Shown here piece after piece: positions 1 to 64,000 of a stretch of 64,000 bases of DNA (its first letter is position 1; every line of letters begins with the position of its first letter). A program made the position numbers and the translations under genes. The notes beneath the pieces were generated by a model. The model did no database searches and was not told where the DNA came from. It was given only the letters and a program-made list of their open reading frames with translations. Source of the stretch: Squalus acanthias (Eukaryota); contig CM059432.1 of NCBI GenBank assembly GCA_030390025.1, forward strand, positions 43,402,001 through 43,466,000, read 5' to 3'.

Positions 1-3000
1 ACTTTTCCACTTTTTCCCCCTCTTTTCCTTTTCTCTCTATCCCTCCCTGACTGGTCTCTCCTGTCATCATGCCTCCTTTCATCTCTCCTCTCTTGGATAC
101 TCTGCCCTCCCAAATCCCTCCCCCAACCCTTCATTACTCTTCGACCTTCCTACTCTCCTGCCACCGTCCCAGGCTTGACTCCCTCTTAGCTAAGCCTATA
201 GCTTCCCTCTGTGCCTCTCTTGAAATTCTACGAAGGGCCCATCGAGCCACTCGTCACTGCCTCCTTACGAGTAGCAACCCAAACTGTCCCATCCTATACT
301 CTCGACGACCTTCCCGCCCAGCGCGCCCACTGGGGGCAAATCTTGCCAATCTCCTCCCCATCCAACTCATCCCCCCCAGCACTGACCCTGTGGATGCTGG
401 CAGTGGGTCAGCCATCACCGACCCTCTCCGCATCTCCCTCCAGAATGGCCGTTCACTTGCGAACAAGGCCCTTGCCATCCAGGAGCTTATTGTGGATGAT
501 TGCATCGACATCATGGCCCTCACGGAAACTTGGCTGAAGGGTGATGACACCTTATCCTTAAATGAAGCCTCCCTGCCTGGCTATACTTTCCACCACTTGC
601 CCCGTTCAGACCGCTGTGGTGGCGGTGTGGCTCTCATCACCAAATCACACCTTGGTCTTTCCCCCTATTCCTCTGGCACTTTCTCCTCCTTTGAGCATCT
701 TACCTTGTTCCACCCCTCTCACCTCATTTAAAAATCTCGTTCTCTACCGCCCACCCAAGTAACATAGAAATTTTATTACCGAGATATCTTCACTGCTTTC
801 CTCCCTCAGCCTCTGCACTGAGCGACTTCTCATCCTCGGTGATTTCAACCTCCATCTCAATTCATCATGCTCTCTCTCCTCTGAGTTCACTAGCCTCCTA
901 TCCTCCCTTAATCTCTCCCTCCATGTAAAGTCGCCAACCCATATTCACGGCCACCTCCTCGACCTTGCCATCTCTCGTGGCCTCACTAATCCGATCGTGT
1001 CAATCGCAGATAAGGCCATCTCTGACCACTTCCTCGTATCGCTCTCCAACCACATCCCCCTTCCACCTCCCCCCACCCCCCCCCCACCCCCACCTCCCTG
1101 CAACACTACTTCCTTTTGCGTCCGGCCCTGGAAAAAACTCTCTCCCAACTCTCTTACAATGGCACTTATGAAATCCCAACTGTCCAGCCTTTGGCCCTCC
1201 ATCCACCATGACATTTCTGCAGCTACCGATCAGCTCAACCACCGCCACCTTTAATTCTGTTTAGGTTCCAGCTGGTTAATTTTCTTTTGTGGATTCATTA
1301 TTTTGTACATTATTTGACATTGCTCCCAAAATCTCCTCACCACCATCCTCTCTGCTGGTGTTCTCTTCACTGCTGGTCCTACCAGTCCACCATGTTGTTG
1401 TTTACCATCCATGCGAGCAAATAATCCAACTCATATTTACCCTCACCACCACCTTTGATGCCCTAGTCCCTATTTAAACAGTTACTCTCTCTCACCCTGG
1501 CTGTTCCCCCTGGTACGGCCCTCATCTTCACTCTCTTAAGTCCAAGGGATGCAGACTTGAATGGATATGGTGGACAACTGGTTTAGCCATTCACCGCCAG
1601 ATCTGGCTGGACCACATAAAGCATTATCGGGTCCTGCTCTCATCTGCCAAAATTGCTCACTATTCTAGAATCTTTCTGGAATGCAAAGCTAAACTTTGCT
1701 CCTATACTCTACTGCTAACCGTCTTCTTAAACTCCTCTCCCCTTTTCTCCTCCACCCTCACCTCCGACAACAAGTGTGAGGAGCTCATGGACTTCTTTGT
1801 CTCTAAGATTGAGACCATCCATTCAGCTGCCTCTGCCACTTCCCTTCCTTCCCCTAGCCCACTGGGCCAAACTTCCTCTAAGGTTCCCCCCTGCCCTAGC
1901 CCTGAACTCACATCTTTCTCCAGTTTCTCTCCGATCTTCCCTCACGACCTCTCCATGCGCATCTTGTCCATGAGACCCACTTCCTGCTCCCTCGACCCTA
2001 TTCCCACCAAATTGCTGACCACCCAACTTCCTTTTCTAGCTCCCATGTTAGCTGACACTGTTAACGGTTCTCTCTCCTCAGGTACTGTCCCCCTCTCCCT
2101 CAAATCTGCCGTCATCACCCCTCTCATCAAACAAACCAGCCCTTGACCCCTCCATCCTTGCAAATTACCGCCCCATCTCCAACCTCCCTTTCTCTCCAAA
2201 GTCCTTGAACGTGTTGTCACCTCCAAAATCCGTGCCCATCTTTCCCGCAATTCCACATTTGAATCCCTCCAATCAGATTACCGCCCTTGCCACAGTACTG
2301 AAATGGCTCTCATCAAAGTCACAAATAACATCCTTTGTGACTGTGACAAAGGTAAACTATCACTCCTTGTCCTTCTTGACTTGTCTGCAGCCTTTGACAC
2401 GGTTGACCACTCCATCCTTCTCCAATGACTCTCCACCGTCATCCAGCTGGGTGGGACTGCACTCGCCTGGTTCCATTCTTATCTATCTAATTGTAGCCAG
2501 AGAATCACCTGCAACAGCTTCCCTTCCCACTCCCGCATCGTTACCTCTGGTGTCTCCCTCCTACTTCTCATCTACATGTTGCCCCTTGGCGACATCATCC
2601 GAAAACACAGCATCAGTTTCCACATGTACGATGATGACACCCAGCTCTACCTCACCACCACTTCTCTCGACCCCTCCACAGTCTCTAAATTGTCACACTG
2701 CTTGTCTGACATCCAGTTCTGGATGAGCAGAATCCTTCTCCAATTAAATATTGGGAAGACCAAAGCCATTGTTTTCGGTCCCCGCCACAAACTCCGTTCC
2801 CTAACCACTGACTCCATCCCTCTCCCTAACATCTTTCTGAGGCTTAACCACACTGTTCGCAACCTTGGTGTCATATTTGACCCTGAAATGAGCTTCCGAC
2901 CACATATCCGCAGCATAACTAAGACTGCCTAATTCCACCTCTGTTACATCGCCCATCTCCGCCCTTGCCTCAGCTCATCCGCTGCTGAAACCCTCATCCA

Positions 3001-3593
3001 TGCCTTTGTTACCTCTAAACTTGACTATTCCAATGCACTCCTAGCCGGCCTCCCACATTCTACCGTACGTAAACTTGAGGTCATTCAAAACTCAGCAGCC
3101 CGTGTTCTAACTCACACCAAGTCCCGTTCACCCATCACCCCTGTGCTCGCTGACCTACATTGGCTCCCAGTTAAGCAATGCCTCGATTTCAAAATTCTCA
3201 TCCTTATTTTCAAATCCCTCCATGGCCTTGCCCCTCCCTATCTCTGTAATCTCCTTCGGCCCCACAACCCCGAGATATCTGCGCTCCTCTAATTCTGGCC
3301 TCTTGAGCATCCCTGATTATAATTGCTCAACCTTTAGTGGCCGTGCCTTCTGTTGCTTCGGCCCTAAGCTCTGGAATTCCCTGCCTAAACCTCTCCGCCT
3401 CTCTACCTCTCTTTCCTCCTTTAAGACGCTCCTTAAAACCTACCTCTTTGACCAAGCTTTTGGTCACCTGCCCTAATTTCTCCTTCTGTGGCTCGGTGTC
3501 AAATTTTTTGTCTTATAACACTCCTGTGAAGCACCTTGGGACATTTTACTATGTTAAAGGCGCTATATAAATACAACTTGTTGTTGTTGTTGT
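1..3593 (+). mobile_element. L2-clade LINE, near-complete but decayed ORF2 (APE endonuclease + reverse transcriptase)
   Basis: Endonuclease motifs LQNGRSLANK..DIMALTETWLK..GGGVALI (ORF 69-731) and ILGDFNLH (~830); RT segments CSLDPIPT, LDLSAAFDTVDH, YDDDTQLY (ORF 2576-2932); 3' tail AAAGGCGCTATATAAATAC..(TTG)n at 3556-3593. Many stops and frameshifts; the GVPQG motif is partly deleted. Confidence 0.9.
1253..1442. repeat. ~190-bp segment inserted in the L2; near-identical copy at ~4889-5079
   Basis: TTCTGTTTAGGTTCCAGCTGG...CTCATATTTACCC occurs at both places with few mismatches; ORFs 1289-1477 and 4925-5134/4854-5066 share peptide text. Confidence 0.9.
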
Positions 3594-3772
3594 ACTTACC
3601 TTCACTGAATTCCTGTGACTTGTGGACTATATTAAATGTGCTGCATATTCTTGGCATGCGTGCATTTTACTCCCAAGCTGTGGTTCCTAGTTTACCCACA
3701 GTACATGACTGCGATCCATACCTATACTCACATAACTCTTCAATTATTTTTGATCAGTAATGTCTCAATGAC

Positions 3773-3826
3773 ACAATTGGCACTATTTTAACAAATGGCA
3801 CTATTTTAACAAATGGCATTATTTTA
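3773..3826. repeat. Tandem repeat, 18-bp unit x3
   Basis: ACAATTGGCACTATTTTA / ACAAATGGCACTATTTTA / ACAAATGGCATTATTTTA. Confidence 0.85.
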
Positions 3827-4080
3827 CTATTCTCCCAGCATTTCATTCTCCAAATACATAAAGTTCTATACATGAAATAGTGCATTCTAATGAACTGATA
3901 ATAAATCCTGTAAAATATAGCAAATAGGTTTTACTGTAAGTGCTTGAGAGGAACTAATGGGTTTATTAAATATTAATGTGCTCCAACTTTTGAGTAGAAT
4001 CAAAAGAAATTCTTAAATAATTACGTAGTACATATAAATGCAAAATTACGTAACTTGGACAATTTTGGTTACAAAGCTAA

Positions 4081-4827
4081 ACGACAACTTATATTTATAT
4101 AGCACCTTTAACGTTAATAAAACGTCCCAAGGCGCTTCACAGGAGTGTTATCAAAAAAAAATGGATACTGAGACATATAGGGAGCTGTTAGGGAAGATGA
4201 CCAAAAGCTTGGTCAAGGAGATAGGTTTTAAGGAGAGTCGTAACGGAGGAAAGAGAAATGGAGAGGTGGAGAGATTTAGGGAGGGAATTCCAGAGCTTAG
4301 GACCTAGGCAGCTGATCTAACGAAGACTGCCAATAGTGGAGCAATTAAAATAAGGGATGTTCAAAAGTCCAGAATAGGCAGAGCCCAGAGGTCTAGGGGG
4401 AATTATAGGGCTGGATGAGATTATAGAGATAAAGCAGGGCAAAGCCATGGAGGGATTTAAAGACAAGGATGAGAATTTTTAAATTGAGGCGCTGCTTAAT
4501 TGGGAGCCAATGGAGGTCAGCAATCACAGAGGAGATAGGTGAGCAGGACTTGGTGCGAGTTAGGATATGGGTGGCAGAGTTTTGGATGACCTCAAGTTTA
4601 AGGAGTGTAGAAAGTGGGAAGCCGGCCAGGAGTGCGTTGGAATAGTCAAGTCTGAAGGTGATAAAGGCATGGATGAGGATTTCAGGAGCAGGTACACTGA
4701 GGTAAGGGCGGAAATGGGCGATATTACGAAGGTGGAAATGGGCGGTCTTAGTGATAGAATGGATATGAGGTAGGAAGCTCAATTTGTGATCAAATATGAC
4801 ACCAAGGTTGCGAACAGACTTGTTTAG
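4081..4827 (-). mobile_element. L2 LINE 3' fragment
   Basis: ORF 4393-4782(-) MSFLPHIHSITKTAHFHLRNI..LDYSNALLAG..LHWLPI matches the L2 at 1-3593; reverse-complement tail ACAACTTATATTTATATAGCACCTTT at the left end. Confidence 0.88.
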
Positions 4828-5229
4828 ACCCCTTAATTACTCAAAACATTACAATGAGGTCAATAGATTTGTTGAGAAGAGGATGTTTATTTCTGTTTAG
4901 GTTCCAGCTGGTTAATTTTCTTTTGTGGATTCATTATTTTGTACATTATTTGACATTGCTCCCAAAATCTCCTCACCACCAGTCCTCTCTGCTGGTGTTC
5001 TCTTCACTGCTGGTCCTACCAGTCCACCATGTTGTTGTTTACCATCCATGCGAGCAAACAGTCTGACTCATATTTACCCACCCTGTTCCCATAACTCTTT
5101 ATTCCACCTTCCTTCAACCATTGACCGATATTAGCATATTCTTAATAGTTGACATGGTCTCTGATTCAACTCCGTACATTCCACAGCTTCTGTGTACAAA
5201 CGTTTCTCCTGCTCTGTATCTCTTATATT

Positions 5230-5960
5230 TAATCTTATATTTATGTCCCCTCAGCTTAGACCCCTTAATCACTAGAAACAGCCAGTTTCTATTTACTCTG
5301 TCCCATACCTTTAAATACCTCTATCCAATCACCTCTTAATCTCCTCTTTTATAATGAAAACAGCCCCAATTTTTCATGTTGTTCTTCGTATTTGTATATC
5401 CTCATCTAGTGAAACTGCGCTGTACTCTCTATTGCCCCAACATTGAATTCCATCTGCCACTTTTTTGCCCATTCCATCGTCTACTCCCTTGCCTCTTCCT
5501 TTAGTCCTCAGAATTATTTACTACGTCTCCTATTTTAGTATTGTCTGCAAATTTTGACACAACTTGCTCTAGCTCTATGTCCTAATCATTAGTGTGCACA
5601 GTGAACAGAAACAATCCCAAAACACAACCCTGTGGGACATTGCTATCCACTTCCAACCATTCTGAGAAATTACCCTGAACCCCTACTCCCATTCCCTTTG
5701 GACCAGTTTTTAATCCAATTTGCTACCCTCCCCCTAATTCCATACCCTATAATCTTCTCCAATAGTCTCCTGTGCGGTACCGTCTCAAAGGCTTTCTGAA
5801 AATGCATGCACACCACATCCACTGCATTCCTCCCATCCACTATATCTGTTACCTCAGAGAACTCTTATCAGCTATGTCAAGCACAATCTTTCTTTCTGAA
5901 ATCGTGTTGCCTGTTTCTATTTATTTTCTCTTTATCTAGATATTTAGTAATTAAATTTTG
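5230..5960 (-). mobile_element. Old, degraded CR1 LINE RT fragment
   Basis: Reverse-complement remnants of KFADDTK (TTTAGTATTGTCTGCAAATTT), VPQG (CCCTGTGGGACA) and FQKAF..VPH (TGCGGTACCGTCTCAAAGGCTTTCTGAAAA). Confidence 0.65.
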
Positions 5961-6918
5961 AATTAAAAATTCAAAAATTTTCCTGCACACATTTTAGGAA
6001 ATCAATTCCCTTTTCTTCATTTACCCCCTCACTGTCCTAATCAGTGAGTGGCTAATTGGCTAATTATTGTTGGAGATTTATCAAAAATCAAAATAAAACT
6101 TTTTAAAACTTTTTCTCTGTCTCTTTTATCTCCTCTCTCTCTTAATCCCACCTTTCTTTCCCTTTCTTTATTTTGCCTTCTGTATATGATTTGGCATTGA
6201 ATTAACTATTCTAACTTACACTTCCTGGTTTAGCCTCTGCTGCCTAGAAATTCATCTCAGGCAGTGGCACAAGACCGAAGGATCGGCCACTCGTTTTGCT
6301 TCACTGCCCAAGATGAATTTCTAGGCCTGCATGTCTCAGTCAGGATTCTTCAGTCTGATTGGTTGAGGAGACACACTGTTGCTTGCCCAGTTCACACAGG
6401 TCCCAGATCCCCTGTAGAGGGCACCACACTGTTTTGACTCTCCAATAACTGCAAGTTGCAGTGCAAAAGCCCACAGAAATTCGGTAGGCAAATGTAAGTG
6501 TAAAGAACAATGAACGCTGTTCATTCGCCGCTGACCACAAAATACAGCCGAAATGTTTATTTTCCAGTCCAGCCAGTTTGCAGCCAAATTTCTGTTAATG
6601 CCATTAAATCTATGGCCTCGGAATTCATTTAGGCCGTTTTTCAGGTACCAAATTGATGCAGGGAATGATCTCTGCACCCAAAAATAGAGGCTCAAGGATC
6701 GCAGGAAATTGGTCCTTGGGACTCATGTAAATAATTGTGGTGAACTGCCGGCACCTGTTGCACCTCCACAGGCAGCTCGCCTGACTGAATAAATGAATTT
6801 CGGGCTGCCTGCCTCACTTGCTGGAGAGGGTAATTTGCTCTAGCCTGGCCTTCTGCATTTTCCCTTACCTGTGGATAGTCACCATTTCTTCCTTTACCAT
6901 TGCTAGCTCCCTATCTCG

Positions 6919-7426
6919 CAACAACTGCAACATTTATATAGTGCCTTTAATGTTATGAAACTTCCCAAGGTGCTTCCCAGGAGCGTAATCAGATAAGAAC
7001 TGACACTGAGCCAAAGAAGGAGATATTAGGACAGGTGACTAAAAGCTTGGTCAAAGAAGTAGATTTAAAGAAGCGTCTTAAAGGAAGAGAAAGAGGTGGA
7101 GAGGCAGGGATGTTTTGGGAGGGAATTCCAGAGCTTAGGGCCTAAATGACTGAAGACACGGCCGCCAATGGTGGGGCAAAGGAAGTGGAGGCTGAACAAG
7201 AGGCTGGAGTTGGAGGTTCGCAGAGTTCGCAAAGGAGCTGTATGACTGAAGAAGGTTGCAGAGATAGGGAGTCAAGGCGTTGGTGGACTTGGATCCAACA
7301 TAGGTCAGCTAGCACAAGGATGATGAGTGAATGCCAGTTAGGATATGGGCAGTAGAGTTTTGGATGAGCTCAAATTATGGAAGTTGTAAGATGGGAGGCC
7401 AGCCAGGAGAGCATTGGAATAGTCGA
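6919..7426 (-). mobile_element. L2 LINE 3' fragment
   Basis: Same tail (CATTTATATAGTGCCTTTAA) and body (AAAAGCTTGGTCAAAG..GGGAGGGAATTCCAGAGCTTAGGGCC..GCCAGGAGAGCATTGGAATAGTC) as the copy at 4081-4827. Confidence 0.82.
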
Positions 7427-7454
7427 GGAGCCCTTGCTCCAGAAACCTCTCTCC

Positions 7455-9010
7455 CTTCCTGATGTGTAAGATTGTCTGGCTGCAGAGATAGTGGATGCAT
7501 TGGTTGCAATATACCAAAATTCCCTGGACTCTGGAGTGGTCCCAGCGGATTGGAAAACCGCAAATGTAACACCCCTATTTAAGAAAGGAGGGAGACAGAA
7601 AGCAGGAAACTAGAGACCAGTTAGCCTAACATCTGTCGTTGGGAAAATGCTGGAGTCCTTCATTAAGGAAGCAGTAGCAGGGCATTTGGAAAATCATAAT
7701 GCAGTCAAGCAGAGTCAGCATGGTTTTATGAAAGGGAAATCATGTTTAACAAATTTGCTGGTGTTCTTTGAGGATGTAATGAGCGGGGTGGACAAAGGTG
7801 AACCAGTGGATGTGGTGTATTTGGATTTCCAGAAGGCATTCGATAAGGTGCCACATAAAAGGTTACTGCATAAGATAAGAGCTCACGGAATTGGGGGTAA
7901 TATATTAGCATGGATAGAGAATTGGCTAACTGACAGAAAGCAGAGAGTCGGGATAAATGGGTCATTTTCCAGTTGGCAAACAGTAACTAGTGGGGTGCCA
8001 CAGGGATCGGTGCTGGGGCCTCAACTATTTACAATCTACATTAATGACTTGGATGAAGGGACCAAGTGTAATGTAGCCAAGTTTGCAGATGATACAAAGA
8101 TGGGTGGGAAAGCAAGTTTTGCAGAGGACTCAAAGAACCTGCAAAGGGATATAGACAGGCTAAGTGAGTGGGCAAATATTTGGCAGATGGAGTATAATGT
8201 GGGAAAGTGTGAGGTTATACACGTTGGTAGGAAAAATAAAAAAGCAAATTATTATTTAAATAGAGAGATTACAAAATGCTACAGTTCAGAGGGACCTGGG
8301 GGTCCTTGTGCATGAAACACAAAAAGTTAGCATGCAGGTACAGCAAGTAATCAAAAAGGCAAATGGAATGTTGGCCTTTATTTCAAAGGGGTTGGAGTAT
8401 AAAAGTAGGGAAGTCCTGCTACAACTGTACAGGGTATTGGTGAGACCACACCTTGAGTACTGCATACAGTTTTGGTCTCCTTATTTAAGGAAGGATATAC
8501 TTGCATTGGAGGCAGTTCAGAGACGATTCACTAGGTTAATTCCAGAGATGAGGGGGTTGACTTATGAGGCAAGGTTGAGCAGGTTGGGCCTATACTCATT
8601 GGAATTTAGAAGAATGAGAGGTGATCTTATTGAAACATATAAGATACTGAGGGGGCATGACAAGGTAGATGCAGAGAGGATGTTTCCCCTCGTGGGGAAA
8701 TTTAGAACGCGGGGGCACAGTTTTAGAATAAAGGGTCGCCCTTTTAGAACTGAGATGAGGAGGAATTTCTTCTCTCAGAGGGTCGTAAATCTGTGGAATT
8801 CTCTGCCCCAGAGAGCTGTGGAGGCTGGGTCATTAAATACATTTAAGGTGGAGATAGACAGATTTTTGCAAGATAAGGGAGTGAAGGGTTATGGGGAGCG
8901 GGCAGAGAAGTGGCTTTGAGCCCAAAGTCAGCCATGATCTTATTGAATGGTGGAGCAGGCTCGAGGGGCCAAGTGGCCTATTCCTGCTCCTATTTCTTAT
9001 GTTCTTATGT
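7455..9010 (+). mobile_element. CR1 LINE, 5'-truncated (RT domain to 3' UTR)
   Basis: ORFs 7647-8315 ([44 protein letters not shown]) and 8308-8919 (RPHLEYC..FFSQRVVNLWNSLP); 3' tail (TTCTTATG)2. Confidence 0.93.
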
Positions 9011-9936
9011 CTTCAACTCCGTCTCAATTTCTGATATCTTGAGCTCAGGGAATCTCAGTTGGAGATACGTCCCACAGATATGTTTGTCTGAATTAACACC
9101 TGCCACTCCAAAGCCCCATATCCTACAGGAACCGAACCGAATATCTCTGCCCCTGCCTGTGCTGCTATTTAAATATTAGTTGTTATAGTTAAGTTTGTAA
9201 TCTTATCTACTTAAATTTCAATTAAACTACTCTGCTTCTTCTTTTCCCTCTGCTCTGAATTCCCATTCTAGCCATATCCCCATTATGGAAATCCTGTTTT
9301 CACTGTTCCCATCTCACTCCATTACTAGCTTACTCTGAGATATGCTCTCCACTGCCGGTTCTCTCTTCCATTAGTGCTTTCCATCGCTGGTAATGATCTT
9401 CACTAGTTCTCCCCTCTAGGCCTGCTGATCGCTGCAGGTCTTCTCATCTTCAGGTCCCCTCCTTACTGTCTGATCCCTCCTCCATTAGTACTATCAATCC
9501 ATTAATGTTCTCCTTCCTGACCATTCTCTCCCACTGCTTGGCCTTTCCTCCTCTACTGATTTCCGTCACTGGTCTTCTCCTCACCACCCTTTATTTCCAT
9601 TTCTTCACTGCTGATCCTTTTCTTGCTGCTGGCCCTCTCCTTCCATTGATGCTCTCCTCACCATCTTTGTTCTCTCCTACTGGTTCTCTTCTCCATTGGT
9701 CCTTACCTACTGCTTATGCTTTCCCCAACTGGTACATTCTGCCATTGGTGATCTCTGCAAGTCCTATGCTCAATTTCAATACAGATAGCATTGAAATCCA
9801 ACTTAGGCTTCAGTATAAAAGATAAGATGGCTTCAAATTACGTAACAGATTTAACTGACAACATTTTGAATCATGGAGTTAAAGCCTTTAACTCACTCTG
9901 ACCGGCTGTATTACAGTTTGGACTGTATTAGTCTAT

Positions 9937-12612
9937 GGGGTTCAATTTACTTGGTGCATTAGAGTTACCATACACACTAATTGTGCGTTAAGGGATGATA
10001 ATTTTGTGATTTTGAGTTAATTGAATTGGCGTTAACATTTGTCTACACTCCTAAAATTTCTCCTGGGAATAAATATTTCTAACGTACGTTAACACTCAGA
10101 CTGCGTTAATGCTTTTTTTTTGCTTGCTAACTGCTTGTTAAGCAGCAATTAACATGGAATGTGCAAATTTGCTTACTATTTACTTAATTCCTACATTGCA
10201 TTAATTTCTCCTATTTATAACTGGCAAAAAGTATTGGAGGGAGCTGGCAGAGTTCCAGTAGAGTAGAGAAGGAGATATTGCCTAAATCAAGAATCTTTTT
10301 ATGAACCTGCAGTATGGATATAGCATCAGATCTAACATTACTGGATACTTTTGAGGAGGAGCAGCAGAAAAAGCAGAGCACCACAAGACAGGAGGTCCCA
10401 GACCATAAGAGACAGATTTACAGTATTCGTGACTACCCAATGCAGTGTGAGTGCCATCAACGTGTCATCTATCTGGATCTCAAAGAAGCTGCTCCTTGTA
10501 CTGTCCTTCCTGACCCATAATCAGTGACTCACCCTGCACGACCTCGTCAGACTCGCCAGTACTGTCTGAAGGGAGTCTTCTTCTTCTTAGGCAGTCCCTC
10601 GGAACCGAGGATGACTTGCTTCCACATTAAAAATGAGTTTGCAGGTGACTGATGAGTCCAATGCGGGACCTACTGTCTCTATCACAGGAACTCCATCCCG
10701 CAGCATGCTACCCGCCACCATCTCAGCACAACCCCAGCCCGGCATGAGGTTGAAAAGGCCATCCGACAACTGAAGAACAACAAGGCCTCAGGAGCAGATG
10801 GAATCCCCGCCGAGGCACTAAAGCATGGCGGAGAAGCACTACTGGCATGAATTCATGAACTCATTTCTCTTATCTGGAAGGAGGAGAGCATGCCAGGGGA
10901 TCTCAGAGACGCCGTAATTGTGACCATCTTCAAGAAAGGTGACAAGTCCGATTGCGGTAATTACAGAGGAGTTTCCCTGCTGTCTGCCACAGGGAACGTC
11001 ATCGCAAGAATCCTCCTCAATCGCCTTCTCCCAGTGGCCGAAGAGCTCCTCCCAGAGTCGCAATGCGGATTCCGCCCACTAAGGGCACAATGGACATGAT
11101 CTTCACCACACGTCAATTACAAGAGAAATGCAGGGAACAGCACCAACCGCTGTACATGGCCTTCTTTGATCTCACAAAGGCCTTCGACACTGTCAACCGT
11201 GAGGGATTATGCAGTGTCCTCCTCAAATTCGGCTGCCCTCAAAAGTTTGTCACCATCATCCGCCTGAAGGGAGTATGTCTGTGCTGACACCTGTTTCAGG
11301 TTGCGTTGTGCGTGCAGTACCTGCTTCCACCTCCTGGGCTTGTGGGTTTTTGATAAAAGAAATACCACAAGGTGAGCACATGGGCTTTAGTCATAATGAA
11401 TAGAAACATTCAATATGAATGTATTTAGGATTTCTTTACAAGAGCAATTCGTATCCCATTGTTGTTACAATTACAGTATATTCTACATTTCCTGGCATTA
11501 TATAATCACATCTTTGACATTGAAAATCAGTGCAACAGTGAATATCATAGAATCAGAATGATACAGCATAATATATGTGATTATTATCCACAGGTCACAA
11601 ATGTTGTTATCTCAAATTTCAGTGTCTTGGTCTATTGACATCCATAATGGCCTTCTTGTAGTGAGTAAAAGATTTAACCATTGCATGCCAATGCCCATCC
11701 CAGCTGAATGTAACCTTCATCTCCAAAGCACAGTATGCTTGAGAGACAGTTTTGCAGAGAGAAGCAAAGGCCACACAGCAATATATAAATTGCCAGGTCT
11801 AATAGAATGAAATGTACCTTACTACTGACAATGGAAAATCAGATTGAGTACTTTTATGTAGTTAGTTTTACCTGCATATAAGGATAACTTGTCAACAATC
11901 TTTCTCCAATGCTAGTAAGCAGGTCTACCTTTTCTAGTCCATCGTAAACGTTCTAAAATATCCACATTACCTCTCTTGTTGTGGTTCACTTTCAGCAGTA
12001 TATTGGTTAAATTTGTGTGAAACTATCCAGGTAAATATCACTGACATCTGCAATTTCCTTCAATAGACATTTCTATTAATGTAAGCTAATGATCATTTAT
12101 ATCCATATTTAGCAATGTAAAATAATTGATAGTCATATCCTTGGATATCAATGTGACCTAATTGACAGTGGTCCTCTTTGTTTATCTTGGCTCTTTTCTT
12201 CAAATCAAACACATTTGTCCACACGTTCCTCCAAGTGAGTTGTGGAGACCAGTTTAAATTCCTGGGTTATTGTCCCCATGCCTGCCAGACCCTCTGCTTG
12301 GTGGTGGATTGCCTTTATTACAAATAGAGGCCATCTCATTATTTCCTCATGCAATCCACAGTAATCTCATCACCTTTCAATGCCTTATTCCCTCATTCAG
12401 TGTGCCAATTTGCACACTCCACAACTGGATTAATTCACTGAGCATGATCTGTAGTGCTTATGTGCCTATTAAGGGAAGTAATGGGTGATTCAGCACCACT
12501 ATTTTTATGATTGACTGCTCAGTTGTGCACTAATTGAGTAAATCTGTGTGTCCCTGTGAGTGCACTAACAAAAACTAGTGATGCACAATCGGCAGGAGAC
12601 CAATCGAGCCCC
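9937..12612. mobile_element. Probable decayed PIF/Harbinger DNA transposon relic
   Basis: Imperfect ends GGGGTTCAATT (9937) / AATCGAGCCCC (12602-12612). A minus-strand remnant at ~12180-12300 reads AWGQ..QEF..VSTTH..FDLKKRAK across frameshifts, resembling the Myb/SANT-like Harbinger partner protein. No intact TSD. Confidence 0.35.
10577..11263 (-). mobile_element. RTE-clade LINE insertion with internal inversion, 11-bp TSD
   Basis: 10577-10688(-) encodes the C-terminus CDRDSRSRIGLISHLQTHF* plus an (AAG)n tail; 10689-11263(+) encodes RT (KASGADGIPAE, FKKGDKSDCGNYRGVSLLS, ESQCGFR, FFDLTKAFDTVNR); CTGAAGGGAGT at 10566-10576 and 11264-11274. Confidence 0.88.
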
Positions 12613-13070
12613 TGCGAAATTTCAGATCCATTGTATTTTTGTTTGTCTAGGTTTAATTTGGTATCTGTCCCCTTAAGTCTACTCACAATACATGAGAAGT
12701 TTAAAGCCAACTGCAATATGCAACAAACCATGTCCCAGGTGAATTTGATGTAAAAGATGCAAAAAGGTTCAAACTGGTTTTTGAAATGTAGGTTTAATTT
12801 AGTCAAATGTACGCCAGCCAATTATTTTTGAATCCAAGTATCAGTTATGAAAATCGAACGAGCAAATCCCAAGTAGTGAAAGGGTATATAAGTGGCTGGA
12901 TCTGGTCATTAAGCTGAATTAGAAGATTGGCTAACTGTAACCTTCACAGAAAAATATTAGGTAGACTGGTTAACTCCCATAGTAAGAAAATATTACAAGA
13001 AAGAGAAGAACTGCATATCTATTGTATATTAAATTTGATACAGGGGCACACATTTCATTGAAAACTCATT

Positions 13071-13395
13071 GGCCCGATTTTCCGTTCCCCATGACGGCGT
13101 ACGCACAGGGTACACCGTTATAATCCTTGTAAAAGGCCCCGCAAGTTCTGGGTTTCCCCATGCGCTGCGCCTGCGCGAAAACCCGGAACTTGCGATCTGT
13201 CAAGGTTCGCCTTGACAGATCTACCGCACCGACCCAAAAATCACTTTCGCTGACGCAGAGTTGAGCTATTTGCCCAACTACAGCCTAGCAAATGCCCACG
13301 AAACCCTTATGCCTGGTAAAAGAGGGATAGGTCCTGCATTCACCAGCGTAAGGGTTAATATAAATGTTAAATTTAAAATTTTAAAATTAAAAATC
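13071..13395. mobile_element. GC-rich non-autonomous DNA-element end with tandem hairpins
   Basis: Begins GGCCCGATTTT; CpG-rich; inverted repeats at 13140-13194 (15/16) and 13194-13221 (12-bp perfect stem, TTCG loop). Confidence 0.5.
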
Positions 13396-14075
13396 ATACA
13401 GGTTACGGCACTTCAAGTGCATAGCCAAGTACTTTTTAAATGCAATAAGGGTTTCTGCCTCTGCCACCCTTTCGGGCAGTGAGTTCCAGATCGTAAATGT
13501 GTTTATTATAAATGCATTTACAATTTCACTCCACCTAATGCCACAGAGGAAAACTTCTCCTTATATTGGCAAATCCTCCATGGCTATAATAGTCCCTATT
13601 AATGTTTAACAGGTTTTTGCTTTTTGAAATATTTTTTATTCTAAATAAAATATTCAATGAGTAACTAGAATATCATGTTTATCTGTTTCATAAAAGACCA
13701 GTATAATTAATGCAATTTATGCAACATTTCCCATTTATATAACAAAACTGTATTCTGTAACCATTCATTAAATATTCTCAATTTTGAAAATGTTTAAATG
13801 AGTGATTATTTAGTACTTGCAGCAAATATGTTACATCAGAATGTGTTAGGTGGTAGATTTTAAAACAATAGTCTACTGTTTTATACCTGGAGGTATGATA
13901 TAATAAAATGCATCCTATATCCACAGCAAGTTATTGCAATGTGATGGCAAACAAACTGTCCAGAAGTGGCAGGTGTATATTAATCAAAAAGCAAATGTTA
14001 AATTATACACTTTCAACATTCCCTACTTGTTATACGAGCAGTAAAGAAAAGCACCAACTTTCTGTTTATATGTCA

Positions 14076-17000
14076 CTCTGAGGGGGGAGGGTGAACAGCC
14101 AGAAGTCATTGTCCATATCGGTACCAACGACATAGGCAGAAAGAGGGATGAGGTCCTGCAGGCAGAGTTTAGGGAGCTAGGAGAGAGATTAAAAAGCAGG
14201 ACCTCAAAGGTAGTAATCTCCGGATTACTCCTGGTGCCATGTGCTAGTGAGTACAGGAATAGGAGGATAGAACAGATGAACGTGTGGCTGGAGAGATGGT
14301 GCAGGAGGGAGGGCTTTAGATTCCTGAGGCATTGGGACTGTTTCTGGGGAAGGTGGGACCTGTACCAGCTGGACGGGTTACACCTCAACAGAGCTGGGAC
14401 CAATATTCTCATGGGGAGGTTTGCTAGTGCTGTTGGGGAGGGTTTAAACTAGCTTGGCAGGGGGGTGGGCACCAGCATATAGGAGTAGAAAAGAGGACTA
14501 AGGTGCATAAAAGAGTGAGTGTGTTGGATAGTACTAGAGGCTGAAGTAGTACCATATTAGATAGGAGCAGACTAAGAAAGACTACGAAAAATTCAAAAAT
14601 GTGTTTAGAATGCATGTACATAAAGTGTGGTGAATAAGGCTTGTGAGCTACAAGCACAATTAGTCGTGTGGCAATATGATGTGGCAATAACGGAAACATG
14701 GCTTAAAAACGGTGAGGACTGGGCACTTAATATTCAAGGGTACAAGATGTTCAGAAAAAATAGGGAAGGAAAAAAGGGAGGTGGGGTGGCAGTGCTGATT
14801 AAGGAAGACATTGTAGTGTTGGAAAGGGAGGATGTTCTTGAGGGGACAAGGATAGAATCCATTTGGTTAGAGTTGAGGAGCAAAAAGGGTATGATCACTA
14901 TTGGGGGTATTCTATAGGCCTCCAAATAGTGAGAGGGAGGTAGAGGAGCAAATCTGCAGGGAAATCGCAGGGATATGCAAGAGCTATAGAGTGGTGATAT
15001 TGGGGGACTTTAATTACCCAAATATCGATTGGAATAATGCTAGGGTAAAGGAAATGGAGGGGGAGGAATTTCTGAAATGTGTTCAGGAGAATTTCCTTGA
15101 CCAGTATGTTCATGGTCCAACTAGGAAGGAGGCATTGCTGGATCTGCTGCTGAGGAATGAGGTGGGAAAGGTCGACCAAGTGTCTGTGGGAGTGAGTACA
15201 CTTGGGTACGAGTGATCATCGTATCATAAGATTTAGATTAGCAATGGAGAGGAGCAAGGAACACTCTAGAGTGGAACTTCTAAACTGGAATACGGCTAAC
15301 TTCAATGGGATGCAAAAGGATCTAGCCAGGGTAAAATGGAACCAAAGACTGACAGGAAAAACTGTAACAGAACAATGGGTGATCTTTAAGGAGGAGATGT
15401 TCCAAGTGCAGGCTAGGTACATTCCAACAAGAGGGAAGCTTAAGGGAACCAAAGCAAGGACTCCTTGGATGATGAGGGAGATAGAGAAGATGATGAAACA
15501 AAAAAAGAGGGTGTATGATGCATGTCAGGTGAATTCTTCAAGGGAGAACCAGATCAAATACAATAAGTTGAGAGGGGAAGTGAAGATGAAAATAAGATTG
15601 GCAAAGAGAGAATATGAGAGTAGAATGGTGGTTAACATAAAAGGGAACCCAAAAATCTTCTACCGGCATGTAAACAGTAAGCGGGTAGTAAGAGGTGGGG
15701 TGGGGCCTATTAGGGACAAAGAAGGTGATATATGCTTAGAGGCGCAGGGCAAGGCTAGAATATTCAATGAGTACTTTGTATCAGTGTTTACGAAGGAGGT
15801 GGATGCTGACAAAATATTGGTAGAACTGGAAAAGGTAGAAGCAATGGAAGGGGTGAAAATTGATGGACAGGATGTACTGGAGAGGCTGGGTATGCTTAGA
15901 GTGGAGAAGTCACCTGGTCCAGATGGCTTGCATCCCAGGTTGCTGAGGGAATTGGGAGGGGAGATAGCGGAAGGGCTTGCCATAATTTTCCAATCTTCCC
16001 TAGATGCGGGGGAGGTGCCTGAGGATTGGAAAGTGGCAAATGTGACACCATTGTTCAAGAAAGGGTGTAAGGACAATCCTAGTAACTATAGTTTAATATC
16101 AGTGGTGGGTAAAGTTTTAGAAACAATAATCAAGGAAAAAATTAACAGGCACTTGGGGAGGTTTAAGCTAATTAAGGAGAGCCAACATGGATTTGTAAAA
16201 GGCAGAACATGTTTGACTAATCTAATTGAATTTTTTGATGGAGTAACAGGGAGGATTGATGAAGGGAATGCAATGAATGTTGTCTACATGGATTTTAGGA
16301 AGGCATTTGACAAAGTACCACATAGAAGACTGGTTAACAAAATTGAGGCTCATGGAACAGGTGGGTAAGTGACAGCTTGGATAAGGAATTGGCTTAAGGA
16401 CAGAAAACAGCGAGTTGTGGTAAATGGCTATTTTTCAGACTGGAGGATGGTAGACAGTGGTGTTCCCCAAGGGTCAGTGCTGGGACCACTGCTTTTTTTT
16501 GATATATATAAATGACCTGGATATTGGAATACAGAATAGAATTTCTAAATTTGCCGATGACACCAAACTTGCGGGGGGGCGGCGGGGGGGGGGGGGGGGG
16601 TGGCAAACAGTGATGATCATACCAATCAACTGCAACAGGACATAGAAAGGCTAGCAGAATGGGCAGACAAGTGGCGGATGGAATTTACTACAGAGAAGTC
16701 TGAGGTGATGCATTTTGGCAGAAGGAACAGCGAGAGGCAATACACACTTAATGGCACAGTTTTAAAGAGTGTGCAGGGACAGAGGGACCTGGGAGTTAAT
16801 GTGCATAGGTCCCTGAAGGTGGCAGGACATATTGAGAGAGTGGTTAGCAAAGCATATGGGATCTTGGGCTTCATAAATAGAGGTCATGATGTGGAGATGC
16901 CGGCGTTGGACTGGGGTGGACAAAAATGAGAAGTCGCACAACACCAGGTTATAGTCCAACAGATTTATTTAATTTATTTAATTAAATAAATCTGTTGGAC

Positions 17001-17629
17001 TATAACCTGGTGTTGTGCGACTTCTCATTTTCATAAATAGAGGTATTGAGTACAAAAGTAGAGAAGTTATGTTGATCCTTTATAAAGCGCTGGTTAGACC
17101 ACAACTGGAGTATTGCATCCAGTTCTGGTCATGACACTTTAGGAAGGGTGAGAGGAGATATACCAGAATGATTCCGGGGATGGGGGAATCTTAGCTATAA
17201 GGTTGGAGAAGCTGGATTTGTTTTCATTAGAGCAAAGGAGGTTGAGGGGTGATTTGATAGAGGTGTACAAGATTATGACGGGTTTGGATAGGCTAGACGG
17301 GGAAAGGCTGTTCCCACTACTTGATGGTACAAGGACTAGGGGACACAGATTTAAGGTTTTGGGCAAGAGATACAGGGGGGATGTGAGGAAAAACTTTTTT
17401 ACGCAGCGAGTGGTGAGGACCTGGAACTCGCTGCCGACAGAAGTGGTGGAAGCGGAGACACTCAATTTTTTCAAGGGGAGACTGGATAGGCACTTGAGGG
17501 AAATAAACTTGCAGGGCTATGAGGATAGAGCGGGGGAATGGGACTGACTGGATTGCTCTACAGAGAGCCAGCACAAACTCGATGGGCCAAATGGCCTCCT
17601 TCTGTGCCGTTATGACTCTATGACTCTAT
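14076..17629 (+). mobile_element. CR1 LINE: 3' part of ORF1 (SGNH esterase-like) plus complete but frameshifted ORF2
   Basis: ORF1 remnant VHIGTND..DGLHLNRAG..GEGLN* (to 14452); EN motifs VAITETWLK, GGGVAVLI, ILGDFNYP; RT motifs KSPGPDGLHP, QHGFVKGRTCLTNL, KFADDTKL; 3' tail (TATGACTC)2 at ~17611-17629. Confidence 0.93.
16885..17029 (-). mobile_element. Penelope-like element terminal fragment with inverted duplication, nested in CR1
   Basis: 15-bp TSD TTCATAAATAGAGGT (16870-16884, 17030-17044); perfect 51-bp inverted repeat (16923-16973 / 16981-17031). The sequence AATAAATCTGTTGGACTATAACCTGGTGTTGTG..CCCCAGTCCAACGCCGGCATCTCCACATCATG resembles shark Penelope ends as recalled. Confidence 0.65.
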
Positions 17630-17717
17630 TTTTTGAAATACTGTTATTACAACTGTAGACAATTAATTAGAATTCACACTGCTTCATATGTATTAAACAA
17701 TTTTTCCTGAGTATTAT

Positions 17718-17901
17718 GGGATAGAAATTTGTCTTGGGCGGCAGTGCAAAACGAGCGGTATCACTTTGGCCGCCCGTTAAATGCCCTGCTCGATATTCAG
17801 TTCTTTGAAATCAATGGAACTGAATACCGGGCAGGGAGTATAATGGCAGCCTATATGATACCGTCCATTTTGCACTAACCCCCAAGACAAATTTCTACCC
17901 C
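17718..17901. mobile_element. Palindromic MITE, PIF/Harbinger-like
   Basis: TIRs GGGATAGAAATTTGTCTTGGG / CCCAAGACAAATTTCTACCCC; body largely self-complementary; flanked by TAT/TAT. Confidence 0.8.
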
Positions 17902-17913
17902 TATGTCTTTTTG

Positions 17914-18377
17914 TGTGTCAGCTGTGGCTCAGTTGGTAGCACCCTTGCCCTTGAGTCAGGAAGGTTGTGGGTTCAAGTCCTACTCCAGAGACTTGAGCAC
18001 AAAAATCTAGGCTGACGCTCCAGCGCAGTACCGAGGGAGTGCTGCACTGTCGGAGATGCTGTCTTTCGGATGAGACGTTAAACCGAGGCCCCATCTTCCC
18101 TCTCAGGTGGACGGAAAAAATCCCATAGCACTATATCGAAGAGGAGCAGGGGAGTTATCCCTGGTGTCCTGGTCAATATTTATCCCTCAAATCAACATCA
18201 CTAAAAAACAGATTATCTGGTCATTATCACATTGCTGTTTGTGGGAGCTTGCTGTGCGCAAATTGGCAGCTGTGATTACAACAGTGACTACACTCCAAAA
18301 GTACTTCATTGGCTGTAAAGCACTTTGGGACGTCCGGTGGTCGTGAACAGGCGCTATATAAATGCAAGTCTTTTTTT
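17914..18377 (+). mobile_element. tRNA-derived SINE with Deu-type core (SacSINE1/DeuSINE-like) and L2-like tail
   Basis: A box TGGCTCAGTTGG, B box GGTTCAAGTCC; core GTGCTGCACTGTCGGAG..TCTTTCGGATGAGACGTTAAACCGAGGCC..GAGCAGGGGAGTTATCC; tail GGCGCTATATAAATGCAAGTCTTTT. Confidence 0.85.
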
Positions 18378-18539
18378 GTTTATTGAATATCACTTATAAA
18401 TGCACAGTACGATTTAAAATTGCTATTTTATTTGGGAGGTACCACCGATGTGCATCAGGAGCAGGGGACATCACACTTTTAAAGTATCTGCATAACACAA
18501 AGAGTGTTGTCCCTTTTGGGCTTTAAGGCAGATAAAGTC

Positions 18540-19969
18540 AGTGGCAGGCTGCAGTTCAGCCGGGGGGGGTTGCCCCTCGTGTTGTGTAGGTTGACCCGAG
18601 TTGGCTGCAACGGGTGTTATTTTCTTGTTGTTTTGGGGAAGGTGTTGCTGTTGTTTGGAGCAGGTGGCAGAGCCCAGCAGGTGGGGATTGAGCGCCTGGA
18701 TCTGCGAGGGCAACGGCTTCCCCTGACAGGCGGGGCGAGGCGAGCGGCGCATCCTGTGTGCAGACACTCACAGCCGGCGCTCAGGGCAAAACCAAGGCGC
18801 TCTCTCCCCCCACTACCCACCGCCCGAGCTGCGGCCCTTCCAGCTGAACGACTAACCAGTATTAGCTTTTATGGTGAATGCACCTTGGTGAAGTCCTTCG
18901 TCTGGCCCATGTAGTCGAGGTACTGTGCAAATAAGGTGCATATTATACATAGAACAAAATGTACGATTTGGGGTCAGTTGAACTTTCAGGTGTTAAAACC
19001 CGTACATTGTATTTTGCATGCAAAAAATTCGGAGCGGAAAATGTAGCAGCTGTGTTTCGTATGGTGTAGCTAGTTGAATGTTATGAGAGAGAGAAAAAAA
19101 AACCTAACAGACTGGAAATAAGCCAGCAGAAGGGAGATTATGATGCCGATCTCAGAGTAGCTGGATTCTGGAAGTCCCGTTTTAATAGCAGATCGCGATA
19201 AGACACAGGGAGAGAAGCCAGGAGCTCTCGGCTGTAGCAGATGGCAGAGAAGGAAAGTATTTGAGCCGAGCCCGAATGCAGCAGCAAGCAGCAGCAGCCC
19301 TTCCCTCTGAGCTCTCGGCAGCCGGGCTTGGGAAAGCATCACCAGGGATCAAGCTGCACACAAGACACGCACACACAGCCCTCAAACAGAGAGAGAGGGA
19401 GAGCAAGAGACACTCTGCCAGTTTATTGTTAACATATACTTGACCTCCTGACCCCTTCACGACACAGATGTCTGCTCTACCTCTTTCAACTCCCCCTGGC
19501 TAAACCCCACCCACCCCGCACCTGGGGAGTGAGTTACCAGCGCCAGGCTGCTTTGCAGGCAGGACTCTCTTCAGTACAACTGCTCGCTGCTAACGAGAGT
19601 ATCTATCCGGCCGGGCACATCTACGGAGGGCGGCTGCCTGGAGTTTGTCTTCTGATCTGACATCGTGACGATCGATCCTGGTGGCCTGCAAACATCCAAA
19701 GGAGGCAACTCGTTTGTATTTTTTTTAAAAGCAAAACAGTTTGTTTTCCCCCCCTTGCCCCTGAAGTTTGCAATAGTCCTTCTTGTTTGGGGAGATCTGA
19801 AGTTTTCAGTATTTTCTTCAGTTGGTGCTGAGTTTTACGTGTGGACGGATCTGCTTGGCTGCAGGGAGAAACTTGCATTCTTCCTTTCTTATTTGTTTTG
19901 TGGCCGAGGTCTGGAACTTCTATAACTTAATAAATAGGCGAATGGTTGGAATCTCTGGATCTTATCAAC
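18540..19969 (+). promoter_or_regulatory. RUNX1T1: GC/CpG-rich promoter and 5' UTR region of RUNX1T1 (distal promoter)
   Basis: Clearly CpG-enriched, GC box GGCGGGGCG (~18729), CAG- and GA-runs, no TE similarity; ends at the first coding exon donor. TSS not locatable. Confidence 0.65.
19942..19969 (+). CDS. RUNX1T1: RUNX1T1 alternative first coding exon (MVGISGSYQ + C, phase 1)
   Basis: ATG..CAAC|GTAAGT strong donor; joins 45074 in frame to give [22 protein letters not shown], like the recalled ETO-family N-termini MVGLSGPVQYRTEK / MVGVPG. Confidence 0.8.
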
Positions 19970-22900
19970 GTAAGTGTGGTTCGCAGCATTTGCCTTCCTA
20001 TTACTGATATCTTCCCCCGGTGTTAATTTAGCGCTTCTCAGAGTATTTAAGCAGCAAGTTATTCGTTAAACGGGTGCAATTGTAGCGACGTTCTCGTCTT
20101 TTGAGCTGTGACATTTGTTTTCATTTTTTTTGGAATGCAAATTGTATAAATCTGATTTAAATTATTGACCCAGTTATTTGAAGAGAGACATTAAACACGA
20201 GACATACAGGTTGTTGTTCAAATTATAATGCAAGCTATAATAAAAAGCTTACACAGTGTATAGCGTGAACAGGATTGTGCACTTTTAGATTAATTACCTC
20301 TATTTAACAATTGGGGGTTTCACTTGACCTTCGTCCTTCTGTCAAAACAATTGTCTCATTCATATTAGAATTTTCCAAAAATCAGAAAGTTCACTTACTT
20401 GGAAATATGATGTATGGATCATCAATTAATTCGTTTGATCTTTGTAGTGATTTGATTTGATCTATTAACCAGTATTTAACTTGCTTGTCGATGGGCATTT
20501 GTTGGTCTATTTTCAGCACTTAATCCTGTTATCTAGGAAGCTTTACATCTGGCTTTGTTTTGGAACGGCTACAATTATGTGATCTAGTAATAAGAGAAAG
20601 GGGCAAGAGGGGAAATGGCTCCACCTGGAGAGTGAGTTGCAGGGCAGTCAGCTCTGACCACCCTTTCCTGTCAAATCCTGTTTTCCCCTTATACAGGAGA
20701 TTCATTCTAAATGCAGAGCGTTCAATGCAAAGCCCAATTCATTAAGATTCTTAGTGACTGCATCACTTGTGAGCAGCTCAAACTGAAAGAAAGTTAGCAT
20801 CTGCAGTTTTGCATTTGAAAACAGTAGCTGTCACAATTGTCAGTTTCATCTTTTGATTCACTTTGATGATTTTCCCAATGCAGTTCATTAATGGAGATCT
20901 TTCAGTTGTTAAATGGAAGGTTAATATATTGTTTTGAGCTTTGGATTTCAATTAAAAAGCTTGGTCTTTGTTCTGTGGGAACTTGTCATGTGCTGTGATC
21001 AAGATGCCTTATCAGTTAAATAAAAGGTGACTTAGTACTTGCATGTTGGGGAGGCTCGTTCTCATGAGCGCTAGCAGGAGATACATGTGGATAAACAATT
21101 GATGTTTGTGGTTTGGCAAAATGTGAACATTAGTTTGCACAAATTCATGAGCATACTTTTATTATTGTATATCAGATATGTCCAACTGTTAGTTACACTT
21201 TACTAGAAACATCATAAAATTTAAATAAAGATAGAGAATACTTATTTTGAAATTCACGACTAGTTGCATATTCAACCGTTTCCTTTGAAAGGCTTTTTTT
21301 TGTTTGGCCTAATCAAAGCCTTGCTTAAATTAACTCCAGTTCACCAATAAATATGTTTCGTGTATAAGAACATCTTTATTAATTTTCTTTTAACATAGTT
21401 ATGGTACTGGAATTCCTTTTATGTACAAGTGCATTTTTGGGGGTTTTGGAAAAGGAGCCTGTTTCCCACCTGTCGCACCCAGAAACATTTCCATGAAGTT
21501 TGTTTTTGTTTCTTTGGTGATAAAATAATTGCTGGCCACAGGGACATGAAAATAGTCGAGTTTTATTCCTACAATAAATTCTCACTTAACTGTTCAATGT
21601 CAGGAAGCAATTGCATATAGGACACAAATCTTAACCCACCAGCAGTGGTCCTTTACTGATCTTTCTTTCATCAGTGTGAGACACTCGTGAAAGAAGATTC
21701 ACACTACGCTACCATTGCAGGAGAATTTGCTTTTGTCTTATCTATAGTTTATTCCAAATTTATGAATTAAATAGAACTTTTTAAAATGATCAATTTCAAT
21801 AGTGCACCATGCAGTATTGGTTGGAGAAATATATTCTAACATTGAGGTTTCTCCACTTTGAGGGAGAAACTATAATAATTTCTTCCTGCATGGCATTTTG
21901 GATCCAATGACATGACTGTAGTTTGTTGGAACTCTAGCTATGCCATATAACACAGAACAGCATTTTGATGTATATAAATACTGCATGTTATGAGCCAGTG
22001 CAGAGTACAAAGATGTCATTGGGTCCAGAATTTACTACAGGAAGGAGAAGGAACAGCATCCCCTAGTGAGAATACAGTGTTGGAAGTAGTACTTCTTCAG
22101 AACACAGCAATGTAACATTTGATCCAGGATTAAATTTGTGAGACTACTATTTGGCATTTACCATTTTATTAAAAAAATATCTCTTCAACAAATTCAATAG
22201 CTACATAGATTTGTAATCATTAAGGAATCTGTGAAGTGGATCTAGTGTGCAAGAATTTGAGTTATAATCAAGAAATAATGCATATGCGCTGAAATTAAAA
22301 TTGAATTTTGCTTAAGCTTTAATAACAATGACATGCTATAGTAAATTTTATCTCATTTTCATATTTTTATTAATACTTCTATAAAATGAGGAAAGAGCAT
22401 GTTTTCTAAGTGATTAAAACACACTACGATCATGATTTTAATATCACTACATATTTTTATATGTTTTATATGCCTTACTAACGTCACATTGGTTAGGTTT
22501 GAGTTTGGTGGTCATTTAACTGAGGAAACATCAGTTCAATTTGTTATGGGTAATTGTATGTGCTAAGTGTTGAGTCGGGTTATTTACATGGTGTTCAAAC
22601 AGAACAAGACACTTTGCCCAACTTCAGTAGCCATCTGTAAGTGTAGAGGGCTTGCACCTGTCAGTCCACACTAATTATAGATTAGGGTCAAAGAAATGAA
22701 ATATGAGCAGTTGCTGTCGATGATTACTCCAACTCTTCTAGAAAATGATTATTTGCGATGTGCATGTTTGTTTATAGCAAAAAAAAACCACTCTGGCCAT
22801 ATGATAACTATGTTAATTTTTTTAATGCTCATTCCATTTTGAGGTTAATGTTTTTGGCAATACATGCAAAAGCTTCTTATAATAAAAGCTGCTACTGTAA

Positions 22901-23354
22901 TCCTAAAACTCAAGGAAATCATTTGTCTGGGGAAAAGCTGTTCTCACAAGGTCACTTTTTTCAGTTGAATATTATTTTAGTCTGTCGTGTCCACAGTCAT
23001 ATCAATGAGCCTTCCATGTTATTGGATTAGTTGAGGATTTGTGACAGACCCCTTTTATCTGCCATATTCATAGTGGTGCCAAGCTTTTCATCAGCTCCTT
23101 TTTTATTACAGTTCTGCTTTTCCACTCACATTATGGCAATGTGCTCTCACAATTTGAGCAGCTTTCCACCAGGTGACAGGTGTCCTGCCCGGCTGCAGTT
23201 GGCCGGGAGTCCATTTTCTGTAATCCTCAGTCCGTGTTTTCCCTTTGAGTTGCCAATTAACTTCTCACACACCCTCTGTTTATTTTCCTGGATCCATCTG
23301 GGCTGAGCTGATATTGTAATCACTCTAATGCACATTGCCTTCCCTTCACACACA

Positions 23355-23449
23355 ATGTGCCATCATGACGAGCCTTTTATTTTAGATAAGCCGAGGAAGT
23401 GTGTTTAATGAATACAAACCCGTTGTGCTGGTGTGCACTCTGCCAGAAG
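23355..23449 (+). other. RUNX1T1: Candidate alternative 5' exon / conserved element of RUNX1T1
   Basis: MCHHDEPFILDK then, in the +1 frame, VFNEYKPVVLVCTLPE and AAG|GTAATC phase-1 donor; resembles a recalled human isoform start MCHPDKAFTSDKLQCVFNEYK; contains AGATAAG. Confidence 0.5.
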
Positions 23450-26400
23450 GTAATCTCCATGAATAGGTGCTTTCAGTATTTGGAGGAGATGCATAAGTCG
23501 ATAAGGCTGGGAGTGAAGATGTAACCTGTTATCTGCTGCTCCTCTTGCTGGCAGTGAATTTACATTTAAAGATTAACACTGAAGAAAAGCTGCCTTTTGA
23601 CAAGGTTAGGTATCATTCCTGGTCTTGACAGTATCTGACATCACCTAAACCATTTCTGCAGGACTTCTAAAGGTGAGATTACCAGAGTCGTTATCTTTAA
23701 TTGGGTTTAGCATGCCATCTCGGACTGCTTTCTATAGTGTAGAACTAAGTACTGGGAGATGATAATGGAGAACAAAGGATTATTTATTGATGTGGCTTTA
23801 TAACCATTAGAATACTAAAGAATATGGTCAGGGTAATGACTTGATTTGCTATTTCATTATGTGTAAATTGCCTGAAAATAGTCTTGCCTCTCACAGAAAA
23901 ACCAATAAAGCTCTTGAATGAAGAGGCAGAAAGCCTTTGTCTTTTATTTTTGATGGCATACATTTGATAGAACTCGCTCTCTTGTGTTGTCTGCTAGTGA
24001 AGCTGAAGAGACCAGTGTGGGTTTGTTTAAATATAGGTAATGGTGCACTAATACCATACAACACATGAAAAATGTTTATATCCCTGGATGTATTCCAATT
24101 CAGCAAATAGAATGAAATAAAGCTTAGTTGAGATTTGTTTTTTGCATGGAGTAAGTATTTTTATTTTAGGGGAGAATTACAACTAGTCAATAGGTCGAGA
24201 CAATAGAAACCATTATTTACTTCTGAGCATATTGACATTTTGTGTTTGTGACTGGCTCGATGTGTGATGAGATATTTTAGGATCTCACTGGTTACAGTAC
24301 ACAAATATTGCTGTAACTGACCTTTATGTCCTTAGACAACCCATTTGATGTTTGCAGATTCTTCCTAGGGGGTTATTATTTAAACAAGGGTATTACATTA
24401 CACAAGATGCAAATATGTGGCCTTGTAACAATTTAAAGCTTCTTTAATCATTCCTTGTATTTTATTATGCAATAAAAGTGAAGATGGAAATTTAAAGCCT
24501 AATGTAATGCTGGCCTGTCTGAATCATGTGTCTTGTAATTGTTGGTATGCGGGTGACTTTTAAGAATGTTCGAGACTGAGGTTTGTATGATTTTCATGAA
24601 ATTGTTTCGCTTCTGTTTGATCAGCAGGTGCTGCTGAGATGAAAGCCATGTGCAAATTATTTCAAGGATAAAAAGTGTCGATTGAAAATGAATGTGATAA
24701 AAGAAAGAGCAATCCGTTTTCTGTTTTCAATTTGTGCAAAGTTTGAAGAGCTATTCTGCTAAACTGCCACATCTGTTCCATTTTGAATATTGCAGTACAT
24801 CCCCCTATAAATAAAGTGCTTTTTATTGGTCTAAATAGCCTGAGTTTTCAAAATGGCCAAAAATATATTCTGGAGAATCTTGATAGTAATTTGTCTCTCC
24901 ATGGTATTTTCCTTTTTACCAATTATTGATAATTATGGAGAGAATCTGAAGGTGGTGGTAGCACTTTTTTTTTTAAAGACACAATATGCTACTGTAATTT
25001 GTTTGAAATGATGCATTTAACTGTGTGCCAATACTGAGGCTGAAAGTAGATACCTGGATTATTTATTTATTTTGTTTGGGTTTTAAAGTGGCATACTTTC
25101 CAGCTTTTAAAATGGATTCCACTCTTTGACGTACCTTATTGGAAGCACATGAGCAGCATGTGTCTTACAGCATTCACCTACTGTATCTTTACACAGTTTT
25201 ATTGAATTTCATGACTTCGTGCAAATAGGGCTGAGAGTAAAAGCAGCTGACTCTGAAATCTCATTTCCCCAACAAGCATTATAGGTTCTCCTTTCTCTTC
25301 TGCAGTTTAGTAAATAAAGTTTTAATTTTCCACCTTTTGAATAGCTTGTAAACTCTGTAATATTGCACAATTTCCCAGTTTAAAAAAAATCTATATTAAA
25401 ATTTCAGCATTTTCACATTCGCAAAGTTTGCACGCACTTTTATTCAGCGATACAAACACAACTTTTTGTTTTAGAAATAAAGAGAAAGATGTGGTGGGTT
25501 TTGCACTGAAAGGTGATGAGGGTGGGTGAAAAATGTAACCCACTATGTGATAAATTAATTCTGAAAAGTAGCAAACCCCAGTGAGCTGGAGGGCACTTGC
25601 TCAAGAATTGCCTTGGTAGTTTGCTGCAGAGTCCACTGATTGCATTAGTAATGCAGTTTAAAATAATCATCACAACAATGAACTGTGCAGGTACAATTAA
25701 AATACTTGTAGAAATATTCTGAAAGGAGGAGGAAGGTTTGGTGGGATCCATCAGACCAAAGCAATATAAAGAAAAATTACAATATTCTCGTGTTTAATTG
25801 TTATTGAGTTGCCTGAAGGCTTTTTAAAACTTGGTTTGCTACATTGCTTTCATGGTCAGACGCTCAGCAGATGAAATCAGAAAATCATGTTTGCAGCTGG
25901 GCAATTACAATGGTGCCCAAGATCTGTGACTATCGAGCATGAACGCAGATGCCTTCAAAGTTATATTTTCTTGCATGTGGAGGTTGTTGGCATGAAACAG
26001 ATGCCTTCATTTTTTTTTGAGAAGTCAGCCTGTGGATATAATTGGTTCTCTCTTCCCATCCTCCAGGGAGAGTCTCTCACAGATGAAATCAGATGAGAAA
26101 AATTTTGCACAAAGCAAACGTATTCATGGTTTAAGCACCCTGTGCTGCAGACAGAGTCAATGACTAGATTCCTCATATTTATGGAACAAGAAATAAGAGT
26201 GTGTGTACAATCTTTTTTCAATTTTATTCCTGTAATAAAAAAAATCAATTTGGTGTTACTGTAGCTAATATGTATACGCATCTGCACTAAATTGTATATA
26301 TAATAGTGCGGATGATTTTAAAGCCCTTGTCTGACAAAGCAAAGCTTTTCCAAAATGAGTGCATTTTAGCATATGGTTGGAATCAATCAAAAAATATCTT

Positions 26401-27161
26401 GTGTGTGCAACTGATTACATTACCATCTGTCATAAAAAGTCCTCAGTTGGCATCTTTTTTTTTTACATAATGTCAGAACCACAAGAACCATTTTATGAAA
26501 AAAAACAATGATAGGCTGTTTCTTTATAGTAAGGGAAACTTGGGCTTGGTTCTCGGATAAACATATGGTTTTCATCATTTCACGAGCTGGTAAGAAAAAT
26601 GGTGCTGCTGTTTTTTGTTGGAATGATAACATTTCAATTTGCTCCGTTTGCTGACTAATATCTAGTCCATTTTATGGCCTACAGTATTTACAGTTTTATA
26701 CTTCAACATATTAAAGTAAAAATCTAGGGGATAGAATTCCACAAGTTGATCATTTTAGTGGAAAATGTCGGCATTTCCTGTTTTGTGCTCACACCAACTT
26801 TTTTGGTAAAATTATTGACATCAGGCATTCATTCCCTTAGTTATTTACTATAGTTTGGCAATTCCACAAGTAATTTGTGCTGCATTTAAATTGTGAAACT
26901 GTTTCTACTTGAAGCAACTTGGCAATCTATTTTGGTTCCTTGTGCTCTGGAATTTGCCACATTTGCATTGTGGGGTGGATACCAGAAGGCTGGCAGCAGC
27001 ACTGCAACAACTGAACATTACATTGCTCAGAATTTGGAATTATAAAGTGGTAATTTTTGTCTCCTGGATGTTTCCTGATGTTTACCATACGAGGTGCTGT
27101 ACCTTTCACAATACACAAAAAAAAACATTTCTCGAAGTGGTACTTTGTGTGGCCAGGGCCA

Positions 27162-27960
27162 ATAGAATCATAGAACTTGCAGCACAGAAAGAACCCATTC
27201 AACCTGTTGCTTCTGTGTTGATGCTACTACATTGGAGCTATTTACTCTATCTACATCATTCTTTATATTCTTCTTCATGATTTTTCCAAAACCAAGTTAC
27301 ATGATGTGATCGTATCTACCTCAATAGCCACTTGTAGTAATAAACCTCTGCATGAAAAAAGTCATCTAACATTGCTCTTTGTTCTTCTAGTGATAATGCT
27401 CAGTCTGTGCCCTCTTGTTAAAGAAAGGAAAAACTTGCATTTATATACCACCTTTCATATTCTCGGGACATCGCAAAGTGCTTTAAACAAATGCAATCAT
27501 TGTTGTTATGTATTCAAACACATAAGCCAATTTGTACACAGCAAGGTCCCACTAACAGAAAATGAATGAATGACAAGATAATCTGTTTTTGGCTGAGAGA
27601 GGAATGTTGGCTAGGACACTAGGACAATCCCCTGTCCTCCTTCAAATAGTACTTGGAATCTTTTATGCCCACCTGAGTAGGCAGATAGGACTTTGCTTTA
27701 AGGCCTCATCTGCAAGACAGCACTTCCACAGTACTGCACTGAAGTGTGAGCCTAGATTATCATGGGGCTTGAATCCACAAACCACTGATTTAAAGGCAAG
27801 GTTCTCTGGACTGAGACAAGCTGGCATTCAACAATTTCCCAACCAGTGGAAACAACCGTTCAATGTTTACCCTCGTGATTTACTAACCAGTGGAAACAAT
27901 CTTTCATTGTTTACCCTCTCGAAATGCTTCATAATTCTATCAGCGTTGCCTTATTTTTAC
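27162..27960 (-). mobile_element. Degraded CR1 3' fragment interrupted by a SINE
   Basis: Reverse tail ATAGAATCATAGAA..AGCACAGAAAGAACCCATTC at the left; CR1 sequence resumes with CCAGTGGAAACAATCTTTCATTGTTTACCCT after the SINE. Confidence 0.55.
27420..27826 (-). mobile_element. Degraded Deu-type SINE
   Basis: AACTTGCATTTATATACC tail; CAGCAAGGTCCCAC, CTTCAAATAGT, GCACTGAAGTGTGAGCCTAGATT match the 17914-18377 copy in reverse. Confidence 0.7.
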
Positions 27961-28130
27961 TGCTATGGAGTTGGGATGGTTTATGTAGCAGTGATATAAC
28001 AGAAATGGAGCAATGGGTACCCAGCCACTACAATGGTGTGAATAGTAATTGTAACCTAGTCTGTTCTATTTAAGTTTTTATGAAAGCTGAAGCTTTCTTT
28101 TGTTCATTTATGTGGAGGTTGTTCTGTTAA

Positions 28131-28620
28131 TTCCTAGGTTGTTCTATTGATTCCTGGGATTAGAGGATGAGAGGGTTGTCCTATGAGGAGAGATTGACTA
28201 GATTGGGCCTATACTCTCTGGAGTGCAGAAGAATGAGAGGTGATATCATTGAAACATAAGATTCTGAGGGGGATTGACAGGATAGATGCTGAGAGGTTGT
28301 TTCCCCTGGCTGGAGAGTCTAGAACTAGGGGGGATAGTCTCAGGATAAGGAGTCAGCCTTTTAAGACTGAGATGAGGAGGAATTTCTTATTGTGAAGAGG
28401 GTTGTGAATCTTTGGAATTCTCTACCCCAAAAGAGCTGTGGATGCTGAGTCGTTGAGTATATTCAAGGCTGAGAGAGAGATTTTTGGACTCTAGGGAATC
28501 AAGGGATATGGGGATTGGGCAGGAAAGTGGAGTTGAGGTTGAAGATCAGCCATGATCTTATTGAATGGCGGAGCAGGCTCGAGGGGCCGTATGGCCATCT
28601 CCTGCTCCTAATTCTTATGT
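28131..28620 (+). mobile_element. CR1 LINE 3' fragment
   Basis: Closely similar to 8530-9010 (AGAAGAATGAGAGGTGAT, TGGAATTCTCTACCCC, GCCATGATCTTATTGAATGG, TTCTTATGT tail). Confidence 0.88.
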
Positions 28621-30189
28621 GCCTCATACAGGTAATTTTCTTAAGTGTATAGTCTTGCCGTCTACACCCTTCATTGTCACCAGTGCAAATGCTAAACTAT
28701 TAATTGTTCATTTGTCTCCTAGCTTCTAGATGGTATAAACATTATTCTTGACTTGTTCTGTTGTAAACATAAATTTTAGATTTTGGTTTGCATATCTGTG
28801 CAAGTATATATGCACCTTTCTTGAGTGTATACCCGGACAAGTCTTTAGGACTGATATTGTAAATTTTTTTACAATTGTAACAATGTACAGTGTGGCAAGA
28901 ATGGTTAGTGTTCTGTTGGTACCAAAGGAACTCATTGTCATGAGATAAAGGAAGATCATGTGCTTTTGTAGTCGATTATGTTTAAAGATAAATATATGGG
29001 TTGCTTTTCAGTGAGCCGCAGTGATTTGAATCCAGTTTAGTTGTACTGCAGTAGTCAAATAAAATTCTGAGAAGTTAAACAATTTTGGACTACCTATTTT
29101 AAGATTTTGCGCACTATCTTATATTCCTACTAAGTCACTGCAATTGCTGCTTTTTTCCTCTGGGAAGCAGCATGAGATGCTTTTCTACTTTAAAGATGCT
29201 ATATAAATGCAAATTGTTGTTATGAGACTCTGTGTGTGTGTTTACATGAGCACATTTATATACATGATCATTGAAGTTTCATCAGTGCTAAAAATTTAGA
29301 TGGAAAAATACCTATCTGGAAGACCAGAAGTATTCAAAGTTGGAAACTGGTCACTTGTGTTTGCATCATAGACACATGTTTCAGGGACACATGCGTTTGA
29401 GTATTGTGTATGGTCTTGAGACAGCTCAGTCTGGAAATGTTTCTGTTTCACAATAAAGTCCAAAGTTAATTGTGCTTTTTGTATTGATCAAATGTAAATC
29501 CCAGATAATGCTGGCTTTGTTTACCAACAGAAGTGAAAGTTAGATGAGATTTATTCCCATCTGTAAAATCAGGGAAGCATCCTAATTATGAGAGGGAGGG
29601 TATAGTTTATTATCTGGTTGTGATCTAAGCCTTTTTTTGTCAGGCTAAAGATTGATATCCAGGCTAGAGGCCAAAGTCATCTATAGCCAGAAAAAGACGT
29701 AGGAAATTAGCCGAGGACTGGCAGAAAGCAGTCTGGTCTAAACAGCGAAACAATTGGAATTCATCAAGTAGAATAGGAAGGCCGGTGAAATGGAGAAAGG
29801 AACTTTCATTTGAATAGAGCTATGGGGAGATAGCCAAAAATGTGACTTTGTGTCTTCAGCTGCTATTTCTGACTCAGGGCATTGTCTCCCAAGAGCTCTT
29901 ATCTCAAATTCCTGGATATGAACTTCTTACTTCCTAAAAATGAACAAAACAAAGAGCAGCAAAATAAAAGCAGATGCTGTTGTGAATAACAGTTATATTT
30001 CTTCTGCAGTTAATTTTTTTTAACAGTACAACTTCTGGAACTATATTTTTTAATGTACAATGAATCACTTTTAAAAGCTGTTATTTGCCAGTTTAAAAAG
30101 TTCACCTTCTATTCAGACAAACTGTCAATCTTCCCCCTAAGTTTTGTTATAATGAAAATAAAGTTTGTGCTGGTAGAGCAACCAGCATA

Positions 30190-30447
30190 AAGTTAGGATT
30201 ATCACTAAAAGAACAAAAGGGGAAGTTGGAAGCACATTTTTCACACTGAGAATATTAGAATGGAATACTTTATTACAAATGGCTATTGAGGCCGGGACTA
30301 CAGCATCATTTAAAAGGAAATTGGGTAAGTAGCTGAAAAAGAACATGAAAGGATACAGGGTATAGACAGGTAAATGGGAAGTTGGAGCTAACACCAACAC
30401 CGGTCTGATGGGCCAAGCAGCCTCCTGTGCTTTAATTTCTATGATCT
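30190..30447 (+). mobile_element. Old CR1 3' end remnant
   Basis: AGCACATTTTTCACACTGAGA..TGGAATACTTT..GATGGGCCAAGCAGCCTCCTGTGC..TTTCTATGAT. Confidence 0.55.
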
Positions 30448-30693
30448 ACTTACTGGTAGCATTCGTTGGTTCCCTCTACTGAAACACATTTTTGAAGTAT
30501 GTTAAAGTATCTTGTGGAAGTTGCTGTGTACTGTCTGGTCTGCTCTGCCTGAAACTCACGTTGTACACGATTCGGTCCCAGCAGTCCCATTATCTTCCCC
30601 AGACCTACTGTCGAACAATTTTTTTTGAGATTGGAAGCTCCGTCAACCAAGCTTTAATGAAACATCAAACCACTATATATTTGTTCGATATTT

Positions 30694-31237
30694 AGACCCA
30701 AAATTCGAGCTGGTGGAAGTGCGGACTCCCTTCCGCTGTCATCCACTGATGCAGGCCCCGCCCCAAATCATTACCATATGGTCATTACCGTAATCAGGGT
30801 GAGTGGCCAGTGCCTGTAATGGTGCATCGTAGGCATCTAACCTGACATTATTGCAGATAATTTGAGTGCCCCTAAAAAGGAGAGGAAAAGGCCCAGGTGG
30901 GATCGATTACCTCACTGCAGTGCAGCTCTGGGACTTTTCCAAAAGCCTCAGTGGAACCAGTTCTCGGCTGGTGAAAGTTCTATGGGCCTTACAAGAGTGT
31001 AATGGCCAAAATACCTTGTGTAGCTCAGGAACTCCACCAAACACCTCCCCACCCCCTTGACGTAGGAAGCATGAGTTGTCCTTTCCCTCCCCCCATCCAC
31101 TGACTGGAATTTCCTGGGCCTCTTGCACAAAGCAGAATCCCAGTGGTACCAGGTTCTGTCCCAAGTTCCAAAATTCTAGTTCCCAGTGGACGATGTGCAC
31201 TCCCTCTGCCCTCTCAAACCCCTGGAATTTTGGGGCC
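30694..31237. mobile_element. Possible decayed MITE
   Basis: Imperfect TIRs AGACCCAAAATTC / GAATTTTGGGGCC around a GC-richer segment. Confidence 0.35.
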
Positions 31238-31906
31238 TTGATCTTCAATGCCTGCATTAATATAATTAACAACAAAACAAGTTTGAAGAATTTTTCTAAT
31301 GTTAATTGGTTAGGTGTGTTTGAAGCTCCGTATTTTAACATTACTTTGGAATGGGAAAGGGCAGAAGGGGTGGATCTGAAAGTACTAAACACATACTTAA
31401 TCACATTGTTTTAGGATTAATCTTAACTGTGACACTGCCTATAGTTTTCCACAGGGAAATGTTTAGAACTGAAGGAAGATTTGATCATATCAGAGTTGAC
31501 CATAAGTGGGCTTTGCTACACTAATCTGTCAAACCTGTTTTAATCTGTGATGGGGGAGGAGATGGAGAGAAAAATCTATACCGTACATTCCATTGCTTTG
31601 GAGTTACTCATTTGTACAATTTTTATTCAGTGGCCTTTAGTAAATTTGCACAAGCTGTTGTATAGCCCAGAGGAACTGAAGTATTGGAAACTCCTTTGGA
31701 TTTTTAACCCTCTATTAGGTACTATTTGCTTATACCATGTCCACACAAATTGATTGATCGGACTTCACTCTGCGAAGAAAATGTTTCTGGAAAAGTTTTG
31801 AAGTGGGGGAATCTATTTAGTCATGAACAGACATTGGTTGGCATTCAGGAGATTAAAATGTAGATATCTTTTGGTAGTAATCCAGTCTTGCAGGGAAGAA
31901 ATAACA

Positions 31907-31914
<8 letters not shown>

Positions 31915-31942
<28 letters not shown>
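31915..31942. repeat. (TG)n microsatellite
   Basis: About 14 TG units followed by a short (TA) run. Confidence 0.95.
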
Positions 31943-31943
<1 letters not shown>

Positions 31944-33683
31944 ATATATATATAAAATATTAATTAAACCATACCACTGAAGAGCAGGCCTTTTTGATTT
32001 TCAAAACTGCATATTAAAATGTAACTATTAAGTGCTTTAATTCTATAACTTGATGCTTCTATCTTCACAGAGTTGTTTCAAAACTGTAGTTGTTGTTATT
32101 GTCTGTTCCTTCATTAGCACCCTGAACAAATCCATTCTGCTTTACTCTTCTGCGCTCTCCCTCCCTTCCCCTCCTTCCCCCCCAGAAAGAAATGTCAGAA
32201 TGTTTTAAACTATAAATTACTGGGTAGAGATGTTTGATATTGTCCCTAACCTCCCCATAAGGCATATCTTCCAAGCCCTTTCCCATGTCCATTTTGACTA
32301 TATTAACAGCAGCCAAGTCTATAGTACACAACTTTTTGTCATGGTGTTTTTGTTTTGTTGTGGCTCATGGCATTGCGCGAGGCTTTTTAAATTTGAAATC
32401 CAGTGATAGTTGTATCGTAGAAGTCAATGAGTTCAGTTTGAAAATACTTTAATGCATTCATATTGACTCTGTGCTCCAATAAATGACATGCATTCAAGCT
32501 TTCTTAGTAAAGGCTGGGAAAACTTTAGAAGGCTTATTGCATGAATCTGATTTATGACTATTTTGAATGAAAGAATATTGTCTCTTAAAGCAGGATGTTT
32601 TCCTAACCAGTTGGCTTTAAGAGACTTCTGTGTGTCTCTGTCATGTTTACTTTCAGAATTATCCAAATAGATGTTGTAGAAGGATAGGTTTTGTCTTTTC
32701 CTTGGAGAGTATGGTAACAATTTGCAGACTAAAATGCAAGATTAAAAAAAAAATTCACTGCAGACAAGTGCATTTGTGGTTTAGGCAAAGCTATACTGTA
32801 TGGGTGGTTCAGAGGAAAAAAAAACTTTTTTTTGTTGATGCTCCAGCAAGTTCTAGCGGAAGCAGCTCTGAGTTTCTGTGGAGCCGTAGCACGGGTCAGA
32901 CTCATACACAACATTCCTGCTTCCGTGTTTAACAACCTGAGGAGCAAAACATCCAGTGGCAAGTGTGTGAAAATTCTGTATCTTGGGCCGCAGTTTGTTG
33001 CTCTGACATCCTGCAAGCCAGTCCTGTCCGTTCACAAACGTCAGGGCTGGTTCCTGACAGCATGCTATCTCTGCCTGGCCTGGGTTCCTTTCATTCAGGA
33101 TTCATTGTGTGGAAGAGGGTTTGGTCAGGAATTCGGGTTCCTGCCAGTACTGCTCTCTCCCAGCCCCTTCAGCACTGACAGATGCCTGTTGTCGTGGACA
33201 AAGGAATTGGCTCTTTGCTCCCTCTGTTCCTCCTTGCATCCGAGGTTAGAATTTACACCATCTCTACCCTTTATGGTAACACATGAAAAGAAAGCCATGT
33301 AAAACCTGTGTTAAATTTGTTTTACAAATGATGTAGATGTTGTAGAGACTGAATCTAAAGAACTTAAATTATTCACAAGAAAAAATATTAGCCAGGAATA
33401 AGAAAAAAATTGCACTTGGTTGCATTTGCAATGTCAGTTTATCTGAATTTGGTTCAATATATATTTTCACTTATCTCCATATTTTGTGAAAAGAATGAAA
33501 ACATCCTCAACTTAAATAGGCTTGAAACTAAATAGTAAAAGCTATGGCTACCTGTAAAAAGCAAATGTTTTACAGATATGAGGAGATAATGAGCCTACTA
33601 GTAGTTTTTTGTAAGCAGTAATATCTATAGCCCTCTGAACAGCTGATGCCAACACTCTCTCCGCCTGTTGTGCTGTAGTACCA

Positions 33684-33697
33684 GCTCCACCTAGTGG
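33684..33697 (-). promoter_or_regulatory. Possible CTCF core motif
   Basis: Reverse strand reads CCACTAGGTGGAGC, close to the CTCF consensus; motif match only. Confidence 0.3.
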
Positions 33698-36600
33698 TTA
33701 TATCTTGCTGCTATTAGATTGAATAAGTGGCCTCTTCACAGTATTTCTTGTGAAATGCTTTGCTAAAATTTGTTATTTTGCGTAAGATACCGCAGCAATC
33801 ATTTGTTTTCTACTGTATTTGAAGGTTTTAGGCAATCAATGTGTGATTATAAACTTTGGATCAATTTGAACAGTTAATTGGTGCTTATTGGTGCTCTGTT
33901 CCGAACATTTCTACACCTATTGTGAAGTGGATTTTTGGTAAATATATTGTTAGAATAAATAAGCATTCAGAAAGTAAGGCCATTAGAAAAAATGTCGTAT
34001 AAGATGCAAGACACTTTTACTTTATCATTTTTAACCAAAAGCAAGCAAGTGATCAGTAGCATTTTCGGTCCGGTGCAAACAACCATAACATTTGAATTTA
34101 ATTTGCCACAAACAGCTCAACAGAACGAGGGAAGGCCTTGAAATTTTGCCTGAAGTGTGGTGTGGGGGTAACTTTCAGAGAAAGTGGTCCAGATGGCAAC
34201 CAACACACTGCAGCCCTATGATTTTTTTTTTGTCTCTAGTGCAGAGGAGGGAAAGTTCATTGAAGCATAAACTATCACCCTTGCATTTCAACAGAGCTAA
34301 CTCATCATCAGTCAGATAATAAGGGGGGGGAGGGATGATTGAGCTTGTAGAGAAACACTTCAGCTGTGGTACTGTAGAAGCACAGGAAACTGAACAACAC
34401 TCTTGGCCTGTTTATGAAGAAGCGCAAGCGTTGTCCCTCCCTGACAGATTTCACATGGGTGGGTCAGCCTTGCCAGCAGGAGGCTTTAAGAAAACACTAA
34501 TAGCTTCCAGCTGTGTGGAAAATCAGGCTCTTTAGAGTCAAAAATGGGAGATTTGAATTTCAAAGCATGCTAATGCCTTCATTTCTGTTCACTACCATTT
34601 GGCCATAAAAGATTATTTTCCAATATGTCAACCCAATTGATGGCCAGTGGTCCGAGAATGAAAGGGAAACAAGCAAGCGGGGAAATTTGTACATTGGTGA
34701 GTCCGCCCTCCAAGCTGGTGTGGCATTTTGTAGAAAGACCTACCATGAGATGAGGGGATCTTAATAACCATTCATCAATTGATCATTGGTTGATCATTGA
34801 GTGCTATGTTATTCAGTTTATCAAGTCTTGCACAAAAGTCAGAAAAGGCTTCATTCAACTTTGTTAAAGCAAACTCTTAGAGTAAAATGCTTTATTTGAA
34901 TTCATTTTGCTTTTTATTATTATTCTCTTTCCTCTTTTGTTAATGCAGCCTAACTGAGTCCTTTTATTTGGTGGTTTGAATATATGAAACTATTAATTCC
35001 TTTACGAAAGCCCAATGGGAAGCAGGAGCAGATGGGGTAGAAAACTATTTGGTTGGGAGTATTGCTTTCAATTTGTGTCAATGAGGTTTCAGTTCTTTTG
35101 AATTAACTCACTTAATACCTACTGTGTGAAGCCATGAATTCACAGTGTATCAGATGCATGTTGGCAATTAGTGGCCAAAGAGTAGATAGGGAAAGTTGAG
35201 CTGACTTGTAGAAAAGTCTCGCTGCAGCTAGTGTATTGTTACCGAGCCATGATCTTGTGAAATGCATTTTGGGGTTTCTTGCTCTCTCTGGGTAAGCAAT
35301 TTTAGAGTTAATACCTTTATCTATGTCTTTTAGTTTCTCTGTTATTTAATGTGTGTTTGTCTGATCTCCCTTCTAAAGATTTTGATTCATACTTTTGTAG
35401 ATAATTATCATCCTGAAATTTGAATTAAAAGCTAGTTCTTGTTTCAATGCTTTTAATAATTCCAGGTTAGCTCAAATGTGACTTTTTTTATTTCTAATAT
35501 TTAATTAGCTGATGGAGTCATTACTTGCAATACTTTTCTCAAAGAATGACTATGTTTCAGATTAGGATAGCCAAAACTATGATCAATATTTGAAATTTAA
35601 ATTGATGTTGAAATGTTTAAATCAAAGCATTAAAAAACCCACTAAAATGACAACGATTTAGAACTGAATCCACTACTGTTTATGCTGCATGCCCATCTTG
35701 TAATCTTTGGAATTGCCTTGAATTAAAGTGTGTGAGTCTGAGGAACAGGGTTGGCCTTGTCACTATTTCAGATTGTTTGTGGGTGCTAGCGAATTATACT
35801 CCCATTTCAGACAGCAGACGATGATTTTCCTGCTACTAATATCAAGAGTAGTTAAAGTGCAGTGAATCGCATTGATTGTAAATCACAGCCGCCTGGATTA
35901 AACCAAACTGGGGGATGCTGCCACATGTGTGGCACCTTTCCTGTAATTAAATAACCTAGAGATAAAGGCCTGATGCAGCTGACGGTTACAGAAAACACTA
36001 GAGGAGTATCCGATGCACAAGCATCCTTGTCTTGTCATTCCTTTCACTGATAGACCACTAGGTGAGAATCCCTAAGGAATTGGTTCATGTTAATGTGGAT
36101 CAATTTGAAGCCGCAATTACTGTTGTGAGGATATGGTCCTGGCATTTAGAAGAGCTGTTTCAAGAAGAAAGACAAAAAAAGAGTGAAAATGCTTGTGGTC
36201 TAAAATGCATGTCTGTGGTGTAATCCTTTGATAGCTGGTGTATGTTGTAGAAGAGCTGACAATTATTGCTGTTCATAACCCTTTGAGGTGCTCCTGACTA
36301 CACTGGATTTTTTTTTCTTAAAGAACTGCATTACATTAGGAAACAGCTTATTGGCTGCAGCACTGCTGTGAGTGTTTGTTAACTGACATCAGTTGTCAGA
36401 GAGCCATGGATTGATCCATATGTGAACAGAGCATATTCATAGCTCTCAAAAAAAGGTCAGTTTTTCCTGTGTTCCCACATGGATTTCATCAGCGGTTTAA
36501 GGCGGCTACAGGGAAAAAATGCATTTGCATTGACAGAGGCTGAATGCTGGGGGATCTGCATTCAGACACATGTGAATCATATGCTGTAAGGAAGGCAGGA

Positions 36601-37128
36601 GGAATGCTACAAGCAACGTAGTGGAAGGATTGCAAAGAGTGGGGGCAAACAAATCAAAGAAGGAAAGGTTTACATTTCCGTTTTTGTAAAGAACGACACA
36701 GCTTATCTGAGGACTTCACAACAATATATCCCTGTGTCTGGCGTCTTCCTTGCCCTCCCCTGCGTTGGAGCTAGTAAAAAAGGTACAGTAAAAGAAGTCA
36801 GATGAGGGTCTCAGGCAGAGATAATTTGTGCATACATCCATGTCATTGTTCTGCCTGAAGAGACTGGGCTTGGTTCAAGGCCACATGTGCTCCTGTCATC
36901 ATTCACATTTCTGCTCCAAGTACAATTCGGAGTGTCAGCTCTCCATCTGTCTCTGCCTGGCAAAAGCACGCACCCAGTTTCCTGCCTCTAGGTAGGGTGC
37001 CGCAGCAAGCCTTATGGCTGTCTGTTTTCTCTGATCATTCCAGAGCAGGAGACCGTAGGTCTGCTGACTCTAGTTTTGCATTTTTATTTTTTTTAAGAAG
37101 AGGGTAAAGGTGTGTAGCTCGTTCAGTA

Positions 37129-37135
37129 ATGCCAG
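37129..37135 (+). CDS. RUNX1T1: RUNX1T1 exon-1a-type coding end (ATG CCA G; MTG8a-like start MPDRTEK)
   Basis: ATGCCAG|GTGAGT consensus donor, phase 1; splicing to 45074 gives [15 protein letters not shown], matching the known MTG8a N-terminus MPDRTEKHSTMPDSP. Confidence 0.8.
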
Positions 37136-40100
37136 GTGAGTCTTGTGGAGGTGACCTGTTCACCAAGCATGTTTAACATTGACAGGGTATTTTATTTTAG
37201 TTACTGTCAACCTAGAAGTGAAATTATAACCATTTATTGACTTGATGATAGGGTCTTGTTTTGTGTGCAACGTGTCACATTTTATTAGTCATACGTTGTG
37301 TATGAACTGTTAAGCCATGTGGCTGATAGTGTTATATTATCTTAAGATAAAATATGTATCGAGAGAGACTGAAAGTGCACAGCTGTCTGTTTACAGATTA
37401 TTTGGTTAGAAGTCCAGAAGTGGCTGCAGTTTAAAGGAGAGTACACTTCGCAGATGGTGTTTTGAAATTGTATCTGCCTGCTTGTACTGCTGTGTGTAGG
37501 TATTGCCAGTTGTTCAAGAAGATTTTTCTTAGGGGAGTTGTTGTGTGGTCTTATTCAACCAACATTTTTGTCCATTTTAGAGCTATTAAATGCTGCATGT
37601 TACATCTGTACCATTGCATAGTATACTGTTTGTTACTAACACATTTTTGTTAATAGATGTCAGGCTACAGTTTACTAGGTTGCTGTGCACTGTATTGTTT
37701 TCCCAGTGATATATGAAAGCTAGTGTGCTGTACTGTACTGTCAGCCCTTGTAATGTGGTACATAATCTGCAAATAACAGATGTGTGCAACCACAAGCATG
37801 TGCAAGATTTAATCTACTTGAGCATATCTGACACTTGGCTGTTTTTTTGACACCCATCTGTACTATAGTCTGTTAGGATGGTCTTCACAATCTGCCCCGA
37901 GTGCTGTAGTTAAATTTCATTTTCATTGAGAATAGGATTTGTATGATAGCTTTTTTTTAAAAAAAACACAGTAATTCAGTAATTGGGGCCATAAACTCTA
38001 GCTGCACAACTGTTAATTTGAAAACCTCTTGTAACTACATCTCTGTGTTTGCTAAAGCTCAGATGGACGAGACAATTATGTAACTCTCAATTGTGTCCAG
38101 CTAGGGGACTTCAACTCTAATGTGGATATATTGGGTGCCTTTTAATAGGATGGATTATAACCTTTTTTTTATATCACATAACTTTTGACCAATAAACCTG
38201 CATGCTAGTAGCCATGAGTTGACAACAAAATAAACAGAAACATTCCAGAATGGTCTGTTTCTATATTTCTACTGTTAAAGCAAAATCTAGCTCGCATTAT
38301 CAGTGGTGCTGAATATAAAAAGTTAAATGGCGAGCTAAAAAAGCACGAGAAAACTGTTTTAACAAACCTAACATTTTATTGAAAATGGTAAAAATCCGCA
38401 CTCCTTGCATTTACTTGGGCAGGGCTTTCATTTGGCCTTGTGGTCCTATTGTGTTTGTGTTTCTGCCAACACTAAACACAAGACAACTTTAAATTTTTAT
38501 TGGTGTAAACAAATATTTGTTTGGATCTCTGTCTTTGGGAGTCATATTACTTTTTTTAAATTGTACGTGTGTGTGTGTAAATAGTATGCATATAGATGTG
38601 TATTTCAGTACGAGATGTACTAAAGTATGGTTTTAGATATGGTTTGCCCATAAATATGCATGCAGTAAACTATGTGTGTTCTGTCAGGCCGTTGTATATA
38701 GGAGAGTGTTCGAGTCAGGGGCTACTATAGTGTACAATTTCACAAAGCAAATCTTGTGAACCCTGTACAGTACTTCCAAAGAACAGACGCAGGCTTATAA
38801 ATACAGCACCATTAATGCATCTGGCATTGCTCAGGGTCATTTCCGTGAAAGACCATCAGTGATCATGGTCATTGTAGTACAAAATGATACTGTTCTGTTA
38901 GAAATGGCCTGGCATTAGGTCAGACCACCCTCTTAACTTCTGCTGTCCAGATGTGGCCACAGCTCTTTTTCTTTACATTTCAAAAATTGATTCTGTTTTC
39001 AGAATCTGGTTCTACTTAGGACATCTCCATCCTGGGGCGCATTTCATAAATTGTCCACATATTTTTCTTAGCAGAGAACTTAACTGGCTGTAATTTTTAA
39101 CACATGGCTATGTCATGTGATATTTTCAAAACACTTGCAGACAGCACTGAGCAAGTCCCAGTAGAAATAAACAGCCATTCTGCCGCCAGTCTTTTTTTTA
39201 ATAAGTATAAAAGAATTATCTGCATTTTATATGTAGAAGAAACTTTATTTTAACACACATTTCTACGGCACAGTTTGAAATAGCTCGCAAATAAACAACT
39301 TATTGCTTCTTGGATTCAATGAGACTTTTTAAAATCTGTAAACATATATTAAAGTTATTGGGAAATCGAAGTACATATTGCGCTTTAACTATTACCAATA
39401 AGCAGCAGATCATGCTTTGTTCTGCAAGGTGTCCAATATGTTTTCTGGAGGGCATGTCCGATTGTTCAGTATTTCTGAAAGATGACAGAAGTCCAGTTTT
39501 TTTTTCTTTTTCTTATTTCTGTAAAAATTCTTTCACGTAAGATTAGTTATGGTTCAATCTGATAGTTTAGAGGTTGTCTCAAGTTCTCCCTAATGGTTTA
39601 AGGATTGATTTGTCTACTTTTTTTTTAATAAAGTGCTTGAATAATACCAGTCACCCCGAAACACAAACTAAAACATTACCCTTTTGTTTATAGCAGGCTG
39701 ACTAATCTAATGAACCAAATGATTTTCATATTGTGGGTCCAGAGACCTCATATGCTGTGGCAGCTTTGTTTCAGCAGCATCCTGAAGAGTCGTCTACCAC
39801 AGAGTCATGAGGGTCACATATGGCTTCTCTAGACAAGCAGCATCCTACCATGGGCAAAGAATATTCAACATTAAAAATTTAGTTTTGAAGAATCTAATGA
39901 AGTGCTCTGATAAATTTAGAAATTAGAAGCTTTTTTTTAACCTACACAACATCCCCATTTAAAGCTTAAATTTATGTTTCGTTCACCTTTACTACAAAAA
40001 CTCCTATGTATACATTTTTGCTAAATATTGCCTTGTGGTTTCATGCATTTCATTTTATGTTAGTGTATTTAGTACTGGACTAGGCTAGCTTTCTGTAGAT

Positions 40101-43100
40101 ATTCCAGGATAGACAAATATATACATTGTGAAGGCTGCATAAGAATTGCTAATCAAAGGGTTAATGTACTGTCTACCGCATCTATGCTGTAAAAAAAAAA
40201 TCAGCTTGATTAATGCAAAATGCAATGCAACAAACAAATCGGGCAGTATATTTCTGCACTCTAATGGCTACCCCCCTCTGAATTAATTTTAAAACCGGGC
40301 ATGGAATTCTATAAAAAGGTGGATAAATTTTGCTTCGTGTTTCCAAAAATTCAGTTAGCAGAATAGTCTTAAAAAGAATATTGCCTTTTTTTTCTGGAAT
40401 TAAATTAAAAGGCCTTTGACCTTGTCTTTAAAACAATATCTGAGCAAGCTTTTGTGCTACAGCAATTGGTAGCTCTCCCGCAGGCACTGTGCAGATAGCC
40501 TGCTGCAGTCCCATAGCCCTCACCTTATTTAATATAATGGAATAAAACTACTTTTGGAACCACCTGGTACAGATGAGGCAACCCGGGGGATGTGTACTTC
40601 AGGGATCGAGGAAACCGAATGCTAAGAAATGTGAAAGTCTAAGGGGACAACTGGGGGATTGCAGAAAAAAAACAGTACAGGGACACTAATACATCTTCCT
40701 GACAAGCAGAGGTTTGATGGGACATGTACTGCATACTGTTCCATCTGGTGCTTATGATTGCATGGCATATTAGCGTGCTGCAAGTTCATAATGTATTCAA
40801 GGCGAGAAACCATCCCCTGCATACCAAGTGAGCTCTCCTTCCCAAGACTGCCTTTGAATCTTGATGATCGTGTCTTGCATGTTCCACCTGTGTTCTACAG
40901 GATGCGATTTTTTTTTTTTTACACACCACGAGAGACGTGCACCCCATGCATCTGCTGCAGTGGTGGATCTGCTTATTTATGTAAACACACAAGTTGGATT
41001 GTAATCAGACTTACCAGTGGCTTATTAGAATCGTAAACCAATTCTCCTATCCAACCTCTAATTACAGAGATAATTGCGATCAAACAGCATGAGTTAAGGG
41101 GATGGGTCACAAGTGCCGACATACTCAGCATTGGTTACTGAGCCATCATCCCAAGCTTTTTGGCTCATAGCAAGATTTTCACTGCTGCACTCCCAGGCAT
41201 TCATACTGAAGAGACCCCAAACTACCACAGTGCATAGTATTCGGGCGTAACGTGACATATTGGCTTTAAATTTCAGCATAAGTTTCATTTGTGTTTGAGG
41301 ACATTTCCAATTATCCCCCTTGGTTGGTGATAACATTTCTAAACATTAACCTTCATTACAGTATGCTGCCTTTGTAATTAAGATGTACTGTTGCTTTGCT
41401 AAAGCAGGCTACTTGCTACTTGCCTGCTAAATTCAGAGAAATCTGTACCGAGTGAGTGTGGGTAATCTGAAATATTTCAGCAAATGTTTGCAAGATTCCT
41501 TGAATGTTTCAACATATCACACAAAAACTGTAAATATCTGCTTCTGGAGATACAATGCACACATCACTTCATGCACTTGAACACTATGTGTAATCCCTAG
41601 AAACCAGACCCCACCAAGTCAGCCTCTCGTATGAAAGAGCACCTTGTTTAAAACAGACTGAATAATTAATATAGGCTGCGTGTAGTGAAGTAATTCCATT
41701 TGCTTTATATAGTGTCATACATTTTCACATATTGGAGGCTGTTAGATAAAGGAATTTGGCAGACAGTCATCTTTTAGACTGCTTCCATTTAAACAATTTA
41801 AAAAAAACCCTGCCACAAGCTTGATTTACCTTTTTGCCACTGTCTTTTAATTGTCTTTAACCGATCAGACTCAAAGTTGCTTCGTATTTACTATCTTCTA
41901 GAATGGAAATGATTTCACATTATTGCTCGCAAACTTTTGTTTCCATTCAGGCTTGGCCATGCAGCCTTTAATTTGAAAATAGTATGCATAACAAGTAAAC
42001 TCTTTTTAAAAAAAAAAAAAATACTGCACTTTCACTTCTAATAAGTGTTTCAGTTTCTAGAGGAAGAGAGGGAAGTTAAATCAACATTCCCATGATTATG
42101 CTTTTAAATTAGGAATAAAGTATTCTTGCAGAAACTTAACATTTTGAGCTGAAAAGGTTCTTTTGTACACTTACACTGTGGCTTTGCTAAAAAACAAATC
42201 ATCATTCAGAATGATTGTGCTACCCAGAACAAATGGAACTGATTTACAAATACTCAAACCATATTTTCTGAGTTTACATCAAGTCACTAACTTTACTAGA
42301 GGCTTGCTTTTTTTTTTTGGATATGGATTAGGACTGGCCCATTACTTCAGCATTATCTCCATCATGAATTGATTGCGCTAAACAGCACTGAATGAGTTGC
42401 AGATGGTGGCATTACATTTAATTTGGAGGACCTCTCGGCTCTGGCTCCATCTGATCCAGGGCAGGTTGGCTGTGCATGAAACCTTCTGGCTGACACCAAA
42501 CTGTCAGTACAGTAGAAGCATGTGTCTGCCGGGTTGGGGGAGGCAGTTTTAATCCTCAGCAGAGCTGTGCTGCAGATGGAGATGCTTGGGTGACTATTTT
42601 GGATAGCTTTCAAGATTTCATAAGGAAGTTCTGTATTAGGACTAATTGTGTGTGCTAAAGTGTAGAGATACACAGAAGTAACATGATTTCAGATTTATAA
42701 TTACAGTTTATGCTTCAGTACTTGTAGAATGCTGAGATATTTAAGCATGAGGGATATGAGCCTCTTGTATAAGTAACAGATTAATTCCACAGGCTTCTTT
42801 CCCATGTGTTTTGGAGCTGGTTATCTGGACGGTCTTTTTTAACAGTACAGCTTGAGTGTTAGCAGAATGGAAACCAGATGGGCTAGCAGTTCCCACTGTT
42901 ATCTCCCAACCAGCCCTGGCAAGCTCGCTGCCCCAGCATGTTAGGAATAGTTTCCTTTATTTAGGAGAGCCTGAATTCACTGCTCTGTCTGCAGTAACAT
43001 GTGGTTGTTAGTTTTGGGTTTAGGAACTGAAAAATATTTATTCCATGTGATTCTAACCACTTGAGGTAGTGAGGTGAAAAGACAGGGTGCACTGTTGAGC

Positions 43101-45073
43101 AGTGAAGGCTGGAAAACGACTGAGTATCATTGGCAAGCTTGTTAGGTCCCAAATATGAATTTAGTCATGGCCTTTTGAAAATACCAAAACTGTAAGTTGA
43201 CATTAAGAATAAAATCTAGTGGATAAAGAAGTGACAAATAGTGAGAGACCCATTTATTTTTTGTGTTTCATGATCCTAATCTTCTGAAAAAGCTGTGGTA
43301 GCAAGAACATTGAAACATTTTGGAAGAAGTAAATCTCTGGATAGATATTGGTACTGTGATCTTATGTGCTTTAATAAAGTTAATGTGGATTTTTTAAAAA
43401 GCATTTCAGTTAAAATTGCATTAAAATTAGCCTAATGTCCAGGCCTGTGTGTTACTGATTTATATATTTGTGCCAATTGCCCTATTTTTAAAATTTGCTT
43501 GGCTTCCAATAATGTGGTGAAGTGTGTGACCAATGAATTGCTGGATTAAACAGAAATCAAATAACGTTTCACAGTAATTATACAATGCATAGACAAAGTC
43601 CTATTAATTTTAATTAGCTATGAGCTGTTCTACAAGACAGAAAGAGGCACTATATTACACACAAACTATTTATGTTTAGTCACAGTTCAAGCATTCCAAA
43701 TATCCTAAAATGTAGGTATGTGTTATATGTACGTGGTGACGGATATTATCGATAAGAAGTAACATTGTAAATAAAATATATAGTACAATAGGCCCTAATC
43801 ATAGCCTCAGACTTTACGGACCCATTTAAAGCCAGGACCTTGGCTGGCCTCCATTCTTTTCACAATTGGATTCCATCTATCCAGCAACATTCTTGTTAGA
43901 CCAAAATAAAATGACTGCTTTACTTCTGGATCTGAGGAAAGCCTAGATTATGGCAAGATGGAAAAAGACTGCATGGGAAGAAAGTAACTGAAACATGGGG
44001 GACGATTCGTGAAGGAAAAAGTGAAATCTATCATTGCACTGGGGAAGGAAAAGAAAATGTAGGAAGTAGGCACTGTGTGTTACAAAAACTTCTGGGACTT
44101 GTCCTGATTAAAATCTTAACTCCATCCTTTTAAATGTTTCTGCAGAGACGAGAACTCAAAAAGTTGAAAAAGCTTTTTTTGTGAACTATTTGAAATTGAT
44201 AGGTTTCTATAAACATATGAAAATTGAAATATGATATTCAGTTTACAAGCTTGGTGGACAGGAAAACAGTGCGGTACATTGAGACTGTTTGATGGAAATA
44301 GTGTGCAAGAATTAATTATGGCTTATTGTTAAAGTAGCTCAGGAATAAATGAGACACCTATTCATCTGCAATAAATTTCTGATATACTAATACAGTACTT
44401 TGTAGGCTGTCAGAATCAACCTCACAGTCCAGTATTTGTTTTCAATTTTTATTATAGAATATATTTGGAACCGCCTTTGCATGTTATACTAACATGATGT
44501 TGAAACTATTATGCTTTACCTGCTCCCTTTTTAATGTTCATGAGCCGTGAGTTTCCAGACTGCTGCTTATACAGTTAGTTAACACATGGCACCCTCTGTG
44601 CCAAAACAAAAGAAAACAGGCGGGCATTAGGTGTTGCCTCAGAGATATTGTGTATTTGGTTCACATTATGCCAGTGTCTTACCTGTACATTAGGTTTTTC
44701 TATCAAGTTTGTCTTTAGGGGCTTTATTACATTCCCTTTTCTCTTCATCTTTGTTTTTGGTAATATTTGAGTACTGAACTAGAAGACAATGTCGAAATGG
44801 AATTGGGCTCGTGCTTGGTGCTAAGGAAGCATCTGTACGTCTTTGAGCCAAGAACAAAATGACAATCTCTCCACATTACTAATGAGGTGACACCATCTGG
44901 AACATGCCTCCTTACAATTGTTTTGATCAGGGAATGATTAAAAGATGAAATGACTGTTTTTGGCCACTAAAATTACCTTTTTGGAATGGTATGATGGTAT
45001 TTAACAGTTCCTTGAGCAACTGATGCCCAGAGGAAGAAAAGAATAACACCAATTCCTCTTTTGCCTCTGACAG

Positions 45074-45211
45074 ATCGCACTGAGAAGCGCTCCACGATGC
45101 CAGACTCACCTGCAGATGTAAAAACACAATCCAGGTTGACGCCTCCAACAATGCCACCTCCTCCAACCAACCAAGGAGCACCTCGAACTAGCTCATTCAC
45201 ACCAACAACAT
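45074..45211 (+). CDS. RUNX1T1: RUNX1T1 internal coding exon (138 nt)
   Basis: Pyrimidine tract + CAG acceptor; (D/H)[45 protein letters not shown]; donor T|GTAATT. Near-identical to mammalian ETO and unlike CBFA2T2/3. Confidence 0.96.
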
Positions 45212-46001
45212 GTAATTAGAAATATTGTATTTTAAATTCTGTTTCTACTTGTTTATCTATTTTAGTCTTTATCATTGCTATTCTCTTTTTGCTTTGCATA
45301 AAATTACAGAAAGTATTTTACCGTGGTGGGGAGGAAGAGAAGGTAAGCGAGAAACTGCCTGGTGGTATTACAGTGTAGATCATATGAGTACACAAGGTGT
45401 AAGCTGCAGAGAGAGTGCTGTACTATTAAGTTAACTGGCATCTCTGGGGCTTCCTATATAATGATACTATTAAGTTAGTCTGAAAAGCTAAAACTCTTTG
45501 AATTAACTTCTGTTGCGGTTTAGGGGTTGAATTTATTTATTTATTTTAATCCCTGTAATGCCTTAACCCTGACGGTCTCACTGGAGCTCTTCTGGCAGGT
45601 GCTTCGATAAATATAACCTCCGTACTTGGCCTAGTATTGGGACTGTACACCTGTTTTACTTTAGACTGACAATGCTATTTTCAGATGTTTCCATGCTGTA
45701 TGTGTCCTCCCCAGCAAATGCAAAGTAGAATTCAGCCTGGCCGTATTCAGTGCTGTGTAGCATATGTAAGAAGTAGAATTCTTCTTCTGGAACTTTTTGC
45801 TGTACGCTTAACTAAGACATGCTACACAGCACACAGTTGTTGCTGGCCTGTTTGACGTATGGTGGAAGAAATTTTCACTGTCATTGTTTGCAAGGTTATT
45901 GCTTTTAAAGCATGCTCTCTTTGTATCTGTTATTAATGAGTGGAGCGGTCTATTCTCAACAGACACAAGCCTAATATTTATTTTTATTCCTCCTGTTACA
46001 G

Positions 46002-46243
46002 TAACAAATGGCAGCAGTCACTCGCCCACTGCATTGAATGGGGCACCGTCTCCTCCAAATGGCTTCAGTAATGGAACCTCCTCTTCTTCCTCCTCTTCAC
46101 TGGCAAATCAGCAGCTGCCACCAGCCTGTGGTGCTCGACAGCTCAGCAAGCTGAAGAGATTTCTAACGACCTTGCAACAATTCGGCAATGACATTTCACC
46201 GGAAATTGGGGAGAGAGTGCGAACCTTGGTGCTTGGGTTAGTG
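46002..46243 (+). CDS. RUNX1T1: RUNX1T1 internal coding exon (242 nt), start of TAFH/NHR1 domain
   Basis: TTACAG acceptor; [81 protein letters not shown]; donor GTG|GTAAGT; phases consistent with neighbours. Confidence 0.97.
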
Positions 46244-46702
46244 GTAAGTAGGGAATACAAAACTGTTTCAAGTTCTTTGCCACACACCTCATAGTATATC
46301 GATGTATGTTTGTGCGTAAAAAGTCAGTTCTCCAGTTACTGCACTTGTACTGGCATCTCTCAAAGCTGCCCCAGTATTTTTGATCAAATTGTGCGATTCA
46401 GGATCATTCCTGTACCAAAGACACAGGGCTTTAACTCTCCAGCTCAGTGTCAAAATGGTTACAGTGGAGGGGAGAATGCTTACCTCCTGCTGTAAGTGAC
46501 ATTGGATTGCATACACCACAAGCTAAGTTGTTTTATTTATAGAGAACACTGCAGTGATCAGATTGAGAGACTAAAAATCAAATGGTCTAAAACTTTGTCC
46601 ATTTTGAATATTATTACTTCAGGCAAATAGCAATATGGAGTAACTGGTCACAGGTGTGTGACTGTGATTTTCTTTATTCCCCTCCTCTTTCCTGAAGATA
46701 GT

Positions 46703-46824
46703 GGGGGTGAAATTGATAGCGCAAAATGGGTGCTAGCAAATCAGCAGCCCGCTTTGCACGCAGACGGAAAATAAAAATTTGACTGGGTTCACTATTGGCC
46801 ATTTTCAAGACCACTTTCACCCCC
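46703..46824. mobile_element. Short MITE, PIF/Harbinger-like
   Basis: GGGGGTGAAATTG / CACTTTCACCCCC termini flanked by AGT/AGT; internal GCGCAAAATGGG..GCAGCCCG resembles the 17718 MITE. Confidence 0.6.
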
Positions 46825-47014
46825 AGTGACTCATGCTTGTATATATTTGCATAGCCATTAGTAGCTTTCCAGTACTACAACCAACTGGTCATTCCTCACA
46901 TTCGATAGTGAGTGTTGTGCTATTTGGCTGTGGCAGCCATCAGAAATCAGCCTGATGCTATCTTCTCCTGACATTCACACAAGAACGTTTCCAGTAGTGA
47001 TCATCAGCTAGTGC

Positions 47015-47347
47015 TCAGTAGAGTAAATAGGAGAAACTGTTTCCACTGGCAGGAGGGTCGGTAACCCGAGGACACAGATTTAAGGTCATTGGCAAAAGAA
47101 CCAGAGGGGAGGCGAAGAGAATTTTCTTTTAAGCAGCGAGTTGTTATGATCTGGATTGCACTGCATGAAAGGGTGGTGGAAACAGATTGACTAGTAACTT
47201 TCAAAAGGGAATTGGATATATAATTAGATAAGGAAAGATTTGCGAGGCTATAGGGAAAGAGCAGAGTAATGGGACTAAATGGATAATTCTTTCGAAGAGC
47301 AGGCACAATGGGCCGAATGGCCGCCTTCTGTGCTGTATGATTTTATA
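47015..47347 (+). mobile_element. CR1 LINE 3' fragment
   Basis: AAACTGTTTCCACTGGCAGGAGGGTCGGTAACC..GGACACAGATTTAAGGT..GCAGCGAGTTGTT..ATGGGCCGAATGGCCGCCTTCTGTGCTGTATGAT. Confidence 0.85.
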
Positions 47348-48287
47348 ATCATTTGCAGGAACTCTAGGTGACTGACTGACTAATTTTCACTCGCCTTAGT
47401 CTGGGGACATGGAAGCTAATGTCGTTCCCCCCTCTGCTGCTCCATTTGTGATTAGTTAACTTGCTGCAGACTAGGGCACATTGTGCATTATGCCCTGAGA
47501 CAGCGGGACAACTTTAGTGATTTCTTTTTGGAAGGAGGTGTTATAAAGAATGGTGTCTCATAGCTGTAACATGTACCTACTAGACTAACTTATTTGATAA
47601 ACTAACTGCATTAGAATGTAATGTTGTTAGCTGGTTCAGTATCTTATTCTGAAGTTAGTGGAGTGGAATGGAATGATTCTATCAAACTTGCAATATGCTG
47701 AGTGGGTAAATGCTTCAGGTCATACGTTACGGAGCCATACATGCCAAAAGATGTGAACTCTGCCTGGTGCTGAATTAGTTGATGTCAGCTCAGACAGCAA
47801 TGGAGGCACTTCAGTTGGCGGAATTCCTGATGTAGAGAAGGGAAATATGAGTCAGAATACCCACTTCTGATGCACGTGCTGAAAATCTGTGTGCAGATTC
47901 TGGTGATAGATCAGTCTCTTCTGTGATGCCCCACTGCTGAATAGCCTGCTCTTGCTATTCAGGCTCACACATGATGGATAATCAATTTGGTTCAGTTATT
48001 GGAGGGCTTATGGAACTGTACCCCAGCATAAGTCAGTATCTTCAGGAAAAGAGGGTAAGGAGAGATATTTGGAGAAGAAAAGCAACTTTTGATGCACTTA
48101 ACTAGTGTGTGCTTATTGAGGCGAAAGCTCATGAGAATTCATAGCTGTGAAAGTCTTTTGTGCTCTTGATGGCCATTGTCCAGAGAGAAGAATTGGCTTG
48201 TATTTACTTCATGTTTCAAGCTTAGGTTGTCTAAACTGTTGCCCACATGTCTCGTGTACCCTGGTCACTCAACCAGCTGTAGGCTGT

Positions 48288-48674
48288 TTTTTTTAAAAAT
48301 TCATTCACGGGATGTGGACGTCGCCGGCAAGGCCAGCATTTATTGCCCATTCATAATTGCCCTTGAGAAGGTGGTGGTGAGCTGCCTTTTTGAATACAAC
48401 TGAGTGGCTTGCTAGGCCATTTCAGAGGGAAGTTTAGAGTCAGCCACATTGCTGTGGGTCTGGAGTCACATATAGGCCAGACCGGGTAAGGATGGCAGAT
48501 TTCCTTCCAAAGGACATTAGTGAACCAGATGGGTTTTTAACGACAATCCGGTAGTTTCATGGTCACCTTTTTATTTAATTAATTGAATTTAAATTTGATT
48601 TGAACTCATGTCTCCAGATCATTAGTTCAGGCCTCTGGATTACTAGTCCAGTAACATAACCACTATGCTACCGT
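48288..48674 (-). mobile_element. tRNA-derived SINE (second family); tail shared with the LINE at 60860-62450
   Basis: Minus-strand head CGGTAGCATAGTGGTTATG (A box)..GAGTTCAAATC (B box); tail GGCAAGGCCAGCATTTATTGCCCATTCATAATTGCCCTTG matches ~60889-60927. Confidence 0.75.
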
Positions 48675-48984
48675 AACATTCCCAGTGCCTGCTCCATTTC
48701 AAGTTTAGGTTATATTTCTTGTATCATTACAATAAGTCCTAAAAACACCAATGAGGGAGCAATTCTAAGAATGGATATTTCCAGAGTAGGAATTGCTTAT
48801 GCTGCTGGACTCATTTATTTGAAATATAATGTGAAATTATTATGGAACAGCAAATTCAAACAGTTAATTTGTAATTTAACTGGGATGGGGAGATGCTGTT
48901 ATGTGTCTTTAATTGCACAAAATTAATCTACAAAAGTAGCAGACTGGTTTAGTTTAATTTTAGCAGTTTTAGTGAGTGACACAG

Positions 48985-50184
48985 CAACAACAACAACTTG
49001 CATTTATATAGCGCCTTTAATGTAATAAAACGTTCACAGGAGCATTCTCAAACAAAATTTGACACCGAACCACATAAGGAGAAATTAGGGCAGATAACCA
49101 AAAAATTGGTCAAAGAAATAGGTTTTAAGGAACATCTTAAAGGAAGAAAGAGATTGAGATGCGGAGAGGTTTAAGGAGGGAATTCCAGAGCTTAGGAGTG
49201 GCAACTGAAGGCATGGCCACCAATGGTTGAGCAATAAAAATCAGGGATGCTCAAGAGACCAGAATTAGAGGAGCACAGATATCTCAGGATGGAGGGGCGG
49301 GCATGGTGGTGCTGGGGCTGGAGGAGATTACAGAGATAGGGAGGGGTGAGGCTATGGAGGGATTTCAAAATCAAGGCGTTGCTTAACCGGGAGCCAATGT
49401 AGGTCAGCGAGCACAGGGGTGATGAGTGAACGGGACTTCGGCGAGTTAGATCACGGGCAGCTGAGTTTTCAGTGACCTCAAGTTTACTTAGGGTAGAACG
49501 TGGGAGGCCAGCCAGAAGTGCGTTGGAATGGTCAAGTCTAGAGGTAGCAAAGGCATGAATGAGGTTTTCAGCAGCAGATGAGCTGAGGCAGGGGCGGAGA
49601 CGGGCAATGTTACGGTGGTGGAAATAGGCGGTCTTAGTTATGCTGTGGATGTGTGGTCGGAAGCTCATTTCAGGGTCAAATATGACACCAAGGTTGCGAA
49701 CAGTTTGGTTCAGCCTCAGACAGATGCTAGGGAACGGAGTTTGTGGTGGGGACCGAAGTCAATGGCTTCAGTCTTCCCAATATTTAATTGTTGGACAAGC
49801 AGTCTGATCATTTAGAAACCGTGGAGGGATTGAGAGACGTGGAGGTGAGGTAGAGCTGGGTGTCCTCAGCGTACGATGTGGAAACTGAGGCTGTGTTTTC
49901 GGATGATGTCGCCGAGGGGCAGCATATTGATGAGAAATAGGAGGGGGCCAAGGATAGATCCTTGGGGGACACCAGAGGTAACAATGTGGGAGTGGAAAGA
50001 GAAGCCTTTGCAGGTGATTCTCTTGCTACAATTAGATAGATAAGAATGGAACCAAGCAAGTGCAGTACCACCCAGCTGGACGACGGTGGAGAGGCGTTGG
50101 AGAAGGATGGAGTGGTCAACCGTGTCAAAGGCTGCAGACAGGATGAGGAGGGATAGTTTATGTTTGTCACAGTCACATAGGATG
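48985..50184 (-). mobile_element. L2 LINE 3' part (RT to tail)
   Basis: ORFs 49192-49668(-) and 49808-50176(-) parallel the L2 at 2205-3480 (YAEDTQLY); (CAA)n tail at 48985. Confidence 0.9.
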
Positions 50185-50835
50185 CAGCGTTAACTTGAGT
50201 ATTCCTTGAATGGTATTTATATGATAATTATTCACCAAGGGGCTAGCTGATAAGAGACTGAGTGATCCACTAATAAAAAGTTTAGGCACGGTAGGATAGA
50301 TTTTCTTATTCTGTTTCCCCCCTCACTTGCATCCCATCAGGATTTCTTGGGTGTTCCCCAAAGTTCGTGACTGGGTTTGTGCATGGTGTAATGGAGTGGG
50401 TGTTCCCAGCCTCCCACTTCAGTTTCTATTTGACATCTGCTAAAATCTGTGGTAAAGGCCTGCCTGTTCGCTTTCTCCGTCCCTCCCCCCAGGATAGTCT
50501 AAAAGCCTCAGGATGTTGCTCCCTGGCAGCAGTTCAGAAGGACTCGCTGACAGGAGTTCTTCTGTGCTCTGATTTCCTCCCAGATGTTTGGATGAGCTTG
50601 CACTTGTAGTACACCTGGGCTGGAAAATGTGTGCACTTGCAATTTCATAGGTGCAGCCCACCTGAGGTGATCTGAGGCTGTCGGGTGCCCAGCTAGTGCC
50701 CAGAGAGGAAAATCGACTCTTGTAAGCCTCACAAAAAGGGTGCAGTGTAGCATGGTCTGAATTAAATGTAAGCATTTGGGCTCTGCTGGCCTTCCACAAC
50801 ATAAGATCATGAATTCTTTACTTGGAGAATCCATT

Positions 50836-51021
50836 CACTAAAACAGATTATCTGGTCATTATCACACTGCTGTTTGTGGGAGCTTGCTGTGTGCAAATTG
50901 GCTGCCATGCTTCCTACATTACAACAGTGACTACACTTCAAAAGTACTTAATTGACTGTAAAGCACTTTGGGACGTCCGGTGGTCGTGAAAGGCGCTATA
51001 TAAATGCAAGTCTGTCTTTTT
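50836..51021 (+). mobile_element. Deu-type SINE, 3' half
   Basis: Near-identical to 18198-18377. Confidence 0.85.
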
Positions 51022-54000
51022 TCAATTACTGGTTGGATGTTAACTTAACATGCCTTATGGTTGTTTTTCTTCATGGATAGAAATAGAGTATGTAGGAAAA
51101 TTACAGCATTTTAGCCAATATCTGAAAGACTGAGGTTAAGATTTTGATGCCTTCCATCAGAACCCTTATCATGGCACTGCAATTTGAGGAATTCTTTTTA
51201 AAGAAAATTACATTTTATTGTTTTTCCTTTTATGAGGGGTTAGGGGAAGGAAACAAGCAAACTTGTTCTGTGGTGTCTATCAGTGTTGCCCTATAACTGG
51301 GGTGATGCATCCTTCAGTTTAACCCGCTCTTTATGAACAGGCAGCATGCTCCCTCTTGAGGCTTTACCCTGAATTATTTGCCCAGAATTTCCTCTGAGCC
51401 ACTCCTGCTCCGCCGCCATAACTTCACCGGAATCTCTGCCTAAATCCCGTTCACTGCCGGCCGTCTGGCGAAGTTATGGCCGTGGAGCGAGAGCAGATAA
51501 AAATGTAGCATTTGAGATTTGAGGGAGGATGAGTGTTTTGGACTTTATTGGCAAGGAAACGGGAGAATGTTAATTTCAGAAGTCCTAACGTGTGGATATT
51601 TGTTAAGTCTCAAAGATGATCCAAGCAATATGAGTCGGTGTTCAAGGCTCATTAAGCTGCAAGGGAGCATAACTGCAACCTGTACTAGTTTATCAAGAAG
51701 TAAAGACTCTTGCTTGCCAAGTGAGTAGCAGGAATTTGATGTAGACTCACTATCAAAATAAGAAAGGAACATGGGTGTATTCTCCACTTGAAAACTAGGT
51801 GTACAGAATAAAAATACAAAACTTCAATGGTTTGGTTATAAATGCACCACATTGTATGGTTACAGCACTAAGTCATATAGAGATCCAGGAAGGTTCTGAT
51901 ACAATCCATGAGCTGATGTAGCTGATTTCTGTAGTGGAGGGGGCCATAGCAATTGGCATCAGTGACCCCAAGTTAAAGAGAGGAAAACTTGCCAGATTTC
52001 TTGCTCCTAATCATTACCCATTGACCCCTGCTCAGTTTATGCACATACAGATGTCAGGTGAGGACATAATTGAGCTCTGGTATGATGGGCCTCACAATTG
52101 AATAGTCCGTCAACAATCACTGTCCAGGTTGTTGTGTAAGGAATAGCTACTTGGGTAAGGTACCAACAACAATGGAAAAGATGAATAAGGGGGAAATGAA
52201 AGCAGAGGGAAACGTGTAAGACAAGGAAAAAAAGAGGATTAAATCAATATTCAATGATTAAACCACCAAACATCGTGAGCATGCCCAGGGTTGGATTCTA
52301 GCACTTTTTAATATAAGGCCATATTATTTCAGAAGTAGACTTCAAATGATCTAATTTCTGCCACTTTAGTTTTGCAATTTACTTCAGTGCTTATTCCTAG
52401 TACCACATGCTCCTCTCACCTCACGTACCGCAATGGTGATCCAGTGACACCTGAGGTCAAGTGGAGTGTCAAACTTGTCAGCGAGCTGTGACAGTTCATG
52501 CTGGATGTTGCATTGTAACAAAAACTGGGTCAGTCTGTTTCAATTGGTGGATTTTTTTTGCTCATGGTATCTTGCTCTTCTTACATGCTTTAGGTGTCGA
52601 GATTTAATCGTCAGGGTCATGTATATGCTACGGTATGCTATCCACACAGTGCCATTTCCCATCATTCGACATTGTAACTCCTTACTCATACAGCCATTTT
52701 GATTTTGGTTTCCCAGATTAATCCTCTTTCTTTGATCATTACGCAGTGAAATAATTTTGCTCATGGGCGATGCACTTCATGTCACTTAGCTGTGCAGTAA
52801 ATATTACTATTCCTTGCCATTTACTCTACGTATTGTAATGTTTGTATTACTAATGAGCATCTTGATATATCCGCTGAGGTGTCCCAAATGTTTACTGAGC
52901 AAAGTATAGTCTATGTAAATGCAAACTATTGTAGAGTTTTGCTGGGAATGGGAATATTTTGCAAACTTAATTGCACAGCTAAATGAGCCCAGTTTTTCCA
53001 TCTGGCAGGAATGTTCTCCACGCATAGTAATGTCTGCAATTGTGCTATGGAACTTGAATAAACAAATGTGTGGTGAGATTGCTCTTGCTAAGATGGCCCT
53101 GGAGTTTTATAGGGGTTGGTGGCAGGGTAATTAGAAACACACTTTTCCTCATCTGTAGTATATCTTTAACTGTTAGAAAGCCATTGAACCCTTTGAAACG
53201 TTCTCTGCTGTTTTTTTCCCAGTTTGCCGCAACCGCCTTCTAGCATTGGGAATGTGTGTTTTTTTTCTTGTTTCTTTGGAAACCAGAACTTATAAGGAAA
53301 CATGGCTACTATATTGGCATAGGATCATATATTTCTTATTGGTAGACAGTGTGCGGGTTTAATAATGAATAGTTCTTTTAAAAATTAATCTGTCACCACA
53401 GAACAGAAATTATTTTATTTACACTTTCTAATGGCTCCATCAGCTTAAGTAAAAGGAGGTGCATTATAATTTTCACGACATGAAAGATGCATTTGGTTCT
53501 AAAATAAAATATAATACTAGGTATTCTATTGTCTAGCCTCCAGAGAGTGTCACGGTGTGCACAAGAGGTTATGTTCCAAATCTAGTGTCTGAGCCTGCTG
53601 TTTGTATCAGCTGTTTGTTAGATTAACTTTTTTTCTTATTTTGATAATTTTGTTTCTTTGTAATTTTTAATTTTGCTGCAATATCAAAATGTTTATGTGA
53701 AATAAGTGTATTTGAGACTATACGGCCATCTTCTTAGCAGCAGGACCTCAGGAACAGAAAACAAACTGAATTCAGTAGCGACTGTGACAGTATTTATGCA
53801 GGTTTCCATAAAGTATCGTTCGTTTGAAGTGAATAAATAATACAGCATCCACCTACTAGGGAAATACATTTGTTAATTTATTTTCAATTGGAAAAACTTG
53901 AAGTATAAAATAAACTTCTGCAACTTTTTTTTAGGTTTATAAATTATTACAGAAAATCTGTGTAAAAGCTAAAATAATTGCCCATTCGTAACAATACATA

Positions 54001-54795
54001 GATGGATGATGTCAATAAATTCATTGAACTTCGAAATTTAAATTCATTTTCATCTTCAAAAAAAGTTGATTTAAAAAGAAATCTGTGTTTCAAATGATCT
54101 TCAACTGCTTTATTATTTAGATTTTCACTTTTTAAATAAAATTTTGGGCCTAATGTTGCAGGACAATAAGTATAATTATGCACACTTAAAGTGTTTGCCT
54201 GAAATTGCTCTCTGCGATTTTAAGAGGTTTTAAGCCACTTATTTTAAACCGGTTAACACTGTGCTAAAATAGTGGAGAGAGGAATTTCAAACAAACCTGT
54301 TGAGCATTCATATGCTATAGTATTCTACAACATAATTTCAGAGCTATAATTTCTGTAATACAGCCCATTTCCCTTTTTTAAAGAAAAAAACAATCAGCAC
54401 AGCCAGAAGCAGGAAATTGTTTGTCAGTGGTTGAAGGGTTAAGCTGTAAAGACAGTGAACATACTGGTGAATTCAAACCCTCAAATACATCTGTATTTTA
54501 GAGTCACCCCAGGCAGTATATATGGCATCAAGCAATGGAACTTATTATAAGAGAAGCTTTTGTTCATGGATATTTCTAGTAAAGAAGTGAAAATGTGAGT
54601 ACAAAGAACACATGGCCTCAATGTCCACAACTGCTTTTAGTACTGGCTTCAATATGTGTTGAAAGGTCCTCACTCAATATTTTATTTAAATTTGAATATT
54701 TATTAGTAATAGAATGCAGAAATGTGTTTTGTTTAGCTTTGTGAATGTGAAAAGAAAATACTTTCACTTTTTAAAAAAAATAAATTATTTTGCAG

Positions 54796-54885
54796 AATTC
54801 TACCTTGACAATTGAAGAATTTCATTCCAAACTTCAAGAAGCTACGAATTTCCCTCTCCGACCTTTTGTTATACCGTTTCTAAAG
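54796..54885 (+). CDS. RUNX1T1: RUNX1T1 internal coding exon (90 nt), TAFH/NHR1 domain
   Basis: TTTTGCAG acceptor; [30 protein letters not shown]; donor AAG|GTATTT; phase 0/0. Confidence 0.97.
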
Positions 54886-56659
54886 GTATTTGCAACATTT
54901 CCCATTTATCTTCTAACCATTTGAAAACCTGTCCCTACTGAATTAACTGTGCAATTGGTATCGACAATTCTGTAACTGGTATTTTAAGGGTTAAAACCTG
55001 CTGTTACTGAAATATTAGAATAGTACTTGCATTTATATAATGCCTTAATGACTTACTTTTCAGAGTTCAGTGAAGGATTTGTTGGCGAACCTGAAAGTTA
55101 TGTTTAATAAAGGAAAAGAACATCAGTGTAGGGTTCCAGTGTATTCTAATAGTCCATAATTCATGTCTGACTCTATAGCTTCTGTTACTATTTCTAAATC
55201 CGTGAAATAATTTCCTTTGGACTGTCAGATCAAATGCATGTTTTCCGCTAAGGATTTCAAATCTATTCCCACCTCCTCCTTCAAAAGAGTGCAGGAAATT
55301 GGATGTATATTTTTTTCCCCTTGCTATTGCTCCTAAATTGTACCATCGGAAGTTGGGGGCACACCCTCCCATCATAGAACCCCAAGGATCAGCTGGAGAT
55401 CCCTCACACTAAACCGCCAGCAACTACTGACCTAACGCTACAGAGTGGCTGCAGGAATAGGCAGGCGCATACCAACAAATGACTGACAGATTTTAAATAA
55501 TAAATGAAAACTACTTTTGAAATGGCTTCAGTCACCAAGGCCCGGCCTGTTCGAAGTATACTTCTGTATGTGCTTGTTTTCTTGCGTGAACTGCCATTCC
55601 TTTCCAAGAACTGGCACGTGAAATCAAGATGGACTATCTGGGATTTGTCTGTGCCACAGTCCAACATTCTAAAATATGAGCATCATTTTGAAAGCTTAAG
55701 GGTGTTTTTTTTTAAAATATATTTTTAATAAAAAGCACATAATTGTTGCTTGCTTTTGGCCAAGCAACTACAAGCGCTATGTTTGCATTGCATCATGCAA
55801 ATGCCATTTCCTTTGTGAATATTACTGACTTTTTCATCGTGGAAACCGCTCCCTTTAGGGTCAGGTTGGCGGTGAAAAAAGCCAAAAAAGCATACAAGGA
55901 CACTTCCAGAATCTTCCCTCACTGCTGTACGCCATATGGTTACCATATCATTTCATAGGGGATCACTGGAATCAAAGATGCAACTTTTTCTAATTTTAGT
56001 GCCTTTCCTCAAAGGAGACATTAATGACAAAAACCATATGGTTGTGGGAACGTGGACCTTAATAACTGCATTCAATCCCAGCTGTAACAATATGCATTAA
56101 AGTCTTGTTTTCATTAGGCTAATGTAAGCCACAGACTCTTGATTCTATTTCATGTTACGGGGAATCATTTACAGGAAAGATATTAGACACCATTATAATT
56201 ACTTTCTCTGGTACTGGGATTCCACCCTCCCCCACTACTTTGTGTTGTCACTTCCTTAGTTTGGTGAAGCATTTAAATTGAAATTAACTCTTTGGGTACT
56301 GAAATTCAATGGAAATTTGAACATTTAAAAAAATATCATCTGCAAAAATGATTTTCCTCTGAATTTCAGATATTGCATCTGATAAATGTATCGGATTCAC
56401 AGTATTGCTTCTTTCAAGGCAGCTGTTAATTTTGATATACCACTACTAAACTTCAATAAAGCTCCATAGTCTTTTCTGCAGAATAACTCTTACAGTATCA
56501 GTAAATGCATTTGTGCAAAACCTGGCAAAGTTTCTGTTTGAAAAGTAGGATAAGGGTTCAAATGTAGAGTACATGAATGTATTCCTTATTTTGTGTGGGG
56601 CACCTACAGATTTCATATGTGCTGCTGAATCTGGCTCACCAAGACCGTGTACTACTTTA

Positions 56660-57274
56660 ACATCCTATTTGATCCACCCCACTGGGCTTCAAATCCCATA
56701 GCATTTCCATTACTAAGACTGCTTGCATTTGCAATATTGGCCACTGCCGCCCAAACCTTTTTGTTACCTCAAGATTTTATTTCTCAATTTCCTTCTCGTT
56801 CGCTTCCCAACCTATACCCTTGATGAGCTCCTACTTGTCGAAAACACCGATGCTCACGTCATGTTTTACACTAGGTCCTGCTTGTCCATCACCTTTGTAC
56901 TCACTGACCTACAGTGACTCCCATCCTAATCTAAAAATTCCTCCACAGCCTCGCACCATCCTACCTCCTCCAGTTTTATGCCCCTCTTGCACTCACTGGT
57001 CCTCCAACTCTAGCCTTCTGCGTTTATACCATTCCTTCAGCTCCACCATTGGTGGCAGAACCTTCCACTGTCTCAGCCCAGCTCTCTGGAACTCCCCCTC
57101 CATCTCACTGCTGCTTCTCTCCATGTTTAAGATCCTCTTTAAAACTCTCTGCTCTGACCAAGCCTTTAGTCACCTAACTTCCCAACAATGGTTCAGCATC
57201 CATTTATTTCTATCTTGTGAAATGCCTGGGATTTTTCAACATTAAAAGTGCTTTGTAAATGCAAATTGTTGTTG
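56660..57274 (+). mobile_element. Degraded L2 3' fragment
   Basis: STIGGRTFHCLSPALWNS..DQAFSHL in ORF 56820-57245; tail AAAAGTGCTTTGTAAATGCAAATTGTTGTTG. Confidence 0.75.
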
Positions 57275-57311
57275 AAAAATAAAATTGCAAAACAATAGAG
57301 AAATGTTTTAC

Positions 57312-57716
57312 AAAGAAAAGACTTGCATTTATATAGCACCTTTCATGACCTCAGGACGTCCTAAAGCACTTTACACCCAATGAAGTACTTTTGGAGTGTA
57401 CTCACTGTTGCAATGTAGGAAATGTGGCAACCAATTATCGCACAGCAAGGTCCCACAACCAGCAATGTGATAATGACCAGATAATCTGCTTAGTGATGTT
57501 GGTTGAGGGATAAATATTATCAAAATAGTGCCATAGGATATTTTACATCCACCTCGACAGGACCTCAGTTTACCAACACATCTAACAATGCAAGGCTCCC
57601 CAGTACGTCACTGGAGTGTTAGCCTAGATTTTGTGCTCAAGTCTTTGGAGTAAGACTTGAACCCACAATTTTCTGACTCTGAAGTGAAAGTGCTACCACT
57701 GAGGAATGGCTGATAC
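57312..57716 (-). mobile_element. Deu-type SINE
   Basis: Reverse complement of the 17914 family, from the GACTTGCATTTATATAGC tail to the TTGAACCCACA..GTGCTACCACTGAG head. Confidence 0.82.
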
Positions 57717-57826
57717 TGTAAATACCAGCTGACACGGTTTTAATAAATTAGACCAGAAAAGTGAGTTTTCTGGGAGCTCTCTTTCTTCCACCACCTACTT
57801 TCTGGATAACTAGGATTAAAGACCTT

Positions 57827-58721
57827 GGGGTAGAAATTAGGTCGCGCCCCATTTGGGGCGCAAATATCGTCCGGACGCAAATATTAGCGCCTGGCGCTAA
57901 TTATCGGCACTGACAGGAAACTTCACTTTTACCGCCCCGGGAGGTGAGTGGAGCGCTAAAGCAGGCGCTGCACACCTCTCTTAAGGCGCAAAGGCCGAGC
58001 AGTGAGGCGCTAACTCGGAGCGCTGGCGAAGCTCATGTAATGTCAGTCAGCAATGGAACACACACACAATGGCACGGGCCAGTTCTTAAAGGGGATGGTT
58101 AATCTTGCTTTCCATCCACATCCTGTTCATTGCTGCCTTGAATCTCGGCCTGGAGAGACTTGCACATCAAATGTGCTGGAAAGAACAATGGAAAGTACCA
58201 GGCAAAGAGCTCAGAGTGCAGCTCCCACAGTCTCTGCTAAATCGATACAAGGAATGGCAAATCAAAATGAACCTGCAAAGTGCTGCTCAGTACCCAAAAC
58301 TCCTTCACACAACGTTGAATCTCTCCAGAAGTCTCTCCCTCTCTCTCTCTCAGAATGCGTAGTTCAAAAATGCCACCAACAATAAAAGACAGGAAGAGGC
58401 CCCCTTTAAATAGCGCCCCCCCCAGCCCCACAGCGATTGATAGCGTTCCAGTCTTCTGGTCGTTGGAAGCGCCAGGCGGTAAGGCAGGGGGCGCCACTCA
58501 ATTTCCGCTACGGGGCGCCACAAGGGCGTTGCACCATGGAATGACGTCACAATCTGCGCGCGCAGGTGGTCGCAGCAGTAAGTTTTAGCGCCGCCGCACA
58601 ATCTCAAGTTAAGTTCTCGAGCGGCGCAAACATCGCTGCGCCCGGGCGTTCGCGGCTTTGCGCCCCATTAGCGCCCTCTTAAGGCGCTAACGGGAGGCGC
58701 AACCAAGTGAATTTTTACCCC
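57827..58721. mobile_element. Non-autonomous PIF/Harbinger-like DNA transposon (895 bp)
   Basis: TIRs GGGGTAGAAATT / AATTTTTACCCC; CTT/CTT 3-bp TSD; CpG-rich subterminal regions with repeated (TTA)GCGCC/GGCGC(TAA) motifs. Confidence 0.8.
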
Positions 58722-59889
58722 CTTGTTTTTAAAAAAAAAACTGCTTTATTGGGTTTTCAAGAATTTTACATTTACAAGCTATCAAGTTATTAGTTATGTA
58801 CATAGATGTACATTTATTTTCTGAAGCATTTGTAAAATGAGGTGCTTTGGGTAGAATACAGGAATCTGTACCAATTAAGCTGGCATCCCATCAGCGGGTC
58901 AAGGGGGGGGAACGGGTGCAATAGCTGATGGTAGATTCCCAAACCTAGTTTAATTGCCAGCTTCAATAGATATTAAAACATGCTTGGTTTTTGTTGGGTT
59001 TGTTTGCCTAGACCTCCAGATAAGGAAGAGATAGCCATCTCTGGATGATGAGACCAGGGCAAGTCTTAATGTGTAATGTACATCTCCTGTTGGTCAATTA
59101 TAATACTGTGGGCTGGAATGGAGAATTAGCCACTCCACCTACTTGGCTGAAGAAGGCAGAGTGACGGTTGTGTAGCCCTATGGAATGGGAAGAATGTTTT
59201 TAAAAGTTTGAATTGATTCAAAAAAAATAGAATGTGAGAACAGCACAATAATGACTTGAATTTCTAGGTTACTGCTTGAAATCTACCAGTGAATAATGAT
59301 TGTTTGCTATTGGCTTAGATACTTTATAAACTTATCTGTGTGCAAGAGGTTCAACACATGAACCATTCTTTTTATTAATTTTGAACAGCTTTCCTTTCAG
59401 AAGTTTTATTAATTTTTCAAAGTTTTTTTGTGTATGATGTTTCCAGGAAGTCAAAGTTGAGCCATGTCTTTGGAGTAGCATGGATTTTTTTTTTCCTGTA
59501 GAAAAATATCCTTTTTTTTTATTTGGAGGCAAGACAATATCATTAGCATGCATTCCAAAATTATGACACTGCTACACCTGAGCATTTTCCTTTTTTTCCA
59601 TTTGTTGCCTATTTTCTTCCCTTCCCCATCCCCTGAAATTGTTGCTTTTTTCTGGGGTATAATTACTTTGGCAGCGCTGCCCAAATAGCCATTAATTATG
59701 TGAGCTTAGACAGGGAATTCTAGAAAACTCTTTTGACCACAGAGCATTGCAGACTAGCCCAATCTTGTTCTTGCCCATATACTTCCATCTGGCCCCTTGA
59801 TTAGCAATCACGAATCCTGGTGATTTTCCATCTCCCTAATCCAGGGGTGCTGAGCACTTCTGCAATTGCTTTGGTTCCAATCAGTTCAC

Positions 59890-60365
59890 AAGTTAATTAC
59901 AGGTTTGGAAAGCCATTCAGCCAATCTTAGTCCATCCATCTAGGAAAATCCTGAATTCTGAATCCAAGTCAATGATCTAAATTTGAACCAGTGGTCCCAC
60001 CACCAATCCCTGGGGCACACCACTTAATTCTTACCTCCCCACCCTGACCTAACTCCTCCACTATGTATGTTATTTTCGATCCTTCAGCCAACTTCTTCTC
60101 CATTCCCAAGCTTTCACCCTGGATTTTGGAACTTGTGTAATCATCTTTATTAACTGTCTTTTGGAATTCTATATATATTACATCACAGGACTTGCCACAG
60201 TCCACTTGGCTTGTCATTCCTCAACAAAGTTGAGCATATTGGTCAGACAGGACCCTTGTTGAATCTATTTTGACTGCTGTTTACTGTTGTTGTTATTATT
60301 ATACATATAATCCTCAAGTTTACTCCTGGTAATTGATTCAATTATTTTGCCAGGCGGTGATATAA
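59890..60365 (-). mobile_element. Very degraded, internally deleted CR1
   Basis: ORF 59969-60217(-) VDCGKSCDVIYIEFQK resembles VDxGxxVDVxYxDFQK; reverse GVPQG remnant CCCTGGGGCACACCACT. Confidence 0.55.
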
Positions 60366-60371
60366 GACTAT

Positions 60372-60788
60372 AAAAAGAAAGACTTGCATTTATATAGCGC
60401 CTTTCACAACCTCAGGATGTCCTAAAGCGCTTTACAGCCAATGAAGTGTAGTCACTTTTGTAATGTAGGAAATGCAGCAACCAATTGCGCGCAGCAAGCT
60501 CCCACAAACAGCAATATGATAATGCCCAGATAATCTGTTTTTGTTATGTTGATTGAAGGATAAATATTGGCCGGGACACCGGGTGTAACCCCCCTGCTCT
60601 TCTTCGAAATAGTGCCATGGGATCTTTTGCCGTCTCATCCGAAAGATGCACCCAACAGTGCAGCACTCCTCTCAGCACTGCACTGGAGTGTCAGCCTAGA
60701 TTTATGTGCTCAAGTTTCTGGAGTGGGACTTGAACCCACAACCTTCTGACTCAGAGGCGAGAGTGCTACCCACTGAGCCATGGCTGAT
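60372..60788 (-). mobile_element. Deu-type SINE, nearly full length
   Basis: Reverse complement of the 17914 family with A/B boxes (TGGCTCAGTGGG, GGTTCAAGTCC) and tail. Confidence 0.87.
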
Positions 60789-60859
60789 ATGTAGTTGCCT
60801 GTGTCTGTGTTGTTGCCCTTTTTGAATATGAACACTGTTAGCCTGTTTCCAACTTTTAA

Positions 60860-62450
60860 AAATTTGTTCTTTGGATGTTGGTGACCCTGGCAAGGCAGCA
60901 TTTATTGCTCATCCATAATTACCCTTGCAATCCTTGTGGTGATGTGCTCCCACAATGGTGTTAGATAGGTAATTCCAGGGTATTGACCTCGCAATGAAGA
61001 AGAAATGGTGGGATATGTTCAGGTCAGGATTATATGTGACTTGGAAGTGATGTTCCTTGGCCATTACTGCTCTTATTCTACTTGGTGGTAGAGCTCACGA
61101 GGCTGGATGGTACTGTTAGAGTAAGCTTGGTGAGTTGCTGCAGTACATTGTGTAGATAGTACACACTGCATCCAAAGTGTGTTGGTGGTGGAGGGAGTGG
61201 GTATTGAGTTCAATGGCAAGGTTGTTGATCAAGTGGCTAACTCTGTCCCGAATGATGTTGAAGTTTTTGAATATTGTTGTGGCTGCACCCATCCAGGTGA
61301 GTGGTGAGTATTCCGTCATATTCCTGAATTGAGCCTTGTAGATGGTGGATAGGCTTTGAGGTGTCAGAAGGTGATCCATTCATCAGCGTATCCAACCATT
61401 ACTCTGCTGTTTTAGGCAGGGTGTTAATTTGGCTGGGCAGTCCAGTTATAGTTCTAGTCAATGATGAGCCCGAGGATGTTGGTGGTGAGCAACTCGATGA
61501 TGGTACTGTTGAAGATCAGTGAGGTGGTTGGGCCATTTCTTGTTGGCTATCATTGCCAGGCACTTGCGTAGTGCCAGTGTTACTTGCCACATGTCAGCCC
61601 AAGTCTAGGTGTTGTCCATGCCCTGCTGTAGGCTTGCAAGGGCTGCTTCATTATCTGAGGGGTTGTGGATGGAGCTGAACGCTAGAATCATCAGTAAACG
61701 GCTATACTCTTGACCTTATGACAAAGGGAAGGTCATTGATGAAGCAGCTGAAGATAATTGAGCCAAGAGCATTGCCCTGAGGAACTCTAGCAGTAATATT
61801 CTAGGGCTACGGTGATTACCGTGACCATCTTCCTGTGTGTCAGGTATGACTCCAGCTACGGAGGGTGTTTCTCTGACCTCTCCTTGCATTTAGCTCTTGT
61901 GCCCATGCCTGTATAAAGGCTACGATGAGGTCTGGTACCCAATTGTTGTAGTGGAACCCAAGTTAAACATTAAACATGATGATCTAGAAATTCGTCTCGG
62001 GCAGTGGCGCAAAACGGACGGTATCGAATCGGTCGCCCGATGTAGCAGCGCCTGATACTCCAGTTCCATTGCAGTCACTGGTACTGAATATCGGGCGCTG
62101 TGTATAACGGGCAGGCCCAAGACACATTTCTAGGCTGATGTGTCTAGGAATGTTGATGGAGGAGTCTGGGATGTTGGCTAATAGAAATAACTGAGTGCAG
62201 CTATGTCAGTCTGTTGCAGGACTAATTTTTGAGACAGTTCTTGCAATCTGGGCACCAATCATCAGTTGTTGTTGAGAATTTTGCAGGGTCACCTGGGCTG
62301 GAATTACTTGACTCTGATCCGATGCCTGGTCACTGCCAAAAGGACAATCCAATATTTCTCATTGTTCTGTTTTATATTGGTTGTTTTCGAACTGTGGCTT
62401 GTTAGGCCACCTCAGAGAGCATTAAGAGTCAACCACAATTTGTCAGACTC
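60860..62450 (-). mobile_element. Degraded CR1-group LINE (distinct family), RT region to 3' end
   Basis: ORF 61116-61379(-) LLTPQSLSTIYKAQFRNMTEYSPLTWM; remnants of VPQG..LG (GAGCCAAGAGCATTGCCCTGAGGAAC), SCFINDL and WQVT. Confidence 0.7.
61981..62135. mobile_element. MITE related to 17718-17901, nested in the LINE
   Basis: CTAGAAATTCGTCTCGGGC..GCAAAACGGACGGTATC..CCCAAGACACATTTCTAG; central CAGTTCCATTG/CACTGGTACTG palindrome as in the 17718 copy. Confidence 0.72.
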
Positions 62451-62970
62451 TTGCCTCCATATATATATATATATATACATATAAATATATATATACTTGT
62501 TTTGTGCTTTTTTTTGTTTGTCTAGGACTAACAAGTCATTACTGAACTCAGTATTGACTTGTTAGTTCTAGACAGGAATAATTAAAAAAAAAATCTAAGT
62601 GGATCTTTAATTTATTACAAACTACCAAGGATCACACTATCTTCCTTTTGCATGGTAAATCTTTGATTTTGTATATTTCAAATAAACTTGTGCTGAGCTA
62701 GTTAGCTCCATAATAATGGACTGATCAGCATTGAAATGTATGATACTTGTGTCTCCTGTTTGCTAATCAGATTGGTGCTGCATACAGCTTCCTACCAGTG
62801 CCGTCGCCATGACAACCACCTTGGTTGTTCCAGGTCTGGTAGAACACTTGCTTTCGTGCTGCATATTACTACTGGGGCAACACTGCGTCTTTTCATGTGC
62901 ATATGGCTGCAGAGCTCCAGTGTGGAATTGCAGCCAAATGCAATCTATGCTTTACAACATGATGCTACAG

Positions 62971-63045
62971 CAGTGGTGGGCAAAATACAGCCCATGGGCC
63001 ATATCTGGTCCACCAAGTCATTCTATCCAGCCCACTGGACGGGAC
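62971..63045. mobile_element. hAT (Charlie-like) transposon terminus
   Basis: CAGTGGTGGGCAAAATACAGCCCATGGGCCATATCTGGTCCACC resembles a CpG-decayed Charlie-type end (CAG..GTGGGCAAA...CGGCCCGCGGGCC..ATCCGGCCC); preceded by TGCTACAG. The partner end is not clearly seen. Confidence 0.55.
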
Positions 63046-63289
63046 AGAAATAGAACGCAAGCCGGAGCTCGAGCTACACATTAGTCACTTCCACTTCTCA
63101 TGGGTCAGAGACGGACCCGAACTGTAGCCAGGAAACACACCGTAATAATTCAATTTATCAATTCGCAAAAGCGATTCTCCCCAGCCTGATCTTCAAGGGA
63201 TCCGTTCCGCTTCTGGGCCCCAATGGCAGATGTCCATACCCTGAATGCACTGCGTACTCGAACATACCCTATCATTTTAGAGTCGCGTC

Positions 63290-63430
63290 ATGGCTGCTCA
63301 TCTCCATCTCTCCTTTATCAAAGAGACTGGCACTGTATCTTTCCTCTCCCTGTACTCCGAGTATGAAGGCAGGGGGGTTCTCATCGCCGTCTTAGACACT
63401 GGAGTGGATCCCGGAGCTCAAGAACTCCAG
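63290..63430 (+). pseudogene. TPP2: Tripeptidyl-peptidase II first-exon fragment (S8 catalytic Asp motif)
   Basis: [37 protein letters not shown] vs recalled human [37 protein letters not shown]; similarity stops at CAG|ATAATG with no GT donor. Confidence 0.85.
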
Positions 63431-63680
63431 ATAATGGCACGCGATTATAGATACTGCGCATGCCTCACTGCTTATAGAGCAGCGTGTTTAGTCTGCCACC
63501 AGTTTTGTGGTCAATATTGTTTCTGTCATAATGGAGGGCTCTTCATTTCAACCTTGCTGTTGCAGGGGAACCATGATGTGGGCTTATTTCTGCTCACTGG
63601 GTCAGTGTTTATGCTAATTGGAACTTCTGTTGCGTCTGGACTGTGCTGAGGCTGATAAAGGGTTTTGCACACTGTATCAC

Positions 63681-64000
63681 TTAGAATCATAGAATGGTTA
63701 CAGCACAGAAGAAGGCCATTCGGCCCTTCGAGCCCGTGCCAACTCTATGCAAGAGCACTTCAGCTAGTCCCACTCCCCGGCCCTTTCCCCATAGCCCTGC
63801 AATTTTTTTCCTTCAGGTACTTATCCAATTTGCTTTTGAAAGCCACGATTGAGTCTGCCTCCATCACCCTTGCATTCCAGATCCTAACACTTGCTGTGTA
63901 AAAAAGCTTTTCCTCATGTCGCCTTTGGTTCTTTTGCCAGTCACCTTAAATCTGTGTCCTCTGGTTTTCGACCCTTCCGCCAATAGGAACAGTTTCTCTC
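63681..64000 (-). mobile_element. CR1 LINE 3' end (continues beyond window)
   Basis: TAGAATCATAGAATGGTTACAGCACAGAAGAAGGCCATTCGGCCC tail; ACCTTAAATCTGTGTCCTCTGG body. Confidence 0.88.

Follow-up and report, generated by a model that had tools for sequence, protein, structure and literature searches.

The repeat that starts at position 62971 of the window (the whole 64-kb stretch of DNA analysed) is very probably a decayed member of a multicopy Pack-hAT family that carries exon 1 of TPP2 together with its start codon and donor site. The element is likely a non-autonomous hAT transposon of the Charlie/Buster type into which the 5' end of the host's TPP2 was taken up as DNA. Capture of TPP2 exon 1 by a hAT element at the DNA level had been proposed in a preliminary description of this region, and the proposal is upheld by the presence of many copies, by the end of the captured piece at an exon boundary, by a GT donor in other copies and by a hAT-type left end.

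Table 1. Features of the TPP2-carrying element and its surroundings (window coordinates).
Feature	Positions	Strand	Basis
Last RUNX1T1-like exon found upstream, TAFH positions 34-65, phase-0 donor	54796..54885	+	profile match
Likely left target-site copy TGCTACAG	62963..62970	+	retains the central TA and agrees with NTCTAGAN at 4 of the 6 specified positions; target motif given in PMC3014272 (table 1) and PMC2836564
Left end of non-autonomous hAT-type element, begins CAGTG	62971..63086	+	depth step; 29/36/28 contigs (X4/X7/X13) with unrelated flanks
CpG-rich promoter-like module, o/e 0.86, missing from one sub-family	63087..63279	+	joint 63086->63280 in all four runs
ZNF143/Staf binding-site motif, 1 mismatch	63237..63254	+	consensus from the available part of PMC5006282
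Last bases of TPP2 5' UTR, likely	63280..63289	+	tblastn of P0002 reaches 63281; weak
TPP2 exon 1, coding part from ATG to last codon, with catalytic Asp motif; 7 codons missing near 63317-63320	63290..63430	+	protein searches
TPP2 intron-1 donor, which is AT in this copy and GT in the majority of others, with about 20 bases after it	63431..63450	+	variant table; a sub-family diverges after 63450
Internal multi-copy segment	63451..63679		depth 80-380 in three DNA-type runs
LINE inserted into the element, conceals right end	63680..64000	-	72% identity with two further copies inside the window

The public contigs of four of 22 runs (X4 and X11 from organism A, X7 from organism C, X13 from organism D) were aligned to 62600-63690 at 80% likeness. 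The aligned contigs, 675 in X4, 17 in X11, 702 in X7 and 408 in X13, are mostly less than 95% alike; the account below draws on 40 of 395 variants, 12 of 48 indels, 15 of 65 joints, 24 of 481 loose ends and 32 of 1895 pieces. X11 is taken as an RNA run by guess only, and its 17 contigs carry no information on expression. The whole of 62971-63679 is a dispersed repeat in contigs from the three organisms. The summed contig depth of X4, which is not equal to copy number, is 10.8-13.4 over 62600-62932, 672 at 62970-63006 and 88-3665 over 62970-63672; X7 and X13 repeat this profile, with an abrupt rise at 62971, where about 11 gives way to hundreds. In X4, X7 and X13 alike, 28-36 contigs reach 62971 from unrelated flanks, indicating several insertion sites, as in a multicopy Pack-TIR, and the single exon position 63400 is covered by 59, 61 and 46 variant-bearing contigs per run. 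From these depths the family is estimated at tens to low hundreds of copies, perhaps hundreds, and it is present at dozens of distinct sites in each of three related animals, which are likely sharks.

These tens of variant-bearing contigs on single exon positions, barring contig artefacts, and the joining of the modules in diverged contigs oppose the view that a gap-filling duplication, single-copy as is common for animal Pack-TIRs, entered an old hAT relic, and likewise a chance juxtaposition. Even though only 1.4% of surveyed animal Pack-TIRs are multicopy (available part of PMC8277862) and no second copy of the element is present elsewhere in the 64-kb window, this explanation is extremely improbable.

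The linkage of the hAT end to the exon is seen in overlapping diverged records. In X7 they tile 62974-63412 (records 25 and 26, 62974/62979-63207/63210; record 27, 63071-63355; record 28, 63146-63412) and in X13 they tile 63052-63679 (record 10, 63052-63302; record 11, 63167-63492; record 12, 63211-63679). Record 1 of X11 spans 62972-63086 at the same depth as the X11 joint to 63280, and likely joins the terminus and the start codon within one contig. None of the records listed spans the whole element, and part of the left-end contigs may come from relatives without TPP2. Dispersed copies sharing the hAT end and the TPP2 piece, which the preliminary description had proposed to look for, were thus found in the aligned contigs. 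The joints 63086->63280 (in all four runs), 62998->63369, 62993->63283 and 63207->63462 define deletion sub-families, which are usual for non-autonomous elements. Record 9 of X13 includes unique flank and extends into the element, differing by 20 substitutions and 7 gap letters over 476 bases; as it carries the flank-element junction, the insertion predates the divergence of organisms A and D. Contigs of X7 do not cover the unique flank and are uninformative on the presence of the element at this site.

Two further features of the contigs were recorded. The depth in bins 63044-63080 and 63377-63450 is about ten times that of the rest of the element, and these peaks may be short, more abundant derivatives or just similar copies collapsed in the contig graph. 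Behind 63323, two X13 contigs with a loose end go on in a GC-rich line unlike the window, which may be another sub-family or a further capture.

The left terminus, CAGTGGTGGGCAAA by sequence inspection, starts with CAGTG exactly at the boundary of the repeat family. CAGTG fits YARNG, the terminal motif of Charlie-related hATs, whose published target is NTCTAGAN (available parts of PMC3014272 and PMC2836564). Contigs with loose letters ahead of 62971 number 29 in X4, 36 in X7 (with 13 more at 62969) and 28 in X13. The agreement of the left-flank consensus is only 0.43-0.46 in X4, X7 and X13, so the flanks differ among copies; its end is nevertheless TCTAGAC in all three DNA-type runs, the hAT/Charlie target signature. 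The target preference is therefore seen in the flank consensus of the family, and the 62971 copy itself, preceded by TGCTACAG, keeps only part of it (Table 1). The terminus had been called hAT/Charlie-like in the preliminary description, and the CAGTG start, the sharp boundary and the flanks ending in TCTAGAC agree with that reading. The assignment to hAT, which is likely, rests on one end and the target preference. Searches of the non-TPP2 segments in 12 frames against Pfam gave no transposase domain, Rfam gave no match, and the left-end hairpin is insignificant (z -1.58).

Another vehicle, such as a Helitron, a one-ended or composite repeat or a segmental duplication, could have carried the hAT end as a passenger. 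The right end and the target-site duplication are not seen in the window, the depth varies along the repeat (88-3665 in X4), and bat Helitrons are known to amplify 5' gene fragments to thousands of copies (available part of PMC4224331). A passenger end, however, would share one flank among copies, whereas here the hAT target consensus stands at the end of diverse flanks in three runs and the repeat boundary coincides with the CAGTG terminus to the base. Helitrons lack a hAT-type terminus and have a short TA-type target (available part of PMC3014272), so the hAT target signature and the CAGTG start at the repeat boundary argue against membership in this group. We regard another vehicle as improbable and retain the hAT element as the carrier.

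The window was also scanned for further ends. The terminus gave 10 matches at <=3 mismatches against 7.2 expected, and a site with one mismatch at 16100 was discarded as it lies inside a LINE ORF; no TCTAGANCAG site is present in the window. A metagenome scan with the 18-base terminus returned 22 loci, none alike beyond 26 bases and none with TPP2. Loci L004, L007, L009-L013 and L018 are AT-rich and share the 18-base terminus only; some of them may be hAT-like ends from other animals.

The reading frame opened by the ATG at 63290 matches Drosophila TPP2 (3LXU) with an E-value of 3.1e-6 and horn shark TPP2 in a pairwise comparison with 2e-19, and HMMER found 321 proteins at E<=1e-3 among 1.84 billion representatives. 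The match is therefore far above chance, and the ATG does open the TPP2 N-terminus with the catalytic Asp motif, as had been claimed. A word-indexed protein search missed this 48-residue piece, which HMMER recovered; the follow-up used the best 150 of the 321 HMMER matches. The exon part of the best match, P0002, is 100% identical to thorny skate TPP2. Over the 37-residue core, the four best among the 119 anchored rows of the named search are from cartilaginous fish, and these four are also the only ones of the 119 with the exon end AQGLQ. In comparison with TPP2 of horn shark, catshark, white shark and basking shark, 31 of the 37 core residues and six of the first nine are kept, with a 7-residue internal gap between the two blocks. 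The N-terminus is thus shorter, as the preliminary description held, by an internal gap and not by truncation. Most other copies encode Gly at 63422-63424; together with AQGLQ, this shark-type signature points to host origin of the exon, and the element thus contains internal host-gene sequence, as Pack-TIRs do. The true TPP2 locus that was to be sought is represented at the protein level only, by intact shark TPP2 with the same N-terminus.

Shark TPP2 residues are recovered with the majority letters of other copies at 63308-9, 63336, 63356/8 and 63423, and also with the X13 loose end before 63373; most of the differences of the 62971 copy are thus due to its own decay. All nine listed records that cover 63316-63320 have no more than 5 bases there beyond those of the window, and hence lack 17-21 exon bases as well; five contigs in three runs retain four extra bases after 63319. 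This shared deletion argues for one founder, with the caveat that the aligner could split a record holding the missing bases.

The captured exon ends with CAG/ATAATG at 63430/63431, the conserved position of TPP2 intron 1. Anchors are present in 139 of the 150 listed matches (11 have none); 120 of the 139 leave TPP2 right after the same Gln, 112 of them with Val, the reading of GT, and 19 enter exon 2. Many of the HMMER matches evidently come from short gene calls in which exon 1 is translated on into the intron; the 120 include at least three of another kind, namely two unrelated repeat proteins and one diverged full-length TPP2. At 63431 the four runs have G in 27, 3, 31 and 32 contigs, amounting to 63-100% of depth, and with this letter a GT donor is recovered. 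The loss of similarity at the exon-1 boundary and the suspicion that ATAATG is a mutated donor, both put forward earlier, are upheld by these counts.

Beyond 63450, the sequence of 13 X13 contigs and one X11 contig departs from that of the window. The diverging line, read by hand, lies within four bases of the back-translation of nine residues of the P0002 intron read-through, one base off the expected place, and random 30-mers equalled this match in 26 of 40,000 trials. The likeness is suggestive of homology between the sub-family sequence after 63450 and TPP2 intron 1. The first bases after the donor gave no match to the P0002 intron (112 of 400 shuffles were as good), and the other exon flanks are at chance level against the upstream and intron read-through of skate-type TPP2 (17/150, 32/150 and 125/150 shuffles as good), P0002 being distant.

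A truncated processed pseudogene of TPP2 would be expected to run on into exon 2. The first base past the exon can be read as the Val that opens exon 2 in shark TPP2, yet none of the seven following residues matches exon 2, no A-run >=5 occurs within 62971-63680, and the 5'-most exon is the only one present. The promoter-type motif upstream and the loose end after 63450, which points to a donor and intron sequence, also speak against a retrocopy, and we give this origin hardly any credence. Copying at the DNA level, as in Pack-TIRs, is indicated by the end at the exon boundary, the GT donor in most copies and the lack of exon 2 and poly-A, the last two having been noticed already in the preliminary description. 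None of the outcomes which it named as fatal was encountered: exon 2 does not follow, the piece is multi-copy, and the end carries the hAT target signature.

The sequence between the left end and the start codon resembles a promoter. The CpG o/e ratio is 0.86 in 63087-63279 against 0.25 in the flank 63451-63679, so the earlier claim of CpG-containing promoter-like DNA on both sides of the exon is retained for the former and dropped for the latter. The words CCGTTCCGCTTCTGGG and TGCGCATGCC are located at 63202-63217 and 63455-63464, respectively. The ZNF143/Staf motif stands 36 bases before the ATG and is the sole match at <=1 mismatch in 64 kb, with 0.29 expected; 25 of 100 shuffles held one such match somewhere in the window. 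The test was post hoc, the motif having been first spotted by eye, and a motif is not equivalent to activity. The mismatch site, 63242, is A in 35, 1, 36 and 23 contigs, which makes the motif complete in other copies. In each of three runs 2-13 contigs have a 2-base insertion at the ETS-like core near 63210, and this core may be peculiar to the 62971 copy.

The module 63087-63279 could be either the TPP2 promoter or a second captured promoter; it has no match in Pfam, PDB or the atlas, nor with the upstream read-through of skate-type TPP2. Tentatively, the 193-base module may also be an insertion into the TPP2 5' UTR and not TPP2 DNA. A calpain-7 look-alike (E 0.81) was rejected, as the likeness is reduced in other copies by changes at 63133 and 63141 and by indels at 63143-63145. 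Eight codons at 63052-63075 are within three bases of the upstream read-through of skate-type TPP2, a weak likeness equalled by 17 of 150 shuffles; in the sub-family joining 63086 to 63280 these codons would sit near the ATG.

On the right side, the internal segment 63451-63679 is followed by a minus-strand LINE, which we take to be CR1-like. The segment has no match in Pfam, PDB, the protein database or the atlas, the protein-database blank being weak because the same word-indexed search missed the TPP2 piece. The earlier suggestion that the segments flanking the exon are further captured pieces is thus a conjecture. A 3' transduction by this LINE, which adjoins the segment with its 3' tail facing the element at 63682, would fit the geometry. 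Five listed diverged records, however, end exactly at 63679, and four of them have 50-161 further letters that are unlike 63680-63690. The LINE thus interrupted the 62971 copy and was not its vehicle; as the far end is moreover sharp and has the target signature of a DNA transposon, transduction is very improbable.

Of the two ends expected for a Pack-TIR, the left alone is visible in the window. The LINE interrupts the element and the window ends at 64000; up to that point the best matches to the left end were equalled by 82 and 147 of 300 shuffles, and no 8-mer within one mismatch of the left target site was found in 62971-64000. Two look-alikes were rejected. The terminal-repeat candidate at 63579-63599 (5-7 of 300 shuffles) is internal, with diverged copies bridging to 63679, and diverged copies likewise run to 63679 through TTTTGCACACTG at 63663-63674.

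The element is located in a gene with two TAFH/NHR1 exons on the + strand, near 46140-46246 and 54796-54885. The exons are identical at 38 of 38 residues to the ETO chain in PDB 2KNH, a match that separates the host gene from CBFA2T2 only; from the exon translations, we take it to be RUNX1T1 rather than the paralogue CBFA2T3. TAFH profile positions 66-90 were not found in 44001-64000, and the element therefore lies in an intron, in sense, which agrees with the placement inside a RUNX1T1 intron given earlier as far as the flanking RUNX1T1-like TAFH evidence goes. The upstream RUNX1T1-like exon and the TPP2 exon share a phase-0 end, so a copy with an intact donor at this place would provide an alternative first exon, in frame provided that the host's next exon follows in the normal way. 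Since its donor has changed from GT to AT and its promoter motif has lost one base, the 62971 copy is most likely inert, and splicing into RUNX1T1 is predicted to be unlikely. These losses are compatible with selection and with drift.

Other repeats and CpG-rich DNA were noted in the window. A CpG-rich region at 58400-58999 (o/e about 1.05, GC up to 0.63) is situated in the same host intron. A 56-base near-perfect palindrome (89%) at 62519-62574, with T- and A-rich arms (62500-62593), is possibly a small MITE or a hairpin relic. Three related short inverted-repeat elements starting with (C)TAGAAATT, about 70-85% alike, at 61984-62133, 17722-17897 and 6244-6326, form a separate MITE-like family.

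We propose that the TPP2 fragment would have been captured through a template switch while an element was being repaired or replicated, and that one founder copy would then have been amplified, likely by transposase supplied in trans. The spread would have been followed by neutral decay, and a matching right terminus would lie beyond the LINE.

Fragments captured by plant Pack-MULEs are biased towards GC-rich 5' gene sequences. Pack-MULEs resemble the TPP2 family in that a short 5' gene fragment is captured and often amplified, and differ in belonging to the Mutator superfamily of plants, with long terminal repeats (available part of PMC8277862). In animals, the survey of 100 genomes by Tan et al. 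(2021) lists 370 Pack-TIRs, 208 of them hAT and four multicopy, including Pack-hAT-N8_XT of Xenopus tropicalis with three copies of a 5' UTR (available part of PMC8277862). The TPP2 family is similar in that host 5' gene sequence is carried by a non-autonomous hAT with repeated transposition. In contrast to Pack-hAT-N8_XT as described in the available part of that source, it contains a coding first exon with start codon and donor, has tens to perhaps hundreds of copies, is old (most contigs are less than 95% alike) and is common to three organisms. By term search of the survey, the elephant shark, with 0 Pack-TIRs, was the sole cartilaginous fish found, and TPP2 is absent from the text and supplements so searched (PMC8277862); such a family would likely be missed by the survey filters given in its available part (90% identity, unique top hit).

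Helitrons of vespertilionid bats likewise carry promoters, 5' UTRs and first exons or introns at high copy number in a vertebrate (Thomas et al. 2014; available part of PMC4224331). They are rolling-circle elements without terminal inverted repeats, unlike the TPP2 element with its hAT-type end and target preference. The Charlie-related hAT-HT1N1_AC of Anolis shares the CAGTG start (YARNG) and the target consensus NTCTAGAN; its terminal repeat differs after the first bases, and no host exon is described for it in the available part of PMC3014272. Our literature search found nothing on a TPP2-carrying transposon or a shark Pack-TIR, and the family may already have a consensus in a repeat library (Repbase, Dfam). 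The capture process is already known; what is new is that a cut-and-paste element has such a copy number and age and contains a coding first exon and a promoter motif. For a vertebrate, this is likely an unusually high-copy gene capture.

We speculate that the family could serve as a natural portable gene-start cassette, in which a ZNF143/Staf-type site, a start codon and a phase-0 donor are offered together at tens to hundreds of loci in sharks. From sense introns, copies with an intact donor would then start in-frame chimeric transcripts, and some may have been co-opted as alternative promoters; we consider this rather unlikely. According to the available part of the survey (PMC8277862), animal cut-and-paste transposons almost never amplify captured host DNA (four multicopy cases, 1.4%), and the TPP2 family is a counter-example that such pipelines would likely mask as an ordinary repeat. 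The many TPP2-like fragments can mislead annotation and read mapping. Slowly evolving shark genomes offer a place to measure the frequency of capture and promoter-favoured amplification or reuse. If the family is as described and other shark cases exist, cartilaginous fish would be a vertebrate lineage with plant-like, high-copy Pack transposons.
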